A stretch of DNA of 64,000 nt from an uncultured Victivallales bacterium (GTDB lineage Bacteria; Verrucomicrobiota; Lentisphaeria; Victivallales; UBA1829), in the NCBI GenBank assembly GCA_944390795.1, contig CALXRI010000001.1, positions 221,979-285,978 on the forward strand, given 5' to 3'. A program made the translations under genes and the position numbers. The notes below the pieces were generated by a model. The model was given only the letters and a program-made list of their open reading frames with translations, was not told the DNA's origin and did no database searches. This document shows positions 1-64,000 of this stretch, piece after piece. Every line of letters begins with the position of its first letter. Position 1 is the stretch's first letter.

Positions 1-2685
1 CCCGCCGCAGATGCCGATCCCGTGGCAGACAATAAGAGTATGCCCTTTTCTGCAAAGTTTCCGCAGTATCAAATCCTTTTCCTTTTGCGTGAGTTTATGC
101 GCATTCAGGAAAATGCTCATCCGGTGTTCTTCCGGAACACGCGCCAGATCTGAAGTCAGATACATGTCGAATGCTGTACCGGAGCGTCCCAGCTGGCGGT
201 AGTTTTCCTCCAGAAGCATGGTAAACAGTCTGGATTCTCTTTCCATCCATGCGGAAGTCGCGGGCGCGGTATAAACGGCAATGGAATCCCGTTTTTTCCA
301 GTGTATGTGATCTTCCGCATGCGATTGTTCCATGGCACTGATTTTTTTCACCAGATCCAGAAGGCGCGGTTCTTCTGTGATCCAGCCTTTTCCAAAATCG
401 AACCAGCGCATTGTTGTCCGTCGTGCAAGCTGCATGCCGAATTCCCTTTCGAGGACCGCCGCGCTTCCTTTGTGCGTGGAGACTTTCTGCAATTTGCTGT
501 CTGCGCTGAATGGACGGATGTCGCACTCTGAAATAACGCCTTTCCCGTGCAACAGGATGGAACCTTCCGGAAACATGAATCCGCCGGCTCCGCCGATTTC
601 CCTTCCCGCATAACGGGAAGGGGCGACCAGAAAATCAATCCATTTTGATTGGAGAAGCATTGCCAGCTGATTGTGTCCGGCATCCTGATTCCGGCCGATT
701 CCGGTCAAATAGTTGCTGTATCCGTAATACGTGCCCGCCAGAATTTTTCCCCCGGAGGATTCTTTTACTGTCCTGCAGAGCTCGTCAATGATTTCCGCAA
801 TCAGAATGGAATTGCTGTCGATATGGTCCGCAAGATACTTGTTTCCCGGGAAGAAGAGGAAATCGCCTCCCTGTCGCGCATTCCTCTGATGAGGAGATGG
901 AATCCGGATTTCGGAGAAATCGGAGAAAGAGGTTCTCCATGCGTGATTGAGTTCAGAGAGACTGCCGGAATAGCGTTGGTGCATCAGCTGGATGAAGAAT
1001 TGCCGGAAGTGTTCGCTGTAATCCACCATCTCGCCACGTGCCGATCCCCAGTTCAACCATTCCCATGTGATTCCCGCACATGGGGTGATGCCGATGACTC
1101 GTTCTCCGCCCGGAATTGATTTCAAATGTTCGACCAGACTGCGGATGCAGTGTATACTTGCCTTGCGCCAGTTCCGGGAGGCCATGGATGCCGTTGCCTC
1201 CGGACTCTCGCGATAGTTCCGGATCCGATATTCCCCTGCCGCATTGCGTATTCCCTCCTCCGGATGGCGGGTTCTCCATTGCGGTCCCGGATCCGTGACG
1301 GACACGACCAGCATGAGATTGACCTGCGGATGCCGCAGAAGAATGGATTGAATCATCTCGTCAATTTCACGGAAGTCAATTGTTCCGTCGGGATGGAAAC
1401 GAAAGATAATCCGGAGACGGATCCCTTTGATTCCCGCTTGGACTGCATGGTCAACCTGACGGGAATAAACTGCCCGGTCGGAGTTTTCACCCAGCAGCAG
1501 CTCCATCGTATCAGCCTTTTCCGTCCCGTTGATTTGATAGTACGGCCGCAGCCTCTGCGTGTTCAGTGTGACTGAGGGAAGTGTGAAGGAAGTTTTTCTG
1601 ATATGAGTGAATGATTTGCTGTTTGTCCCGCATCTCACGCCATCCAGTTCCGCCTCAATTTGATAGTTCCCCGGAGTCAAATAACGCAATGAGATTTGCG
1701 GAAAACGGTAAACGGTGTTTTCCCTGCAAACCGGAACTTCCCCGATCTGCAGTTTCCGGTTCCCGTTGACCAGAAGCAACGCAAGCCTGCGCGGAGCTGC
1801 ATCCAGACCTTTTACAGAGACTTGCGGAACCCAGCTGATTGTCTCATCGGCAGCCGGAGGCGGTGCATTTTCTATTTCTACATGGACCGAATCGGGTTTC
1901 GGGGGATTCCGCAGCTCTTTCTGCGCGAGTTCCAGTGAAAAATCCGCTTTCTCCTTTGCTGGATTTCTGATCTGAAATTCGGCCTGGGACGCGTGCATGT
2001 CCCACGGAAGGCTGCCTGTTCCGGCAGATGGCATTTGCATGGTGTACTGTCCGCGTTTTTGACCCAGAATGTCAAAATACTGGATTCCAACCTGCAGCGG
2101 CACGGTGCTTTTTATTGTATAGGTGATCGGAGTGCTTCGGGGAAGATCGCATCGGGCCTGGACGGTTTGCTCCGGCTTTAACGAGATTGTTTCCTGCCAC
2201 TCTTCCAGAAGGACGGGATAGGGTGGGATCTTTTTCCATAGGAGTGTCATGGATGAAACCGCAATGGGTGATGACAATCCAGCAGTATTGAAATCGAAAC
2301 GGAGCCAGGCAATATTTCCTGTCCAGTTCCGATTGTCTCCGCAGAAAAATCGCAGCTTGCCGTTCCGGTATTCTCCGCGTACGGAAGAAGATTCCGCAAA
2401 GCGGCTGTTTTTATTTCTGAAATAGAGTTTGGATCCTGCCGGTTTGCCGCTCACAGTCAGTTCCACGAGATTGTATTTCCCGGCATCCAGATTCATTTCG
2501 GGTGAAAACAGACGATGGTATCTGGCATTTTTCGCTGTGACATATCCAATTCCTTTCTGAAATTGAATATCGCGGTTGGATGGAGATTTCCACTTTGAGT
2601 CAAGTTTACAGAAAAGAGAAGAGTCTGCATATGAAAGAGTGGGTATGCCTGTCAGCAGGAAGAACAGAGAAAGAGATATTTTCAT
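1..2685 (-). CDS. Secreted glycoside-hydrolase-like protein (GH42-like TIM barrel plus trimerisation-type domain); 3' end lies beyond the window
   Basis: Missing from the ORF track because it runs off the left edge. Hand translation of the minus strand from ATG 2685 gives MKISLSLFFLLTGIPTLSYA (signal peptide) and stays open for all 895 codons to base 1. No other minus-strand ORF is listed in this frame. The C-terminal part (IAVYTAP..FDMYLTSDL..MSIFLNAHKL..GHTLIVCHGIG) resembles the GH42 beta-galactosidase middle domain from memory, so the family call is tentative. Confidence 0.6.
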   Translation of the reverse strand, partial: MKISLSLFFLLTGIPTLSYADSSLFCKLDSKWKSPSNRDIQFQKGIGYVTAKNARYHRLFSPEMNLDAGKYNLVELTVSGKPAGSKLYFRNKNSRFAESSSVRGEYRNGKLRFFCGDNRNWTGNIAWLRFDFNTAGLSSPIAVSSMTLLWKKIPPYPVLLEEWQETISLKPEQTVQARCDLPRSTPITYTIKSTVPLQVGIQYFDILGQKRGQYTMQMPSAGTGSLPWDMHASQAEFQIRNPAKEKADFSLELAQKELRNPPKPDSVHVEIENAPPPAADETISWVPQVSVKGLDAAPRRLALLLVNGNRKLQIGEVPVCRENTVYRFPQISLRYLTPGNYQIEAELDGVRCGTNSKSFTHIRKTSFTLPSVTLNTQRLRPYYQINGTEKADTMELLLGENSDRAVYSRQVDHAVQAGIKGIRLRIIFRFHPDGTIDFREIDEMIQSILLRHPQVNLMLVVSVTDPGPQWRTRHPEEGIRNAAGEYRIRNYRESPEATASMASRNWRKASIHCIRSLVEHLKSIPGGERVIGITPCAGITWEWLNWGSARGEMVDYSEHFRQFFIQLMHQRYSGSLSELNHAWRTSFSDFSEIRIPSPHQRNARQGGDFLFFPGNKYLADHIDSNSILIAEIIDELCRTVKESSGGKILAGTYYGYSNYLTGIGRNQDAGHNQLAMLLQSKWIDFLVAPSRYAGREIGGAGGFMFPEGSILLHGKGVISECDIRPFSADSKLQKVSTHKGSAAVLEREFGMQLARRTTMRWFDFGKGWITEEPRLLDLVKKISAMEQSHAEDHIHWKKRDSIAVYTAPATSAWMERESRLFTMLLEENYRQLGRSGTAFDMYLTSDLARVPEEHRMSIFLNAHKLTQKEKDLILRKLCRKGHTLIVCHGIGICGG

Positions 2686-2710
2686 AAGAGAAGCCTTGCC
2701 GGTTCAAATT

Positions 2711-3475
2711 TCATTCGTTTGCACTGAGAAGACGGTTTTTTGATGCGGTTGTTAGCATGATGTTTGCCAGATCCTGTCCGGACAGTGTGCCAATATGACC
2801 GTCCAGATAAGCAATGGATGCGCGGCCTTTGCTGAGCGAATACAATCCGAATCCGCTTGAGGTTACTGTATAAGGTTCTTCCTTCTGTCCGGGATGTCTG
2901 GGTGCAAAACATACACCGTTGGACTGACCGTCGACAATTGTGACGCCGGAGCCTCGCCAGGAGCCGGAATTGTTGTATCGTGTATCGCAGAGAAAGAGTT
3001 TTTCACTGGTATGTTTGATACTTGTCAGCTTATGACGGTAACTGTGATTTACCTCGTCGCCGAGATTGATGTTCATGCCGTAGGTTGTGTACCGGTAACC
3101 TGTGCTGCTGTTGGGCTTTTCCACCGTTGAATTTCCGGATCCGATAAGCGAATAGGAATATTGTACATCAATTTCCGGACAGTATAAAATTCGGTTGTTG
3201 CGGTTGTAGTTAAAGCGATAAAGAAGATGTGCCCAGTAGGTTTCTGTCGTATCGCCGAAAACTGTTTTGGGCAGTCTTGCGGGAATAATCAAATCCTGAT
3301 AATCGCCTGTATACTGATACGCAAAGGAATGCAGCTGTTTCAGCTGATTGATGCAGGTGACCGTTCTGGCTTTCCCTTTCACCTGATTTAATGCGGGGAG
3401 AAGCAGACTTGCCAGAATCGCGATGATCGCAATCACAACAAGGAGCTCCACCAATGTGAAACATTGTTTTTTCAT
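2711..3475 (-). CDS. Prepilin-type N-terminal motif protein, H-X9-DG/DUF1559-like pseudopilin paralog (P1)
   Basis: N-terminus [29 protein letters not shown] (class III signal-like, E at +5). C-terminal motif SIAYLDGH. Lies 25 nt upstream of the secreted GH42-like gene. Confidence 0.85.
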
Positions 3476-3543
3476 GGAAAAATCCTTTCTCGGTTTCCGG
3501 TTTCCATCGGGTATTAATTATAAAGAAAAAAAAGAAAAAAACC

Positions 3544-3572
3544 TTGAATATTGTATCAAAAATAATTATATT
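3544..3572 (+). promoter_or_regulatory. Sigma70-type promoter for the AraC-family gene
   Basis: TTGAAT - 17 nt - TATATT in a very AT-rich 133-bp divergent intergenic region, about 35 nt before ATG 3609. Confidence 0.5.
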
Positions 3573-3608
3573 TGTATTGAATTTTAATAGAATAGAAAAA
3601 ATGTTGAT

Positions 3609-4493
3609 ATGAAAAAAGAAATTCCGGCATTGTTGTATTTTTATCCGAAGGAACGATATATCACGCCTTACGGCATGCCGTTCCGACTGATGCTCTACTC
3701 CCAGTCCGAGGGGCAGCGCCATTACCATGATTTCGACGAGCTCGTGATCGTTCTCGGCGGCAATGCGGTCCATAAAACCGAGGAGCGGGATTATCCCATT
3801 TCCATCGGAGACGTTTTCCTCATCAAAAAAAATAAAATCCATTGCTACACGCAGACGGGAAATCTGAAACTGGCAAATATCATGTTCGATTTCGGCACGC
3901 TCAATGCGGACTGGGAAAAACTGCGTGAAATTCCCGGATATACCGCGCTTTTCGAGATGGAGCCGGAATTGCGCGAACGGAGCCGCTTTCAATGCAAGCA
4001 TACCCTGAATGCCGCCCAGCTTGACGAGGTTTCCACCCTGCTCCGGAAAATCCTCCGCGAGGAAACGGAAAGGCCGCCCGGATGGATCATGATGGCGCGG
4101 ACGCTTCTGCTGGAACTTCTGGTTGTGCTGGCACGCAGTTACAGCTCCGCATCAAAGATCCAGTCGCGGAAAATGATCCGTCTGACCCGGATGATGCAGT
4201 TCATCGAACAGAATTATGCCAGGGATGTCACCCGTGACCGGATTATGCGCGAAGGCATGACCTCCAATGCCGTCGGAACCAGGATCTTCCGGGAACTGCT
4301 GGGAAAGACCCCGGTCGAGTACCTGATTCATATCCGGATTCAGCATGCCGCGGAACTGCTGAAGAATACGGACAAAAGTGTTTCCGACATCGCTTACGAA
4401 TGCGGATTCCGCGACAGCAACTATTTTTCCATGCAGTTCCGGAAAATCACCGGTCTTCCCCCGCGCGAATTTGCAAAGAGAAACCGCGCCTGA
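3609..4493 (+). CDS. AraC-family transcriptional regulator (cupin sensor + HTH)
   Basis: Cupin-like N-terminus (HYHDFDELVIVLGG) and a C-terminal AraC HTH (IAYECGFRDSNYFSMQFRKITGLPPREF). Confidence 0.9.
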   Translation: MKKEIPALLYFYPKERYITPYGMPFRLMLYSQSEGQRHYHDFDELVIVLGGNAVHKTEERDYPISIGDVFLIKKNKIHCYTQTGNLKLANIMFDFGTLNADWEKLREIPGYTALFEMEPELRERSRFQCKHTLNAAQLDEVSTLLRKILREETERPPGWIMMARTLLLELLVVLARSYSSASKIQSRKMIRLTRMMQFIEQNYARDVTRDRIMREGMTSNAVGTRIFRELLGKTPVEYLIHIRIQHAAELLKNTDKSVSDIAYECGFRDSNYFSMQFRKITGLPPREFAKRNRA

Positions 4494-4558
4494 TCCCGCA
4501 CCCGCGGCAATTCCGGAAGGAGATTTCTGAAATTCATCAAATATTTTCGCTCTTTGCC

Positions 4559-4586
4559 GTGACAAGACGCCATGACATGCTATATT
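4559..4586 (+). promoter_or_regulatory. Putative extended -10 promoter
   Basis: GTGACA - 16 nt - TATATT, with TGC immediately 5' of the -10 element, about 58 nt before ATG 4645. Confidence 0.4.
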
Positions 4587-4644
4587 AGCGCAGAAAAGGT
4601 CTTTTTACATGGTTCAGACAGGATGAAGAAAGTGAGGTCTTTTT

Positions 4645-6447
4645 ATGAGAACGGTCTGCGAACAGAAAACGCTTGAACTTGCCCACAGCGAACTGACGAA
4701 GTTCAACGGTTATGCCAAATTGAACCTGGATCCTTCACTTCCGTCTTTTGAAATCCGGTGCACCAGCGGGGCGGTCATGATTTCCGGACCGACCGCCGTC
4801 GATGTGCTTTACGGCGTATATGACTTTGCCGAGCGCTATCTCGGTTACTGTTTCTTTGAACCGGGGCGCGACCGTTTCAATGAGGAAAACGTGGTGTTCC
4901 CGCTTCCGGAAGGGATTCTGGTCAAGGCGCATGCGCCGCTGATGAAGAACCGCGGTTTCGTTCAGGAGTTTCCGTTTGACGCGGACACTCCGGCTCTGTT
5001 CGACTGGATGGCGAAAAACAAACTCAACTATCTCCAGACCTGGATGCAGTATTATGACGGACTGACGCCGGAGCTCAAGGAGATGGCGCAGATCCGCGGC
5101 ATCACGATTGAAAGCGGCCATCACAGTTTCAATTACTGGATTCCCGGCACAAAATATGCAAAAACACATCCTGAATTTTTTGCCGAGATCAACGGAAAAC
5201 GCATCCGGCCCGGTTCCGGAAGAGGCGCATTGCTCCTGAGCGAGCAGCTCTGCACCACGAATCCGGCGCTCCGCAGGGAAATGGTCAAAAATATTCTTGC
5301 CTACTGCAAAAAGAACCCCGAAATCAAAAGCGTTGCCGTGATTCCGAACGACGGCTTCGGATGGTGCGAATGCGAAAGCTGCGCCGCGCTCTGCGATAAA
5401 AGCAGAAAAGGCGATCTTTACAGCGTCTCCGAGCATGTGTGCAAAGCGAATGGAATTTATCACGACCTGGTGCGCTATGTCGCGGACCAGGTTCACAAGA
5501 CGCGTCCCGACATTGATGTCGCCTTCTGCGCTTACGTGAACTACTGCACCCCTTCCGACGGGTTCTCGCTGGACAAGGGCATGATCCTGCACTTCGCCCC
5601 CTACTGGCGCTGCGTCAACCATACGATCGATGACATCGAGTGTCCGATCAATTCCCGCTATGCAAAGGATATCTGCGACTGGGCGGCGGTCAAGAACGGC
5701 GGGACCTTCAATATTTACGAGTACTATATGGGGGTCAATCTCTATGTTTCGCTGCCGATGGTGCATTTTCATGAGCTTTTTTATGAAATGCGATGGTACG
5801 CCGATCACAAGGTCGACGGCGTCCTGACGCAGTTCCACATTTCGCACTGGACCGCCTACGGTGTCAACTACTATCTGATGGCCAGGGCGGCCTTCGGCGA
5901 GGATGAACATGAATCCGTGAACAATCTGCTTCAGAAACTGTTCGGGAAGGATGCCGCGATCGCCGTCCGTTTCTACGGCAAACTCAAGAAGCTGATCCGC
6001 AGCGCCGGACATTGCCACATTCCGTATCCCTACTCGCTCCTGAGCCGCACGACACCGGAATCCTACGAGACGGTGCACTCGCTTGCGCTTGAGCTCGCGG
6101 AAAAGGCGCCGGAGGATCCCTTCCGCAGGGAACTGGTGCTCTGGACGGATTATCTCCGCCGTTTCAAAAAGCTCTTTGACGACTACCGCAAAGGCGAAGC
6201 CGGCGTGCGCGAGGTGGAAGCCTTCCGCACGTGGATTCACTCCCACGCGGATACGCGCATTTTCGTTCATCAGAAAATCGACATGCTGCTGGATGCATGG
6301 GTTGCCGCGATCAGGGCGAAAAAGGAGTGGCTCCACTTCAACCTCGACTGGGAGGACGAATACATCCGCAGACACCGCGATCTGCTCGGTGTGAGTCTGG
6401 ATTTCTATTCTCTTCCGCTTCCGCCGGTCCGCTACACGCGTCCGTAA
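4645..6447 (+). CDS. DUF4838-like glycoside-hydrolase-like protein, no signal peptide
   Basis: 600-aa ORF with RBS AAGTGAGG. Motifs YGVYDFAERYLGYCFFEPG and NDGFGWCECESCAAL match my memory of the DUF4838 family. Function unknown. Confidence 0.65.
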   Translation: MRTVCEQKTLELAHSELTKFNGYAKLNLDPSLPSFEIRCTSGAVMISGPTAVDVLYGVYDFAERYLGYCFFEPGRDRFNEENVVFPLPEGILVKAHAPLMKNRGFVQEFPFDADTPALFDWMAKNKLNYLQTWMQYYDGLTPELKEMAQIRGITIESGHHSFNYWIPGTKYAKTHPEFFAEINGKRIRPGSGRGALLLSEQLCTTNPALRREMVKNILAYCKKNPEIKSVAVIPNDGFGWCECESCAALCDKSRKGDLYSVSEHVCKANGIYHDLVRYVADQVHKTRPDIDVAFCAYVNYCTPSDGFSLDKGMILHFAPYWRCVNHTIDDIECPINSRYAKDICDWAAVKNGGTFNIYEYYMGVNLYVSLPMVHFHELFYEMRWYADHKVDGVLTQFHISHWTAYGVNYYLMARAAFGEDEHESVNNLLQKLFGKDAAIAVRFYGKLKKLIRSAGHCHIPYPYSLLSRTTPESYETVHSLALELAEKAPEDPFRRELVLWTDYLRRFKKLFDDYRKGEAGVREVEAFRTWIHSHADTRIFVHQKIDMLLDAWVAAIRAKKEWLHFNLDWEDEYIRRHRDLLGVSLDFYSLPLPPVRYTRP

Positions 6448-6549
6448 CGGACATGCCGTCCGGCGTTCTGTCCGATGCCGGTCCGCAGGGGAGGCGCATG
6501 CTGTTTTCCGCGCGGAGACCCTTTTGTTCCCGGATTTCCGCGTCCAGCC

Positions 6550-6578
6550 TTGAAAAAAACGGTTTCCCGCAGTATAGT
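6550..6578 (+). promoter_or_regulatory. Sigma70-type promoter
   Basis: TTGAAA - 17 nt - TATAGT, 44 nt upstream of ATG 6622. Confidence 0.55.
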
Positions 6579-6621
6579 ATCCGGTTTCACTGAAATCGCT
6601 CATGAGTCGGGAGGTAAATCT

Positions 6622-7938
6622 ATGAAAGCTGCATTGCAGAATGTATCGGAGCCGAACCTGTTCAGGGATATTTTTTCCTATGACCGGATTCCCGGCATCA
6701 GACTTGGCAACGAAACCGTGCCCATGCGCCTCCCGGAGAAAATCTGGATCACGGACACCACGTTCCGCGACGGACAGCAGTCCCGGCCGCCTTATACCGT
6801 GAAGCAGATTGTCCGGATTTTCGAGTTCATGCACAGGATCAGCGGAAAACACGGCCTGATCCGTCAGAGCGAATTTTTCCTTTACAGTCCGAACGACCGC
6901 GCCGCCGTCGAGGCCTGCATGGAGCTGGGCTACGAGTTTCCGGAAGTCACGGCATGGATCCGCGCCGCGAAAACCGATTTCGAACTGGTGAAATCCTTCG
7001 GACTCAAGGAGACCGGGATTCTCACGTCCTGTTCCGACTACCATATCTTTCTGAAGCTCAAGAAAAACCGCAGGCAGACGCTCGACTCCTACAAGGATAT
7101 TGTCGGCGCCGCGCTGGAACACGGCATCCGTCCCCGCTGCCATCTGGAGGATCTCACGCGCGCCGATCTGTACGGATTCGTTCTGCCGATGATCAACGAA
7201 CTGAACGAGCTCTGCAGCGGCAGCGGCAAGACGGTCAAAATCCGTCTCTGCGACACGATGGGATACGGTCTTCCGTTCCCGAACGCCGAGCCGCCGCGCG
7301 GAATTCCCGCGGTCATCAAGGCGATTCTTGACGAGACGGACACAAAGTCCGAGGACCTCGAGTGGCACGGACACAACGACTTCCACAAGGTTCTGGCGAA
7401 CGGCGTCTGCGCCTGGCTTTACGGCTGTTCCGCCGTCAACGGCACCTTCCTCGGTTTCGGGGAACGCACCGGGAATCCACCGGTGGAGGGGCTGGTTTTC
7501 GACTGGATGGGAATCACGGGAATTCACGACGGCATCGACACGACCGCCATCACCGACATGGCGGAGTTCTTCCGCAGGGAAATCAACTATCCCATTCCCG
7601 CGAATTATCCGTTCGTCGGGACCGACTTCAACACCACGCGGGCCGGAATCCATGCCGACGGCCTGACGAAAAACGAGGAGATCTACAATATCTTCGATAC
7701 GGAAAAGTATCTGAAGCGTCCCTGCAAGGTTGCGATTTCCAACACCTCCGGCCTGGCGGGCGTCGCCTACTGGATCCAGTCGAACATTCCGAAGGGAATC
7801 GACATCCGCAAGGACAATCCCGGAATCGTCACCATCAAGAACTGGATCGACGAGGAATACAGAAAGGGAAGAACCACCACGATCAGCGAGGAGGAGATGC
7901 TCCGGCTCGTGAAGGAGCATATGCCGGAACTGTTCTGA
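6622..7938 (+). CDS. HMGL/DRE-TIM acyl-CoA:2-oxoacid condensing enzyme, homocitrate/Re-citrate synthase-like
   Basis: WITDTTFRDGQQS near the N-terminus and HGHNDFHKVLANGV..GFGERTGN (metal-binding HxH of the IPMS/homocitrate synthase fold). About 438 aa, no LeuA regulatory domain. Start moved to ATG 6622 (RBS GGGAGG) from the track start at 6475. Confidence 0.7.
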   Translation: MKAALQNVSEPNLFRDIFSYDRIPGIRLGNETVPMRLPEKIWITDTTFRDGQQSRPPYTVKQIVRIFEFMHRISGKHGLIRQSEFFLYSPNDRAAVEACMELGYEFPEVTAWIRAAKTDFELVKSFGLKETGILTSCSDYHIFLKLKKNRRQTLDSYKDIVGAALEHGIRPRCHLEDLTRADLYGFVLPMINELNELCSGSGKTVKIRLCDTMGYGLPFPNAEPPRGIPAVIKAILDETDTKSEDLEWHGHNDFHKVLANGVCAWLYGCSAVNGTFLGFGERTGNPPVEGLVFDWMGITGIHDGIDTTAITDMAEFFRREINYPIPANYPFVGTDFNTTRAGIHADGLTKNEEIYNIFDTEKYLKRPCKVAISNTSGLAGVAYWIQSNIPKGIDIRKDNPGIVTIKNWIDEEYRKGRTTTISEEEMLRLVKEHMPELF

Positions 7939-7995
7939 CGGACGCAATGCCGCCGCCGGACGGTGCCGGCCCGGAAAACGGGATCAGCGGCCGCC

Positions 7996-9156
7996 ATGAT
8001 AAGGGAACTGGAAGATCAGCATAATCTCGAGAAAAACGAGCTGGCGCCTTATGCCACGCACAACATCGGCACGCGCGGAAGGCGTTATGCGGAGAAGGTT
8101 CATCCGTTCCGCACGGATTTCCAGCGCGACCGCGACCGGATTCTGCACAGTCATGCGTTCCGCCGCCTGGAGTACAAGACGCAGGTGTTTCTGAGCGGGC
8201 GCGGCGATCACTACCGGACACGCCTCACGCATACGATTGAAGTCGCCGCGATTGCGCGCACCATCGCCAGAAGTCTCAATCTCAACGAGGATCTCACCGA
8301 AACGATTTCCCTGGCGCATGACCTCGGGCATACTCCGTTCGGGCATGCGGGGGAGCGTGCGCTGCACCGGATCATGTATGACTATGGCGGATTCGATCAC
8401 AACCTCCAGGCGCTCCGGATTGTCGATGAACTGGAGATCAAATATCCTGAATATGATGGAATCAACCTGACCTGGGAGGTGCGTGCCGGACTTATCAAAC
8501 ACCGGATTGACTACGCCGGAAAACGCGCCGAACTTGACGGCTGCGTTCTTCCGTGCATGCCTTCGCTGGAGGCGCAGGTGGCCGACGTTGCGGACGACCT
8601 GACCTATTACGGTCACGACGTGGACGACGGGCTGGATTCCGGGCTGATCACTCCGGAGATGATGGAGGAAGTTGAACTCTGGCGGATGGTTTCGGCGAAG
8701 GCCGCCGCGCTCGGGCTCAAAAAAGGCGAAGAGCGTTTTGCAGCGTTTTCGGTGCGCTGCCTGATTGATGCCATGGTCGGGGATGTGATCCGCAGCTCCA
8801 ATGCGAAGATTGAACGTCTGGCGCCGGAATCGGCGGAGGAGGTCGGAAATCTGAAAGAGAAACTCATCTCGTTCAGCGACCGTTTCGAGTCGCTGACGAA
8901 GGAGCTTCGCGATTTTCTCTATCACAACCTTTATTTCCATCCTGAGCTGAAAAAGCTCAACGAACTCTCTTTCAACCGGATGGATCACATGTTCCGGATC
9001 TATCTGGAACACCCGGAGTTCATGGGGGAAACCGCACAGTCCCGCATTGGAAAAGACGGGGTGGCCCGCGCCGCTGCGGATTACATTGCCGGCATGACGG
9101 ACCGGTTCGCGGAAAATGAATACCGGCGTCTGACCGGGGAACGGCGGGAAGGGTGA
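7996..9156 (+). CDS. dgt: dGTP triphosphohydrolase-like HD-domain protein
   Basis: LAPYA..FQRDRDRILHSHAFRRLEYKTQVF..RTRLTHTIEVA..LAHDLGHTPFGH. The start could also be GTG 7963. Confidence 0.85.
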   Translation: MIRELEDQHNLEKNELAPYATHNIGTRGRRYAEKVHPFRTDFQRDRDRILHSHAFRRLEYKTQVFLSGRGDHYRTRLTHTIEVAAIARTIARSLNLNEDLTETISLAHDLGHTPFGHAGERALHRIMYDYGGFDHNLQALRIVDELEIKYPEYDGINLTWEVRAGLIKHRIDYAGKRAELDGCVLPCMPSLEAQVADVADDLTYYGHDVDDGLDSGLITPEMMEEVELWRMVSAKAAALGLKKGEERFAAFSVRCLIDAMVGDVIRSSNAKIERLAPESAEEVGNLKEKLISFSDRFESLTKELRDFLYHNLYFHPELKKLNELSFNRMDHMFRIYLEHPEFMGETAQSRIGKDGVARAAADYIAGMTDRFAENEYRRLTGERREG

Positions 9157-9163
9157 ATTCCGA

Positions 9164-10828
9164 ATGGCGATTCATGAGGAAAAAGTGATTTCTCCATGGC
9201 TGAGCGTCCTGATTCTGGCGGCGGCGTTCATTATTGCGTATCCGTTCTGGGATCTCGGGCTGCGGGAACTTTTCCGGGAAGAGGGCGACTATGCCGCGAT
9301 CGCCAATGAGATTGTCGCCTTTCCGCCCTCCACGCTGGCTCACGGAGAGCTGATGCCTTATACGTACCCGCTGTATCCGCTTCTGGCGAAGGGGCTTGCC
9401 TCTCTCGGATTCTCCATGGAGTTTTCGCTCCGTTTTCTCTCGGTATTTTCGCTGGCGATTCTGACGGTGGTCGTCGGAATCGCGTGTTACAGCATGCGCG
9501 GCATTCAGGCCGCCTCGGCGGGAGCCGCCGCCATGTTTGGCACGGTGCTGGTTGCGGAAAAGGCGGTCGAGGGGTATCCGCATATGCTGACGGTGCTGCT
9601 GATCTTTTCCGGCTGGCTCCTCTGGTTTTATGCCGGACAGGTTCGCGGCGGATGGAACTCCGCGTGGATCTGCGCAGGGATTTCTGGAGGACTTGCCTTT
9701 TACTGCGGGGGATGGACTGCCCTGATTTACTTTTTTGTGCCGATGGCGTTTCTGCGTCGGCCTTTCACCGTCTGGACCAAGCTCAACAAGCCGGGCTTTT
9801 ACATGGGGTGCGCCGTGATCGTGCTCTTCATTCTTCTCTGGCTGATTCCGCGATGGAACAGCGATCTGCAGGTCATCTCGCCCGGAGGAGACGGTTTCCT
9901 GGAATATCTCGGACACGTTTTCTACACCTTTTTTGATACTGCGCTGCGCTTGCTTCCCTGGACGTTTTTTCTGTATGCGCCCTTCTGCGTCGCCCTGATG
10001 GCGATTGACGAGACGCCGCTGTTTTCCAAATATCTCCGGATGCTCTCATACGTTCTTCTTCTCCTGCTCTGCCTGAATCCGTTCAGCAAGGGACGCGACA
10101 TCCTGTTTCTCGCCCCTCTGGCGGCGACGCTGATCGGACTCAACTACTGGATTGTCGTCCGCCGGCACGGCCGGAATCTCTGCCGGATTCTGAGTTTTTT
10201 CTGCCTGGTGCTTTTCCTGACGGGAATCGGCGCGGTTCTGTTTCAGATTGCGCCGCATGAGCTCATTGTCCGTGCGGGGGGTGCCTCCCGGGATTTTTCC
10301 TACAAATCCTCCGGATTCCGTTTCACGTCGGAATTCTGTCAGGCGTGCATGATTCCTCTTCTGGCGCTCTGCGGCTATGTTCTGGCTCTCCGGAGGAAGC
10401 AGCTGTGGGTCATTCTGGTATTGTTCTTCTGTGGCATGATGCTCTTCTTCTGGTCCGTCATCAATCCCTATCGCGCATCCGAGCACAACCGCAGGGATCT
10501 CGGGCTGTCCTTCCGGAAGGCGATTGCCGAATCGTATTCTCCGTCCATGACGGTTTACAAGGATGCCGCAATTGAAGGACTCTATGCGGAGTGTCATTAT
10601 CTCGGGACGAAGATCAGGAGCCTGAGCGCCGGCGATACCGGGAGCGTCAGTGATCCGGAACTCTTTTTCATCACCACCAGCAGCGTCCAGCCGGCGGACA
10701 CTGCCCGGAACTGGACCCGGGTCCTCGATGTCGTTTACAAGAAGCAGAACATCTATCTATGGAAGGGCAAACTCAATGACAGAAAAGACGAACTTGAAAA
10801 CAGCGACTACCGGAATATCGGGTTCTGA
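9164..10828 (+). CDS. Polytopic membrane glycosyltransferase, GT39/GT83 (ArnT/PMT)-like
   Basis: 554 aa with more than 10 hydrophobic segments. The first loop carries REEGDYAAIANEI, resembling the D/E-containing motif of ArnT-type enzymes. Confidence 0.6.
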   Translation: MAIHEEKVISPWLSVLILAAAFIIAYPFWDLGLRELFREEGDYAAIANEIVAFPPSTLAHGELMPYTYPLYPLLAKGLASLGFSMEFSLRFLSVFSLAILTVVVGIACYSMRGIQAASAGAAAMFGTVLVAEKAVEGYPHMLTVLLIFSGWLLWFYAGQVRGGWNSAWICAGISGGLAFYCGGWTALIYFFVPMAFLRRPFTVWTKLNKPGFYMGCAVIVLFILLWLIPRWNSDLQVISPGGDGFLEYLGHVFYTFFDTALRLLPWTFFLYAPFCVALMAIDETPLFSKYLRMLSYVLLLLLCLNPFSKGRDILFLAPLAATLIGLNYWIVVRRHGRNLCRILSFFCLVLFLTGIGAVLFQIAPHELIVRAGGASRDFSYKSSGFRFTSEFCQACMIPLLALCGYVLALRRKQLWVILVLFFCGMMLFFWSVINPYRASEHNRRDLGLSFRKAIAESYSPSMTVYKDAAIEGLYAECHYLGTKIRSLSAGDTGSVSDPELFFITTSSVQPADTARNWTRVLDVVYKKQNIYLWKGKLNDRKDELENSDYRNIGF

Positions 10829-11879
10829 TGATGCGATCCGTCCGTTTCTCGCGGCTGTCACGCCGGAGCAGGCCGCGGACTTCATTGCGGGAATCGGAGA
10901 GAGCGCCTACCGTGCGAAACAGCTTTATGACTGGGTCGCCCGGAAATGGGTGACCGATCCGGAGCGGATGAGCAATCTGCCCGCTCCGCTCCGGGAGAAG
11001 ATCCGCGCGCATTTTCTCTGTGCCGCACTTGCAGTGGAACGGGATGATGTTTCTGCGGACGGTTCGCGGAAGCTTCTGCTTTCGCTGTTCGACGGCGAAA
11101 CCGTGGAGTGCGCCCTGATTCCCGCCGAGGACGGACGCATGACATTCTGCCTCAGCACGCAGGTCGGATGCCCGGTCGGGTGCGCATTCTGCGCAAGCGG
11201 TTCCGCCGGGTTCGTGCGCAATCTGCATGCCGGGGAAATCATCGAAGAATATCTGCTCTGCTGCCGCCTGATCGGACGCGCGCCCGACAATGTCGTCATC
11301 ATGGGGGTCGGGGAGCCGCTGCTCAACTACAATAATCTGGTTGCGGCGCTGGAAGCGATCTGCACGCCCGGCGGCATCGGACTTGCCGCCCGCCGCGTCA
11401 CGATTTCGACCAGCGGCTGGACGCCGGGCATCCGCAATCTGGCGGAGCATGGACGGCAGTGGAATCTTGCCGTCTCGCTCCATGCGCCGGACGACAAGGT
11501 GCGCGCCCTGCTGATTCCCGGGAAATACCGGAGGGACATCAAAGACATCATCGCGGCATGCAAACTGCACCGCCAGGCGACGGGACGGCTTCTCACCTTC
11601 GAATACGTGATGCTCGCCGGGATCAACGATTTTCCCGAACAGGCTGTGCGTCTGGCGAAACTTGCCGCGGAAGCCGATGCGAAAGTCAATCTGATTCCCT
11701 ACAACAAGGCGAACGGAGCGTTCGAACGGCCTTCGAAAGAAGCGGTCAAAAAATTTGAAAACAACTTGAAAGCGGCGCGAATTCCTGTAACAGTACGGGT
11801 GGAAAAGGGATTTGATTCCAGCGCCGCATGCGGACAGCTCCGCTCGTCGGCGGAAACAAGAAAAAGGAGAACGCCATGA
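10776..11879 (+). CDS. rlmN: 23S rRNA/tRNA adenine-C2 methyltransferase, radical SAM
   Basis: YRAKQLYDWV, CLSTQVGCPVGCAFCASG (CxxxCxxC), GVGEPLLNY. Start set at ATG 10776 (MTEKT); the track start at 10650 lies inside the upstream gene. Confidence 0.9.
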   Translation: MTEKTNLKTATTGISGSDDAIRPFLAAVTPEQAADFIAGIGESAYRAKQLYDWVARKWVTDPERMSNLPAPLREKIRAHFLCAALAVERDDVSADGSRKLLLSLFDGETVECALIPAEDGRMTFCLSTQVGCPVGCAFCASGSAGFVRNLHAGEIIEEYLLCCRLIGRAPDNVVIMGVGEPLLNYNNLVAALEAICTPGGIGLAARRVTISTSGWTPGIRNLAEHGRQWNLAVSLHAPDDKVRALLIPGKYRRDIKDIIAACKLHRQATGRLLTFEYVMLAGINDFPEQAVRLAKLAAEADAKVNLIPYNKANGAFERPSKEAVKKFENNLKAARIPVTVRVEKGFDSSAACGQLRSSAETRKRRTP

Positions 11880-12939
11880 AGAAACGTCTCTCAGCAGCCG
11901 TTCTGTTTTGTTCCGTCCTTGCCGTTCTGCTTGAAGGCTGCGCGTCGCAGGAGACCTTCACCGCCGTCGATGAACAGCTGATCCGCGCACTCCGTCATGC
12001 CGGACGGGCGGAATATGATGCTGCGCTTGCGAACGGAGCGAATGTCAACGCGCGCAATGAGGCAGGCATGACGCCGCTTCTGATGGCGGCAATTGCGGAC
12101 AAACCGTTTTGCATTCGCGACCTGGTCAGGCGGGGCGCCGATGTCAACACATCCGATCTCAAGGGAAACACCCCGCTCCATATTGCCGCCGGGAAACCGT
12201 ATCCCGATACCCTTGCCGCTCTGCTGGAATATCCGGTGGAGATTGACGCGCACGGTTCTTTCGGACGTACGCCGCTCATGGATGCCGCAAGACTCGGCAA
12301 CCTCAGGGCGATGGAGCTTCTGATCGGGAAAGGAGCGGATGTCAACGCCAGGGATGAAAAAGACCGTACCCCTCTTATGCATGCCGCTTGCGCTTCAAGG
12401 AATTCTCTTGCGGCGGTCAGGCTTCTTCTGGAAAAGGGCGCCGATCCGGAAGCGACGGATGCCGATTCCATGTCCGCCGTCATGCATGCCGCCGCGCTGA
12501 AGCACACCGACGCCGCGCTTTTTCTGCTGGATCTTTATCCGAATTTCGTCAACAAGCCGTCGCTGGGGCTTGCCATTTTATATTATGCCGTCAAAGGCGG
12601 CGACCTGAAAACAGCGTCCGCGCTTGTCGACAAGCAGGTTCCTTTGAACTGGGATCCCTCTCTTGCCCTGCGGGCGACAAGGCGCATTCAGGTGCACGGC
12701 GCCTACCGGATTCTGGTCCGGAACGGCGTCTTTTCCTATCGGCGCACGCCGCTTCACATTGCGGCGCTTGAAAACAACCTGGAAATGGTCAGACTTCTGA
12801 TCGGACGTGGAGCGAATCCGCTTCAGGACGATGAAAACGGGAAGTCCGCCTGTGATCTCGCCACGGATCAGAATGTGATCCGTTATCTCAGGAGCGCGGA
12901 AAAGGAGTATCAGAAAAAACTATGGAAGGAGAAAAACAA

Positions 12940-12943
<4 letters not shown>
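11876..12943 (+). CDS. Ankyrin-repeat lipoprotein
   Basis: MKKRLSAAVLFCSVLAVLLEGC lipobox, then repeated G.TPLM.AA..G....LL..GADVNA units. The ATG overlaps the rlmN stop (ATGA at 11876-11879). Confidence 0.85.
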
Positions 12944-15381
<2,438 letters not shown>

Positions 15382-15507
15382 GAAAGTGCATTTTTCTGCA
15401 ATTCCGCCGCTGAATTGATGCAGTTTCCGGAATCCGCGGGGAAGTGCGGCGCCAGGAATTCCTTCCGGTAGGCGGAATGTCCCGGCTCTTTTCTTCCGTT
15501 CCGTATC

Positions 15508-15535
15508 TTGAAAAAGCGTCTTCCGGTTATATAAT
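15508..15535 (+). promoter_or_regulatory. Sigma70-type promoter
   Basis: TTGAAA - 16 nt - TATAAT, 66 nt before ATG 15602. Confidence 0.5.
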
Positions 15536-15601
15536 ACGGTTTTGAAAAGTGCGGTTCCGGGTGTTTCCGGTTTGGAAATGCCGTAAGAGCATGAGATTGA
15601 A

Positions 15602-16528
15602 ATGCCGGTTTTGAAAGACAATGTCATGGCAGAGAATCACGAGTCTGAGAAAAAACCTCCTTTGATTACCGTCGGAGTTTCCGCCTTCAACCGGAAAGTC
15701 TATCTGGAGGAATCGCTGCGTTCCCTCGAGTGTCAGACCTTCCGGGATTTCGAGATCATTGTCGTGGATGACGGCTCCACGGACGGAACCGGGGAGATGA
15801 TGCGGGAAAAATTTCCCGGGATCCGTTACTTGTATCAGGAAAACCGGGGAGATGCCGCGGCGAAGAATAAAGTTGCGGAAAATGCGCGCGGCAGATATCT
15901 GGTGTTCAATGATTCCGACGACCTCTTCCTGCCGGATGCGCTGGAGAGATTGTACGCGCCTCTGTCCGGCGATCCCTCCTCCTGCAGTTACGGACAGTAT
16001 ATCACCATAAATGCCGAAGGGGAAAAAATGCCGACCAGATCCAAGATGAGGAAATTTCCCAGCGGCAATATTCTTCCTGAACTGCTCATGCATATCATTG
16101 TGCATAATTGCGGCACCATGATGCCGCTTGCCCTGTTCCGCCGGATCGGCGGTTACGATACGTCTCTGCGGTGCGGTTATGATTACCGCCTGGCCCTGGA
16201 ACTTGCCGTCCGGGCGAATCTGCATGCGGTGGAGGACCCGGTGTTTCTCCGGAGGCGGCATGGCTCGAATCTTTCCAGCGTGAATTATGAAAAGACCGGT
16301 CTGATTCTCAAGGTGCTGACCGATTTTGCCGGAAGACATCCGGAGATCCGCGCCGCCTGCGGTCCGGTCATCCGGAAGCGCATTGCCGCGCTTCACGGAA
16401 AACTGGCGCGGGAGGCGGAAAAGGAGTCCCTTCCGCCGGAGGTGATCCGGCGGCATCTGGAAACTTCCCTGAAAACCGCTTTTTCCCTGAAGGTGTTCTT
16501 CCGGTATCTGGCTTTTCTCTGCGGATAG
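15602..16528 (+). CDS. Family 2 glycosyltransferase
   Basis: ITVGVSAFNRKVYLEESLRSLECQTFRDFEIIVVDDGSTDGT and the DSDD motif. Confidence 0.85.
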   Translation: MPVLKDNVMAENHESEKKPPLITVGVSAFNRKVYLEESLRSLECQTFRDFEIIVVDDGSTDGTGEMMREKFPGIRYLYQENRGDAAAKNKVAENARGRYLVFNDSDDLFLPDALERLYAPLSGDPSSCSYGQYITINAEGEKMPTRSKMRKFPSGNILPELLMHIIVHNCGTMMPLALFRRIGGYDTSLRCGYDYRLALELAVRANLHAVEDPVFLRRRHGSNLSSVNYEKTGLILKVLTDFAGRHPEIRAACGPVIRKRIAALHGKLAREAEKESLPPEVIRRHLETSLKTAFSLKVFFRYLAFLCG

Positions 16529-16625
16529 AAAGGAGTTCTTTTTCTTTCATTTCAAATATTTGCGTTTCGCCGTTTCCATCATGGATGTGCCGGTTCTTTT
16601 CCTGCAATATTTTTCCGTTCCTCTC

Positions 16626-16654
16626 TTGAAATTTGCCCTTTTCCACTCTATAGT
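16626..16654 (+). promoter_or_regulatory. Sigma70-type promoter of hppA
   Basis: TTGAAA - 17 nt - TATAGT, about 95 nt before the GTG at 16749. Confidence 0.55.
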
Positions 16655-16748
16655 ATAAACTCCGGTATTTTAGATTATATTTTATAGTAAACCGTTTTAG
16701 TGAGCATGAATGCCCACTGAAACAAATTGAAAGGTTGGTGGGCGAAAA

Positions 16749-19187
16749 GTGAATACGTCCTCTCTCTTCACATGGATTTCCGGAGCGGCGGTGATGTCTC
16801 TGGCATCTACGGCTGCTGCGGACGACTTGCTCGGCAACGTGAAGACTTCCCTTGCGGAGTCCGTTGTCCCGAGCGGAATCACCCCCGTCTGGTGGATCGC
16901 ACCGATCTGCGCGGTTATTGCGCTTGTCGCGGCTCTGATCTGCTACAGGCTCATGATCAATGCGCCGAAAGGAAACGCCACGATGGAGGAGATTGCCGGC
17001 TACGTCCGCGAGGGCGCAATGGCTTACCTCAAACAGCAGTATTCCCGCGTCGGAATCGTCTTTGTGGTGCTTTTCGTCATCTTCACAATCCTGGCTGTCA
17101 TCGGCGTGCAGAATCCCTTTGTTCCGGTGGCGTTCCTCACCGGCGGATTATTCTCCGGTCTCTGCGGCTTTCTCGGCATGAAGACTGCGACGGCGGCTTC
17201 CAGCCGGACGGCGCAGGGCGCGAGTGAAAGCCTGAACCGCGGCCTTCAGGTCGCATTCCGCTCCGGCGCGGTCATGGGACTGGTCGTCGTGGGCTTCGGG
17301 CTCTTTGACATCACGGCATGGTACCTGATTCTCGACAAACTGGTTTATACGCCTGAGCACATGGCGAACGGGCTTTCGATTCTCGGCATCACGTTCGTGA
17401 AGGCCGGCGCGATCGCTCCCGACCATAAACTCATGGAAATAACCACCACCATGCTGACCTTCGGCATGGGCGCCTCCACCCAGGCGCTGTTCGCCCGTGT
17501 CGGCGGCGGCATCTACACGAAAGCTGCTGACGTTGGAGCCGACCTCGTCGGCAAGGTGGAAGCCGGAATTCCGGAAGACGATCCGCGCAATCCCGCGACT
17601 ATCGCGGACAACGTCGGTGACAACGTCGGCGATGTCGCCGGCATGGGCGCCGACCTGTATGAGTCCTACTGCGGATCCATTCTCGCGACCGCCGCGCTCG
17701 GCGCCGCGCTTCCGACGATTGCCGGAAAACTTTCGATGTCCGACGTTGTCATGCGCGTCAACGCTCCGATGATCGTCGCCGGCATCGGCATCATCCTTTC
17801 CATCATCGGCATTTTCGCCGTCCGCTGCAAGGAAGGCGCGAGCATGATGACTCTGCTCAAGGCGCTCCGCATCGGAACGTGGGGAAGCTCCGGACTGATT
17901 GTGGTCGCCTGCGCGATTCTCGCGGCATGCAATGTGATCTCCTGGGGAATTTTCGGCGCGATCGTCGCCGGACTGATCGCCGGTGTCATCATCGGCTATT
18001 CCACGGAGTACTATACGTCCGATGAATACAAGCCCACCAAGGAGCTTGCCTCCCAGGCCCAGATGGGTCCGGCCACCACGATCATCGACGGTCTTGCGGT
18101 CGGCATGCTCTCCGCCGGGATTCCGGTGCTTGCCACGGTGCTTGCGATCATCTGCGCCTACGGCTTTGCCGGCGGCTTCCATACCATCGCCGACGGGGGC
18201 GGAACGATTCACGGACTCTACGGCATCGGCTTTGCCGCGGTCGGCATGCTTGCCACGCTCGGCATTACGCTGGCGACCGATGCTTACGGACCGATTGCCG
18301 ACAATGCCGGCGGCAATGCCGAAATGTCCCATCTTCCTCCGCATGTCCGCGAGAGAACCGATGCGCTTGACATGCTCGGAAACACGACCGCCGCGACCGG
18401 CAAGGGCTTCGCGATCGGTTCCGCCGCGCTGACGGCCATGGCGCTGCTTGCCGCCGAAATCCAGGAAGTGGAAATCTGGTCCCGCAAGCTGGATCTCCTT
18501 TCCGCCGCAGACAGGCTGAAACTTGACAATCCGCTGATCGACAACATCAAGGTCTTCATGAACATCTACCACATCGACATCATGAATCCGCTGCTTCTCT
18601 GCGGCATGTTCATCGGCGCGATGATGGCGTTCATCTTCTGCGCGCTGACCATGAAGGCGGTCGGCCGCGCCGCGGGCAGCATGGTGGAGGAGGTCCGCCG
18701 CCAGTTCCGCGACAAGCCCGGCATCATGTCGGGAACCGACAAGCCGGATTATGCGCGCTGCGTTGAGATTTCCACGAAGGGCGCGCAGCGCGAAATGATG
18801 ATTCCGTCCCTGCTCGCGATCATCGTTCCGCTGGTGACCGGACTCATTCTCGGCGTCGCCGGAATCATGGGACTTCTCGCGGGCGGCCTTGCGGCCGGTT
18901 TCTCGCTTGCCTGCATGCTGAACAATGCCGGCGGCGCATGGGACAATGCAAAGAAGCATATCGAGAAGGGCAACTTCGGCGGCAAGAAACTGGCTGACGG
19001 AAGCAAGAACCCCGTGCACAGTGCGGCCGTCATCGGCGACACGGTCGGCGATCCCTGCAAGGATACGTCCGGACCCTCCCTGAACATTCTCGTGAAACTG
19101 ATGAGCATGGTTGCCGTCGTATTCACGCCGGTGATCGTCAAATATTCTCCGATGATCCAGAAGGCGCTGGGAATCTTCATGGAATAA
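16749..19187 (+). CDS. hppA: Membrane-integral pyrophosphatase (ion-pumping), K+-dependent subfamily signature
   Basis: [37 protein letters not shown] and [18 protein letters not shown] (Ala rather than Lys after TT marks the K+-dependent type). Start uncertain: GTG 16749 or ATG 16794. Confidence 0.95.
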
Positions 19188-19210
19188 TGTCCTGAATCCG
19201 GTTCTTTTAC

Positions 19211-19250
19211 AGGCGCGCTTTCCATTTGGAAGGCGCGCCTTTCCTATTGT
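19211..19250 (+). terminator. Rho-independent terminator of hppA
   Basis: AGGCGCGCTTTCC-loop-GGAAGGCGCGCCT stem (about 13 bp, one G-U pair) followed by TTCCTATTGT. Confidence 0.65.
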
Positions 19251-19262
19251 AAAAAATGATAG

Positions 19263-19443
19263 TGCGATGTCTTGCATCGCCGCGGTCCGGCTGCGCAAGC
19301 TGTTCGCCGGAGGCAAGGACTAAAGGCCCTTGACCCCGGGAAAAATGCGAAAGCATTTTTCCGTAGTTTTTAATTCCGGAACCGAAATCGGGCGCAGGCG
19401 TTCCTTTGGAATGTAAACGGAAAAATATCACATTTTTCCGTTT
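19263..19443 (+). repeat. Mosaic intergenic repeat, copy A (hairpin H1 + GCGCAAGC core + GNRA hairpin module + third hairpin)
   Basis: 19280-19314 matches the reverse complement of 47834-47868 at 31/35. 19322-19364 matches the reverse complement of 22569-22612 at about 84 percent. Hairpins are at 19264-19280, 19339-19362 and 19415-19443. Confidence 0.6.
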
Positions 19444-19449
19444 GCGTGA

Positions 19450-19477
19450 TTGCCATCCGGAGTTTTTCAGTTATAAT
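19450..19477 (+). promoter_or_regulatory. Sigma70-type promoter of the antiporter gene
   Basis: TTGCCA - 16 nt - TATAAT, 44 nt before ATG 19522. Confidence 0.55.
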
Positions 19478-19521
19478 ACAATAGCCGTTCGGAACGAAAA
19501 CCAAAAAACAGAGACTGATCC

Positions 19522-20871
19522 ATGAGCAATGACGCATTTCTGATTCTGTTCCTGATCCTGATCGGACTGATGACCATCATTCCCCTGTTTCTCCGGAAAT
19601 TCAAAATTCCGGATGTGATTGCGCTTCTGCTTGTCGGCATGCTGATCGGTCCGAACGGCTTTGATCTTCTGGGCAGGCTCACACCGCTGCTTTCGTTTCT
19701 CGGAACGGAACCGGCGGTGGTGGAGGCGCATTCCCTTACATTGATTAATTCACTTGGTTCCCTCGGACTTCTTTTTCTGATGACGCTGGCGGGAATGGAG
19801 GCTGATTTCAAACTGATCAACAACAGCAGACGACCTGTCATCGCCCTGAGCATTCTGACGTTTCTGATTCCCTCCATTTCGGGTTATCTCGTATATGCGT
19901 ATTTCAAGGCGGACGATTTTCCGGGGAAGCTGCTGTATGCGTCTCTTTTCGCCTCCCATTCCGTCGGCATTGTGTTTCCGATCATCCGGGAGCTGAATCT
20001 GGTCCGGACTCTGTTCGGAGCGGCCATCCTGATCTCCACGATCATCACGGACGTGGCGAGCATTGTGCTGCTTGCGGTCAGCGTTCAGCTGAAGAAGCTG
20101 TCCGTCTCCAGCGACATTGCCATCAACAAGACGCTGTCGCTGTTCGACTACATCGATCCGAAGATTTTCGGCAATTACTTTACGTTGTTCTTCCTTCTGG
20201 TTGTTCTTCTGTATTTTGTTGTTGTGCTGCTGATTGTTCCCCGGGTGGGCGGTTACATGGTGAAACTGCTTGACGAGGGGCAGGACGGACTGATTACCTG
20301 CTTTATCTTTGTCGTGCTTCTGACTGTTCTTGCCGGAGAGTTTCTGGGAATCAATCTGGTGGTCGGAGCCTTTCTTGCCGGACTCGGCCTTTCCCGCGTG
20401 GTGAAATCCGCCGGGGAAACCTTCCGGAAGTTTGAAGGTATCGGCTACGGCTTCCTGATTCCGTTTCTGTTTATTTCCATTGGAATGAAGACGGATCTGC
20501 GGATGCTGTTCCATTCCGTCGGCAATCTCCAGATTATCCTGTTTACGGTAGTGGGGCTTGTCGGCAGCAAGGTGCTTTCCGGGTGGCTGGCTCTCCGCCT
20601 GTGCGGTTTTTCCAACGTCAAAGGCCTTTGCGCGGGCGTCATGACGGTTCCTCAGCTGTCCGCGACGCTTGCCGCCGCCGCCATCGGAAAGGAACTCGGA
20701 ATGCTGGACAACAATTTCTTCAATGCGATTATCGTGCTTTCCATAGTCACGACCCTTCCCGTGCCGAACATTGTGCGCTGGATCATTGAGCACTATCAGC
20801 TGAAATTCCCCGCGCCGAAAAATCAGGACGAGGCCTTCCGGATTACAGAAGGTCAGGATGATCTGCTCTGA
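19522..20871 (+). CDS. Monovalent cation:proton antiporter (CPA2/Kef-type Na_H exchanger family)
   Basis: 449 aa with about 12 TM segments. LLLVGMLIGPNG and LFLMTLAGMEAD are typical of the Na+/H+ exchanger family. Confidence 0.8.
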   Translation: MSNDAFLILFLILIGLMTIIPLFLRKFKIPDVIALLLVGMLIGPNGFDLLGRLTPLLSFLGTEPAVVEAHSLTLINSLGSLGLLFLMTLAGMEADFKLINNSRRPVIALSILTFLIPSISGYLVYAYFKADDFPGKLLYASLFASHSVGIVFPIIRELNLVRTLFGAAILISTIITDVASIVLLAVSVQLKKLSVSSDIAINKTLSLFDYIDPKIFGNYFTLFFLLVVLLYFVVVLLIVPRVGGYMVKLLDEGQDGLITCFIFVVLLTVLAGEFLGINLVVGAFLAGLGLSRVVKSAGETFRKFEGIGYGFLIPFLFISIGMKTDLRMLFHSVGNLQIILFTVVGLVGSKVLSGWLALRLCGFSNVKGLCAGVMTVPQLSATLAAAAIGKELGMLDNNFFNAIIVLSIVTTLPVPNIVRWIIEHYQLKFPAPKNQDEAFRITEGQDDLL

Positions 20872-20905
20872 ATTTTACCGGTCCGGATGTCTGTCTGTAA
20901 TTGCG

Positions 20906-21400
20906 TCAGGCTCCGGGATGAAGCGCAGGGACACTCCAGTTTTTGCAGACGTCGATCCATTCCGCGCGTCCGGAGAATTTTTCCAGTTCTCCGGGTGTCA
21001 CTTCGATGGCGCTGTTCGCGCTGCCGCATGCGGGAAAGACCGTGCCGAAGCGTTTGAGCGACACGTCCAGATAGACGGAAACGCCCGGTTTGACGGCGAA
21101 CGGGCAGACGCCGCCCGGCGCGTGTCCGGTCCATGCTTCGGTGTCGGCGCCTCCGATCATCTTCGCCTTGCCGCCGAAACGCGCCTTGTATTTGACGTTG
21201 TCGATCCGCGCGTCTCCGGCGGCCACGATCAGAATGACGCGTTCCCCGAGCTGAAACGCAAGGGTCTTGGCGATCCGGCATTCTTCGCAGTGAAGCGCAT
21301 GCGCCGCAAGTTCGACCGTGGCACTCGATTCTGCAAATTCCATGACACGCCTGTCCGCTCCGAACTGTTTCAGATATTCCTTGACCTTTTCCACTGACAT
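20906..21400 (-). CDS. ybaK: YbaK/EbsC/ProX-type aminoacyl-tRNA deacylase
   Basis: 164 aa with CRIAKTLAF..GGVCPFA motifs. Confidence 0.75.
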   Translation of the reverse strand: MSVEKVKEYLKQFGADRRVMEFAESSATVELAAHALHCEECRIAKTLAFQLGERVILIVAAGDARIDNVKYKARFGGKAKMIGGADTEAWTGHAPGGVCPFAVKPGVSVYLDVSLKRFGTVFPACGSANSAIEVTPGELEKFSGRAEWIDVCKNWSVPALHPGA

Positions 21401-21427
21401 ATTGCAGCCTCTTTTTTCAATGGTTGT

Positions 21428-22534
21428 TCAATATCCCGCGACCTTCAGTGCGAGCAGAGCATAGGCGGTCACCAGTTCCGGCATCGATTCCATCCAGCGG
21501 CCGGATTTCCGGTTGATCCAGCTTCCGTCGGGGAGCTGCGTGCCGGAAAGCTGTTTCAGAAGATCCGCGCGCCAGTCGTGCTGTTTTCCGTCCGGCGTGC
21601 GGACCGTGTCCGATCCGAGCGCGGCATGCGCCTTGGCAAATGTCTGAAGATAGTAATAGAGCCCGTTCGGCCCGACGCCGGGATTTTCCGCGACGGTGTA
21701 GTGACGTGCCGCCCATTCCGCAGCCGCCTTCACACGCGGATCGTTCCTGCCGACCTTTGCATAGATCATGCTTTTGAGTCCGGCATAGGTCATGCTCCCG
21801 TAGGAGCGGAGCGTGCGCGGCAGTCCCGTCTTCATATCGTGCGGCGTATCCTCCTCCAGTTTGTAGATGAAGCCGCCATGATTCGGATCATCCGGATCGG
21901 AGACCACCCAGGTTTCGCGGTTCGTTTCCGGCAGATGCTGAACCTTTGTCAGGAACTGTTCGAGCCGCTTCCAGGCGAGATCGGCCTTCTGCGTATCGGC
22001 GGAGGACTTTGCCTCCGGTTCGCGGTCGAGATGATCCGTCAGATAGAGCGCCTCGGCAACCCACTGGGTGTTGGAGAGATCGACATGCGCGGCGCCGCGC
22101 GGATCGGGCCCGTAGCCGAAACCGCCGCAGTTCCGCGATTCCGGATCACTGTTCTGCAGATTGAGCAGCCATTTCCGGGCGTTGCGCATGACCGTTTCAT
22201 CCTCTTTGCAATTCAGGGTCGCCAGCGCGGCGAGTGCGATCGCGGTTGTGTAGGTCGGATATTCCCTTCTGCGGTTTGCCAGCCAGATCGAACCGTCCTT
22301 CCGCACGTGTTTCAGAAGATAGGCGCGTCCGCGCCCGATGGCTTCGGGATGCTTCCCGTGCAAGGCCATGCAGACCAGGCCGGTGATTGCCGGATGCCTT
22401 CCCCAGGAGCCGTCTTTTCCCTGCCGGGTCAGAAGATAGTCCTCTCCTTTTTTCACGACCGGATTCTCCGCACCGGAAAGGGTGACGGCAGCAATCCCAA
22501 GAATCAGCCAAAGCGGCCATTTTCTCATTTGCAA
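21428..22534 (-). CDS. Secreted prenyltransferase/squalene-oxidase-repeat (terpenoid-cyclase fold) protein
   Basis: Signal peptide MQMRKWPLWLILGIAAVTLSG. Repeated DGSW..T..ALLAL units (QGKDGSWG, RKDGSIW, LPDGSWI). Confidence 0.7.
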   Translation of the reverse strand: MQMRKWPLWLILGIAAVTLSGAENPVVKKGEDYLLTRQGKDGSWGRHPAITGLVCMALHGKHPEAIGRGRAYLLKHVRKDGSIWLANRRREYPTYTTAIALAALATLNCKEDETVMRNARKWLLNLQNSDPESRNCGGFGYGPDPRGAAHVDLSNTQWVAEALYLTDHLDREPEAKSSADTQKADLAWKRLEQFLTKVQHLPETNRETWVVSDPDDPNHGGFIYKLEEDTPHDMKTGLPRTLRSYGSMTYAGLKSMIYAKVGRNDPRVKAAAEWAARHYTVAENPGVGPNGLYYYLQTFAKAHAALGSDTVRTPDGKQHDWRADLLKQLSGTQLPDGSWINRKSGRWMESMPELVTAYALLALKVAGY

Positions 22535-22568
22535 CTCCTTCTTCTTTCTTTGTCTCTTTTCTTAAAAG

Positions 22569-22625
22569 ACGGAAAAATGCGAGAGCATTTTTCTCTGGGT
22601 CAAGGGCCCTTTGGCCCTTGCGCGA
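22569..22625 (-). repeat. Mosaic intergenic repeat, copy B (hairpin module only, inverted relative to copy A)
   Basis: ACGGAAAAATGC-GAGA-GCATTTTT hairpin, followed by the CAAGGGCC-CTTT-GGCCCTTG hairpin. Lies in the 98-nt gap between the permease and the prenyltransferase-like gene. Confidence 0.55.
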
Positions 22626-22632
22626 AATCCAT

Positions 22633-25326
22633 TTATTCTTCTTCCCTCCCGTCGAAAAATTTTCTCCGCATGGGCAGCAATGCGGGGATCAGCGTCCCCG
22701 CGAGGCAAACCCCGAGCACAGTCAGGCATCCACTTCCGACGCGTCCCCACGGGACGGCAAAATTCCACCCCATGCCGCCGAAAAAGCTCAGGCTGGAAGC
22801 CATCTGGGCGCTGCATATTCCCGAAAAAATCCCGAAAAGAAAACTGACGAGCGCCGCCGCGACGCCGACCATCAGAAACTCCGCCGTCACGAGCCGCACC
22901 GCACCGAATGCGGAGAGTCCGACCATGCGCATGGTCCGGAGCTCCCGGCGCCGCGCATGAACGGCGCAGAAGGCAGTCGAAGCCACTGCAAGCGCAGTTG
23001 CGCACAGAATCACGAGCGGCAGATTCAGCATCCCGCTGACCACCTGATCCGTTCTGCGCAGAATCGAATTTCGCAGGAAATCGCGCGAAACGAGTTTCAC
23101 GTATTCGTGCGAAATTCTGCTTCTGCCGCCTCCCGGCACACGGTAGAATTCTCCGGTATTCCGGGCGGCAAGCGCCGCAAGGGAGCGCCGCACTTCCTCC
23201 TCCCGTGTGCCGGGGGCAAGATTCATCCAGAGGAAGTTCACCCGTTTTAAGTCGAATTCGCGCGCAATGTTCTCATACGAACCGAACACCATTGCGGCGG
23301 TGCGCGGTGCGCGGCGGCGTGTTCCGGAGTATTTGGAAAACCAGTGCCAGCCCTGGAAGGCGATCACCCCGGCGACGGTAAAGGTCAGGCGCGTCCCGGG
23401 CGCCTCCGGGGGGATCACCTCGAAGGAATCTCCGGCACGCAGTCCCGTCACCAGGGAAAAGTGTTCGGGAATGACGCAGCAGCAGCCGCTTTTCAGGAGC
23501 GCGAGCGCATGTTCCCGGTCCGTCAGCCATTGAAAGGGAAGAAACGGATTGTTTCCTGAATAGGCGGCAGTGTCCAGTCCCATGAAGACGACATTGTCCT
23601 GCCGCACAACGTTCCGGAGACGCCGGCTTCCGGCCGGATCCCCGGCGAGTTTCCCCTGTTCAACTGCGACGGGATACGCTTCTTTCACTCCGGGAATGGT
23701 TCTGACGCGTGCGATGTCCGCATGGTTCAGTCCGCCCGGAAGAACCGCGGCAAAGAGATCCGGCATCCACGCGCCGGGCAGGAACGGCAGAAGAAGCGAC
23801 GCGCTCCAGATCACAATCATCATATAGAAGCCGAGCCCTGCGGAGAGTGCGCCGCACAGCAGGGCGTCACGCCGGAATCCTGCGGAAAGCTGCGAGCGGA
23901 GAAAGAGCGGAGAAAGCCGGAAAAGTCCTGCCGCCGGCAGGCAGAGGAAGCGTCCTGTCAGAAGGAGGATTCCCGGTGTCAGAAGCAGAAAAGCGACAGC
24001 CTGCACGGGACAGCCGGCAAATCCGTAAAGCGCAATCCGGAGCTTCTCCGGAATTCCCGGCAGAAAAACGATCAGGGGATTGACCGCCAGAAGCGGAAGA
24101 GCGCTCGAAAAGATTTTCCAGACACGTCCGGATACAATCCCAGGCTCCTGTTTTGCAAAGGCTTCCATCGGCGGAACCGATGCCGCGCGGAAGGCGGGAA
24201 TCAGCGCGCCGCCGACGGCCGAGGCGCAGGAAAACATTCCGCTTACGACAATGCTCCAGATTCCGGTCTGAAGCGGAAAAGAGAGAATTTTCAGAAGAAT
24301 CACTCCGGCTGCAAGGCCGCAGAGCCAGGAGGAAACGGCGAGAATGCTTCCTTCGCAGAGCAGAATCCCGAAAATCTGTCTTTTCGTGAACCCGTTCATG
24401 CGCAGCATCGCAAATGAACGGCGTTCCTCGTCCACTTCCATGTTCAGAATGGAAAAGACGAGGAAAAAAGCGACAAGAAAACTGACACTGCCTGCGGAGA
24501 AGACCTGCATCCGGGCATTGTCCGCACTCGCACTTTCCCGCAGGGCGTTTTCAATGTCTTTCCGCACAAGAAGCAGGTGCCGCGCATCGTTCCCGTTGCG
24601 TTGTTTCCATTCCCGGACGGAAACTCCGGGGGACAGGCGGACGGCGGCATAGGCGGTCCCGATGTTTCCGCCCGCACAGCGGCGGGCATCGTCAAGCGTC
24701 ACGTAAATTGTGCGCGAGGGCGGCGCGCGGAAGGAATCGCTTTCGGAAATCGTCGAGAAGTGTTTTCCGGCGGGATTTTCCGCAATGATCCCGACAAGGC
24801 GGAAACGGAAGAATCCCGCGGCGGAACGAACGACGATTTCGTTTCCCGTCTTCCATTTCCGCCGGGCGGCGGTGGAAGCGTCCGCGACCGCCTCGCCGGA
24901 GCGGCCCGAAAGCCAGCGGCCTGTTTTCACGGGAAGCGGCGGCGTTTTTGCGTCGGTTCCGGTCAGCACGGGTCCGCGGCGCGGCAGTCCGTACATCGGA
25001 ACCGGCGTTTCCGCACGTTTCCGTCCGGCGACATTGATATCCACATGCGCAAAGCGCGCCAGAGTTTTTACGGCGGGTTCGCCCCCCCAGCGTTTCAGGA
25101 GCGTTTCATCCAGATATGCGGATGCCGTCCGATGCGGAAAAACCAGGAGGTCCGCATCGCCCGTCATCAGCGCGGCGTCGCGCGCGGCGGAGGCTGTGAG
25201 CGTATCGTAAGAGGCGGCGGACCAGAGCGCGATGCAGACTGTCACCGTGATCGTCAGGAACACCGGCAGAGTGCGCAGCGGCGCGCGGCCGAGGCGCAGA
25301 AGGGCGAGATGCAGTGCCACTCTCAT
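22633..25326 (-). CDS. ABC transporter permease with two FtsX/MacB-type domains
   Basis: 897 aa with two blocks of 4 TM segments, each preceded by a large extracytoplasmic domain. ATGA overlap with the ATPase gene (25323-25326). Confidence 0.8.
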   Translation of the reverse strand: MRVALHLALLRLGRAPLRTLPVFLTITVTVCIALWSAASYDTLTASAARDAALMTGDADLLVFPHRTASAYLDETLLKRWGGEPAVKTLARFAHVDINVAGRKRAETPVPMYGLPRRGPVLTGTDAKTPPLPVKTGRWLSGRSGEAVADASTAARRKWKTGNEIVVRSAAGFFRFRLVGIIAENPAGKHFSTISESDSFRAPPSRTIYVTLDDARRCAGGNIGTAYAAVRLSPGVSVREWKQRNGNDARHLLLVRKDIENALRESASADNARMQVFSAGSVSFLVAFFLVFSILNMEVDEERRSFAMLRMNGFTKRQIFGILLCEGSILAVSSWLCGLAAGVILLKILSFPLQTGIWSIVVSGMFSCASAVGGALIPAFRAASVPPMEAFAKQEPGIVSGRVWKIFSSALPLLAVNPLIVFLPGIPEKLRIALYGFAGCPVQAVAFLLLTPGILLLTGRFLCLPAAGLFRLSPLFLRSQLSAGFRRDALLCGALSAGLGFYMMIVIWSASLLLPFLPGAWMPDLFAAVLPGGLNHADIARVRTIPGVKEAYPVAVEQGKLAGDPAGSRRLRNVVRQDNVVFMGLDTAAYSGNNPFLPFQWLTDREHALALLKSGCCCVIPEHFSLVTGLRAGDSFEVIPPEAPGTRLTFTVAGVIAFQGWHWFSKYSGTRRRAPRTAAMVFGSYENIAREFDLKRVNFLWMNLAPGTREEEVRRSLAALAARNTGEFYRVPGGGRSRISHEYVKLVSRDFLRNSILRRTDQVVSGMLNLPLVILCATALAVASTAFCAVHARRRELRTMRMVGLSAFGAVRLVTAEFLMVGVAAALVSFLFGIFSGICSAQMASSLSFFGGMGWNFAVPWGRVGSGCLTVLGVCLAGTLIPALLPMRRKFFDGREEE

Positions 25327-26057
25327 TTCCCTTGCTCCAGAATCCGGTGATATTCTGAGGAGAGCATGTTTATGGAAAGTCCTTTGGTCGTGGCGATTTC
25401 TCCGGCGAATGCGCCGTCCCGGAGTATGAGCACCCGGTTTGCCGCCAGAGCGACGGCGGGTTCATGCGTGACCATCACGATTGTGCGTCTTTCTTCATCG
25501 CAGAGTGTCCGGAGCAGTTTGCAGAACTCCTGTCCGGCGGCCGAGTCCAGGCTTCCCGTCGGTTCGTCGGCAAGGATCAGAGCGGGTTCCGGAAGCAGAG
25601 CGCGCCCGATCGCGGCGCGCTGCTGCTCGCCGCCGCTCAGGGAGAGCGGATAACTAGTCAGTTTGTCTGCAATTCCGAGTTTTTCAGCCAATGCGCGGCA
25701 ACGTGCCGTGTCGGGAGCGGCATTCCCTGCCAGAAGCGGCAGAAGCATATTTTCCTCTACGGTCAGATTCGAAATCAGGTTGAACGACTGGAAGATGAGC
25801 GCAATTTTTGTCCGGCGGAGGCGGCTCAGCGCGGCATCGCCCAATTCTGCGAGTTCCACGCCGTCCACCTGAACGTGTCCCGCGTCCAGCCCGATCAGTC
25901 CGGCGGCGGCATGAAGCAGTGTGCTCTTACCGGAACCGCTCGGTCCCATGACCGCCAGAAAATCGCCCCGTTCGACGCGGAGGCTGAGCGAGTCAAGCAC
26001 TCTCCGGGCGGAATAGATCTTTACGGCACTTTCAATGAGAAGCGGGCAGTCCGGCAT
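25323..26057 (-). CDS. ABC transporter ATP-binding protein (MacB/LolD-like)
   Basis: Walker A GPSGSGKSTLL, signature LSGGEQQR, Walker B ILADEPTGSLD. Confidence 0.95.
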   Translation of the reverse strand: MPDCPLLIESAVKIYSARRVLDSLSLRVERGDFLAVMGPSGSGKSTLLHAAAGLIGLDAGHVQVDGVELAELGDAALSRLRRTKIALIFQSFNLISNLTVEENMLLPLLAGNAAPDTARCRALAEKLGIADKLTSYPLSLSGGEQQRAAIGRALLPEPALILADEPTGSLDSAAGQEFCKLLRTLCDEERRTIVMVTHEPAVALAANRVLILRDGAFAGEIATTKGLSINMLSSEYHRILEQGK

Positions 26058-26068
26058 GGAAAATCCTC

Positions 26069-26908
26069 CTAGCGGTAAGAGACATGCGGGGATTCCGCGA
26101 CGGTGCCGAGTCCCGCGGTGATGTTGTTCGGGCGCGGTCCGAACGGATAATGCATGAAGTTTGCAAAATTGGCGACCGGTTCCCCGAAACGGTGTCCGTC
26201 ATCGACCGTTTTGACGAGGATGCGCATGTCGCCCGCGTGTCCGTCCATATAGACGATGTTCGAGGTCCCGCCCGCGTGCCGGAAGACGAAATTGCTCATG
26301 GTCGTGTATCCGGTTTTGGCTCCGGAAAGCATCGGGGAAATGTCCATCCATTCCGATTCGCCGACCGGATCGGCGGCCTGATAATCCAGCCAGAGCGCGC
26401 GTTTCGAAGGAGGATATTGTTCCATGAACGGCAGATCGACGCGTCGCCATGCGCCGACCGTCCCGGCGGAACTGGGCATTTCCGTGTCGGAGAGGCTCGA
26501 CGCGGAGCCGCCGATGCTGACCCGGATCATTTTTCCATCCTCCGTTTTCCAGGCGGGGAGGCGTTGCAGCATGGCAGTGGCGGCGTCGGAGGGGCAGCGC
26601 GCGATTTTTTCCGGGATCGCATCACGCCCGAAATAGCGCACGAATCCCGCCTTCTTTTCAAGATAATGCCGCACATCCGGATAGTATCCCGCGTAATCGC
26701 CGAGATATCCCGAAGTTGCGAAAGAATACTGTTTCAGGAGATTCGTGCAGGCGGTCTTTCCCGCCCGTGCGCGCGCCGCCCCGAGCGCGGGAAAAAGAAG
26801 TCCGGCCAGAATCGCGAGAATTGCGGCGACGACAAGGAGCTCCAGAAGAGTGAACTCCTTCCGCGGCATCCGCCTTGTTTCGTTTCCGCCGGCATTCCGT
26901 TTCATCAT
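26069..26908 (-). CDS. Prepilin-type N-terminal motif protein, H-X9-DG-like pseudopilin paralog (P2)
   Basis: RKE-FTLLELLVVAAILAILAGLLFPAL and FRHAGGTSNIVYMDGH. Start set at ATG 26908 (RBS AAGGAAAG) instead of the track start at 27073. Its stop codon lies inside the RBS of the ABC ATPase. Confidence 0.8.
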   Translation of the reverse strand: MMKRNAGGNETRRMPRKEFTLLELLVVAAILAILAGLLFPALGAARARAGKTACTNLLKQYSFATSGYLGDYAGYYPDVRHYLEKKAGFVRYFGRDAIPEKIARCPSDAATAMLQRLPAWKTEDGKMIRVSIGGSASSLSDTEMPSSAGTVGAWRRVDLPFMEQYPPSKRALWLDYQAADPVGESEWMDISPMLSGAKTGYTTMSNFVFRHAGGTSNIVYMDGHAGDMRILVKTVDDGHRFGEPVANFANFMHYPFGPRPNNITAGLGTVAESPHVSYR

Positions 26909-27110
26909 GCAGCTTTCCTTTTTCCGTAGTGTAACATTTTTCCCGGAAAAATACAAGCATTCCTTTCCGTGTTTTTCAAAAAAGAGAGCATATGTCTGCG
27001 CAGAAGGACGCCGGACGGACAGGGAACCTGCCGGTTCGTGTCTTCCCTGCGGCGGGGAATCTCTTTTGAACATTGCGATGAAACGCCGGATATTTTTTTG
27101 TTATTTTACC

Positions 27111-27138
27111 TTGACAAAGCCGGAATTCTGTTTATAAT
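27111..27138 (+). promoter_or_regulatory. Sigma70-type promoter of the GntR-type regulator
   Basis: TTGACA - 16 nt - TATAAT in an AT-rich divergent region. Confidence 0.6.
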
Positions 27139-27160
27139 ATAGAACAGAAATATAAATTAT

Positions 27161-27179
27161 TGTATTATTTAATAATACA
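27161..27179. promoter_or_regulatory. Candidate operator: perfect 9-1-9 palindrome
   Basis: TGTATTATT-T-AATAATACA lies between the -10 element and the ATG of the GntR-HTH regulator. The ends are TGTA...TACA. Confidence 0.4.
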
Positions 27180-27197
27180 TAAAATCTTTTTCATGAC

Positions 27198-28241
27198 ATG
27201 ATGTACAACGGAAACAAGATTTTGAAAACCGAATTCGTGATCCGGTATCTGCTGGGCAGGATCCGCCAGAGCGGTCCGGAACCGGAACTTCTCCCGGGGG
27301 AGATGGAACTGTGCGCACAGCTCAATGTCAGCCGGGTGACTGTCCGCCGCGCCCTGGAATCGCTCTCCGCAGCGAATTACATCATCCGTCTGCCGAAACG
27401 AAAAGGTGCTTTTTCCAATCCGGAGATGGCGAAAAACGTTCCCTGCACCATCGGGATTGTCGCGTCAGGCTGTCCTTTTCAGATGAACGGTTCTTCCGCC
27501 ATTTCGCTCAGTTCGTTTCTGAAGAAGATGGGAGCCTGCGAACTTTTTTCCTGGGAATATGTTTTTTTGAGCATCAATCCGGACGACGATCCGGATCCGG
27601 TCATTCTCAACAACAATCTGCAGGGATTGTTCTGGATTTCCCCGCCGGCGGGATGTTATCCTGCCATCCGGCGTCTGATCGAACGCCGTTTTCCCGTAGT
27701 CTGCATTGCCACGCCGTATGACTCCTATCATCCAGTTCTGGAACAGAACATGATTTTGCGGAATTATGCCTCTTCGGGAGAGGCGCTTGCCCGTTTTTTC
27801 CATGAAAACGCGCTCTCCAATCCGGTTTACTGCGGACTGCCGAATCTCTCCTTTGAGCGGTTTGTCTCCGGACTGCGTCAGTACGGCATCGCCTTCAATC
27901 CGGAAAACCTGATCGCCGAATCCGGGGAAATCGAGCGGAAACTTCCTCTCCTGATTGAAAAAAACGGAATCGATTCCATTGCGTCCGACGGCGGGTTTGC
28001 CCGCTATAATATTATAACGAAACTTCTGTCGGCGCATCCGGAAGCGCGGCGGATTGCTCTTGTGATGGAACGCTCCGCCGACACGCTCCATTACAGGAAC
28101 GATTATCCGAACCTGAACATCAAGCTGAATTCGATGGACACGATATCCGATTACATGTGCAGGGCCGGCGCACGGGCCGGGGAGATGTTTCAGAAGCTGA
28201 TCCGCCATCCGGGCGCAGTCTGCAATTCCATTGCGGTGTGA
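27198..28241 (+). CDS. Hybrid regulator: GntR-type winged HTH + LacI/PBP1-type sugar-binding domain (AraR-like architecture)
   Basis: LPGEMELCAQLNVSRVTVRRALESL at the N-terminus, followed by about 270 aa of periplasmic-binding-protein-like sequence. Confidence 0.75.
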   Translation: MMYNGNKILKTEFVIRYLLGRIRQSGPEPELLPGEMELCAQLNVSRVTVRRALESLSAANYIIRLPKRKGAFSNPEMAKNVPCTIGIVASGCPFQMNGSSAISLSSFLKKMGACELFSWEYVFLSINPDDDPDPVILNNNLQGLFWISPPAGCYPAIRRLIERRFPVVCIATPYDSYHPVLEQNMILRNYASSGEALARFFHENALSNPVYCGLPNLSFERFVSGLRQYGIAFNPENLIAESGEIERKLPLLIEKNGIDSIASDGGFARYNIITKLLSAHPEARRIALVMERSADTLHYRNDYPNLNIKLNSMDTISDYMCRAGARAGEMFQKLIRHPGAVCNSIAV

Positions 28242-28291
28242 GGAAAAATTAGGATATAAACAGAAAAAAGACAGCACATAAGGAGAAGAAT

Positions 28292-28945
28292 ATGAAGAAG
28301 TCATATTTTACCTTGATAGAGCTCCTCGTAGTGATTGCCATCATTGCAATTCTTGCCGCGATGCTTTTGCCGGCCCTGTCGAAAGCGCGCAATGTGGCGC
28401 AGCGGATTGCCTGCGTCAACAATCTGAAACAGGTGGGGACCGTGTTTCTGTTCTATACCAATGACTGCAACGACTGGATGCCGCCGCGGTGGTATGCCGG
28501 AGACGGTCTGGCATGGTATAAACGGTTCTGCAATACCGGTTATATCACATTCAAAAAGGATTACAAATGGCTTTACTGCCACTCTTACGTCACCCCGGAA
28601 CAACAGGCTGAAGTGGAGCAATTCCCGACTGCGGCGAATGGCTCCATGTACATTTACGGCATGAAGTATCTGTCGGATGACTTCCGGAAAATGTCTGATG
28701 TTCTGCAGGGCAGAAATGCATCTTTCCGCAAACCGGGACGGTGGGACTGGTTTTCGGATACGAAGGAAAAAGACCGGCCCCGTCAGTCTTACTGGTATTA
28801 TTCCACTCAAACGTCAGACGAGGGACCCAGGATTCACCTGCGTCACGGGAGAACAGTGAATCAGTGGTTTCTGGACGGACATCTGGAATCCCGGACACTG
28901 CAGAGTGTTTTATCGGCATATCCCGATGCGAAATACGCATTCTGA
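28292..28945 (+). CDS. Prepilin-type N-terminal motif protein, H-X9-DG pseudopilin paralog (P3)
   Basis: [29 protein letters not shown] and [14 protein letters not shown] (exact H-X9-DG spacing). RBS AAGGAG. Confidence 0.85.
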
Positions 28946-29052
28946 AAACATATATTCCGGGTTGAGCTTCGGATTCGGAAGGCGCTGATACGGAACTTGT
29001 CTGTTCAGGAATCATATAAAAAGTCATATTTCATTGCAGGAAAGGAATCGTC

Positions 29053-32000
29053 ATGAAGAAAACGCTCTGCTGCGTCCTGTTCGCCCTTGCCTTTTTCTCG
29101 CATGCCGCACTGCATGCGAAGGAGTATCCCGTCTACCGGTTTTCCCGTCCGCCGGTGATCGATGGAAAACTGGATGACCGGGTCTGGAGGAAACTTCCCG
29201 AAGGCCGCGGATTCCTTGCCCTGGGGGGGAGGAATTCCTATGCAAAGGAACGCATGACAAACTTCCGGATCGGCTGGCATGGAGACCGCCTGTATCTTGC
29301 CGTGGAATGCGGAGAAGCGGATCTTCGCAATATCAAGGCCGTGGAGACCTACCGGGACGGCTGGTCGCTGGATGACGCCGTAGAACTTTTTTTCCTGCCG
29401 CGCGGGAAGGAGCGTTTCATGCAGCTTCTGGTCAACGCCAGGGGCGCGAGATGGGCGAAGGAGCAGGGCGCGGAACGCGAAACCGAACCGCCGTCGGACT
29501 GGATTGTCGCCGCCGGGCGGACCGGGGACGCATGGACGCTCGAAATGTCGATTCCGCTCCGTTTCCTCGGCGCGGACACGCTTGACGGAATGCGCTTCAA
29601 CATCGGGCGCAATATGCCGTCCGGAAGCCGGGGGGAGAAACACGCATGCTGGGCGCCGGTGCTGAGGGGATTCGCGGATGCGGAACATTTCGCCACATTG
29701 AAAAAACAGGAGTTCAACGGCCCCGCCGATCCGGAACTGGAAAGCCACGAACTGAACAAGGCGTATGATACGTTCCTGTTCCTGCGCCTCCGTGAAATCG
29801 CGCTCGGGGGACGGGCATATAAAGAGGTGGCGGCACGCTTTTCCTCCGCGCCGGATTTCGGGAAAGTCGCCGCCGCGAAAAGGAAAATTGCCGGAACGTA
29901 TCAGACGGTGTCCAAATCCGAATATGCCGCGCTGCTCCGGGAATGGGAAAACGCCGTTGCCGCCGTCAGCGTTCCGCGTCGCACCGTCGAATTCTCCCTG
30001 CGGAGCGAAGGATTGAAAAATACGGTTTTTCTCGTGAACGGGAAACCGGCGCTTCCGGAGAACGGGAAATACCGTTTCACACTGGAGGAGGGGGTGACCG
30101 CGCTCTGCCTGCAGACGGAAAAGGCTTCGGAAAACGCCTCCTGCAAATTTGATTTCAAGAACCTGCCGGAACTCAATCCCCGCTGGGCATACTCTCCGGA
30201 GGCGCCGGAAAACTGGACAAAAGTTGACTTCGACGACCGGACATGGAAGGCGATGCCGGAACGCTTCCGTTCGGAGAAAATCCATTTGAGGCAGCTTGTC
30301 ATCTGGAATCAGAAGCACGACGGACGGCTCCGCTGCATCAATCCGTCCGTTCACAGCTGGGGATTTTCCCTGAATTCCATGGAAGCGCTCTATCTCAGTC
30401 TCTATTCCCCGACCGGTCTGAAAGTGAATTCCTACGAATTTCAGCTGGATCTGCCCGAAGGATTCCGGCTGCTGGACATGGAGGAGGGCGCCCGGAGAAA
30501 CCGTCTGAGTCTTGCGCCGCGCAAGGTCCGGAGCGAACCTCTGACGATCGGCGGGAAAAAGTTCACTCGATATACGCTCCGTTATGCTTCCTCCGATATT
30601 GATGAATGGCGCACCGCCGATTCGCTGCTCGGAATTTCCAGGGACAATACCGGAAAAGCCGGTGACAGGGGAAATATCTTCTATTCCCGGCGGATCAACG
30701 GCAATGTGACGGAAATCACCGGCGCGCTGCCGTATCATCTTCTGCCGCCGATCAACGGCGGAAAATGCAGACATATGATTTTCTCGTTCTACATGGGAAA
30801 CATGCCGCAGGCGATGAGCCGTGAAATGACCGGCGCGGTGATCCGGTCCGCCGTCCGGGCCGGCGTGGATCTCTTTAAGCTGTATCCGAATAAAAGCGGC
30901 GTTCTCGAACTTGTTGCTGCCGGCGGAGGCGGCGTGATGTTCGGATTTCTGAATCACCCGATCTGGGGGCCGAAAGTCCAAAACGGCGCCGTTCTGCGCC
31001 TTTTCTCCGAACACCCGGATCTTTACGCGGAATATTTCTCGGGAAAACGCAGCAAGGAAAGTCCGCCCCGGACACCGCCTCATAAATGGAAGATTCAGTT
31101 CTGCCCGTCCCTCGTGATTTCCAGGTATGAAACGGCGTTCCGTGACGCGGTGAAGGAGGATTACCGGAATTTCTTCCGCGTGTATCCGAAGGCGAAATAT
31201 GTTTTCCTCAACTGGGAACAGGAACCGTGGACCGGAAACATCTATCAGAAGTCGACGAATCCCGAAAACGCCTTCTGCTTCTGCGCGCTCTGCAAGGAGA
31301 ATTTCCGGAAATACATGAAACTTCCGCCGTCCGCCGATCTTTCCAATCCCGTCATTTTCCGGAAATACTATGAAGAGTGGCGAAAGTTCCGTTACGCGCA
31401 GGACGCCGCCGTCCACAGAATCGTCGTCGATGCCATTCATTCGCTCGGGAAGGAAGTGCTCTTCTACTCCTGGAGCAATCATTTCGGCTACTGGGAGGCT
31501 GCACGCGACATTCCGTACCGGGTTTTTCTCGGGTGTCCCGGAAACGGAAGCGCGGACAGCCGTCAGCAGATCGGCATGGACGATTACATGAAATTTCACC
31601 GGGGAAAACTCGGGCGGAAAAACATCGTCGGACAGCGTTTCGTCTTCTTCCCGCAGACCTACGGCTGGAATACGGAAAGGAAGGAAGGGTGGCTCCAATT
31701 CAAGGTCATGTCGCATGACGGATATCTGCATCCGGAAACCTGGAAGAGCGAGACCATCCGGATTCTGGCGGCTCTTCAGGGCGGTCTGGATTTCCAGAAC
31801 CCGCTGGAAATGGCTGCCGGCGTCAAGTATTATGTCGGCGAGGCGACGCGCATGATCGCGCAGTACGAGCACATTTTCTGGAACGGCAGGCGCAATGACA
31901 AAGCGGCGGTTTCAAAAGAGATTGCGTATCCCGATCTGCTGGTGCTGGAACATGGCGCGGAGCGTCTTGTCCTGCTGTTCAACGAATCCGCCGCACCGAA

Positions 32001-32139
32001 ACGCGTCACGCTGAAAAATACCGGGATCCGGAAGGGGCAGACCGCACGCGCCTATTATTCCGGCAGGACATTCGACAATCCTGAAAACATTGCATTGACC
32101 ATTCCCGCAAACGATGCGGAGGTCATTCATATTCAATAA
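29053..32139 (+). CDS. Large secreted protein: N-terminal CBM9/DOMON-like domain plus glycoside-hydrolase-like (possibly DUF4838-related) region
   Basis: Signal peptide MKKTLCCVLFALAFFSHAALHA. PPVIDGKLDDRVWRKLPE..GDRLYLAVEC..DDAVELFF is typical of CBM9-like domains. An FCFCALCKENF motif is also present. Confidence 0.65.
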   Translation: MKKTLCCVLFALAFFSHAALHAKEYPVYRFSRPPVIDGKLDDRVWRKLPEGRGFLALGGRNSYAKERMTNFRIGWHGDRLYLAVECGEADLRNIKAVETYRDGWSLDDAVELFFLPRGKERFMQLLVNARGARWAKEQGAERETEPPSDWIVAAGRTGDAWTLEMSIPLRFLGADTLDGMRFNIGRNMPSGSRGEKHACWAPVLRGFADAEHFATLKKQEFNGPADPELESHELNKAYDTFLFLRLREIALGGRAYKEVAARFSSAPDFGKVAAAKRKIAGTYQTVSKSEYAALLREWENAVAAVSVPRRTVEFSLRSEGLKNTVFLVNGKPALPENGKYRFTLEEGVTALCLQTEKASENASCKFDFKNLPELNPRWAYSPEAPENWTKVDFDDRTWKAMPERFRSEKIHLRQLVIWNQKHDGRLRCINPSVHSWGFSLNSMEALYLSLYSPTGLKVNSYEFQLDLPEGFRLLDMEEGARRNRLSLAPRKVRSEPLTIGGKKFTRYTLRYASSDIDEWRTADSLLGISRDNTGKAGDRGNIFYSRRINGNVTEITGALPYHLLPPINGGKCRHMIFSFYMGNMPQAMSREMTGAVIRSAVRAGVDLFKLYPNKSGVLELVAAGGGGVMFGFLNHPIWGPKVQNGAVLRLFSEHPDLYAEYFSGKRSKESPPRTPPHKWKIQFCPSLVISRYETAFRDAVKEDYRNFFRVYPKAKYVFLNWEQEPWTGNIYQKSTNPENAFCFCALCKENFRKYMKLPPSADLSNPVIFRKYYEEWRKFRYAQDAAVHRIVVDAIHSLGKEVLFYSWSNHFGYWEAARDIPYRVFLGCPGNGSADSRQQIGMDDYMKFHRGKLGRKNIVGQRFVFFPQTYGWNTERKEGWLQFKVMSHDGYLHPETWKSETIRILAALQGGLDFQNPLEMAAGVKYYVGEATRMIAQYEHIFWNGRRNDKAAVSKEIAYPDLLVLEHGAERLVLLFNESAAPKRVTLKNTGIRKGQTARAYYSGRTFDNPENIALTIPANDAEVIHIQ

Positions 32140-32156
32140 TACAGGAGGAAATGAAC

Positions 32157-32711
32157 ATGAAAAGGCTAATTGCAATCGGAACAATCGCCCTCTGCTGCAC
32201 ATTCGGACTTGCCGCCGGTGACAGCATCGAAACAACACAGATCAGCAACGACAATTCCTTCGACAAGGTGCTGCAATACTGGCGGGCCAATCAGGGACAG
32301 ATGAAAAAGCGTCCGGGCGGAGCCATCACACAGGATCCGGGCGGCAGAAACGGTTCCTGCATGCGGATCACCAATACCCCGGCGGGATTTGTTGCGCTTT
32401 ATTCCGCGGCGCTCATTCCGATGGATAAAAAGACGGACACCTTCAAATTGTCTCTCTGGGTTTGCGGGAAGGGCGCATTTCGGATCGGATTCTACAGCTA
32501 TGACGCGAAGAAAAAATACGTCAGTTCCGAACTGGAAGGGGCGACGGCGGTCGACAGCGGGGAATGGATCCGGAAAGAATATACGATTCCCGCTTCAAAG
32601 TTCCGGGGGGCTCCGGAATATGTCCGGATTGCCATTGAGGTCAATCCCGGCACGGCGGATCTCCGCTTTGATGACTTTTCCGGGGTCAGGGAAACACGGC
32701 TTGTTCCATAG
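32157..32711 (+). CDS. Small secreted protein, probable beta-sandwich (CBM-like)
   Basis: MKRLIAIGTIALCCTFGLAAG signal peptide. AGGAGG lies 7 nt before ATG 32157; the track start at 32151 is too close to the RBS. Confidence 0.55.
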   Translation: MKRLIAIGTIALCCTFGLAAGDSIETTQISNDNSFDKVLQYWRANQGQMKKRPGGAITQDPGGRNGSCMRITNTPAGFVALYSAALIPMDKKTDTFKLSLWVCGKGAFRIGFYSYDAKKKYVSSELEGATAVDSGEWIRKEYTIPASKFRGAPEYVRIAIEVNPGTADLRFDDFSGVRETRLVP

Positions 32712-32912
32712 GGCCGTTTCTCAGCTCTGTTGATTCTGGAGAAAATTTTCCTCCGGGAGCGGACCCGGTTTTGTCTTGGCAACCGGGATGTTCCTGAAAT
32801 ACAGCTCATGGAAACTATATCGCTATGTTTTTTGAAAGTCTTTCCGGGTTCAAAACGGGAAATATTTTTGAAAAAATTTTTCTTTTTCCCGGAAAAAGTG
32901 ATTCGGACTCTC

Positions 32913-32941
32913 TTGCGGAAAAGGAGTTTTCCGCATATAAT
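32913..32941 (+). promoter_or_regulatory. Putative promoter
   Basis: TTGCGG - 17 nt - TATAAT. The spacer itself forms the hairpin GCGGAAAA-GGAG-TTTTCCGC. Confidence 0.4.
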
Positions 32942-32993
32942 CAAATACAGAGAACGTTTGGAATCAATGACGGAATACAGAAAGGGAAACGCA

Positions 32994-33785
32994 ATGCAAA
33001 CGGGTAAAACAATTCTCGGAACTCTGGCTTTGCTTGCAGCGGGAACACTTGCTGCGCAGACAGTCACCTTCAATGAACTCGCGGACTGGAAGAGCTCGAG
33101 GAAAAACACTGTCACGCTGTCCGATGGAGTCTTCCGGGTAACCGGCAACATTTCCATGATCTCCACGAAGAGATTTGACGTTGATCCCGCCAGGACCTAT
33201 ACCCTGAAAGCCATGGCGAAAACGACCGGAACGGAAAAATCCATGTTCTATTTCGGATTTTATCTGTATGACGCGAACGGGAAGCAGATTGCCACCAAAA
33301 TGACCAATGTCATCCCGCAGACCGATACGGAACTGACCGCTCCCGCGAAAAAAGGCGATACCGTCATGAAGGTGAAGGACGCTTCGAAGTGGAAAAAACG
33401 GAACTGGTTCGGCTTTGTCTACAACTCCGATCCGTCCTTCAGCGATCTGCCGAACCGCAATTATGTTCCCGGCGGGATCAAGGAGGCGAAACAGGAAGGC
33501 GGCGCCTGGACGGTGACCCTTGCCAAACCGCTGCCCGTCGATCTTGCGGCCGGCACCAAAGTCCGTCAGCACTCCGACGGCGGCTATATGTATACCGGAA
33601 AATCCGGTCAGCTGACCGGGGAGTGGAAAACCTTTACGGGCTCCGCAAAGGGGATGCTGAAATCCGGATTCAATTATGCCAAATTCGCTCCGGGAACGGC
33701 GAAAGTTTCTCTGATCATGCTGGTCAACTGGGGCAATCCGAAGGCCACGGCTGAAATCAAGGACATTTCTCTGGAAATCAAATAA
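32994..33785 (+). CDS. Secreted protein, probable beta-sandwich (CBM-like)
   Basis: MQTGKTILGTLALLAAGTLAAQ signal peptide. RBS AAGGGA. The upstream part of the track ORF (32730..) lacks coding features. Confidence 0.55.
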   Translation: MQTGKTILGTLALLAAGTLAAQTVTFNELADWKSSRKNTVTLSDGVFRVTGNISMISTKRFDVDPARTYTLKAMAKTTGTEKSMFYFGFYLYDANGKQIATKMTNVIPQTDTELTAPAKKGDTVMKVKDASKWKKRNWFGFVYNSDPSFSDLPNRNYVPGGIKEAKQEGGAWTVTLAKPLPVDLAAGTKVRQHSDGGYMYTGKSGQLTGEWKTFTGSAKGMLKSGFNYAKFAPGTAKVSLIMLVNWGNPKATAEIKDISLEIK

Positions 33786-33808
33786 GCGTTTCCGATCCGG
33801 TACATCTG

Positions 33809-33838
33809 CACCTCCGCGGACCGCGGAGGTGTTTTTTT
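33809..33838 (+). terminator. Rho-independent terminator
   Basis: CACCTCCGC-GGACC-GCGGAGGTG followed by TTTTTTT. Confidence 0.8.
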
Positions 33839-33903
33839 GTATCCGCACTGGCTGAAACGGATACAAACTCTTTCCGCTTCATGATATGGAAACGGAAACA
33901 TGT

Positions 33904-34626
33904 TCAGCAGGCGGATGGAGTTCCGGCAAAGCGGTCCATCAGAATCGCGATTCCGCAGACGGCGGCGGTTTCCACGCGGAGCGTCCAGTTTCCGAAATGG
34001 AACGCACGGAATCCGGCGCGGCGCATCAGCTCCTCCTCTTCGGCGGTGAATCCGCCCTCGGGACCGACAAACCATGCGGCGGACCGGCAGACGGAAGGAG
34101 CCGTCTCATTCCCGCAGCCGGAGACGGAACCGAAAAAAACGGCTTCGCAACGGTCCGAAGCATCCCGCACCGCATCGGGGAAGCGCATGCTCGCACCGGT
34201 TTCCGGTACGAATGCATTGCCGGACTGTTTGCAGCCTTCAAACATCAGCTCCGTCCAGCGTCCGGACACGGCGTCTTCATCCGGCAGGGAAACGGAACGC
34301 GCGCAGACCATCGGCACGATTCTCCGGACGCCGAGCTCCGCACACTGCTTCAGAATCTGATCCATTTTCTGCCGGCGCGGCGGAGCGAGATAGAGATGCA
34401 CGGCGAGTCCGGGAGGACGCTGCACGGTCCGGCGCGAACGCAGAATCAGCGATTTCCCGGCGGCGACCTCCGCCTCTCCGACGCATCCTCTGCCGTCCAT
34501 CAGGATGCATCGGTCCCCTTCGGCGGCACGCAATGTCCGGAAAAAATGCGCGTTCTCGCCCTTTTCCAGCCGGACGAAACTCCCAGGCGCGAGTTCTGCA
34601 AGTTCGTCGCAGCGGAACCTATGCAT
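33904..34626 (-). CDS. rsmE: 16S rRNA (uracil1498-N3)-methyltransferase
   Basis: MHRF..N-terminal PUA-like region and the C-terminal GPEGGFTAEE motif. Overlaps the murG stop by 8 nt. Confidence 0.85.
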   Translation of the reverse strand: MHRFRCDELAELAPGSFVRLEKGENAHFFRTLRAAEGDRCILMDGRGCVGEAEVAAGKSLILRSRRTVQRPPGLAVHLYLAPPRRQKMDQILKQCAELGVRRIVPMVCARSVSLPDEDAVSGRWTELMFEGCKQSGNAFVPETGASMRFPDAVRDASDRCEAVFFGSVSGCGNETAPSVCRSAAWFVGPEGGFTAEEEELMRRAGFRAFHFGNWTLRVETAAVCGIAILMDRFAGTPSAC

Positions 34627-35770
34627 GGCATTTCCCTTCTCCGGCGCGGGCGGCCGAAACGATATTTACCATCATGTCGAGAATGCGTCGGGACGCATCC
34701 GGAATCGCGATGGCGGCAAGTTTTTGCGACGCTTCGCGGTATGATCCGGGGTTTTCCAGGAAATTCCGCAGAATCTCGTTGAATGTTTCAGGCGAGCACT
34801 CCGCGTCCGGCAGGATCCGCGCTCCTCCTGAGGAGGCAAGCCAGCGGGCGTTGTCGAACTGGTGGTTCTCCGCCGCAAAAGGATAGGGAACGACAACGGC
34901 GTATTTCCCGAAATAGGCGAGTTCCGAGACGGTGCTTCCTCCCGCCCGGCAGAAAATCAGGTCGGCGGCGGAATAAAAAAGATGCATGTCGGAGGACGAT
35001 TCCAGAAGAAGCGTGCGGTTCGGCAGAGCCGCGTAATACTCTCTGAGTTCCTCCATCTTTCCCGGTCCCGTGAGATGAATCACCTGAATTGCCGCACCGC
35101 CCGGAAGTCCGGCGGCGACCCGCCCCGAACGGTTGACGGACGCCGCGCCGAGGGAACCGCCGAACACAAGGAGTGTCGGCGCGTCCGGCAGGAATCCGGC
35201 GTTCCAGCGGCGGTTGATCTCGCTGATCGCCTCCGTTTTTGTCATTTTTCCGGCCAGGAGCTCCTGTCGGAGCGGCATTCCCGTCTGGATGACCGGACAT
35301 TTGCAGTGCGCTCCGTCCGGAGACGGAAACGAGAGCGCCAGCGCCTTTGCGTAACGGCTGAGAAACTTGTTCGCCTTTCCAAGCCGCGCGTTGCCGTCAT
35401 GAAGAAACAGCGGAATGCCGAGCGCCTTTGCGGCAAAGGCCGCGGGCAGGGAGGCGAAGCTTCCCATGCAGAGCACCGCCTGCGGTCTGAATTCCCGGAA
35501 AACACGGATGCAGAGGATTCCGCCGCGGAGAAACGCCAGAAGAAAGCGCAGAAATTTCCATGGATTTTTCGAAAGGGGCAGCGCGGGCGTCCGAACCGTT
35601 TCCACGCCGTATCCGCGGGCGATTTCCGCCTGTTTCGGCGCATTTTTCCCGCCGAGGACCAGAAGCGCCTTTCCGCCTCCTGCGTTCAGTTCGCGCGCCA
35701 CGCTCAGACCGGGATAAAAATGTCCGCCCGTTCCGCCGCAGCTGACCGCAATTCGATTCAATTCCGTCAT
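34619..35770 (-). CDS. murG: Lipid II-forming UDP-GlcNAc transferase
   Basis: GGTGGHFYPGLSVAREL and the C-terminal CRAGGSTVSE motif. Confidence 0.9.
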   Translation of the reverse strand: MTELNRIAVSCGGTGGHFYPGLSVARELNAGGGKALLVLGGKNAPKQAEIARGYGVETVRTPALPLSKNPWKFLRFLLAFLRGGILCIRVFREFRPQAVLCMGSFASLPAAFAAKALGIPLFLHDGNARLGKANKFLSRYAKALALSFPSPDGAHCKCPVIQTGMPLRQELLAGKMTKTEAISEINRRWNAGFLPDAPTLLVFGGSLGAASVNRSGRVAAGLPGGAAIQVIHLTGPGKMEELREYYAALPNRTLLLESSSDMHLFYSAADLIFCRAGGSTVSELAYFGKYAVVVPYPFAAENHQFDNARWLASSGGARILPDAECSPETFNEILRNFLENPGSYREASQKLAAIAIPDASRRILDMMVNIVSAARAGEGKCHA

Positions 35771-35782
35771 AGGACAACTCTC

Positions 35783-36988
35783 TTATTTTTTATGGAAAGG
35801 ATTCCAGCGGTTGACTGTTTCGCGGATTTTCGCCGCGAGAGCCAGATGATAGTCGGGATAGGCCGCGTCCAGCGCGACGCTGATGATGAGTCCGGTTGCG
35901 ACCAGACACGACACCAGGCTGCTGCCGCCGTAACTGATGAACGGCGCCGGCATTCCCTTGGTCGGCCACGCGCCGGAAATCACGCCGATGTTGATGATCG
36001 CCTGCATCGCGATGAAAGTGGTAAGTCCGAACGCCAGCAGAATGCCCTGGCGCGTCCTCGCGCGGACGCTGATGGCAATCGCAAGCGTCACGAACGCCGC
36101 ATAGGCGAGAATGACCACGCACATCCAGATGTAACCCAGCTCCTCGCCGACAATCGACAGAATGAAATCCGTATGAGCTTCCGGAAGATATTTGTGTTTG
36201 AGGCGGCTTTCCGCGAATCCCACGCCGGTCCAGTTGCCGGATCCGAGCGCCAGAAGCGACAGCCAGAGCTGATAGCCGGAACCGGATTGCGTCAGCTCCG
36301 GATCGGTGAATGTCGTCAGGCGCGCCAGGCGGTACGGACTGAACCATTTAATCAGGTAGTATCCGAGCGGCACCCCGATCAGCGGCCATGGCAGAAGGCA
36401 CAGCAAACGGACGCCGCAGGCATAGAGCATTGCGAAAAACACAATAATCAGAAGCACGGTCGTCCCGAGATCCTTTCCGATGAAGACCAGGCCCATCACC
36501 GGGGCGCAGATGACGGCGCTGGCGAAAAAGAACTTCCAAGGAGAGGTTTCCACCATTTTCACGCTGTCCGAACACCATTTCGCCAGAAACAGAGCCAGAA
36601 CCACTTTCGCGTATTCCGACGGCTGAATGTTGCCGATTCCGGGAATCTGAATCCAGCGTCGTGCGCCGTTGATCGGCTTGAACATCAGCGCGACAACCAG
36701 CAGCGCGCAGATGGCGAGCATCAGAATCCAGCTCCAGTCGGAGATCCGCTTGTAACCGATCAGGAGGACCGCTCCGAATCCGGTCATCCCGACGCATCCC
36801 CACATGATCTGCCGCATGAAGTAGGAGGCTCCAGCGATTCCGAACGAGGTCGAATACAGAACGGCAAGTCCGAACAGCAGCAGCATGACGGTTGTCACGC
36901 AGAGCGCGGCGGCTTCCGCCAGAGGCGGTTCCCGCTGCTGCAGCGGAGCGATTTCCGTTTCCGTTTTTTTTGAAAACCTCGGTTTCAT
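35783..36988 (-). CDS. ftsW: SEDS-family peptidoglycan polymerase (FtsW/RodA)
   Basis: 10-TM protein with IQPSEYAKV and GMPAPFISYGGSS motifs. Called ftsW rather than rodA only because it sits next to murG. Confidence 0.8.
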   Translation of the reverse strand: MKPRFSKKTETEIAPLQQREPPLAEAAALCVTTVMLLLFGLAVLYSTSFGIAGASYFMRQIMWGCVGMTGFGAVLLIGYKRISDWSWILMLAICALLVVALMFKPINGARRWIQIPGIGNIQPSEYAKVVLALFLAKWCSDSVKMVETSPWKFFFASAVICAPVMGLVFIGKDLGTTVLLIIVFFAMLYACGVRLLCLLPWPLIGVPLGYYLIKWFSPYRLARLTTFTDPELTQSGSGYQLWLSLLALGSGNWTGVGFAESRLKHKYLPEAHTDFILSIVGEELGYIWMCVVILAYAAFVTLAIAISVRARTRQGILLAFGLTTFIAMQAIINIGVISGAWPTKGMPAPFISYGGSSLVSCLVATGLIISVALDAAYPDYHLALAAKIRETVNRWNPFHKK

Positions 36989-37176
36989 TCAAGCATCATG
37001 AACTCCGGATGCCGGTATTTTGCAGAAAACAAGCGATATATCATGGCCGCCCGCCGGAAGCGCCGGCGTCTTTTTCCGGGATCCGGCCATTTACGGCGAA
37101 ATGTAATGGCTCAAACGCCGACTTTCAAGGTGAAGAGAAAAGAAAAGCCGCATTCCCTTCCGGAGAGGATACGGAT

Positions 37177-37902
37177 TCAGTCTTCGGAGTCGGAAACGCT
37201 TGTCCGGCGGGAAAGAATCACGACGCATTCGCCTTTCCATGCGCGTTCCGCTGTTTCTTCCGAAAGCTCTCCGAGTGTGCCGCGAAGAACCTCCTCGTGA
37301 ATTTTCGTCGCTTCCCGGATGATGGCGGCATGAGCGTCCGGTCCCGCCGCGTCCCGAAGCTCCCGGATCAGTTTCGCCAGGCGATAGGGGGATTCAAAAA
37401 TCACAACACTCTTGTTTTCCGCGGCGATTTCGGCAATTCTTGCGGCGCGGCGGCCGCTTTTGACGGGAAGAAAGCCGTAGAATGCAAATCTGTCGGAAGG
37501 CAGGCCGCTTGCGGCGATTGCAAAAGTCAGAGAGGACACTCCGGGAATGATCTGCGGTTCGATTCCGGCTTTGACCGCTTCCCGGACCAGCAGAAAACCT
37601 GGATCCGCGACACACGGCGTGCCCGCATCTGTCACAAGGGCGATTTTTTCCCCTGCCTGAACACGGGCGAGCAGCTCCGGGGTCCGGCCGTGTTCATTGA
37701 AGGAATGATAGGATTCCAGGTGTCCGGAGATGTCATAGCGGGAAAGCAGGATTTTTGTCCGGCGGGTGTCCTCGGCAAAAATCACATCGCACTCCCGCAG
37801 GACATTCACGGCGCGGAAAGTCATGTCATCCAGATTTCCGATCGGGGTGGAGACTAGAAAAAGCGTTCCGCAGGAACGCTTTATTTCAGACGGGCATGCC
37901 AT
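37177..37902 (-). CDS. rsmI: 16S rRNA (cytidine1402-2'-O)-methyltransferase
   Basis: GTLFLVSTPIGNLDDMTFRAVNVLRECDVIFAEDTR (tetrapyrrole-methylase fold). Confidence 0.9.
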   Translation of the reverse strand: MACPSEIKRSCGTLFLVSTPIGNLDDMTFRAVNVLRECDVIFAEDTRRTKILLSRYDISGHLESYHSFNEHGRTPELLARVQAGEKIALVTDAGTPCVADPGFLLVREAVKAGIEPQIIPGVSSLTFAIAASGLPSDRFAFYGFLPVKSGRRAARIAEIAAENKSVVIFESPYRLAKLIRELRDAAGPDAHAAIIREATKIHEEVLRGTLGELSEETAERAWKGECVVILSRRTSVSDSED

Positions 37903-37925
37903 TCCGGTTCTCCGCCGGCATCTGC

Positions 37926-38138
37926 CTAATGCCTGTTTTCCCAGTACTCGGCCTTCATTTTTTCCAGGAGAAGACCGACCTGATCCAGGTCAATCGGCGT
38001 GAACCCTTTTTCTTCAAGAGAAGCGCAAAATACCAGCCAGTCCTGATGGTTCCATTCGCCTTCATGGAGCTTGACAAAGTCCATGGGAAGACTGGTTTTC
38101 GCCAGTCTTGTCAGATTTACTTCCGCATTTGATGGCAT
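37926..38138 (-). CDS. Hypothetical 70-aa protein
   Basis: MPSNAEVNLTRLAKTSLPMDFVKLHEGEWNHQDW.. with a strong RBS (GAGAGGAG) before ATG 38138. Lies 23 nt upstream of rsmI. No family recognised. Confidence 0.5.
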   Translation of the reverse strand: MPSNAEVNLTRLAKTSLPMDFVKLHEGEWNHQDWLVFCASLEEKGFTPIDLDQVGLLLEKMKAEYWENRH

Positions 38139-38194
38139 AATGCTCCTCTCAGTTTGTTTATCCGAAATTAGTCGAGACAATTTCGCCATATTGT

Positions 38195-38222
38195 AATTTA
38201 CAGCTGAAAATAGAAAAGTCAA
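38195..38222 (-). promoter_or_regulatory. Sigma70-type promoter for the small ORF and rsmI
   Basis: On the minus strand: TTGACT - 16 nt - TAAATT. Confidence 0.5.
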
Positions 38223-38493
38223 GAAAAATTGCCGGATTAATGGAAAAACAGGCGAAATTACTGGAAGTCAAGGCAGAACTTGTTGAAATTTAATGACTTG
38301 AAAAAGTTGCTATTGCTGTTTCAAAAGGAAAAAGTCGGAAAAAAAGGAAAAATTCCGAAACTGGTTTATAACTTATTAATAATTAATGTATTAAGGAATA
38401 AAAATCCTCCCTTTTTCCGAACCCCGCAGAGAGTCCGGACTACGGGAGAAAATGAGGTTTGGAATGTTCTTTCCCCACCTGTCATCCGCCCTG

Positions 38494-41400
38494 TCAGCGG
38501 ATTTCCTTCCGGAACGGCGCTCCGGGCAATCCCTCGCTGTTGTAAAGGTTGCAGCCGTGCGGGCAGTTTGCCCAGGCGTAGGCGACGGACACAGGTCTCC
38601 GGACTTTCGGGGAGGAAAGAACCACACAGTCCCGGCCTTTGATGACCGCATCGGCAAATACGTATTTCCCGTCCCCGCCCGCAAGGACAAACCAGCGGAG
38701 CTTTCCGTTTTTCGCCTGCAGACCCGAACCGGCGTTTTCAAAACGGACAATGATTTTTTCATCTTTTCGTTCCACGGACTTGACGCGCGGACCGTCCGCG
38801 ACCAGGCCTCTTTCGCCGTATGCGACCTTTCGAGCCTGAAGCGCAAGGCGTTTTGCGACATCCTGCTTGTTGCGCGGGTGAATGTCGTGCCCTTCCCCGA
38901 TGTCAATCGTGACGGCCATACCCGTGTTCGGAAGCGCCAGCGCGGATGCCTGCATCTGCCGCATGATCGGCCAGAGACCGCGCGGCGCCGGGTTTTCAGA
39001 TGCAAAGACTGAATCGTCAATCACTTGCGGATCCCGATGTCCGCCCCAGTTCGGAAGCTGGACAAATAAAAACGGCATTTCCGGATTGTTCCACGCCGTG
39101 CGCCAGCTTGTGATCAGCATCCGGAAGAGCGCGTCGTATCCCCAGGTGTTGATCAGGTTTCCTTCGCCCTGATACCAGATCACCCCTTTGAGCGGCATTG
39201 CGGTGAGAGGTGCAATCATGGTGTTGTAGAGTCCGCCCGTGTCATGAGCGCCGCCGAGCAGAATGTTCAGATCCGGTTTGCGCCTGAGCGCGTCCGGGGG
39301 GAATGCGAACTCCGTTTTTGCGATCCAGGCTCCATCCCAGACATTGAACGCCCTGCGCCGGTCGGCGACCGGAAACATGGAGAGTTTTCCGCGCGGTGCA
39401 ACGAGTCCGCCGCGTCCGCCGTAGTTCATGACCCGGACCGCAATCACATTGTCCTTTTCGCGGATCAGTTCCGCCGGAATTCTGTATTCCCGCTGTTTTG
39501 TCCAGTGAAGCGGCGTTTCCACCGTGGTTTCCCCGACTTTCGTCCCGTTGAACCAGACCGTGTCCAGCGATTCGATGTTTCCCAGAGAGAGAATCATCTC
39601 CCCGCCCTGAAACTCCCTGCCGATGTCCAGCTTCCTCCGGTACCAGAGCACGCCGTCAAAATTCCGGAACGCGGAGTCCTTCCAGCTGCCGGGCACTTTG
39701 ACCGGCAGCCAGTCCGCGGTGTTCAGATCCGGTCTGCACCATCCTGCCGCCGCCGCGATTTTTTCCCGGTTCCGTTCCAGGATCGGTTTGATCCACGCAT
39801 GATATTGCGCAACACGTTCGGCGTAGACCTTCTCCTGTTCCGTGAAGGAGCGGAAGCGTTTTCTCTCCGCTTCGGACATGGAATCCGCAAGATGCGGGTC
39901 CATCCAGGTTTCGATCCGCGTTCCGCTGGCACAGGCCTGCACGAGTCCGATTGGAATATTCAGATGTTTCCGCAGCTCCCTCCCGAAAAAGTAGCCTACG
40001 GCCGAAAAGCGCAGAACTGATTCGGGAGAACACTCCTGCCAGACCAGGCGTTCCGGCAGTTGCGCATGCACGGTATCCGAGGAGCGGTCCGTGGGAACTT
40101 TCGTGAGGCGGATCTCCGGATATTTCGCACCGGCCACCTCGTTTCTGGAATCTGCAACCTTGTACATTCCATATTCCATGTTACTCTGCCCGGTACAGAG
40201 CCAGATGTCTCCGCAGAGGATGTTCCGGTAGACGATTTTCCTTCCCCTTCCGGAAAAAACCAGTTCATGAGGGCCGCCCGCCTTTTTCGCAGGCAGGACG
40301 GCTTTCCAGGCGCCGTCCGGATTCACAAGCGCGCGGCACTCCGAACCGTCAAAGGCGACTTTGACGATTCGGCCCGGCTCCCCGCCCGTACCCGTGATGA
40401 CGATCGGGGTGTCGCGCTGAATCACCATGTTGTCGTTCAGAAAGGAGGCCGGTTCAAAGGTTGCGCTGAGCGGGAGTTCCCGTGCCTGTTCCGCCGGGCG
40501 TATCAGGTAGGCCATGACTCCTGAGGAGGTGTCTGCCGTGAACGCAAGCACGCCGCCGTTTGTCACGGAAGGCGTCAGGTGTTTTTCCGTTCCGTCAAAA
40601 TTGAGCGCGACAACCTCGCGTTCCCTGCCGTTCAGCTTCAGCCTTACGCTGCATCTCCCGCGTTTCAGGAGAAGATCGTTGGGATTTCCCCAGCTCAGAA
40701 CCTCCGTCATGCTTTCGCTAGCAAAGCGCATCTTTCCGTTCAGCGCGTTTGTCAGATGGAAAAGAAGGATCTTTCCGCTGTCCGCCAGGTTCCGCCCGTC
40801 CATGGAGGAGGCCGACACCACCATGAAGGTATCCGCGCCGGAGATACGCATCACGCGTCCCGCCGCATCGCCGGAATTCAGCATCAGGCATTCCGTGCGG
40901 GGTGTGACGGTTCGCATGGAGAGGCGGCGCGCATCCAGTACGATCTCTCCGGTCTCGCTGGCGGCGGGCCGGGAACCGGTATCGGTTTCCAGCTGTCCGC
41001 GGACGGACTCCGGAAGGCCTCCGCGCCAGTTCCCCTGCGGAAGCGTCAGAACACCGGGAATCTTTTTCTCCGCCGGAAGCGAACCGACACGGCAGTAAAA
41101 ACCGAGTTTTTCAAATGCGGAAGGGAACTTCGAAGTGTTCTTGTCAAATTTTGCGATTCCTTTGAAATCGCTTTCTCCGAAGGGATAGGCAAGAGCGGTT
41201 TTCGCGGGGGAAACATCTCCGCGCCGGAACATGAGAATGATGATTTTCTCGGCAAAGCGCGCTACGGGATCCTGCACGGTGTCAAAGCGGATGACCGGTT
41301 CCTTTTTCAGCACGGCGTTCCGGCTGTGAGCCCAGGCAAAGCGGTAAAGCGCATCCCAGTCCTGAAGTGCGGCGTAGGAGCCGAGCAGGGGTGCGGACTC

Positions 41401-43650
41401 CGCGCGCCACCGGTTCGGGAAGGTGTAGTTGATCTCCGTCACGGTGAACGGTTTCCCGAAGATGCGGTCCGGAAACAGGAGACGCGGAATCAGCGCGCCG
41501 GCCTCCGTCGCGGAGCCCTGATGATAAAAGCGCCAGCTGCGCGGGTGATCCCCGTAATGATGGCTGTCGACAAAATCCAGTTCATTGCGGATCGGCGCCT
41601 GAATGACGTTGTCATTGAAATTGGCATCTGTCACAAGGCCTTTATAGCGGATTTCCTCGCGGAGGAATTTCCTGAAGTCGCGGATCATGTCGATATGCAG
41701 TCCGCAGAGGAACTTCAGAAACAGCGTGCCGCGCGCCCCGGCGTTTTCCTCTGTATGGAGATTGTTCTTCCGGAGGTATTCCAGATACGCCGCATCGTAA
41801 AGCGCCTTGATCCGGGGATTTCCGGGATATACGCGGTAGATCGTGTTTTCGTTGATGAGGGAAAGCCCGAAAAGCGCGGGATCCTCCGCCCATGTGAGTC
41901 CGGTGTAGGGGTTTTTATGTGTGAGGAGATTGCGCGCATATTCCTTCCAGTTGTCGCGTGCCGGTTTGTAGACCGGTGCGAGCGCACGCAGTTCCCGGCC
42001 TTTGAATTCCGGAAAGCCGGGCATTTCGCCGGGACGGAGATTGCGGCTGACGAAAAGATCGATCGTCACGTAGATGCCGCGCTGTTTCATGCAGTGAAAG
42101 AGATAGTCGAGTTTGTCGAACTGCGAGGCGGACTGCACGGTCGATGTCGGAGCTTTCAGATCGCTGATCGTGTGGTCGAAATGATGAAAACGCACGGAAT
42201 TGTATCCCATGGCGGCAATCTCGTCTGCGAGTTTTTCCGCCTCTTCCTTTTCCAGAAACTGTGCGTCGAAGCAGAAATTCGTTCCGGCGAACCGGAAACG
42301 TCTGCCCCCTGCCGTGAAATGGCCTTTCTCGTCGACTGTGATCCAGCCGTATTTTCCGGCGGGGGCGTCATTCCGGTTCAGGAAGGAGAAATCCAGCACG
42401 GATCCGCGTTTGGTGTCCGGCATTCCGCTGTTGAGCGCGACATAGTCCGCGCCGGGCCGGACGACGGTCCGGCTGTCAAGCCATGCCGGATCCACCGCCG
42501 TATTGCCGATTGAGACGGCGCATATGATCCATTCTCCGTTGCCCTCCGGGAGGAAGGATATTGTTTCCGGATCGTCGCGCGTCAGTTCAAAACGCGAGAG
42601 ATAGACTCCCTGATCCTTTTTCGGATTGTCCCAGACCACGGCTCCGTTCGCAAGGCGGCTGAATCCGGATGCGTTTCCAACATCTTTCCCGTTGAGAACC
42701 GGAATCTTCTGGGCTGATCCGTCACGAAAGGTGATTTGCAGTGTTCCCGCGGTTCCTTTGCGCACCGGATTCCCGAGCGTATGCAGCAAATAGAGCTGTT
42801 TTCCCGCGGCCGATCCGGTTTTGACCGATGCCGCTGCCCCGTGCTTCACGGAAAGAAACGCGTTGCCTCCGAGCGGATTGCGGAGCTTGAATGTCAGTCC
42901 GCCGCACTGGAAGATTCCGTTCCTGTCCCCCCGCAGTCCCTCAAGGGAGATTTCCCCTTTGCCTGAACGGTTGCAGACTGGTGCAAGGTCTACGGGAGTG
43001 GTTGCAAACGGAATATAAGAGATTTTCAGCGTCAGTTCCGCCTGTTCGGCATGTTTGTCCACGGTATGTTCCGGAAAGATCCGCAGGCGATAGTTCTTAT
43101 AGGATTCTCCGAGCGTTGCGCGGAATGCTCCCTCCAGAACAAGCTTGTGTCCGCGTGCGGCAAACTCCATGCGCGTGACGCGCTTCCAGCGGCGTTCCTT
43201 GAAATCTCCGGCATTTTCCGGAAGCGGAATCGTTTCTCCGTTTACCGTACACGCCTTCCCCCCGAATTCATTTGCCGGCAGCGCCCCGTCGAGCGCGAGC
43301 GAATGTGCGCCGGTCCGTTCCCCGGACTGCAGATTCAGCTGCAGAGAGATCGTGTTTGCTCCGGTTTCATCAATTGCTTCCGTCAGAAAAAACTCTTTGC
43401 CGAAACGCAGTTTCCAGCGGGCCTTGAGTTCCAGATGTTTTTCGGAAACAATCGGGTACCCCATTTCCGGCACGACGTTTTCTCCCTGCTGGAAACTCGG
43501 ATTCCACCCTTTCTGATAGGCCATGAGGGCAAACGGTCCGGCGTTTCCGATCCGGATGCCGCCCGATGCATTGATGTCGATCCCCGCAGGAAATGCCGCA
43601 AGCCGGAGGCATGCGAAGAGAAAAAGAAGTGCTGTCAGTATTTTTTTCAT
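38494..43650 (-). CDS. 1718-aa secreted multidomain protein: unknown N-terminal beta-rich region + clan GH-A TIM barrel + sialate-O-acetylesterase (SASA/DUF303)-like C-terminal half
   Basis: Signal peptide MKKILTALLFLFACLRLAAFPA. FRFAGTNFCFD..MGYNSVRFHHFD..SLINEN..FTVTEINY (NE and E motifs of clan GH-A, about nt 42330-41250). GDIWLCTGQSNMEYG (nt about 40191), VIWYQGEGN and DIHPRNKQDVAKRLA are typical of 9-O-acetylesterases (about 40490-38494). Confidence 0.85.
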   Translation of the reverse strand: MKKILTALLFLFACLRLAAFPAGIDINASGGIRIGNAGPFALMAYQKGWNPSFQQGENVVPEMGYPIVSEKHLELKARWKLRFGKEFFLTEAIDETGANTISLQLNLQSGERTGAHSLALDGALPANEFGGKACTVNGETIPLPENAGDFKERRWKRVTRMEFAARGHKLVLEGAFRATLGESYKNYRLRIFPEHTVDKHAEQAELTLKISYIPFATTPVDLAPVCNRSGKGEISLEGLRGDRNGIFQCGGLTFKLRNPLGGNAFLSVKHGAAASVKTGSAAGKQLYLLHTLGNPVRKGTAGTLQITFRDGSAQKIPVLNGKDVGNASGFSRLANGAVVWDNPKKDQGVYLSRFELTRDDPETISFLPEGNGEWIICAVSIGNTAVDPAWLDSRTVVRPGADYVALNSGMPDTKRGSVLDFSFLNRNDAPAGKYGWITVDEKGHFTAGGRRFRFAGTNFCFDAQFLEKEEAEKLADEIAAMGYNSVRFHHFDHTISDLKAPTSTVQSASQFDKLDYLFHCMKQRGIYVTIDLFVSRNLRPGEMPGFPEFKGRELRALAPVYKPARDNWKEYARNLLTHKNPYTGLTWAEDPALFGLSLINENTIYRVYPGNPRIKALYDAAYLEYLRKNNLHTEENAGARGTLFLKFLCGLHIDMIRDFRKFLREEIRYKGLVTDANFNDNVIQAPIRNELDFVDSHHYGDHPRSWRFYHQGSATEAGALIPRLLFPDRIFGKPFTVTEINYTFPNRWRAESAPLLGSYAALQDWDALYRFAWAHSRNAVLKKEPVIRFDTVQDPVARFAEKIIILMFRRGDVSPAKTALAYPFGESDFKGIAKFDKNTSKFPSAFEKLGFYCRVGSLPAEKKIPGVLTLPQGNWRGGLPESVRGQLETDTGSRPAASETGEIVLDARRLSMRTVTPRTECLMLNSGDAAGRVMRISGADTFMVVSASSMDGRNLADSGKILLFHLTNALNGKMRFASESMTEVLSWGNPNDLLLKRGRCSVRLKLNGREREVVALNFDGTEKHLTPSVTNGGVLAFTADTSSGVMAYLIRPAEQARELPLSATFEPASFLNDNMVIQRDTPIVITGTGGEPGRIVKVAFDGSECRALVNPDGAWKAVLPAKKAGGPHELVFSGRGRKIVYRNILCGDIWLCTGQSNMEYGMYKVADSRNEVAGAKYPEIRLTKVPTDRSSDTVHAQLPERLVWQECSPESVLRFSAVGYFFGRELRKHLNIPIGLVQACASGTRIETWMDPHLADSMSEAERKRFRSFTEQEKVYAERVAQYHAWIKPILERNREKIAAAAGWCRPDLNTADWLPVKVPGSWKDSAFRNFDGVLWYRRKLDIGREFQGGEMILSLGNIESLDTVWFNGTKVGETTVETPLHWTKQREYRIPAELIREKDNVIAVRVMNYGGRGGLVAPRGKLSMFPVADRRRAFNVWDGAWIAKTEFAFPPDALRRKPDLNILLGGAHDTGGLYNTMIAPLTAMPLKGVIWYQGEGNLINTWGYDALFRMLITSWRTAWNNPEMPFLFVQLPNWGGHRDPQVIDDSVFASENPAPRGLWPIMRQMQASALALPNTGMAVTIDIGEGHDIHPRNKQDVAKRLALQARKVAYGERGLVADGPRVKSVERKDEKIIVRFENAGSGLQAKNGKLRWFVLAGGDGKYVFADAVIKGRDCVVLSSPKVRRPVSVAYAWANCPHGCNLYNSEGLPGAPFRKEIR

Positions 43651-43727
43651 GAGCAGAAGCCTTTCTGTATTTGACGATTGGAGGATTCCGGATCTGTTCA
43701 GCGATTCGGCGTTTTGTGTCTCCGGCG

Positions 43728-44474
43728 TTATTTTCTTGTCCGGTCGTGATCCCGGAACCAGTTCCGCATGTACCAGGCGGTCCAGTTGCCGAACTGCGGG
43801 TTTAAGATGGTCCGGACCGCGCCGTCCTGGTAAAGGACGTTGCTTTTGTTCTTGTGGCTCGGCGCGATATAGGTTCCGAGGCTGACAAATTCATCCGCCG
43901 CCATAATCCTCACCGGATAGCGCAGACGGTAGGAACGTTCCTTGTTCGCAACGTCGTTGGACAGAAGAAAGGAATCCGTCAGATCCTCCAGCTCAAACAT
44001 GTTGTAGCGGTAGGAGGTGCGCAGGCGCGGAATGCAGTATTGATCCGCAAAACGCATGTCGTAGAACATGTCTGATCCGGAATTGACGCCCGGTCTGCGC
44101 GCCGGGCACTGAAACACCTTCGCGCTTTTCAGATATTTCAATTGATACAGCGCCAGATTCATGGAATACGGGGTGCTGGCCTGACGGAAGAAATCGCTTT
44201 CCAGCATGACCCGCTCGACGCTGCCTTTCTCCGTCCGGTCCGACATGGAGGGAAACCATTCCTTGTTGTCGCCGGTATACGAGATCAGCGACACCCCCTG
44301 CTGGCGGAGATTCGAAAGGCAGTTGATGTTCTGCACTTTCCTTTTCGCATTGTTCAGGGCGGGAAGAAGCAGCGAAGCGAGAATTGCAATAATTGAAATT
44401 ACGACCAGAAGTTCTATCAATGTAAAAGAATTCCTCCGGCGGAAAGAAACATTCGAAGCCTTGCACGATTTCAT
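43728..44474 (-). CDS. Prepilin-type N-terminal motif protein, H-X9-DG pseudopilin paralog (P4)
   Basis: [28 protein letters not shown] and SH-KNKSNVLYQ-DG. The ATG is 1 nt after the stop of the upstream regulator. Confidence 0.85.
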   Translation of the reverse strand: MKSCKASNVSFRRRNSFTLIELLVVISIIAILASLLLPALNNAKRKVQNINCLSNLRQQGVSLISYTGDNKEWFPSMSDRTEKGSVERVMLESDFFRQASTPYSMNLALYQLKYLKSAKVFQCPARRPGVNSGSDMFYDMRFADQYCIPRLRTSYRYNMFELEDLTDSFLLSNDVANKERSYRLRYPVRIMAADEFVSLGTYIAPSHKNKSNVLYQDGAVRTILNPQFGNWTAWYMRNWFRDHDRTRK

Positions 44475-44475
44475 T

Positions 44476-45579
44476 TCAGCACTCCCTGGGTTGTAAAGAT
44501 TGCATGACAGTGTTGCCTTCCATCATCCGGGGAGCCACCATAACGGCGTTTCCGCCGGATTCCTGCTGATTCAGCAGAAGCTTTCCGACCGCTTTCCCGA
44601 GTTCGGAATGACGGGCCGCCACGCGTGTGACCTGCAGGTTGCCCAGGCGCAGCGGGATGTTGCAGTATGAGATCAGCGACAATTCCTCCGGAATTCGGAT
44701 GCCGGAAGCGGTCGCGTTCCTGAAAAAGCCGAGTGTCGCCCAGTCTCCGTAAATGACGGCGGCGCTGTACTTCACGCCGCAGCCGCTCAGTTTGCTCCAG
44801 ATTTCATCTCCGCAGGAGATGTCGAACCCGTGGTACTCCGCTATCAGGCGGGCGTCCGGAATGATTCCCGCGTCGCTCAGGGCCTGGATGTAGCCCTCCC
44901 GGCGTTCCTCGAAAGAAGGCAGATGACCGGTGCGGCGGTCCGCCAGTGCGATTTTCGTATGTCCCATGGAGATCAGCTTCCTCACCGTGCCGTACATGCT
45001 GCCACGGTAGTCGTTGTGGGCGAAGGGGATTCGTCCGTCCTCCGGGCGCCCGACCGTCAGCACCCGGACTCCTTTTCCCAGAAGGGGACCGGTGAGATCC
45101 GCAGGAAAATCGAACCCGGCAAGAACGGCATTGTCGCCGGAGCGGAGTTCGCCGTCCAGAGTCTGAAGCACCTGGCGGAGATTCTCCACAGCGTCAATGC
45201 ATTTCAGGCGGATTCTCCAGCCGAAAGGATCCAGCGCGGCATGGAGTCCCGTCACAATCGCGCCGACAAACGGATCGTCTTCATGGTTGTGCATCGGATC
45301 GCCGATGAAGAGCCGGACCTCCCGCCGGAAGGTTTCCCGCTCATGCCTGCTCTCGAAACCGATGACGAAGGTGCCCTTGCCGCGGATGCGTTCCAGCAGG
45401 CCGTCACTGACCAGGGACGAATAGGCCTCCCGCACAGTGTTTTTACAGATGCCGAGCCGCTGAATCAGCGTATTTTCCGAAAGAAATACCGATCCCTTCG
45501 GGTATTTCCCGCTCTGAAGCTCCTGGATCAGATAGTTCCGAACCTGATCTTTTTTTGACAATTCCGACCGTTCCGCCAT
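44476..45579 (-). CDS. Hybrid regulator: GntR-type HTH + LacI/PBP1-type sugar-binding domain
   Basis: LSENTLIQRLGICKNTVREAYSSLVSDGLLERIRGKGTFV followed by a PBP1-like domain. Confidence 0.75.
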   Translation of the reverse strand: MAERSELSKKDQVRNYLIQELQSGKYPKGSVFLSENTLIQRLGICKNTVREAYSSLVSDGLLERIRGKGTFVIGFESRHERETFRREVRLFIGDPMHNHEDDPFVGAIVTGLHAALDPFGWRIRLKCIDAVENLRQVLQTLDGELRSGDNAVLAGFDFPADLTGPLLGKGVRVLTVGRPEDGRIPFAHNDYRGSMYGTVRKLISMGHTKIALADRRTGHLPSFEERREGYIQALSDAGIIPDARLIAEYHGFDISCGDEIWSKLSGCGVKYSAAVIYGDWATLGFFRNATASGIRIPEELSLISYCNIPLRLGNLQVTRVAARHSELGKAVGKLLLNQQESGGNAVMVAPRMMEGNTVMQSLQPREC

Positions 45580-45627
45580 CAGGAAATCCTGTAATACAAG
45601 TTAAAATAAGTTATCCTACAACCTGTC

Positions 45628-45655
45628 ATTATAGGCGTTTTTCCGATTTTGTCAA
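45628..45655 (-). promoter_or_regulatory. Sigma70-type promoter of the GntR-P4-enzyme operon
   Basis: On the minus strand: TTGACA - 16 nt - TATAAT. A TGTAATACA palindrome at 45590-45598 lies between the promoter and the ATG. Confidence 0.6.
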
Positions 45656-45731
45656 TAGGTGAAAATCAGAAAAAATGAAATTTTTCATCCATGGAATCGC
45701 CGGAAAATTGTTTTTTTCCCATGTTTTCCCC

Positions 45732-45760
45732 TTGACAATAAGGCCAAAAGAGAGTATAAT
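45732..45760 (+). promoter_or_regulatory. Sigma70-type promoter of the LacI-P5-enzyme operon
   Basis: TTGACA - 17 nt - TATAAT. A leader of about 160 nt follows, with hairpins at 45765-45780 and about 45836-45870. Confidence 0.6.
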
Positions 45761-45924
45761 CATTACTGCGACGACGCAGTTGACCTGTGGCACGGACTTG
45801 TTTTCTTTCCGGTCTGCACCATTCCCCGGCGGAACAGACAGACCGAACAGGATTTACCGTGCAGGTCTGTCATCGCATGACACGGCCGAATGGTCCGTTC
45901 TTGCACAGGAAGGAAGCGGAAATC

Positions 45925-46962
45925 ATGATTACGGGAAAAGATATTGCGGATGCCACCGGTTTTGCTTTGTCCACTGTTGAGAAAGTTCTCCGCGGTCATT
46001 CCGCCCGCTACAAAATCAATCCGGCGACCACGCGGAACATTCTGGAGACCGCCCGGAAGCTCGGCTATCACCGGAATGAAGCGGCGGTCATCACCCGGAC
46101 GGGCGTCAACCGGACGGTCGGCATTTTCGCCTTGCAGACTTCCGACATGCATGCGGTGCAGAGCAAAATCATATCCGGAATCGTCTCCGAGGCGGCGCAT
46201 CATGACTATTCCGTCACCATGTTTGACACGCAGAATTCCCTGGAAAAGAGCTTCGGAGCACTCTTGAGCAAGCGCATCCGGAACATCATTTATCTTGCGG
46301 AACGGAACCCGGAAAAATGCAGGCGGATCGCGGATTTCTGCCGGGACAACGGTCTGGCTCCGGTTTTCGTTACCGAAGGACAGAAAAACAGGGTGCCGGT
46401 CGTGATGACCGATGACCGGAACGGAATGAAAACCGGAATCCGGTATCTGCTGGCGAACGGACACCGCCGCATTGCGGTCATTACCGCCGATTACTATCCG
46501 GAACGTTTCGCCGCGGCACAGGAGGCTTTCCAGGAAGCCGGGATTTCCTGGGATCCTGATTTCTGCATTGTGCACAGGACAGGAATCACATATGCCGAAC
46601 TTGCCGGACGCATCGACAGAATACTTGCGGGCACCCATCGTCCCGAGGCGTTCTCCTGCATTACGGACGATGTCGCCATGATGGTCATGATGCTGGCCTA
46701 CCGGCGCGGAATCCGCATTCCGGATGAACTTTCCGTCATCGGATATGGAAATGCCTATCCGATCATACAATATGCGATGGCGCCTCTGACAACCGTCGGA
46801 CAGCCGTTTCAGCAGCTTGGAGAAACCGCATTCCGGGTTGCGGCCGGTCTGCCCGTTGATGTGAGGAAAGATTCCGAGGGCCGCTACCTGGTTCCCACAA
46901 CACTGATTGAAAGAGAATCCGTAAAAAATAAAACACAGAAAGAGAAGGAATGCGTGTCATGA
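45925..46962 (+). CDS. LacI-family transcriptional regulator
   Basis: [40 protein letters not shown] plus a PBP1 domain. Start moved from the track start at 45787 to ATG 45925 (RBS AGGAAGG). Confidence 0.85.
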
Positions 46963-47744
46963 AAAAATGGAACGGAATCCGTTTTACACTGATTGAGCTT
47001 CTCATCGTGATTGCCATCATTGCCATTCTGGTCTCCATTCTTCTGCCTGCTCTGAGCAAGGCCCGCAACATGGCATACGAAGTCTCATGCGTTTCCAATC
47101 TGAGGCAGATCGGGTTCGGAGCCGCCGGCTATTCGCACGACTATCGGGAATACATTCTTCCCGCCGGCGTTCCATGCGATACAAGTTTTGATTACGGGCG
47201 TTCCGGAAAATGGTACGGTCTGCTGTCCGGCTACGGGGGCATGACAGGCGGTTACGGGCCGGTCTACCGGAAAAGCACGGATGCCCCGACATTCACATGC
47301 AAAAGGGAAGCTGTCCCTCTTGGAGCGGCAACGGACGGGAAATTCAATCAGACTCATTATACCGTCAACAACTGGCTCTGCGGATATTATGACGCCACCT
47401 CGGAATACCTGAAAAAGTTCAGGAAGCTGAAAGCTGTCTTTGCTCCGTCGGCGGCGGTTCTGGTTTTCGATACGAATGATATCAGTTCCCTTGCGGCGTC
47501 TTCCTTTACGCAGCTTAGCTGGCGCCATTCCGCCGGAGGGGATTCGCGCAAGCCTGGAACAGCTGCGGAACTCTTCGGAACGAGGCCGGGGCTCGGGAAA
47601 TGCAATATGCTTCATGTCGACGGCCATGCGCTCGGAAGATATTACCGTGATTTTTCCACTGATTTTTCCCAGGTCAGAAATTTTACGGGCTCCATAGGAA
47701 CCTCATGGAGCAACCGGCCTTTCTTCCGGGGATTTGAGATTTGA
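46959..47744 (+). CDS. Prepilin-type N-terminal motif protein, H-X9-DG-like pseudopilin paralog (P5)
   Basis: [32 protein letters not shown] and [13 protein letters not shown] overlap with the lacI-type gene (46959-46962). Confidence 0.85.
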
Positions 47745-47797
47745 CCGCAGACGGATGGAACACGGAAACAGTTTCTTCCCCGGGAAATAAGGAACGA

Positions 47798-47917
47798 ACC
47801 CGGTGCAGAGCGCACGCCCGTATCGGGGATTCCGCCTGCGGCGACCGGCTTGCGCAGCTGGACCGCGGCAGGACTGGTAGGAAGGCACGAAGTAATTTTT
47901 GCGATGCGGGGCATCGC
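47798..47917 (-). repeat. Mosaic intergenic repeat, copy C
   Basis: The reverse complement of 47798-47858 matches 54099-54159 at 52/61, including a 19/19 run (GCTGCGCAAGCCGGTCGCC). Hairpin GCGATGC-GGG-GCATCGC at 47901-47917 has the same arms as 19264-19280. Confidence 0.6.
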
Positions 47918-47965
47918 ATGATTCACTTGTTTTTTTAATAAAGTACAAACTATGGAGGAATGTGA

Positions 47966-49684
47966 ATGAAAGGATTTCTGCTGCTTGCCGCCGTGTGCGT
48001 TTCCCTGAATGCCGCGTGCGAAACTCTCTGGAAGGAACCGGGAAAGAAACTGATTCATCTGGGCTGGGATTCGCCGGATGTGGATTATCTGCACAAAAAC
48101 ATCCGTGCAATGGAGGACGGGTCGCCGTTCGACGGAGTACGGGTGAAAATCGATACCGTCGTCCGTGCGGGCGCGGACAGGCGGGAGGAGATTCTGAATG
48201 AATATACGTTCACTGGAAAGAAACGCTGGCGCTATGAATGGCTGAAAGAAACGGAGAGGAAACTGAAGGAAATTGAGTTCCGGCAGTTTACGGACAATCT
48301 CCTTGCTGCCAGTTTCAGGGAGCGCAGCCCGTGGTTCAACGACAGCGAATGGGAGAATCTCGTCAATAATTACGCCATGCTGGCCCGCCTTGCCAGAAAT
48401 ACGGGATTCAAAGGGCTCTCCATCGACGTGGAACAGTACTGGAAGGGAAAAGAGCAGTTCCAGTACAAGGCGGAGGAAGACGGCCCCTCCTATGAGAAAG
48501 CCTGTGCGAAAGCCAGGGAGCGCGGCCGGGCGTTCATGAATGCCATTGCCCGGGAATATCCCGGAATCACTCTCTTTTTCACCTATTTCCACAGCATCAA
48601 TTTTCCCGCTGCAAAAGCCTCGGATACGGAAAGAATGCTGAAGACCGCCCCCTATGACAAATACAATCTTTTTGTTCCGTTTTCCAATGGAATGCTGGAT
48701 GTGATTCCGCCGGAAGCGAAAATCCTTGACGGATGCGAAAATCTCGGCTATGTGGCGGAGAATCAAATTGATTTCTACCGGATGCACCATATCCAGAAAA
48801 GTCTTCAGGAACGTCTGGTTTATCCGGAAAACTTCAAGAAATCAAGGGCACAGGTCAGTTTTGCCCCTTCCATCTGGCAGGATGTTTATCTCCTGGACCG
48901 CAAGGATGACTGGGCGTTGCGCCACAGACCGGAGAACCGCCTGCAATACCTGGAACGGAACCTGGCCTGGACCATGAATGTTGCGGATGAATATGTCTGG
49001 GTTTTCACATGCAAGGGAAAATGGTGGGATATTCCCTACAAGCCCTGGCAGGAGAAAACGGGCAAAGTCCAGCTCTGGGAAACACTTTTCCCGGGAATCC
49101 GCGAGGTCATGCTCCGGGCGAAAGACGCCACGCGCTGGTTTGCGGAAAACCCGCATGACAACTTTCCGAACCGGATCAAAAATCCCTCCTTCCGCGGCGG
49201 ACGTCAGGCTGCGGAAAAAACGGGACCGCATATTGCCGGCGCCGCCGCTTCAAAACTTCCCGGATGGAGCATCATTCCCAAAGATGCGGTGTTCCTCCGG
49301 GAAGATGCCAGCGGAACAGGCGGAAACAGCGGCGTTCTGCTTGCGAAAAACGGCGGGCTGATCCTGCAGACCGTTCCCGTTGAGCCTGGATCGCGTTACT
49401 ATGTCGGTGTCGAGATCAAAAATGACGACCGGAAGGACAATGCGAAACTGACCGTTCAGTGGATTGCAAAAGCCACCGGGAAATGGGATGCCTGGAGAAA
49501 TCCCGCACAGGCCTTTTTCCCGCGCGGCAGAGGAGAGGACGGATGGGCCCGCTACGGCGAGGTTCTGGATGTGCCGGACGGCGTTACGCATATCGGAATT
49601 ATTCTCTCCACCGGGATGAAATCCGGAGCGGCCCCTCTGCCCGAATGCCGTTTCCGCAATGTGAAGCTCCTGAAGATTTTCTGA
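47966..49684 (+). CDS. Secreted 572-aa protein, putative glycan-active enzyme with a C-terminal beta-sandwich (CBM-like) domain
   Basis: Signal peptide MKGFLLLAAVCVSLNAAC. No family recognised. Function is inferred only from context and the C-terminal jelly-roll-like sequence. Confidence 0.55.
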   Translation: MKGFLLLAAVCVSLNAACETLWKEPGKKLIHLGWDSPDVDYLHKNIRAMEDGSPFDGVRVKIDTVVRAGADRREEILNEYTFTGKKRWRYEWLKETERKLKEIEFRQFTDNLLAASFRERSPWFNDSEWENLVNNYAMLARLARNTGFKGLSIDVEQYWKGKEQFQYKAEEDGPSYEKACAKARERGRAFMNAIAREYPGITLFFTYFHSINFPAAKASDTERMLKTAPYDKYNLFVPFSNGMLDVIPPEAKILDGCENLGYVAENQIDFYRMHHIQKSLQERLVYPENFKKSRAQVSFAPSIWQDVYLLDRKDDWALRHRPENRLQYLERNLAWTMNVADEYVWVFTCKGKWWDIPYKPWQEKTGKVQLWETLFPGIREVMLRAKDATRWFAENPHDNFPNRIKNPSFRGGRQAAEKTGPHIAGAAASKLPGWSIIPKDAVFLREDASGTGGNSGVLLAKNGGLILQTVPVEPGSRYYVGVEIKNDDRKDNAKLTVQWIAKATGKWDAWRNPAQAFFPRGRGEDGWARYGEVLDVPDGVTHIGIILSTGMKSGAAPLPECRFRNVKLLKIF

Positions 49685-49919
49685 TGTTCCCGCGGGATTC
49701 CGTTTTCCGTTCCGGAGCCGGAATCCCATCATGCAGAAGCCGCGCCGTGATTTCACAGGACGTCTGCGTCCTTGATCTCCGGGGCGGCTTGCCGTTTTCT
49801 CCGTGACTGTTTCCAGGAAAAGAGCCTGTCCAGCGTGTTTCCGGACGGATTTCCCGAATCGCAATCTCTTTCGCCCGGCAAAGAGCACTGTGAAAATCGG
49901 CGGAAATCCGCCGATGCAT

Positions 49920-49947
49920 AAAAAAACCCCGCAGAGATACGGGGTTT
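49920..49947 (-). terminator. Rho-independent terminator of the small basic protein gene
   Basis: On the minus strand: AAACCCCG-TATCTCTG-CGGGGTTT followed by a T run. A second hairpin (49896-49915) follows. Confidence 0.8.
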
Positions 49948-49972
49948 CAGTAAAAACAATGAAAAACGAAGA

Positions 49973-50176
49973 TCAGGCCTTGCCGACTTTGCATTTCAGC
50001 TTGTCGTAATCTTCCTTGGCAACAAACTTCGTCAGGTTCGTGCCGTCATCGTCTTTCGCTCTGACTGCATAGCGTTTCTGAATGCCTTTGCTTGTCTTTC
50101 TCTCGTAGACAACCTTGGTGCACTTTGCCTCGGCGACCTCGACTTTGCTTCTCTTCTTGACGTTGTAGAACTGCAT
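49973..50176 (-). CDS. 67-aa lysine-rich basic protein, unknown family (possibly nucleic-acid binding)
   Basis: MQFYNVKKRSKVEVAEAKCTKVVYERKTSKGIQKRYAVRAKDDDGTNLTKFVAKEDYDKLKCKVGKA has 15 K, 4 R and 9 D/E. RBS GAAGGGAG. Monocistronic, flanked by an AT-rich upstream region and terminators. Confidence 0.7.
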   Translation of the reverse strand: MQFYNVKKRSKVEVAEAKCTKVVYERKTSKGIQKRYAVRAKDDDGTNLTKFVAKEDYDKLKCKVGKA

Positions 50177-50367
50177 GTTGCTGCTCCCTTCTGTGTTGGT
50201 TTTCAGATACGCTCCGTATCTTGCGCTACTAAAAAATTATCATGCAAGAAAACAAATGCAAATCAAATATTGAAAAATCCTCAATTTTTTTGAGGTTATT
50301 TTGAATCTGACGCCGTTTTTCCCGGGGAAATCAAAAAAAAAGCAGTTTTCCGGAGAGAAAAAACCTT

Positions 50368-50919
50368 TCAGAATTCCATCAGTCCCATTGCGTAGGAGAG
50401 CAGTTTTCCGTCCACGGCTTCGCCGCGGCGGTCCGCCTCCGTCAGGAAATCCGCCAGGCGGCGTTTTTCAATCAGAAGCGTTTCAATGTCCTCGGATTCG
50501 TCGAACTGCGTCCGGAGTTCGCCCTGTTCCGCTTCCTCCGCCTCCATCAGAGCCAGACGCGTCGCTTCGGACGTCAGTCCGGGAGAGCTGTATGCGGGAG
50601 GGAGAAGACGCAGAACTTTTCCACGGTAACCGGTTTCTTCGCGCAGTTCCCGCACGGCGGTTTCCTCCGGACTTTCTCCCGGATTGACAAGTCCTGCGGG
50701 GAACTCGATCGTGAGGCGGTTCACCGGCGGACGGTACTGGCGGACGAGAATCAGACGGTTGGAAGGTCTGAGCGTGCAGATCATGGCCACCGCTCCGGCG
50801 CAGTTCCGGCGCGCTGCCGCCTCCCAGGAGCGGATTTTTCCTTTCCGGTCCACATATTTGAGTTCATTCAGAAGGAGCCAGTGTCCCGCGCCGATTGTTT
50901 CACATGCAATTCGTTTCAT
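50368..50919 (-). CDS. NUDIX hydrolase (ADP-ribose pyrophosphatase-like)
   Basis: Nudix box GLVNPGESPEETAVRELREETGY. Start moved to ATG 50919 (MKRIACE). Confidence 0.85.
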   Translation of the reverse strand: MKRIACETIGAGHWLLLNELKYVDRKGKIRSWEAAARRNCAGAVAMICTLRPSNRLILVRQYRPPVNRLTIEFPAGLVNPGESPEETAVRELREETGYRGKVLRLLPPAYSSPGLTSEATRLALMEAEEAEQGELRTQFDESEDIETLLIEKRRLADFLTEADRRGEAVDGKLLSYAMGLMEF

Positions 50920-51140
50920 AAGATTCCGCCTTGTTTTTGATAAAAAAATGAAAAGATGCTTGAATATACTCCGGTTTATGCTAAAGTATAGCATCATTTG
51001 AGAGATTGTAATCCCTTATCTGTCCTTTTTCACTGTGTTTCTGCAGTGTCATTTCCCGTTGTTTCCGCAGAAACTCCTTATGGTTTTCAGGGAAGGCAAG
51101 GAAAGATCACATCCTTTATGATAAAATCGGTTCGGGAGAG

Positions 51141-51734
51141 TTGTTGTTGAAATTAATCGGTCTGACGGGCGGTCCCGGCTGCGGGAAATCCGCCGTGTTG
51201 AAAATTTTTGCGTCATTCGCTTCCTGGCGGGTGTTTGACGCCGATGAAATCTGCCATGAACTCTATGCGGAGAAAAACAGCCCCTTTGCGGAGCGGATTG
51301 CCGCGCGCTGGGGGAGGGATTTCCTGCTGAAGGACGGAACGCCGGACCGTGCGAAGATTGCCGGAATGGTGTTCGGGCGCAAGGAAGAGCTTGCCTGGCT
51401 GAATTCCCTGGTGCATCCGGAAATCATGCGCCGGGTGGAGCGCGGAATCGACGCCTGCGGCTGCACCGATCATGTGATGCTTGATGCGCCGCTGCTTTTC
51501 GAGGCGGGATGGAACCGGTTTGCGGATTCGGTCGTTGCGGTCTGGTCGTCGCCGGAAGTGCAGATGGAGCGGCTTCTCGCCCGCGGCTGGACCCGGGAAC
51601 ATGCCGGGGCGCGGATCGCCGCCCAGATGTCCGCATCCGAAAAGCTTGAGCGTGCGGATTACGGCATCATCAACAATGCCTCGCCTGCCGTGCTGGAGAC
51701 GCAGTGCGCCGAACTTGAAAAGAAATTAAAATAA
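51141..51734 (+). CDS. coaE: Dephospho-CoA kinase
   Basis: IGLTGGPGCGKSAV P-loop at the N-terminus. Three tandem TTG codons (51141-51149) follow RBS GGGAGAG, so the exact start is uncertain. Confidence 0.85.
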   Translation: MLLKLIGLTGGPGCGKSAVLKIFASFASWRVFDADEICHELYAEKNSPFAERIAARWGRDFLLKDGTPDRAKIAGMVFGRKEELAWLNSLVHPEIMRRVERGIDACGCTDHVMLDAPLLFEAGWNRFADSVVAVWSSPEVQMERLLARGWTREHAGARIAAQMSASEKLERADYGIINNASPAVLETQCAELEKKLK

Positions 51735-51776
51735 GTGAAATAACGCAGAAGATTCAACCCATTCAGGAGTTTTCCC

Positions 51777-53972
51777 ATGGAAAAAAGCACACCCAGAGAA
51801 AGAAAAACACGTGCAAAGGCGGTCGGTCCCGCTCCTTCTCAGCCTGAAAACAGCAATATGCCGGAAGGGCTGCCGTCCGGGGAGATTTTCCCGCGGCCGG
51901 AGGAAACCGCCCGGGAGAACGGTTCTGCGGAAACACAACCGTCCGGGGATCAGCCTGTTCCCGCTCCCGCCGTAGAACAGCCGGAGACAGCGGGCAAGGA
52001 GGATATTCCGGCGCGTCCCCGCCCGAAAACCTGTTCCGAATCCCGCAGAAGACAGCGGAACAGGGAGCCGGAGCAGGAGACCTTTTTCGAAAACGCCCAG
52101 CCGGATCTGCTGGTTGTGCCTTCCGAACCGGTCGGCGCAGTTTCCTTCGGCCCGCCGGAAGACGATGCGGACGATTCCTACACACCGGCTCCGGAACCGA
52201 TTTCCGCCACCTATGTGGATCCGGCTCCGCCGGTGACGGATCCGGATGCGATGGAAGACGCCTATCTTGCAGCGGAGCAGGAAACATCTTCCGGAGATTA
52301 CCGGCGTGATTACTGCAATGCTCAGAACAGCACTCCGCAGCGCAACGGCAGTTATCCGCAGCGCCGTCCGGCGAACAATTATGACCGCCAGCAGCGCTAT
52401 CAGGACAATAACAACCGCCGCAACAACAATAACAATAACGGCAGCAACAATCAGCGCCGCCGCTTCCAGCCCGGTCAGAACAACGGCCAGCGGAACAGCG
52501 GTTACGACGATGATTATCAGGACAACCGCCGATATTATCACAATAACGGCCAGGCGCGACCGCAGACTTACAGCGAATACCAGCAGCAACAGCAGAATCT
52601 GAATAATTTGCAGAACGCTTCCGCCGGACAGACTCCTGCCGCATCTCAGACTGCGCCGGAAACGCAGCCGGAAGCGGGCGGCGCCCAGCCTTCCCCGGCG
52701 GACTCCAGGCCCAATCCGCCCAGTTTGAATATCTCCGAGCTGCAGGAAATGTCCATGCTCGACCTGAGCAATATGGCGCGTGAGATGGGGATTGAAGGCG
52801 TCGGCGCACTGGAGAAATCCAAGCTTGTCTTTGAAATCCTGCGCAGCAATGCCGAACGCAACGGCATCATGTACGGCAGCGGATTCCTTGAAGTGCTTCC
52901 GGACGGCTTCGGCTTCCTGCGTTCTCCTGCATACAGCTACCTTCCCTCTTCGGAGGATATTTATCTCAGTCCGTCGCAGATCCGCCGGTTCTCCGTGAAG
53001 ACCGGCGACTTCATCGCCGGCCAGATCCGGCCTCCGCGCGAAAAGGAGCGTTTTTTCGCCATGCTCAAGGTGGAGTCCATCAATCATGAATCGCCGGAAC
53101 GCAAGAAGAACATCATTCCGTTCAGCAACCTGACGCCTTACTTTCCGACCAGGCGTCTGATTCTGGAAAACGATCCGGAAGAGGTGTCCATGCGCGTGGT
53201 CGATCTGGTTTCCCCGATCGGCATGGGGCAGCGCGGCCTGATTGTCGCGCCTCCGAGAACCGGAAAAACGGTTCTGATGCAGAAAATGGCGAATGCGATC
53301 GTCAGAAACAACCCGGAGGTGACTCTGATTATCCTGCTGATCGACGAGCGTCCGGAAGAGGTGACGGACATGAAACGCTCCGTGAAGGCGGAAGTGGTCA
53401 GTTCAACCTTCGACGAACCGCCGGAACGTCATGTCCAGGTTGCCGAAATGGTGATCGAAAAGGCCAAGCGTCTTGTGGAATACGGCAAGGATGTCGTGAT
53501 TCTGCTCGACTCGATCACCCGTCTGGCGCGCGCCTACAACACCCTTCAGCCGCACAGCGGCAAAATTCTCTCGGGCGGTGTGGACGCGAATGCGCTGCAC
53601 AAGCCGAAACGCTTCTTCGGCGCCGCCCGGAACATCGACGGGAACGGAAGCCTCACGATTATCGCGACCGCCCTGATCGACACCGGAAGCCGCATGGACG
53701 AGGTGATCTTCGAAGAGTTCAAGGGAACCGGAAACATGGAGCTGCATCTGGATCGTCATCTGGTCGACCGCCGGGTGTATCCTGCGATCAACATCGAGCG
53801 CAGCGGCACCCGGAAGGAGGAGCTTCTGCTTCATCCCGAGGAGCTTCAGAGAGTCTGGACGCTGCGCAAGGCGATGAACGGCGTTCCGCCTGTGGAAGCC
53901 ATGGAGCTCATCATCGGCAAGCTCAAGAAAATCAAGACCAATGCCGAGTTCCTGATGACGCTTCAGGTGTAG
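51777..53972 (+). CDS. rho: Transcription termination factor Rho with a 315-aa N-terminal low-complexity extension
   Basis: Canonical Rho runs from about aa 316: [31 protein letters not shown], Walker [46 protein letters not shown]. Confidence 0.95.
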
Positions 53973-54002
53973 TTCCCGCGCGGCGGCTTCAGCGCTGCAT
54001 GA

Positions 54003-54053
54003 AGCAGGAATGCATGACGGCTCCGATTTGCCGGGTGCATTCCTGCTTTTTTT
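54003..54053 (+). terminator. Rho-independent terminator after rho
   Basis: AGCAGGAATGCA - 21-nt loop - TGCATTCCTGCT followed by TTTTTTT. Confidence 0.75.
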
Positions 54054-54096
54054 GTATTCGGATTATTCTTCCGCCCGTCCGGATGAAGCGGAAAAA

Positions 54097-54160
54097 CCGC
54101 TGCGCAAGCCGGTCGCCATAGGCGAAATTTCCGATGCGTGCGTGCGCTCCGCACCGGGGC
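54097..54160 (+). repeat. Mosaic intergenic repeat, copy D
   Basis: GCTGCGCAAGCCGGTCGCCATAGGCGAAATTTCCGATGCGTGCGTGCGCTCCGCACCGGGG, about 85 percent identical to copy C. Abuts the apgM stop codon. Confidence 0.6.
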
Positions 54161-54163
54161 AGT

Positions 54164-55390
54164 TCATTTCAAATTCAGGACCCGGCGCATGAACTCGTCC
54201 CCGTGCAGGAAGCCGAGCGAACCGTTCGGAGCGTCTTTTTCGGAATAACGCATGACGGAGTCCGGCGTGATGTGTTCCCCGCAGATCGCAACGGGAACCG
54301 GGGTGCGGGTGTGTTTCCGCAGATGAATCGGAACCGGGTGGTCGGGCAGAATGGCAAACGTGACCCCGCAGCCTTCGAACGCCTTCATGACGGGAGCGAC
54401 GATGCGCTCCTCGAACTCCCGGATCGCCCTCATCTTGAGTTTCAGGTCACCGAGATGGGAGCATTCGTCAATTGCCTCGAGGTGCACATAGACCATATCG
54501 TGATCGTTGAGCGCGCGGATTGCCGCCTGCGCCTTGCCTTCGTAGTTTGTGTCGATGAATCCGGTTGCGCCCGGCACCTTGATGACGTCCATTCCGGCGC
54601 ATTTCGCAATGCCGGAAATCACGTCCACGGCGCTGATGACGGCTCCGGTCTTCCCCTCGTATTTCTCCGAGAAGGCGGTGAAATGCGGCTTGCGTCCGGG
54701 ACTCCACGGCCAGATCCGGTTCGCGGGGACCGCGGCATCCCTGTTGAGGGGATGATTTTCCAGAAATGCGGCGGTTTTTTCCGAAAGCTCCTTCAGGAAA
54801 GCGACCGTGTGCGCGGCCTCCGGGGAACCGTTCAGCGGAGAGAGTTCCAGTTCGGACACCGGCTCATCCTGCGAGGAGTCCGGTTTGAAGTAATTGATGT
54901 CCGGGCTGAATTCCTTTCCGTGGAGCACCAGAAGGTTCCGGTAGCTTACGCCGGGATGGAAGGTGACTTTGTCCGAACCGAAGTTTTCCTGAAGGTCCTG
55001 CATGATCCGGGCGGAGATGCTGTTGTCGATGTGTCCGGCGGAGTAGTCCCTCAGGATGCCGTCGCGGACGTTGACCAGATTGCAGCGCCATGCGATGTCG
55101 TCGCTTTCGAGCGCGATTCCCTGGCTTTCGGCTTCGATCGGGCCCCTGCCGGGATAAAACTGCGCGAGACTGTATCCCATGACGGACATGTTCGCCGCAT
55201 CGGAGGAGGTCGGAAAGCCGTCCGGGAGGCTGAGGAACGTTCCGGAGGCGCCGTTTGCCGCGATGCTGTCCATGAATGGGGTTTCCACGGCCTCAAGCGG
55301 TGTCTTTCCGCCAAGTTCCGCCAAAGGTTCGTCCGCCATGCCGTCGGCAAGAAAGATCACAGCCTTTCCCCTGTAGTGATTCCCGTTCAT
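54164..55390 (-). CDS. apgM: Cofactor-independent phosphoglycerate mutase, archaeal type
   Basis: KAVIFLADGMADEPL..GKTPLE..TPFMD N-terminus and the metalloenzyme-superfamily motifs VHLEAIDECSH and DHPVP. Confidence 0.8.
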   Translation of the reverse strand: MNGNHYRGKAVIFLADGMADEPLAELGGKTPLEAVETPFMDSIAANGASGTFLSLPDGFPTSSDAANMSVMGYSLAQFYPGRGPIEAESQGIALESDDIAWRCNLVNVRDGILRDYSAGHIDNSISARIMQDLQENFGSDKVTFHPGVSYRNLLVLHGKEFSPDINYFKPDSSQDEPVSELELSPLNGSPEAAHTVAFLKELSEKTAAFLENHPLNRDAAVPANRIWPWSPGRKPHFTAFSEKYEGKTGAVISAVDVISGIAKCAGMDVIKVPGATGFIDTNYEGKAQAAIRALNDHDMVYVHLEAIDECSHLGDLKLKMRAIREFEERIVAPVMKAFEGCGVTFAILPDHPVPIHLRKHTRTPVPVAICGEHITPDSVMRYSEKDAPNGSLGFLHGDEFMRRVLNLK

Positions 55391-55434
55391 ATTCCGAATT
55401 CCTTCCGGTTGAAAAATTTCATTGACAAGCCGGA

Positions 55435-55463
55435 AATATAGCCTGCGGGAGGTGTTTTTTCAA
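55435..55463 (-). promoter_or_regulatory. Sigma70-type promoter of apgM
   Basis: On the minus strand: TTGAAA - 17 nt - TATATT. Confidence 0.5.
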
Positions 55464-55515
55464 AAAAAAAATTTTCGTTGTGATCGTTTTTGTCATAGAA
55501 TGATCAAGAAAGCCA

Positions 55516-55544
55516 TTGATTTCCGGGAAAGCCCGTCCATATTA
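55516..55544 (+). promoter_or_regulatory. Putative promoter of the oxidoreductase gene
   Basis: TTGATT - 17 nt - ATATTA. Confidence 0.4.
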
Positions 55545-55595
55545 CCGGAGAATGTTTTTCAGAGCGAAACCAAATTGTGAAAGGTATGCGGAACC

Positions 55596-56660
55596 ATGTC
55601 TGCCGGAAAGCAAATCAGGGTCGGAATCATCGGATGCGGCGTCATTGCCCCGTGTCATATCGGAAGTTATCTCAAACTGCCGGGGGTCAAGGTCGTTCAT
55701 CTCTGCGACAAGGTCATTTCCAAAGCGGAAAAGCTCGCCGCGGAACACGGGATTGAAAAAGTCTCGCAGGATTACAGGAAGCTGCTTGCCGATCCGGAGG
55801 TCGACGCCGTGTCGGTCTGCACGGATCACGCGAGTCATTCGCAGATCGCAATCGACGCACTGGAGGCCGGCAAACACGTGATCTGCGAAAAGTCGCTGGC
55901 TTCCTCCAAGGAAAAGCTTGACGCCATGCTCGCCGCTGCGCGCCGCCATCCGGAGCTGGTGTTCAGCGGGGTTTTCCAGCACCGCTTCGACGCCGGTTAC
56001 AATTATGTCCGCAGCATTGTCTCCGACGGGGTTTTCGGCAGGATGCTGACCGCGAACCTGAATGTGCTCTGCCTGCGCACCAATGAATACTACAATGCCG
56101 ACGCCTGGCGGGGAACCTGGGCTGAGGAGGGGGGCGCCCTTCTCATCAATCAGGCCATTCACTTCATCGACATGATCGCCTGGCTGGTGGGCGGAGTCGA
56201 GTCGGTGTCCGCGTGTTATGCCAATCTGAATCATCAGGGGGTGATCGAGTGCGAGGATACGGCCGCCGCCGCTGTTGTCTACAGAAACGGCGCGCTCGGC
56301 ACGATTTCCGCCACCTCCGCCAGTCCGATCACCTGGGAGCCGACCATCTCCTTCAACGGCACCGCCGGGAGTATGGACATCCGGAACGGGGAGCTTCTGC
56401 GGATCGACCTCAAGGACAAGGATCTGGAGGAGAAAATCCGCTCCGGGTTCCGGAACATCAAGGAGGAGGGCGAGCTCCTGATCAAGTCGAAGGATTATTA
56501 CGGTTCCGGGCATCCCCAGCAGCTGAACAACTTCATTCAGGCGATCCGCGGGGAGGCGTCTTTGAAAGTGCCGGTGGAATCCGCCGCGCACGCGCCGGAC
56601 ATCGTTCTTTCGATCTACGAGTCCTTCAACACGGGGAAACGCGTCCGGATCACGCACTGA
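55596..56660 (+). CDS. Gfo/Idh/MocA-family NAD(P)-dependent oxidoreductase
   Basis: IRVGIIGCGVIAPCH Rossmann N-terminus and the EKSLA motif. Confidence 0.85.
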   Translation: MSAGKQIRVGIIGCGVIAPCHIGSYLKLPGVKVVHLCDKVISKAEKLAAEHGIEKVSQDYRKLLADPEVDAVSVCTDHASHSQIAIDALEAGKHVICEKSLASSKEKLDAMLAAARRHPELVFSGVFQHRFDAGYNYVRSIVSDGVFGRMLTANLNVLCLRTNEYYNADAWRGTWAEEGGALLINQAIHFIDMIAWLVGGVESVSACYANLNHQGVIECEDTAAAAVVYRNGALGTISATSASPITWEPTISFNGTAGSMDIRNGELLRIDLKDKDLEEKIRSGFRNIKEEGELLIKSKDYYGSGHPQQLNNFIQAIRGEASLKVPVESAAHAPDIVLSIYESFNTGKRVRITH

Positions 56661-56771
56661 GACCGCTCCGGCGTCTTGATTTTTCGGTTTTTTCCCGCAG
56701 GAATCCGGCTTGCAAAACGTCGCTTTGCGGCGTATATTACCCGTTTCCATCCTAACGAAAGGGAGTATGAC

Positions 56772-57824
56772 ATGTCCATTACGACGATCGATCACGACGG
56801 CAGCGTCAGCGCCGGTCTCCGCAAAATGATGAAACGCGGCAGCGACTTTCTGAATGTCAAATATCCGCTGATCTGCGGCGCCATGACGTGGGTGTCCGAT
56901 CCGAAACTTGTTTCCATGGTCTGCAACAACGGCTGTTTCGCCTGCATTGCGGGCGGCAATGCGCCGGTCGGCGTGCTGCGCGCGCAGGTGGAGGAGACCA
57001 GAACGCTGACGGACAGGCCGTTTGCGGTCAATCTCGTGACGGTCGCCCCGGCATATCAGGAACAGCTTGCGGCGCTGCCCGACATGCCCGTTGACTACGT
57101 CTTCTTCGCGGGTTCCATTCCGAAGGAAAAGGAGGTTGCGATTGCACGCGACGCGGGCAAGAAAACCATCTGTTTCGCTTCGACGCTCTCGATTGCCGAG
57201 CGGATGATCCGTTTCGGCGCGGATGCGATCATGCTGGAGGGCAGCGAGGCGGGCGGTCATATCGGTCATGTCTCGGCGATGGTGCTGATCCAGCAGCTTC
57301 TGTTCAAATTCGGCGAGCAGATTCCCGTTTTCGTCGCCGGCGGCATCGCGACGGGGAAAATGATGGCGCACGCCCTCCTGATGGGCGCTGCCGGCGTGCA
57401 GATCGGCACGCGCTTTGTGATGACCGAGGAATGCTCCGCGCATGAGAAGTTCAAGGACGCGTTCCTGCACGCCAACGCCCGCGATGCCATCGCCACGCCG
57501 CAGTTCGATTCCCGTCTTCCCGTCGTGGCGGTCCGCGCCCTCAAGAACAAGGGGCATGACACTTTCGCAAAACTGCAGCTGGATCTGATCCGCAAACTCG
57601 AAGAGGGATCCATTCACCGCCAGGAGGCGCAGATGGAGGTGGAGAAATTCTGGATGGGCGCGCTGCGCCGCGCGGTGGTCGAAGGCGATGTCGAGACCGG
57701 CTCCCTGATGGCCGGGCAGTCCGTCGGGCTCATGGACCGGATCGTCCCTGTCCGGGAGCTGATTGACGAACTGCTTGCCGATGCCTCCGCCGAGCTGGAT
57801 CAGGTGAAGGCCAAGCTCTCCTGA
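56772..57824 (+). CDS. NAD(P)H-dependent flavin oxidoreductase, nitronate monooxygenase/FabK-like
   Basis: VKYPLICGAMTWVSDPKLVSMVCNNG..EGSEAGGHIG..VAGGIATG. Start moved to ATG 56772 (RBS AAAGGGAG). Confidence 0.8.
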   Translation: MSITTIDHDGSVSAGLRKMMKRGSDFLNVKYPLICGAMTWVSDPKLVSMVCNNGCFACIAGGNAPVGVLRAQVEETRTLTDRPFAVNLVTVAPAYQEQLAALPDMPVDYVFFAGSIPKEKEVAIARDAGKKTICFASTLSIAERMIRFGADAIMLEGSEAGGHIGHVSAMVLIQQLLFKFGEQIPVFVAGGIATGKMMAHALLMGAAGVQIGTRFVMTEECSAHEKFKDAFLHANARDAIATPQFDSRLPVVAVRALKNKGHDTFAKLQLDLIRKLEEGSIHRQEAQMEVEKFWMGALRRAVVEGDVETGSLMAGQSVGLMDRIVPVRELIDELLADASAELDQVKAKLS

Positions 57825-57860
57825 TTCCCGGAGCTTGTTTTTCCCGCTGGGATGTTTTTT

Positions 57861-57902
57861 CCGGAAACGGTTTGAAAAAAATCGTTTCCGGATTATTTTT
57901 TT
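57861..57902 (+). terminator. Rho-independent terminator
   Basis: CCGGAAACG - 13-nt loop - CGTTTCCGG followed by ATTATTTTTTT. Confidence 0.7.
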
Positions 57903-57950
57903 CAACGGCACACTTTCGGAAACCCATAAAATTTTTTGAGGAAAATGGAA

Positions 57951-59132
57951 ATGACGGAAATCGGAACGGCGTTGACTCCTTCTGCGACAAAAGTATTGTT
58001 TCTCGGTGCGGGCGAACTCGGAAAAGAGGTCGTGATTGAAATGCAGCGCCTCGGCGCGGAGGTGATCGCCGTGGACCGCTATGCGAACGCGCCCGGCATG
58101 CAGGTGGCGCACCGCAGCCATGTCATCAACATGCTGGATCCCGCGGAGCTCCGGCGCGTGATCGAAATGGAGAAACCTGATTACATCGTGCCGGAAGTGG
58201 AGGCGATCGCCACGCCGGAACTTCTGAAACTGGAGAAAGAAGGGTATCATGTGATCCCGACGGCCAACGCCGCCTTTCTCACGATGAACCGCGAAGGCAT
58301 CCGCCGTCTCGCCGCCGAGGAGCTCGGGCTTCCGACCTCCAACTACCGGTTCGCGGCGGATTATGACGAGTTCCGCGCCGCGGTGAAGGAGATCGGCATT
58401 CCCTGCGTCGTCAAGCCGATCATGAGCTCCTCCGGGCACGGGCAGAGCGTGATCCGGAAAGAGGCGGATATCGACGAATCCTGGCGCATTGCGCAGGAGG
58501 GCGGACGCGCGGGTGCGGGAAAAGTGATCGTCGAAGGCTTTGTCGATTTCGATTACGAGATCACGCTTCTGACCGTGCGCCATGTCGGAGGCACGAGTTT
58601 CCTGGAACCGATCGGGCACCATCAGGTCAACGGCGACTATCAGGAGTCCTGGCAGCCGCAGGCGATGAGTCCGGCGGCGAAGGATTCCGCGCGCGAAATT
58701 GCAAGGAAGATCACCGATGCGCTCGGCGGACGCGGCATTTTCGGCGTCGAGATGTTCGTCAGGGGAGACCAGGTGATCTTCAGTGAAGTGAGTCCGCGTC
58801 CGCACGACACCGGCATGGTGACGCTGATTTCGCAGGATCTCTCCGAATTCGCGCTTCACGCGCGGGCGGTTCTCGGGCTCCCGATTCCGAACATCGCGTT
58901 CCACGGTCCGAGCGCGTCCAAGGCGATTGTCGCCGACGGCGTGTCGAAGTCCGTCGTCTTCCGGAACGTCGACGCCGCGCTCGCGATGCCCGACACCGGA
59001 ATCCGGCTGTTCGGCAAGGGCGAACTCAACGGGCACCGCCGTCTCGGGGTTCTCCTTGCCCGTGGAAAAGATACGGACGAGGCGCTCTCCAAAGTGATGG
59101 AAATGCGGAAGAAAATCGAAGTTGTTCTCTGA
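57951..59132 (+). CDS. purT: Formate-dependent GAR transformylase
   Basis: [27 protein letters not shown] aligns with the E. coli PurT N-terminus from memory. ATP-grasp motifs are present. Start set at ATG 57951. Confidence 0.9.
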
Positions 59133-59153
59133 AGTTTTCCCGGGGGCTCCGAT

Positions 59154-59182
59154 TTGAAAAAAATAAGGAAATGTGCTATATT
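59154..59182 (+). promoter_or_regulatory. Extended -10 sigma70-type promoter of parE-parC
   Basis: TTGAAA - 17 nt - TATATT, with TGC directly 5' of the -10 element. Confidence 0.55.
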
Positions 59183-59207
59183 ACCTTCTTGAACAGATCG
59201 GGACAGA

Positions 59208-61049
59208 ATGATATTTATGCAGGAACAGAGAGACGATATCGACAATCTTCCGAACTCCGCCGCGGGCGCCTATGACGAGAGCAAGGTCAAAACCCTGGAT
59301 TCGCTGGAACACATCCGGCTGCGTCCCGGCATGTACGTCGGGCGCATGGGGGACGGCTCCCATCCGGACGACGGCATCTACGTGCTGCTCAAGGAAGTGA
59401 TCGACAACAGCGTCGACGAATACATCATGGGGAACGGGCGGCGCATCGACATCGCGATCGATGGCAATGAGATTTCCGTCCGCGACTACGGGCGCGGCAT
59501 TCCGCTCGGGAAGCTGGTCGCGTGCGTTTCCCAGATCAATACGGGAGCCAAGTACAATACCGACGTGTTCCAGTTCTCCGTCGGTCTCAACGGCGTCGGC
59601 ACCAAGGCGGTCAACGCGCTTTCCGAATCCTTTACGGCGATCTCCTACCGCGACGGAAAATACAAGCGCGCGGACTTTGTCGAGGGAAAGCTGGTCAACG
59701 AGGAGGACGGCGCGACGGAGGAGCGCAACGGCACCTTCGTCAAATTCGTCCCGGACGGCAGGCTCTTCCCGAAATACGCCTTCAGGCTGGAGTATGTCGA
59801 ACGGCGGCTCTGGATGTATGCGTTTCTCAACAGCGGGCTTTCGCTCTATTTCAACAATCAGCGCTACTACTCCAGAAACGGTCTGATGGATCTGGTGAAC
59901 AACGAGGTCGGCGGCGAAAGTCTGTATCCGATCATTCACTACAAGGACAAGACGCTGGAGTTTTCGCTCTGCCACACCAATGATTTCGGTGAAAAATATT
60001 ATTCCTTTGTGAACGGGCAGTTCACCTCGGACGGAGGAACGCATCTGTCCGCGTTCAAGGAGGGAGTTCTCCGGGCGGTCAACGAATATTCCGGCAAGGA
60101 CTACGACGGGCGCGACCTGCGCGACGGCATCGTCGGCTCCATCGCGATCAAGCTCCAGGACCCGATGTTCGAGTCGCAGACGAAAAACAAGCTCGGCAAC
60201 ACGGACATCAAGGGGTGGATTGTCGGAACCGTCAAACAGGCGGTCGTGGATTATCTGCACCGGCACACCGACGACGCCGGTCTCCTGCTGGAGAAGGTCA
60301 AGCGCAACGAGGAGCTGCGCAAGGAGATTTCGGCGGTCCAGAAGAAGGGACGCGAAATGTCCAAGCGCATGAGCCTGCGCAACAACAAGCTCAAGGACTG
60401 CAAGCATCACTTTGGGGACCGTTCCAAATACGCCGACCAGACGATGATCTTCCTGACCGAGGGCGATTCGGCGGGCGGCTCGCTGGAACAGAGCCGCAAT
60501 CCGATGTATCAGGCCGTGTTCGCGCTGCGCGGCAAGCCGCTGAACTGCTACGGGCTGAAGCTTGACACGGTTTACACGAACGAGGAGTTCTTCTACATCG
60601 TTCACACGCTCGACATCGAGGAGGATGTGGACAATCTGCGCTACGCCAAGGTCATCATTGCGACGGATGCCGACGTGGACGGTCTTCACATCCGGAATCT
60701 CCTGATTACGTTTTTCCTGACCTTCTTCGAGCCGCTGGTTCTCTCCGGGCATTTGTATATTCTGGAAACGCCGCTCTTCCGCGTCCGGAACAAGAAGGAG
60801 ACCCACTACTGCTATTCGGAGGAGGAGCGCGACGAAATGGCGAAGAAGCTGGGAAAAAGTGCGGAGATCACCCGTTTCAAAGGGCTCGGGGAGATTTCCC
60901 CCAAGGAGTTCGGACAGTTCATCGGCGACGACATCAAGCTTGAAAAAGTCACGATCGAACATTCCAAGGGCATCAGCGAGATGCTGAAATTCTACATGGG
61001 CGACAACAGTCCCGAACGCTGGGACCACATCGTCAACAATCTGGTGTAA
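59208..61049 (+). CDS. parE: Type IIA topoisomerase subunit B, short (topoisomerase IV/ParE-like) form
   Basis: GHKL ATPase motifs (EVIDNSVDE, DYGRGIP, GLNGVG) and Toprim motifs (LTEGDSAGG, IATDADVDGLHI). 613 aa without the long GyrB insertion. The gyrase versus topo IV assignment is tentative. Confidence 0.8.
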   Translation: MIFMQEQRDDIDNLPNSAAGAYDESKVKTLDSLEHIRLRPGMYVGRMGDGSHPDDGIYVLLKEVIDNSVDEYIMGNGRRIDIAIDGNEISVRDYGRGIPLGKLVACVSQINTGAKYNTDVFQFSVGLNGVGTKAVNALSESFTAISYRDGKYKRADFVEGKLVNEEDGATEERNGTFVKFVPDGRLFPKYAFRLEYVERRLWMYAFLNSGLSLYFNNQRYYSRNGLMDLVNNEVGGESLYPIIHYKDKTLEFSLCHTNDFGEKYYSFVNGQFTSDGGTHLSAFKEGVLRAVNEYSGKDYDGRDLRDGIVGSIAIKLQDPMFESQTKNKLGNTDIKGWIVGTVKQAVVDYLHRHTDDAGLLLEKVKRNEELRKEISAVQKKGREMSKRMSLRNNKLKDCKHHFGDRSKYADQTMIFLTEGDSAGGSLEQSRNPMYQAVFALRGKPLNCYGLKLDTVYTNEEFFYIVHTLDIEEDVDNLRYAKVIIATDADVDGLHIRNLLITFFLTFFEPLVLSGHLYILETPLFRVRNKKETHYCYSEEERDEMAKKLGKSAEITRFKGLGEISPKEFGQFIGDDIKLEKVTIEHSKGISEMLKFYMGDNSPERWDHIVNNLV

Positions 61050-61054
61050 TCATC

Positions 61055-63508
61055 ATGGCGCGGAAAGGCAGAGAAAACATCAAAAGGAGCGGTGCGAAAA
61101 CGCGGAAGTCCGCCGTTCCTGAAACAGAAAGCGCCGTCTCCGTTCCCGCTGAGGAGCCGGAGGAGACGCCCGAAACCATCGAGCCGGAAACGGAAACTGC
61201 GGATGCGGCGCAGGAGGACGACGAGGATGAGGACGGAAACATCGAGTCGGCTTCCGTTCAGACCGGCTCCAATTCGCGTCTGCGCGCGATGATGGACCAG
61301 AACTTCATCGAATACGCCTCCTACGTCATCAAGGACCGTGCGATTCCCGACATCGACGACGGGCTCAAGCCGGTGCAGCGGCGCATTCTGTGGGCGCTGT
61401 TCGAAAAGGACGACGGGACGTTCCACAAGGTCGCCAACATCATCGGCGAAACGATGAAATACCATCCGCACGGAGACGCCTCGATCGGGGATGCGCTGGT
61501 CAACCTCGCCAACAAGGAGACCTATATTGAAAAACAGGGCAACTTCGGCAACATCATCACGGGGTCGCCCGCCGCCGCTCCCCGCTATATCGAGTGCCGC
61601 CTGACGCCGCTTGCGCGCGACGTGCTGTTCAACAGGGACATCACGGAGTTCATCGATTCCTATGACGGGCGCAACCGGGAGCCGGTCTGTCTGCCGTCGA
61701 AAATCCCGACCGTGCTTCTGATGGGCGCTGACGGCATCGCCGTCGGAACGAACACGCGGATCATGCCGCACAATTTCAACGAGCTTCTTCAGGCGCAGAT
61801 CGCGATACTCAGGGATGAACCGTTCACGCTCTATCCGGATTTCCCGCAGGGCGGCATCATGGACGTGTCCAAGTATGAGGACGGACTCGGGAAGCTGGTG
61901 ATCCGGGCGAAGATCGAAATCGACGGAAGAATCCTCGTCGTGCGGGAGATTCCGGCGGCGACGAATACAACCAAACTGATGGACACGATCGAAGCTGCGG
62001 TGAACCGCAACAAGATCAAGATCGCCTCGTTCAAGGACTACACCGCCGAAAAGATCGACATTCAGCTCACGCCGTTGCGCGGCTACGATCCGAAGAAGGC
62101 GCTGAACGCCCTCTATGCCTACACCTACTGCCAGATGAGCGTCTCGTGCAACCCGATGGTCATCATGGACAACCGCCCGGTGCGCATGACGATCAGCGAC
62201 ATTCTGCGCCGCAACACGGACAAGCTGGTGCTGTATCTGAAATACGAGCTCCAGATCGAGGCGGGCAAGTGCCTGGACAGGATTCTGGCAAGAACGCTGG
62301 CGCAGATCTTCATTGAAGAGGGCATTTACAAGCGGATCGAGAAATGCAGGACGAATGAACTGATGTTCAAGGAGGTCCGCACCGGCCTTGAGAAATTCCG
62401 GAGCGAATGGCTTCCGATCGTGGAGAAGCTCCACGAGAACATCGTGAACGGCCCGCACGTCATGCCGATGTCCGCGGAGTTCATGGAACGGCTCGAACAG
62501 CTCTCGCGCGGCGAAATTCCCGACAGCGAAATCGAAAAGCTGCTCGCAATTCCGATCCGCCGCATTTCCGCCTTCGAAATCAATGAGAACCGCGAACAGA
62601 TCGAGCTGCTTCAGAAGACGCTGAACGAGGCGGAAAAGAACCTGAAACGCATCAAGGCCTATGCGATCCGGTATCTGCAGGGGCTGATCGACAAATACGG
62701 CAGATACTTCCCCCGGCGCACCGAGATCCGTCTCGACGGATTCGAGAAAATCGACAAGAGCGCCGTGGCGCTGAACAATATCCGTGTCGGATGGGACAAG
62801 GGCGGCTGCTACATCGGAACCAATGTCAAGAGCGACGACGTGGTGGTCTGCAACGAGTTCGATCATCTGCTCTGCGTGGAGCGCAAGGGCGTCTACAAGG
62901 TCATCGACATTCCGGAAAAGATCTTCATCGACCGCCTGTACGAGTTCCGCAAATATGACAAGACGACCGTTTTCGGCGTGGTCTATACCGACACGAAAAC
63001 CGGGAAAGTCTATTACAAACGCTGCGTTATCGACAAGTTCATCAGGGACAAGGAATACCGGATCTGTCCGGAAGGGTGCCGCCTGGAACTCATCACGCCG
63101 CGTCCGAACGCCCTGTATGAGTGCAGGATTGATACGCCGATCAAGGCGCGGAAGATCCAGACGATCAATCTTTCCGACGCTCCGATGCGCTCGCCGCGTG
63201 CGGGAGGAATGCTTCTCTTTCCGCGCAAGCTCCAGAAAATCACCTTCGTCCAGTATCTCGACGGCACGGAGGAGGATTCCGAGGGCGAACTTCCCGGCAT
63301 CCCGCCGGAAGAACCCGAACCGATGACGGAAGTTCCGCCCGAACCGGAAACGGACAAAACGCAGTCCGTCCCTCCGGAGGAAGCTCCGGTCCCGAAGAAA
63401 ACGGAGAAAAAACACACCCCGCCTCCGTCGCCGTCCCCGTCTGCCGGAGGAAAAGAGGAACGCGAGGATGAAAACTGGGGAATTTCCCAGCCGGAGCTCG
63501 GGTTCTGA
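61055..63508 (+). CDS. parC: Type IIA topoisomerase subunit A, ParC-like, with charged low-complexity N- and C-terminal tails
   Basis: DGLKPVQRRILW, MKYHPHGDASIGDALV and the catalytic region AAPRYIECRL. Short C-terminal beta-pinwheel. 5-nt gap after parE. Confidence 0.8.
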   Translation: MARKGRENIKRSGAKTRKSAVPETESAVSVPAEEPEETPETIEPETETADAAQEDDEDEDGNIESASVQTGSNSRLRAMMDQNFIEYASYVIKDRAIPDIDDGLKPVQRRILWALFEKDDGTFHKVANIIGETMKYHPHGDASIGDALVNLANKETYIEKQGNFGNIITGSPAAAPRYIECRLTPLARDVLFNRDITEFIDSYDGRNREPVCLPSKIPTVLLMGADGIAVGTNTRIMPHNFNELLQAQIAILRDEPFTLYPDFPQGGIMDVSKYEDGLGKLVIRAKIEIDGRILVVREIPAATNTTKLMDTIEAAVNRNKIKIASFKDYTAEKIDIQLTPLRGYDPKKALNALYAYTYCQMSVSCNPMVIMDNRPVRMTISDILRRNTDKLVLYLKYELQIEAGKCLDRILARTLAQIFIEEGIYKRIEKCRTNELMFKEVRTGLEKFRSEWLPIVEKLHENIVNGPHVMPMSAEFMERLEQLSRGEIPDSEIEKLLAIPIRRISAFEINENREQIELLQKTLNEAEKNLKRIKAYAIRYLQGLIDKYGRYFPRRTEIRLDGFEKIDKSAVALNNIRVGWDKGGCYIGTNVKSDDVVVCNEFDHLLCVERKGVYKVIDIPEKIFIDRLYEFRKYDKTTVFGVVYTDTKTGKVYYKRCVIDKFIRDKEYRICPEGCRLELITPRPNALYECRIDTPIKARKIQTINLSDAPMRSPRAGGMLLFPRKLQKITFVQYLDGTEEDSEGELPGIPPEEPEPMTEVPPEPETDKTQSVPPEEAPVPKKTEKKHTPPPSPSPSAGGKEEREDENWGISQPELGF

Positions 63509-63687
63509 ATACGCTTTTTCCGCTTGAAACCAGCCGCCGGGGATTGTTTTTGCCCTGTTCGTACCGGAAAAAGCGTAACTTTCTTGCATGATTCATATTC
63601 AAAAAAATGTTTTCCGCTTGAAAAATCAGAAGAAAGAGCTTATTTTTCCGTACTATATGGAAAAATACGGACGCATGAGGTATTGCA

Positions 63688-64000
63688 ATGGCGCAAAACA
63701 CTGACTTTATTCTGGAACTGCTCCAGGAAAACGGGATGGTCACGGAGGAGCAGGTCAGTGAGGGCTGGAAAAAAGTTGCCGAGAAGGACGGGCAGATCAA
63801 TATCATTGATGCGCTGAAGGAGCTCAAGTATGTGGATGAGCTCGAGATGATTTCCATGCTGGCCCAGCAGTATGGCATGGAAGTCCTGGATCTTTCCACC
63901 TATCGGATTCCCCCGGAAGTGATCGAGTCCGTTCCGCGCGAAATCGTGAATCAGTACAAAATCGTGCCTGTCATGAAGCATGACGACGTCCTGACCATTG
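63688..64000 (+). CDS. Type II secretion / type IV pilus assembly ATPase (GspE/PilB family), N-terminal fragment
   Basis: Not in the ORF track (runs off the right edge). Hand translation gives MAQNTDFILELLQENGMVTEEQVSEGWKKVAEKDGQINIIDALKELKYVDELEMISMLAQQYGMEVLDLSTYRIPPEVIESVPREIVNQYKIVPVMKHDDVLTI, which matches the T2SSE_N domain pattern. Confidence 0.7.
   Translation, partial: MAQNTDFILELLQENGMVTEEQVSEGWKKVAEKDGQINIIDALKELKYVDELEMISMLAQQYGMEVLDLSTYRIPPEVIESVPREIVNQYKIVPVMKHDDVLTI

Follow-up and report, generated by a model that had tools for sequence, protein, structure and literature searches.

Type VII (MacB/Lol/FtsX) ABC transporters act together with partners such as MacA, LolA, EnvC and TesA. 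In LolCDE-LolA, an essential housekeeping system, a LolD-type ATPase and a permease pair of the MacB/FtsX fold, the periplasmic domains of which are large, work without a membrane-fusion adaptor on clients whose sole tether to the inner membrane is an N-terminal hydrophobic anchor of acyl chains, and pass them to a soluble periplasmic acceptor. In MacAB-TolC, MacB carries its NBD in the same chain and forms a homodimer, and the system needs an HlyD-type adaptor and an outer-membrane duct. For YbbAP-TesA of E. coli, also a Type VII ABC system, a role in removing hydrophobic compounds from the inner membrane has been proposed (PMC12646458).

In the T2SS, with its GspE/F/L/M assembly platform, an ATP-driven machine draws the helix of the pseudopilin subunit out of the inner membrane. 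PVC bacteria have tens to hundreds of pilin-like genes of the H-X9-DG/DUF1559 type per genome. In Planctomycetes, pilin-like paralogs of the N_methyl plus SBP_bac_10 (DUF1559)/H-X9-DG type are massively expanded (PMC8567305).

Here we analyse a locus in which a pilin-like protein, P2, is encoded beside an FtsX-type ABC transporter, a partnership for which full-text literature searches returned no description. The locus lies in a stretch of 64,000 nucleotides from an uncultured Victivallales bacterium (GCA_944390795.1 CALXRI010000001.1:221979-285978), referred to below as the window, and all positions are counted from its first letter.

Organization of the locus

The order and coordinates of the genes given in the original prediction were confirmed. 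On the minus strand, the gene call for P2 (279 aa, 26069..26908) is followed by an ABC ATPase of the MacB/LolD/FtsE clade (244 aa, 25323..26057; ABC_tran at 3.6e-30), a fused double-FtsX permease (897 aa, about 10 TM, 22633..25326; FtsX in two stretches at 3.7e-19), a secreted alpha/alpha toroid with SQHop repeats (368 aa, 21428..22534; SQHop_cyclase_C at 6e-11) and a YbaK/EbsC-type aminoacyl-tRNA editing protein (20906..21400; tRNA_edit/YbaK at 6e-22). The P2 reading frame is open up to 27073. The start chosen is that of the conserved MMKRN... at 26908, in agreement with a 279-aa cluster representative (92% identity). The genes flanking the module in the window encode GntR, YbaK and a Na+/H+ exchanger.

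The genes of the module are closely packed. At the P2-ATPase junction (26055..26071, minus strand; TAGGAGGATTTTCCATG) the P2 stop codon falls within the Shine-Dalgarno sequence that precedes the ATPase gene, the TAG (26071-26069) overlapping the AGGAGG (26070-26065) as read directly from the DNA. The junction reads ...CGC TAG GAGG ATTTTCC ATG, so that AGGAGG ends 7 nt before the ATPase ATG (26057) and the P2 stop is separated from the ATPase start by 11 nt, as had been predicted. Spacings of 9-17 nt recur between P2 and the ATPase in six orthologous loci (L029, L030, L031, L035, L038 and L040). Translational coupling of P2 to the ATPase is compatible with this arrangement. The ATPase stop and the permease start have ATGA (25326-25323) in common. 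The permease and toroid genes are 98 nt apart, and this gap contains a terminator-like hairpin with a 9-bp stem followed by a T-rich tail (22572..22593, minus strand), which may attenuate read-through into the toroid gene.

The position of ybaK beside the module, noted in the original prediction, is not kept beyond the genus. It is present in three orthologous loci (L028, L029 and L061), truncated in two (L031 and L062), missing from the layout of one genome (G001) and absent from orthologous loci outside the genus. Being kept within the genus only, ybaK was dropped as a member and is probably outside the module.

The P2 pilin-like protein

P2 begins with an 18-aa leader, which is followed by the segment FTLLELLVV (F1, E5, P22). 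The protein has a long N-terminal helix, and its alpha/beta head carries Cys54/Cys105 and an H-X10-DG motif (FRHAGGTSNIVYMDGH). The hydrophobic F1-x-x-x-E5 helix and P22 that are features of pilin and pseudopilin N-termini are both found (FTLLELLVV...LFPAL). On the TIGR02532 prepilin N-terminal model P2 scores 17.2 bits, above the cut-off of 16.3, and its profile matches pilin N-termini in the PDB at 3e-10 to 1e-4. The AF2 model (pLDDT 74.5) consists of a helix at 21-71 and a globular domain. Foldseek of the whole model gave only weak, non-significant matches to pilins, and the head domain had no sequence match in the PDB.

The class III-type N-terminus, long alpha-1 helix and alpha/beta head of P2 resemble those of T2SS GspG pseudopilins; the N-terminus is GspG-type, but the score on the GspG model, 21.8 bits, is below the cut-off of 88.85. 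Unlike these pseudopilins P2 has no Gly at -1, and the machine encoded alongside it is an ABC transporter and not a GspE/PilB ATPase with a GspF platform. Residue -1 is Glu and not the Gly of prepilin-peptidase sites. Elsewhere in Lentisphaeria the orthologs have S, N, P, F, I, K or R here, and among all P2 orthologs Gly is found only in the two from Planctomycetes. Only seven of the 102 pilin-like paralogs of the genome have Gly at this position. Because the residue before F1 is not Gly in Lentisphaeria, processing of P2 by a prepilin peptidase is putative. The genome holds three Peptidase_A24 (prepilin-peptidase-like) genes and several GspF/PilC/TadBC-like (T2SSF) platform genes, and the earlier suggestion that these pseudopilins are extracted or assembled without a classical T2SS/T4P platform found no support.

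P2 shares with the H-X9-DG/DUF1559 family the prepilin-type N-terminus, a C-terminal motif of the H-X9-DG type and membership of a set of about 100 paralogs per genome, and its distant homologs carry PF07596 and are named H-X9-DG proteins by their sources. P2 has no match to the PF07596 or H-X9-DG models of Pfam and NCBIfam at E <= 0.01. The spacing of the motif is H-X10-DG in this genus and H-X9-DG in the ortholog of one other locus (L024). P2 forms a distinct ortholog group among the approximately 102 pilin-like paralogs of the genome, and these align to it over the first 60-100 aa only and have no more than the N-terminal helix in common with it. In contrast to the fast-evolving paralogs of the family, it is single-copy, is shared by different families and phyla, and goes with one particular machine. 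The orthologs were gathered through locus scans, as the initial homolog search gave only 22 proteins; the metagenome scan was seeded with an alignment of six P2 sequences, a 19-sequence alignment being too diverse.

The ABC transporter

The ATPase contains a Walker A (GPSGSGKST), a signature (LSGGEQQR), a Walker B (LILADEPTGSLD) and an H-loop (VTHEP). Its best NCBIfam matches are DarD, LolD, FtsE and MacB, all below the equivalog cut-offs. By hydropathy, the first half of the permease has TM1 at 17-35, periplasmic domain 1 at about 36-274 and TM2-4 at 275-376; a linker with two TMs follows at 405-462, and the second half has TM7 at 488-518, periplasmic domain 2 at about 519-770 and TM8-10 at 771-884. 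The FtsX plan of TM1, a 240-aa loop and TM2-4 therefore occurs twice, the halves being joined by two extra TMs, and each of the two periplasmic domains has about 240 aa. A single permease sequence gave no match in the PDB. A profile of eight orthologs was needed, and this matches Spr0695 (5xu1), LolC, MacB, YtrF, LolF and LolE, with the N-terminal half aligning entirely to Spr0695 and MacB. The ATPase motifs and clade, the FtsX stretches and the profile matches agree that the earlier assignment to the Type VII transporters was right.

No gene for an HlyD-type adaptor or an outer-membrane duct was found in the cluster in the window. The only conserved extra gene in orthologous loci encodes an unassigned bitopic protein of 198-216 aa in one lineage, and an HlyD gene in the same genome accompanies a different FtsX pump (contig C11). 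As it has no membrane-fusion adaptor, the pump resembles the extractor type (LolCDE, YbbAP) and not MacAB-TolC. A reading as MacAB-type efflux was dropped for the same reason, in spite of the shared NBD clade and permease fold and of MacB chains that match the permease profile at about 1e-9.

With LolCDE the module has in common a permease of the MacB/FtsX fold with large periplasmic domains, a LolD-type ATPase and the lack of an adaptor, and LolC, LolE and LolF are among the best PDB matches of the permease profile. It differs from LolCDE in that its two permease halves are fused in one 10-TM chain, that it has no LolA-like gene in its cluster, and that its scores are far below the family cut-offs (26.3 bits against 362.45 for lolCE and 171 against 307.75 for LolD). 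Moreover the module is accessory and non-essential, the permease being found in 13 of 61 relatives. With YbbAP-TesA it shares a fused double-FtsX permease, a separate ATPase, the absence of an adaptor or duct, and a dedicated periplasmic partner encoded alongside, but in that system the partner is an SGNH hydrolase and not a pilin-like protein or a toroid. The likeness to YbbAP appears to be one of architecture rather than of close sequence; in the copy of the PDB that was searched, no YbbP chain was among the matches of the single sequence or among those of the eight-sequence profile at E <= 1.

The secreted toroid protein

The sequence of the SQHop protein shows a Sec-type signal peptide at its start (MQMRKWPLWLILGIAAVTLSGA|EN), after which comes a single domain of about 345 aa with prenyltransferase/squalene-oxidase repeats. 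Its AF2 model (pLDDT 91.5) is an alpha/alpha toroid with QW repeats, and the top Foldseek matches are 8pak, 1sqc, 8paj and MstE (probability 1.00, TM about 0.57), 8pak and 8paj being single-domain SHC-like proteins; further matches are AprG, farnesyltransferase beta and MmpH. The general acid of the cyclases has been lost. In an HMM alignment the D-L-S-N-T-Q of the family falls on D374-V-D376-D377-T-A of SHC, and D151 and N154 are invariant in 35 sequences. With the general acid missing, an active cyclase was rejected. Compared with squalene-hopene cyclase and other class II terpene cyclases, with which it shares the toroid fold and QW-type repeats, the protein is single-domain and secreted, has DLSNTQ for DxDDTA and scores far below the model cut-offs. 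Its invariant residues include many Tyr as well as Asp, Glu, Gln and Arg.

The toroid belongs to a very large PVC family that consists mostly of stand-alone genes. Among the 61 relatives it is present in all 13 genomes with the permease and in five of the other 48. It is a looser third partner of P2 and the ABC pair.

Conservation of the module

The adjacency of P2 and the ABC pair is not unique to this locus, as it might have been had the original prediction been wrong. In 24 of the 25 public loci with enough flank (12 of 13 from genomes and 12 of 12 from metagenomes) the P2 ortholog adjoins the ABC pair, and this is kept across at least five gene orders and two phyla. At one P2 locus (L037) no ABC pair lies within 8 kb. 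The genes for P2, the ATPase, the permease and the toroid stand side by side in relatives of the same genus, where permease identities are 67-83%, and likewise in other genera and families, at 30-50%. The order is toroid-P2-ATPase-permease in a contig labelled Phycisphaerae (L039), and in unassigned metagenome contigs it is ATPase-permease-P2 (L032) or toroid-ATPase-permease-P2 (L073), while in L071 the toroid gene comes directly after P2.

The wider suggestion that H-X9-DG paralogs in general are linked to ABC pairs was abandoned, since it holds for one ortholog group only. The genome has three FtsX loci, and only one of these has an adjacent pilin. The other approximately 100 pilin paralogs are not beside FtsX genes, and the pilin in the neighbourhood of the C11 pump is part of a convergent cassette some 3.3 kb distant.

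The distribution of the genes among genomes follows the same pattern. In the 61 relatives a P2 ortholog is found in 12 genomes, all of them among the 13 with the permease (Fisher p = 7e-12), and orthologs (at least 274 bits) are cleanly separated from paralogs (at most 142 bits). Of 401 genomes of the phylum, 42 have the permease and 15 have P2; all 15 are among those with the permease, and P2 is in none of the 359 that lack it (p = 1.5e-16). The two genes co-occur in spite of being unlinked in five of these 15 genomes (G011, G191, G200, G306 and G389). The pattern is patchy within five genera (g1, g7, g8, g12 and g17) and therefore points to repeated joint gain or loss. Homologous permeases in G045 and in 26 genomes of other classes have no pilin neighbour, so the pump can function without a pilin.

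The locus represents an accessory module of the cell envelope that is conserved in PVC bacteria, in Lentisphaeria and some Phycisphaerae. Its parts are a dedicated pilin-like protein, P2, a MacB/LolD-type ATPase and a 10-TM double-FtsX permease, joined less strictly by the secreted toroid. P2 is the first such pilin-like protein found here to be locked, by synteny and phyletic pattern, to a machine that is mechanically understood.

Function of P2 and the pump

It is very probable that P2 and the pump are functionally coupled. The less certain part is that P2 should be an extracted client of the pump rather than its fixed partner, and the statement as a whole, of a dedicated module with P2 as its client, is one that we put forward tentatively, as plausible rather than probable. 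On this proposal the leader would be removed and mature P2 would remain in the inner membrane by its N-terminal hydrophobic helix alone, with the head in the periplasm, a topology that would be that of the lipid-anchored clients of LolCDE, except that the anchor would be a peptide helix in place of acyl chains. ATP-driven closing of the TM cleft of the permease, together with motion of the periplasmic domains, would act on the helix and the pump would pull P2 out of the inner membrane. The extracted protein could then be passed to the toroid as a periplasmic acceptor, in the manner of LolA, or to a pseudopilus-like assembly. YbbAP-TesA is an earlier example of an extractor that has a periplasmic partner (PMC12646458).

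There are several arguments against extraction. Tight spacing with the stop in the Shine-Dalgarno sequence is at least as typical of the subunits of a stoichiometric complex as of cargo. The Type VII partners MacA, EnvC, TesA and LolA bind periplasmic domains, and we know of none that is pulled from the membrane by its helix. Toroid cavities of this size hold isoprenoids or short peptides and not a 20-residue helix. The mostly stand-alone toroid family, the homologous permeases that have no pilin neighbour, the lack of Gly at -1 and the P2 locus L037 also count against the proposal. In its fullest form, in which Type VII ABC transporters would be a second type of motor for proteins with class III signals, pulling the helix of a dedicated pilin from the inner membrane for release to a toroid chaperone or a short pseudopilus without a GspE/PilB ATPase or GspF platform, we consider the proposal unlikely. 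If P2 were cargo, it would be a case of pilin-type protein handling outside the type IV filament superfamily.

P2 might instead be a fixed, membrane-anchored periplasmic partner in the place of MacA, EnvC or TesA, the cargo being a lipid or other small hydrophobic molecule, perhaps of isoprenoid or polyprenyl type, that the pump would take from the inner membrane and hand to the toroid as its binder. We regard this as possible but rather doubtful. The topology of P2, an N-terminal TM helix and a periplasmic domain, is that of MacA, and the link of its stop codon to the ATPase gene suggests stoichiometric co-production. An isoprenoid-binding-enzyme fold without the catalytic acid would suit a binder, and in G011 and in G387, the latter of another class, the permease adjoins the toroid with no pilin beside them. 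Lipid extraction towards a periplasmic partner has a precedent in YbbAP-TesA (PMC12646458). However, no isoprenoid biosynthesis gene is found in or near any locus examined, and the invariant residues of the toroid would suit a polar or carbohydrate ligand equally well. E5 and P22, moreover, are features of pilin assembly that a mere anchor would not need, although they are common to the whole paralog family.

It is improbable that the genes form only a co-inherited island or regulon with separate roles, in which P2 is an ordinary T2SS-type pseudopilin for secretion or display of the toroid and the ABC pair an independent detoxification or resistance pump. Such an island would follow the pattern of pilin-then-secreted-protein cassettes seen in this genome, the peptidases and platform proteins of which could handle P2. 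The position of the toroid gene in L071 would agree with it, as would the unlinked P2 of G011, which has two secretin genes and a gene for a GDSL hydrolase as neighbours. Against this, P2 tracks the permease and not the toroid: it adjoins the ABC pair without a toroid in four loci (L033, L035, L038 and L040), and the toroid occurs in five genomes that have neither P2 nor the permease. An island alone does not account for a co-occurrence (15 of 15 genomes) that extends to unlinked genes. Chance adjacency in a pilin-crowded genome, where approximately 102 paralogs among some 3100 genes (3.4 Mb) give about 3% for an upstream neighbour being a pilin, is refuted by conservation in 24 of 25 loci of permuted order across families and phyla and by co-occurrence at p = 1e-11 to 1e-16.

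Whether as client or as partner, P2 would add to the Type VII systems a further class of partner beside MacA, LolA, EnvC and TesA, namely a pilin-like protein, either alone or together with a dead-cyclase toroid. Its pairing with the pump gives experiments a first starting point in a huge family of such proteins, and it can be tested whether the pump binds, extracts or needs the pilin.

The contexts of unlinked P2 genes and stand-alone toroid genes revealed no further conserved partner. Among them are a processive GT2 (G031) and a GT2 with PMT_2 upstream (G008).

Organization of the locus and the question of chance

The locus lies in an assembly of 3.44 Mb and 66 contigs. All its genes are on the minus strand, and the reading frames place them in the order P2 (26069-26908), ABC ATPase (25323-26057), 897-aa permease (22633-25326), a secreted SQHop-repeat protein referred to here as the toroid protein (21428-22534) and YbaK (20906-21400). 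At the junction ...CGC-TAG-GAGG-ATTTTCC-ATG the stop codon of P2, which encodes a pilin-like protein, falls within the AGGAGG of the ATPase gene, 7 nt separate the end of AGGAGG from the ATG, and an ATGA is common to the ATPase and permease genes. The original prediction is thus borne out by the reading frames and junction sequence in its gene order, coordinates, stop within AGGAGG and ATGA overlap, and domain scans concur with its domain labels. The sequence is compatible with translational coupling between P2 and the ATPase. The gap of 98 nt between the permease and SQHop genes contains a terminator-like hairpin (22572-22593, minus strand), which looks more like an ordinary intrinsic terminator than the edge of a mobile element. 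Some public contigs are almost the same in layout; they carry the label uncultured Lentisphaeria or Victivallales, and a human-gut metagenome is the source of at least one of them.

Pilin-like genes are abundant in this genome. About 102 paralogs with an FTLIELLVV-type N-terminus and a length of 150 aa or more were counted, among them genes in the window at 28292-28945 and 46983-47744 on the plus strand and at 2711-3460 and 43728-44426 on the minus strand, and there are only three FtsX-type permease loci. A pilin would be expected directly upstream of a given gene with a chance of about 3%; set against conserved synteny and co-occurrence, chance adjacency is excluded as an explanation. A pilin paralog can be merely close to an FtsX pump without any link, as is shown elsewhere in the same genome (G000:C11:96263-103586), where a canonical pump of HlyD adaptor, ATPase and FtsX permease is convergent to a cassette in which the gene for a secreted protein of 1042 aa comes after a pilin paralog.

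Conservation of the association

P2 belongs to an ortholog group that crosses phyla. Its alignments with in-genome paralogs are limited to the first 60-100 residues and do not exceed 70 bits, and it aligns over its full length with proteins of other genera, families and even Planctomycetota; in profile searches the orthologs score at least 274 bits versus at most 142 bits for the best paralogs. Scanning 185,579 species genomes with the P2 alignment as query yielded 15 true orthologs. The adjacency is not unique to the window locus, as the ABC pair of ATPase and permease lies beside P2 in 12 of the 13 species-genome loci with enough flank (the sole exception being L037) and in 12/12 informative metagenome loci; the two scans overlap in that some loci are from the same organisms, and both were seeded with P2 motifs and so measure the ABC pair beside P2, not P2 beside the ABC pair.

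At least five distinct gene orders retain these genes together. Within the genus, where permease identity is 67-83%, P2, ATPase, permease and toroid genes occur together with or without YbaK. In other genera and families of the order, P2, the ATPase and a 1104-aa permease are found in G008, and P2, ATPase and permease in G020. The order is ATPase-permease-P2 in L032, toroid-P2-ATPase-permease in a Tepidisphaeraceae contig (L039) and toroid-ATPase-permease-P2 in a metagenome locus (L073); in another metagenome locus (L071) P2 is followed directly by the toroid gene. In G041 and G059, both of one family of the order, the toroid gene follows the permease gene, and a gene for an additional bitopic protein (198-216 aa) is found between P2 and the ATPase (L024, 6086-6682; L023, 1323-1973). 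This protein has no Pfam match. Its charged N-terminus is cytoplasmic and a single TM helix connects it to a periplasmic domain of ~110 aa, a topology reminiscent of GspM/PilO-type proteins.

The phyletic pattern points the same way. Among 61 relatives, all MAGs, the permease occurs in 13, a P2 ortholog in 12, every one of them among those 13, and the toroid protein in all 13 permease genomes and five others. Of 401 genomes sampled across the phylum, 15 have P2 and 42 the permease; all 15 P2 genomes carry the permease and P2 is found in 0/359 permease-less genomes (Fisher p = 1.5e-16, with genomes treated as independent). Non-independence of the genomes is mitigated by patchiness inside genera: G003, from the window's own genus, is without P2, permease and toroid protein. 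Because the pattern is patchy within genera, it implies that the genes were gained or lost together more than once, not inherited as a single block. The reverse association is weaker, since a homologous permease is present in G045 and in 26 genomes of other classes that have neither P2 nor a pilin gene beside the permease.

Taken in this evolutionary sense, P2, ATPase and permease are shown to be one functional unit, with the toroid protein as a frequent third partner. That the functions are separate and the genes merely co-inherited is improbable, given that P2 follows the permease and not the toroid protein, and that co-occurrence persists when the genes are unlinked, with P2 and permease on different contigs or megabases apart in 5 of the 15 genomes (G011, G191, G200, G306 and G389), of which G200 is a complete genome of 5.7 Mb.

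The transporter and its classification

The ATPase has canonical motifs and belongs to the LolD/FtsE/MacB/DarD clade, scoring under every equivalog cut-off. The permease has about 10 TM helices arranged 4+2+4 and a pair of periplasmic domains, each of ~240 aa, and a profile of eight orthologs matches Spr0695, LolC, MacB, YtrF, LolF and LolE in the PDB. A near-invariant motif, GWHWFSK-SG-RR...RTAAM, lies in the second periplasmic domain (permease residues ~650-680); it is kept from Lentisphaeria to a 27%-identical permease paralog of G031 and has no counterpart among PDB structures.

Fold and motifs place the system in the Type VII superfamily. It is a member of neither LolCDE nor MacAB-TolC and, by sequence, probably not of YbbAP, as no YbbP chain appeared among the PDB profile matches at E <= 1. 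The module contains no HlyD-type adaptor or outer-membrane factor; the same genome has a canonical pump with HlyD and FtsX components on contig C11. In full-text literature searches no Type VII ABC transporter was described as having a pilin-like partner or client; what they yielded was general literature on the paralog family, papers on YbbAP-TesA, reviews of MacB and passing co-mentions. The locus is best regarded as pairing a known type of machine with a new class of partner.

P2 and the toroid protein

The AF2 model of P2, a protein of 279 aa (pLDDT 74.5, pTM 0.72), combines an N-terminal helix of 50 residues with an alpha/beta head, and pilins are its only matches, weak ones, in structure and profile comparison. 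Among the invariant positions are P22 (mature numbering), Cys54, Cys105 and an H...DGH motif; a Cys54-Cys105 disulfide is possible. The canonical prepilin-peptidase site has Gly directly before F1, where P2 has Glu. This Gly occurs in only 7 of the 102 pilin-like paralogs of the whole genome, in which the residue varies widely (N, R, S, F, Y, K, C, among others), and is present in the two Planctomycete P2 orthologs. Either the peptidases of Lentisphaeria are relaxed in specificity or the pilin-like proteins are uncleaved there. In the original prediction P2 could be extracted or assembled independently of a T2SS/T4P platform; as for machinery of this kind, three Peptidase_A24 genes are present in the genome, together with several that are GspF/PilC/TadBC-like. 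In G059 (L023/L041, G059:C34, 400-1272) the P2 ortholog has a stop after MRKSQF and its in-frame hydrophobic helix is missing, which makes it a pseudogene or a MAG assembly error.

The toroid protein is modelled as a single alpha/alpha toroid (AF2, pLDDT 91.5), its nearest structures being SHC-like proteins of a single domain and AprG, MstE and farnesyltransferase beta. In the HMM alignment its invariant DLSNTQ(W) falls on the DVDDTA of squalene-hopene cyclase (DxDDTA in cyclases), and the general acid is therefore absent. Many Tyr, Asp, Glu, Gln and Arg residues are invariant. At least 7,934 homologs across PVC make up the family, with about 50% identity between classes, and its genes usually stand alone; the protein is predicted to be a conserved secreted pseudo-cyclase.

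Possible mechanism

Adaptor-less Type VII ABC systems such as LolCDE and HrtBA work on hydrophobic groups embedded in the inner membrane. YbbAP-TesA is a further example of an adaptor-less system acting on such groups (PMC12646458). As a processed pilin has the topology of these substrates, P2 may itself be a client. We tentatively favour a mechanism, drawn by analogy, in which the pump would draw the P2 helix from the inner membrane and P2 would then be transferred to the toroid protein or enter an assembly resembling a pseudopilus. In the main rival reading, which we hold to be only a little less probable, P2 is a fixed partner in the manner of MacA, EnvC or TesA, and the toroid protein receives a lipid as the cargo.

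Other neighbourhoods of P2 and of the pump may be noted. In G011 an unlinked P2 (L044, G011:C40, 2177-8848) lies beside genes for a GDSL/SGNH hydrolase and a MarR-like protein and two tandem secretin genes (Secretin matches of 9e-14 and 9e-5). The P2 ortholog of G031 (L045, G031:C115, 6346-8758) begins 5 nt past a processive chitin-synthase-like GT2 gene, and in G008 (L022, G008:C19, 1931-5325) GT2 and PMT_2 (GT-C) glycosyltransferase genes lie just upstream of P2. These are hints of a tie to glycan synthesis or pilin glycosylation, in a glycosyltransferase pattern that is inconsistent between loci. Finally, a 943-aa double-FtsX permease homolog is encoded with its ATPase in G114 (G114:C1:738130-740946) and in about 18 further genomes of genus g85 (L077); the homolog scores about 630 bits to the profile and has no pilin neighbour. 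Many genomes of this genus are complete and of 2-3 Mb, and it may perhaps offer a tractable organism for work on the pump itself.

Follow-up and report, generated by a model that had tools for sequence, protein, structure and literature searches.

Recurrent cassettes joining a pilin-like protein to a sugar-type regulator and a carbohydrate-active partner in a gut Lentisphaerota bacterium

The window analysed here is a 64,000-nucleotide stretch of DNA from a gut Lentisphaerota bacterium. Between positions 38494 and 49684 it carries two divergently oriented cassettes, each with genes for a regulator, a pilin-like protein and a signal-peptide protein. On the minus strand, the gene for a 367-aa regulator with a GntR-type HTH and a LacI-type sugar-binding domain (44476..45579; Pfam GntR, 48.7 bits; Peripla_BP_3, 52.7 bits; Peripla_BP_1, 36.5 bits) is followed after 1 nt by that for P4, a 248-aa pilin-like protein of the DUF1559/H-X9-DG family (43728..44474), and after a further 77 nt by the gene for a 1718-aa signal-peptide enzyme (38494..43650). 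On the plus strand, the gene for a LacI-family regulator (45925..46962; 345 aa from the ATG at 45925; Peripla_BP_3, 95.9 bits; Peripla_BP_1, 38.1 bits; LacI HTH at residues 5–51, 24.2 bits, slightly below Pfam's cut-off) overlaps, through an ATGA at 46959–46962, the gene for the 261-aa pilin-like protein P5 (46959..47744), which lies 221 nt upstream of the gene for a 572-aa signal-peptide protein (47966..49684). These open reading frames, gaps and overlap, all described in an earlier note on this DNA, were reproduced from the sequence, and the Pfam domains agree with the GntR-HTH/PBP1 and LacI identities that it gave to the two regulators.

The 345-bp spacer between the regulator genes contains a TTGACA-16-TATAAT promoter for the minus-strand cassette (45628..45655) and a TTGACA-17-TATAAT promoter for the plus-strand cassette (45732..45760). 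Described earlier as near-consensus, both match the sigma-70 consensus TTGACA-N16/17-TATAAT at 12 of 12 positions and are the only perfect matches, one per strand, between 38300 and 50000. No consensus terminator was found on the coding strand between the pilin and enzyme genes. Because consensus promoters lie only 5' of the regulators and the pilin and enzyme genes are not separated by a terminator, co-transcription of regulator, pilin and enzyme genes is plausible, and the three may be co-induced.

The FTL(I/V/L)ELL motif occurs exactly five times in the window, and four of the five pilin paralogs (P1, P3, P4 and P5) lie between a regulator and a glycan enzyme, just as the earlier note had counted. 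The two further cassettes that it had listed, at 27198..32139 and, with a divergent AraC gene, at 1..4493, were recovered through domain matches. In the former, on the plus strand, a GntR-family regulator (27198..28241; GntR HTH, 38 bits) precedes by 50 nt the 217-aa P3 (28292..28945; TIGR02532, 21.8 bits), followed by a 1028-aa protein with CBM9 (29053..32139; CBM9_1, 27.4 bits) and a signal peptide evident from its translation. In the latter, the minus-strand genes for the 254-aa P1 (2711..3475; N_methyl, 27.5 bits; TIGR02532) and a GH42-like protein with a signal peptide, at least 894 aa long and with its C-terminus beyond the window (1..2685; Glyco_hydro_42, 34 bits), diverge from a plus-strand AraC-family regulator gene (3609..4493; HTH_18, 75.9 bits; AraC_binding), 3' of which lies a DUF4838 protein gene (4645–6447; 129 bits). 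The exception is P2 (26069..26881, minus strand; motif and TIGR02532): the genes downstream of it encode no glycan enzyme but an ABC ATPase, an FtsX permease of 897 aa and an SQHop_cyclase-like protein. No filament-machinery genes are linked to the cassettes: the sole such gene in the window, as previously stated, is the 5' end of a GspE/PilB-type ATPase gene (63688..63999, plus strand), recognised by a match of 31.2 bits to MshEN, the N-terminal domain of such ATPases. The twin divergent arrangement of the P4 and P5 cassettes stands as a description of the window, but the pairing itself is incidental, since the closest named genome has a P4 cassette, there located between two tRNA-synthetase genes, without a P5 cassette alongside.

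All five window pilins pass the TIGR02532 threshold, the profile check that the earlier note had proposed. The Pfam N_methyl score is 31.5 bits for P4, and the matches of P5 to N_methyl and DUF1559 (PF07596) are weak. Searches found more than 7700 homologs of P4 and more than 6400 of P5, and the expansion that the earlier note gave for the DUF1559/H-X9-DG family, which has no assigned function, agrees with the literature (PMC8567305, PMC10632474). Structure prediction, which the earlier note had proposed for the C-terminal domains of P4 and P5, gave for P4 an AF2 model (pLDDT 87) with a 51-residue N-terminal helix and a beta-sheet head; conserved features of P4 include H207-X9-D217-G218 and the C52/C123 pair. 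In sequence and model, these proteins have type IV pilin architecture together with the H-X9-DG motif. Across 45 sequences, positions F1, T2, L3, E5, L6 and L7 of the mature protein do not vary, and the N-terminal helix is homologous to those of the filament-forming PilA and GspG; in these respects the protein looks assembly-competent. This assembly helix is highly conserved, whereas the head is highly variable (mean column identity 20%). A Foldseek search of the PDB gave no structural relative for the head domain (nothing at E < 1), and the head has no recognisable CBM fold. The heads of orthologous cassettes are well conserved (69–88% identity for P4 and 52–64% for P5), which, together with the retention of the Cys pair and H-X9-DG throughout, argues for selection on the head. 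Gly or Ala at position −1 is absent from all five pilins of the window (the residues there are S, R, C, Y and E), a feature that the earlier note did not mention, and only 44% of 239 homologs have one of the two. In Pseudomonas PilA, mutagenesis reportedly indicates that a non-canonical −1 residue should block the canonical prepilin peptidase. Processing and filament assembly, which we infer, are therefore uncertain.

Like GspG/GspH pseudopilins and type IV pilins, the window pilins have a positive leader, FTLxELL with Glu5, an approximately 50-residue helix on a beta-sheet head and a TIGR02532 match. Unlike GspG and GspH, they score 21–30 bits against equivalog cut-offs of 80–89, and they further differ from type II pseudopilins and type IV pilins in lacking Gly −1, in a head without a solved relative and in their location outside machinery operons. 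A further difference is number: the paralogs here run to hundreds, each coupled with a sugar regulator.

The 1718-aa protein contains SASA and galactose-binding-like domains according to Pfam. Its residues 1063–1715 match the structures 9h4u, 9ega and 7kmm (E from 1e-123 to 1e-97), residues 444–616 match a GH5 mannanase (E = 2e-8), and over its N-terminal 1054 aa it shares 40% identity with the partner protein of another cassette (L004). By these matches, the protein consists of an approximately 1050-aa N-terminal module with a GH5-like barrel, fused to a sialate O-acetylesterase-type carbohydrate esterase. The 572-aa protein has no match in Pfam or NCBIfam, and its AF2 model (pLDDT 83) resembles, in Foldseek, GH5-CBM6 arabinoxylanases (E = 2e-9) and CBM16/CBM4 modules (TM 0.73). 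It models as a glycoside-hydrolase-like TIM barrel with a C-terminal CBM-like beta-sandwich, and its family has four invariant acidic residues, D154, E156, E258 and D341.

Analysis of other genomes showed that the layout recurs across Lentisphaerota far above chance. Precomputed Pfam annotation was available for eight contexts of P4 and P5 relatives (30–70% identity), and in every one a LacI, GntR or AraC regulator lies beside the pilin gene. Of 23 LacI/GntR-type regulators in 80 independent genome loci, 14 are encoded directly upstream of a pilin gene and co-oriented with it. In permuted gene orders 1.8–2.7 such adjacencies are expected, and none of 5000 shuffles reached 14; the gene calls and regulator HMMs behind these statistics were built ad hoc. 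The regulator occupied position −1 relative to the pilin, on the same strand, 19 times and position +1 once. With the exception of one unclassified record, all 14 adjacencies came from Lentisphaerota/Victivallales, with none from Verrucomicrobiota or Planctomycetota. A LacI, GntR or AraC regulator was found within two genes of the pilin in 23 of 39 cases in Lentisphaerota, one of 44 in Verrucomicrobiota and none of eight in Planctomycetota, and in the sampled loci of the two latter phyla pilin genes are usually followed by genes for small proteins. The enrichment and the conservation in relatives, both of which the earlier note had put forward as checks, thus bear out the module for Lentisphaerota, but the implied generality across Planctomycetes and Verrucomicrobia does not hold in this sample. 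The regulator of the P4 cassette has an ortholog at the same position in L001–L003. P5 homologs with 52–64% identity keep the upstream regulator, and one with 52% identity also keeps the downstream gene of the 572-aa family. From genome to genome, the housekeeping genes on either side of the cassettes are unrelated. Thus, regulator, pilin-like protein and carbohydrate-active protein constitute a self-contained, recurrent module of Lentisphaerota, of which we found no published description.

Of 20 proteins encoded downstream of the pilins in other genomes, 10 score above Pfam's cut-off for a carbohydrate-active family (GH78, GH123, sulfatase, heparinase-type lyases, rhamnogalacturonase-like and DUF4838), and a further three show weak CBM or beta-helix matches. 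Most genes 3' of cassette pilins encode CAZymes, sulfatases or CBM proteins. These genomes are rich in CAZymes, and the sampled loci contain approximately one pilin gene per 10 kb. Large size and a signal peptide characterise most partner proteins; a sulfatase (L038), a GH78 protein (L041) and a PGI (L028) have no signal peptide. Where the same enzyme family recurs, the neighbouring pilins are one another's closest relatives only in part.

The cassette is a form of glycan utilisation locus. Like the SusC/SusD loci of Bacteroidota, it would combine a substrate-specific regulator, degradative enzymes and a non-catalytic surface component, with many loci per genome for different glycans. In contrast to those loci, homologs of SusD and of the TonB-dependent transporter SusC are missing from every cassette, cytoplasmic proteins of the LacI, GntR or AraC type act as regulators, the non-catalytic component is pilin-like, and the cassettes are much smaller (3–5 genes). 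In the archaeal bindosome (Sulfolobus, Bas system) a class III (pilin-type) N-terminus serves to place a sugar-handling protein at the surface through a type-IV-filament-like assembly system, as would be the case here, but bindosome proteins are ABC-transporter solute-binding proteins encoded beside permeases (PMC3047682), whereas the cassette pilin has a small pilin-type head and no adjacent ABC sugar permease. Polysaccharide binding at the surface is known for pili-like fibres of Planctomycetes, which bind dextran, with a proposed link to uptake (PMC5394234), and for Ruminococcus and Fibrobacter, whose type IV pilin-like proteins mediate adhesion to cellulose (cited in PMC4704652); as far as these accounts go, they do not describe one-pilin-per-substrate arrays or coupling to sugar regulators. 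The planctomycete N_methyl + SBP_bac_10 (DUF1559) paralogs belong to the same family, with a prepilin-type N-terminus and a DUF1559/H-X9-DG head (PMC8567305, PMC10632474). For them no linkage to regulators or CAZymes is reported (Seeger et al., 2021). An operon with regulator, pilin and CAZyme in fixed order is a Lentisphaerota feature, which offers a direct way to test the role of this huge family without known function.

We tentatively favour the possibility that the cassette is a self-regulated operon whose pilin, on a shared filament, acts on the glycan and not on a single enzyme. The cytoplasmic regulator, of LacI/GntR type or, in some cassettes, AraC, would sense a sugar and control a single transcript encoding itself, the DUF1559/H-X9-DG pilin-like protein and at least one carbohydrate-active protein. 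The class-III-type N-terminus would insert the pilin-like protein into the inner membrane, from where it would pass to a shared type II secretion/type IV filament machine. This machine, with its genes at another place in the genome, would build it, through its conserved helix, into a fibre or pseudopilus. The paralog-specific head would give this fibre a substrate-specific property: the pilin would bind its target glycan, a poly- or oligosaccharide, on the cell surface or within the periplasm, and would retain it or pull it inward for the co-induced enzymes. It would thus fill the slot of SusD in Bacteroidota loci and of solute-binding proteins in Gram-positive loci. Kiritimatiella, a PVC relative, has a T2SS and lacks a TonB-dependent glycan uptake system (PMC5148204). 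In the Lentisphaerae strain WC36, the genes induced by laminarin include T2SS genes D, E and F and a pilin-like gene of the 'GspH family', which is very highly expressed and ranks among the most strongly expressed genes on this substrate (PMC11361711, supplementary file 1). Against this reading, a single fibre would have to accommodate hundreds of distinct major-type subunits, most cassettes lack transporters by which sugar could reach the cytoplasmic regulator, machinery genes are linked to none of them, and the head has neither a PDB relative nor a CBM fold.

The earlier note had also proposed a tip or piston for secretion. Each pilin would then let a shared T2SS recognise and expel the neighbouring enzyme, which we consider rather unlikely. 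The size and signal peptides of most partners are in its favour, as are the expectation that folded periplasmic enzymes of these diderms are exported by type II secretion (PMC5148204), the induction of T2SS genes by polysaccharide in Lentisphaerae, and the observation that homologous enzymes (40% identical) follow both P4 and P0010, its nearest relative that is not an ortholog (37% identical). The tandem cassette L023, with two pilins and two enzymes, would suit it as well, yet its pilins are 72% identical and its enzymes 31%, and in the P5 group the values are 52% and 29%. We know of no type II system that requires a substrate-specific pseudopilin. Furthermore, one pilin serves two or three enzymes in several cassettes (L021 and L095 among them). 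A substrate-level role, capture or hand-over of the glycan, is favoured over enzyme-specific secretion because some partners lack a signal peptide, pilins and enzymes diverge at different rates, and enzyme families occur elsewhere without pilins (47 of 54 metagenome loci for relatives of the 572-aa enzyme); it also fits better the one cassette that ends in a sodium:solute symporter. The sensor–enzyme–pilin module was upheld in its recurrence and enrichment, and its secretion variant fits less well.

It is unlikely that the pilin is a membrane-anchored periplasmic protein with an uncleaved signal anchor, comparable to tethered solute-binding proteins, whose head binds or chaperones oligosaccharides or the enzyme. 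The −1 residues and the unlinked machinery would be explained, the family bears the Pfam name SBP_bac_10, two papers term its members solute-binding proteins, and planctomycete members are expressed and recovered with detergent-soluble membranes (PMC8567305). However, the invariance of F1 and E5 makes cleavage before F1 and helix–helix packing in a filament hard to avoid, the head is a small pilin-type alpha/beta domain unlike solute-binding-protein folds, and ABC permease genes are not adjacent. That the pilins merely add pseudopilus subunits when enzymes are induced, with head diversity arising by neutral drift after duplication, is quite improbable: the conserved helix, variable head and high expression on laminarin agree with it, but orthologous heads, the Cys pair and H-X9-DG are kept, and dosage adjustment does not need hundreds of paralogs. 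Finally, dense pilin genes and numerous regulators and CAZymes could produce chance triads without a functional link. This explanation, to which translational coupling is also opposed, is effectively refuted by the permutation result, the fixed order and orientation, and the conservation of cassettes across genomes despite differing flanks.

Each of the cassettes described here is headed by a sugar regulator and joins pilin-like to carbohydrate-active proteins, with many such operons per genome and different enzymes in each; this much we regard as established. ORF coordinates and Pfam domains placed all elements of the two divergent cassettes, gaps included, where they had been located from the sequence alone. 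On the minus strand, a 367-aa regulator with a GntR HTH and a LacI-type Peripla_BP_1/3 domain (44476–45579; Pfam) is followed after 1 nt by the 248-aa pilin-like protein P4 (43728–44474; N_methyl 31.5 bits) and, 77 nt past P4, by a 1718-aa signal-peptide protein (38494–43650). On the plus strand, the gene for a LacI-family regulator (45925–46962; Peripla_BP_3 96 bits, LacI HTH 24 bits) overlaps by ATGA the gene for the 261-aa pilin-like protein P5 (46959–47744), and a 572-aa signal-peptide protein (47966–49684) is encoded 221 nt past P5. In the 345 bp that separate the two regulators lie, as the earlier note had claimed, two promoters, both perfect (TTGACA-N16/17-TATAAT), one on each strand and the sole such sequences in 38300–50000; a search of this spacer for operator palindromes returned AT-rich imperfect repeats alone, around the minus-strand promoter. 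The gene order is repeated at 27198–32139, where a GntR regulator precedes the paralog P3 (28292–28945) and a CBM9 protein, and at 1–4493, where an AraC regulator is divergent from the paralog P1 (2711–3475) and a GH42-like protein, both repeats having been noticed earlier.

Between pilin and enzyme genes we found neither a consensus terminator nor a consensus promoter. Within the 221 nt that separate P5 from the 572-aa gene is a perfect 7-bp hairpin (47901–47917, GCGATGC-GGG-GCATCGC) with a T-run ∼12 nt on, which differs from a canonical terminator and may be an attenuator that sets the pilin:enzyme ratio. Given the lack of consensus signals and the non-canonical nature of this hairpin, the enzyme genes may be transcribed independently of the pilin.

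A motif scan of the window found exactly five FTL(I/V/L)ELL N-termini, the number of paralogs previously counted, and all five proteins passed TIGR02532 (17.6–21.8 bits against a cut-off of 16.3). The exception among them is P2 (26069–26881), which neighbours ABC/FtsX transporter genes and no glycan enzyme. Its minus-strand operon (21428–27073), which diverges from the GntR gene of the P3 cassette, starts with P2 and goes on with an ABC ATPase, an FtsX-type permease of 897 aa and an SQHop_cyclase-like protein with a signal peptide; here a pilin is linked to a MacB/Lol-type transporter rather than to a glycan enzyme. The sole machinery gene in the window is indeed a fragment, the 5′ end of a GspE/PilB-type ATPase gene with an MshEN domain (from 63688), 14 kb away from the closest cassette. 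The remaining window is ordinary chromosome, with genes for Rho, topoisomerase subunits, PurT, TGT, H+-pyrophosphatase and FtsW, and Rfam and tRNA scans across the window gave no match.

Subunits of type IV filaments are recognized by a hydrophobic segment with Phe+1 and Glu+5, a match to a prepilin HMM and Gly (rarely Ala) at position −1. They are cleaved, N-methylated and assembled by a machine of peptidase, ATPase and platform, whose genes usually accompany theirs. The hydrophobic N-terminus with Phe+1/Glu+5 and matches to prepilin HMMs were found in all five window proteins, P1 and P4 also exceeding the cut-off of PF07963. Gly or Ala is absent at −1 of the presumed cleavage site in all five, the residue being S (P4), R (P5), C (P1), Y (P3) or E (P2). 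Across 239 homologs the residues found there are mainly A (23%), G (21%), S (13%), I (9%), K (8%) and R (6%), so that just 44% have Gly or Ala there. These frequencies suggest either that the peptidase is unusually tolerant or that many family members are uncleaved. In an alignment of P4 with family members (n = 45), the mature N-terminus F-T-L-x-E-L-L is invariant, as are C52 and C123, and in the H-X9-DG motif of P4 (H207-KNKSNVLYQ-D217-G218) His207 and Asp217 are at least 90% conserved; the head, i.e. the pilin domain after the N-terminal helix, is otherwise highly variable (mean column identity 20%).

Among 8000 scored candidates each, P4 had more than 7700 homologs and P5 more than 6400, the majority of them annotated with PF07963 and/or PF07596 (DUF1559). 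Compared with PF07596 directly, P5 scored 19.9 bits (cut-off 23.3) and P4 gave no match, so that family membership is judged here by motif and homology, the HMM cut-off aside. By their sequences, P4 and P5 belong to the DUF1559/H-X9-DG pilin-like family (PF07596, TIGR04294). The window pilins failed the equivalog models for GspG (TIGR01710; 21.5–30 bits against 88.85) and GspH (TIGR01708; 19–24.7 bits against 80), which covered the N-terminal helix alone, and scored likewise far under the cut-offs of the ComG equivalogs. The AF2 model of P4 (pLDDT 87, pTM 0.82) has a helix at residues 19–69 (51 residues) followed by a small five-stranded head, and this predicted fold is the type IV pilin architecture, a ∼50-residue helix on an antiparallel beta-sheet. 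A profile search of the PDB matched the helix alone, in PilA, geopilin and GspG filaments, and a PDB search by Foldseek with the P4 model detected no relative of the head, with nothing at E < 1, so the fold offered no functional lead.

Analysis of related genomes, which the earlier note had proposed as a check, showed that the regulator–pilin–enzyme triad is kept with both a P4 ortholog (69% identity) and a P5 relative (52% identity). In the human-gut Lentisphaeria MAG GCA_900760615.1, the P4 ortholog stands between a GntR/PBP regulator and a 1723-aa SASA enzyme; this cassette is flanked by two tRNA-synthetase genes and has no P5 cassette alongside. Because it is solitary, each cassette is a unit and the twin divergent layout, ruled out as a functional unit, is incidental. 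The P5 relative is preceded by a Peripla_BP_3 regulator, and the gene after it encodes a protein homologous to the 572-aa one (29% identity, E 2e-27). In the closest non-orthologous P4 relative (37% identity), regulator and pilin are followed by a 1054-aa protein that is 40% identical to residues 1–1054 of the 1718-aa enzyme. The regulator adjoins the pilin gene also in loci L010, L095, L096, L177 and L178, of which L177 comes from a Victivallis sp. assembly labelled ‘Marseille’ (GCA_903645315.1) and L178 has the order AraC, GH5, pilin, GH5, GntR, pilin, 738-aa protein; Victivallis vadensis (L025) likewise holds such cassettes. Two cassettes of other Lentisphaerota are variants with two pilins each. 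In L023 (9164–15747) a regulator is followed by two pilins (72% identical) and two DUF4838 proteins (31% identical), and in L030 (815–8245) by a signal-peptide protein, two pilins and a sodium:solute symporter (SSF), the latter being the only related cassette with a transporter.

Gene order was analysed in 80 loci from distinct species-level genomes, taken from a genome scan and selected by P4 similarity. ORFs were called by a greedy longest-ORF method, and pilins, LacI/GntR-PBP regulators and AraC regulators were recognized by ad hoc HMMs built from window seeds, so that regulators of other families were missed. The 854 gene calls included 107 pilins and 23 PBP-type regulators, 14 of which directly precede a pilin gene in the same orientation. 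Shuffling of gene order within loci gave a mean of 1.8–2.7 and a maximum of 10, and none of 5000 shuffles reached 14; the adjacency of regulator and pilin, part of the triad suggested earlier as a subject for permutation, is therefore enriched (14 against ∼2). In a positional profile of the 80 loci, the window and the P4/P5-relative loci, regulators made up 23% of the genes at −1 and 1–10% at other positions, same-strand PBP regulators numbering 19 at −1 and 1 at +1. The permutation and this fixed same-strand placement at −1 rule out chance adjacency of pilin, regulator and CAZyme genes, a reading that we consider extremely improbable.

All of the 14 loci are labelled in their records as Lentisphaerota/Victivallales, bar one unclassified ‘uncultured bacterium’. 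A LacI, GntR or AraC regulator lies no more than two genes away from 23 of the 39 pilins of Lentisphaerota, from 1 of 44 in Verrucomicrobiota/Kiritimatiellia and from none of the eight in Planctomycetota. Of 38 Lentisphaerota pilins, 20 are followed on the same strand by a gene for a protein of 450 aa or more. Ten of the 20 downstream proteins scanned were above the Pfam cut-off for carbohydrate-active families (a sulfatase, GH78, GH123, two heparinase-type lyases, a rhamnogalacturonase-like protein and four DUF4838 proteins); the other ten comprised three weak CBM/beta-helix matches, one phosphoglucose isomerase and six proteins with no match.

The 1718-aa partner of P4 is a fusion protein, in which residues 1063–1715 form a complete carbohydrate esterase of the sialate-O-acetylesterase type (E 1e-123 to 9h4u, 1e-97 to 7kmm) and residues 444–616 are GH5 mannanase-like. 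Its N-terminal ∼1050 aa, for which Pfam has no model, constitute an independent module; other genomes encode it by itself (L004, 40% identity), and the GH5-like segment lies within it. The 572-aa partner of P5 has neither a Pfam nor an NCBIfam match. Its AF2 model (pLDDT 83) consists of a TIM barrel and a C-terminal beta-sandwich, for which Foldseek returned GH5-CBM6 arabinoxylanases (E 2e-9) and CBM16/CBM4 modules (TM 0.73), and the acidic residues D154, E156, E258 and D341 are invariant in its family, which on the predicted structure is a candidate new glycoside hydrolase family. The protein typifies a large unannotated family present in at least 534 metagenome loci. The commonest identifiable partner of the pilins is DUF4838 (window 4645–6447; loci L014, L023, L031, L077 and L095), often with GH67_N, CBM9 or GH2_N sugar-binding domains; it seems to be a glycosidase-like group, so far uncharacterised, for which the cassettes are enriched.

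Neither the window cassettes nor the related loci examined contain domains of the SusC (TonB-dependent transporter)/SusD pair and, because this pair is absent, the cassette falls outside the definition of a SusC/D locus. It qualifies solely under the broad meaning of CAZyme gene cluster, a set of co-oriented genes that includes one or more CAZymes and a transcription factor, a transporter being optional. The archaeal bindosome is a known case of sugar-binding proteins with pilin-type signals (PMC3047682), and cellulose adhesins of pilin-like type have been described (PMC4704652). Unlike the bindosome, which has the SBP fold of ABC importers and adjoining permeases, the cassette pilins have neither: the SBP fold is absent from the P4 head model and the Foldseek results, and no ABC sugar permease is adjacent to the cassettes. 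In many members of the Planctomycetes, Lentisphaerota and Verrucomicrobiota no paralog family is larger than that of the DUF1559/H-X9-DG proteins, five of which are encoded in the 64-kb window, 68 in P. limnophila and 91 in T. immobilis; in Planctomycetes, the expansion, genome-wide dispersal, expression and membrane association of the family are already known, as is the tendency of its genes to neighbour those for secreted proteins (PMC8567305, PMC10632474). In the literature outside subscription journals we found no description of a regulator–pilin–CAZyme operon, its restriction to Lentisphaerota or its enrichment. What is new is this fixed operon as a locus for glycan utilisation that includes a pilin-like protein, the mechanism of the locus being one that we infer.

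The invariance of Phe+1 and Glu+5 suggests that the pilin-like proteins would be cleaved and packed into a filament, as are other type IV filament subunits; cleavage of the window pilins would imply a peptidase that tolerates residues other than Gly at −1. The alternative, that they are uncleaved periplasmic binders with the N-terminus serving as a membrane anchor, is unlikely. As module-specific subunits of a shared filament machine, the pilins may capture the glycan or hand it over. Published data fit such a role at the level of the substrate: pili-like fibres of Planctomycetes bind gold-labelled dextran (PMC5394234), Kiritimatiella has a T2SS and no TonB-dependent glycan uptake system (PMC5148204), and the Lentisphaerae strain WC36 on laminarin upregulates T2SS genes D, E and F and a ‘GspH family’ gene (PMC11361711 supplementary file 1). 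In the latter data set LJT99_12295 (‘T2SS GspH family protein’) stands at 15123 on laminarin and 3729 in rich medium, ∼20-fold over all others in the authors' selected list (next <750). The authors tied the induction of the secretion system to phage egress (PMC11361711); it may instead be polysaccharide-induced expression of pilins. In view of these data we favour, tentatively, capture or hand-over of the glycan as the possible role of the pilins.

Pilin and enzyme have stayed linked over the long term in some cases (the 1054-aa homolog, the 572-aa homolog and the pilins associated with the 572-aa family). Several observations argue against the pilin as a strictly enzyme-specific secretion adaptor, which we consider rather unlikely: some partners have no signal peptide (the L038 sulfatase, L041 GH78 and L028 PGI), some cassettes have several enzymes per single pilin, one cassette ends in a sodium:solute symporter, tandem pilins are 72% identical and their adjoining enzymes 31%, and relatives of the 572-aa enzyme are pilin-free in 47 of the 54 metagenome loci with enough upstream sequence. 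Comparison of pilin heads with enzyme families in 50 cassettes had little power, with three enzyme-homologous pairs at 60 bits, and gave no signal of co-variation. The best match of pilins associated with the 572-aa family is another such pilin in five of eight cases (among 373 heads), the P5 group staying outside, which lends partial support to pilin–enzyme co-variation within this family. A non-specific supply of pseudopilin by the cassettes is quite improbable.

Capture or hand-over of glycans could be part of a wider design, in which Lentisphaerota would import polysaccharides by a retractile machine of the T2SS/type IV pilus class, its fibre loaded on demand with exchangeable glycan-specific pilins, each subunit coupled in transcription to a sugar sensor and enzymes of its own. 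We regard this extension as doubtful; perhaps it also applies to other PVC bacteria that lack SusC/D. If true, it would represent, alongside the SusC/D and the ABC/solute-binding-protein systems, a third general design by which glycans are captured and taken up, and would assign a function to what is, in the PVC superphylum, the largest paralog family still lacking one. Should the pilins be glycan-specific, the cassettes would amount to a polysaccharide utilisation locus of a new type, would help to predict the glycan niches of PVC bacteria in the gut and the sea, and would supply new glycan-binding modules as well as unannotated enzyme families. The cassettes bear on polymer capture by PVC glycan specialists without SusC/D and, taken singly as presumably inducible three-gene units, make the function of DUF1559 directly testable, since each pilin is tied to a single sugar sensor and a single set of enzymes, which breaks up the problem of the family into individual units.

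Elsewhere in the window, Rho (51777–53972) is extended at its N-terminus by ∼320 aa in which Asn, Gln and Arg abound, its Pfam domains starting at residue 321 (Rho_N). The gene at 11828–12943 encodes a 371-aa protein that consists nearly entirely of ankyrin repeats (Ank_2 143 bits); such a protein is uncommon among free-living bacteria.
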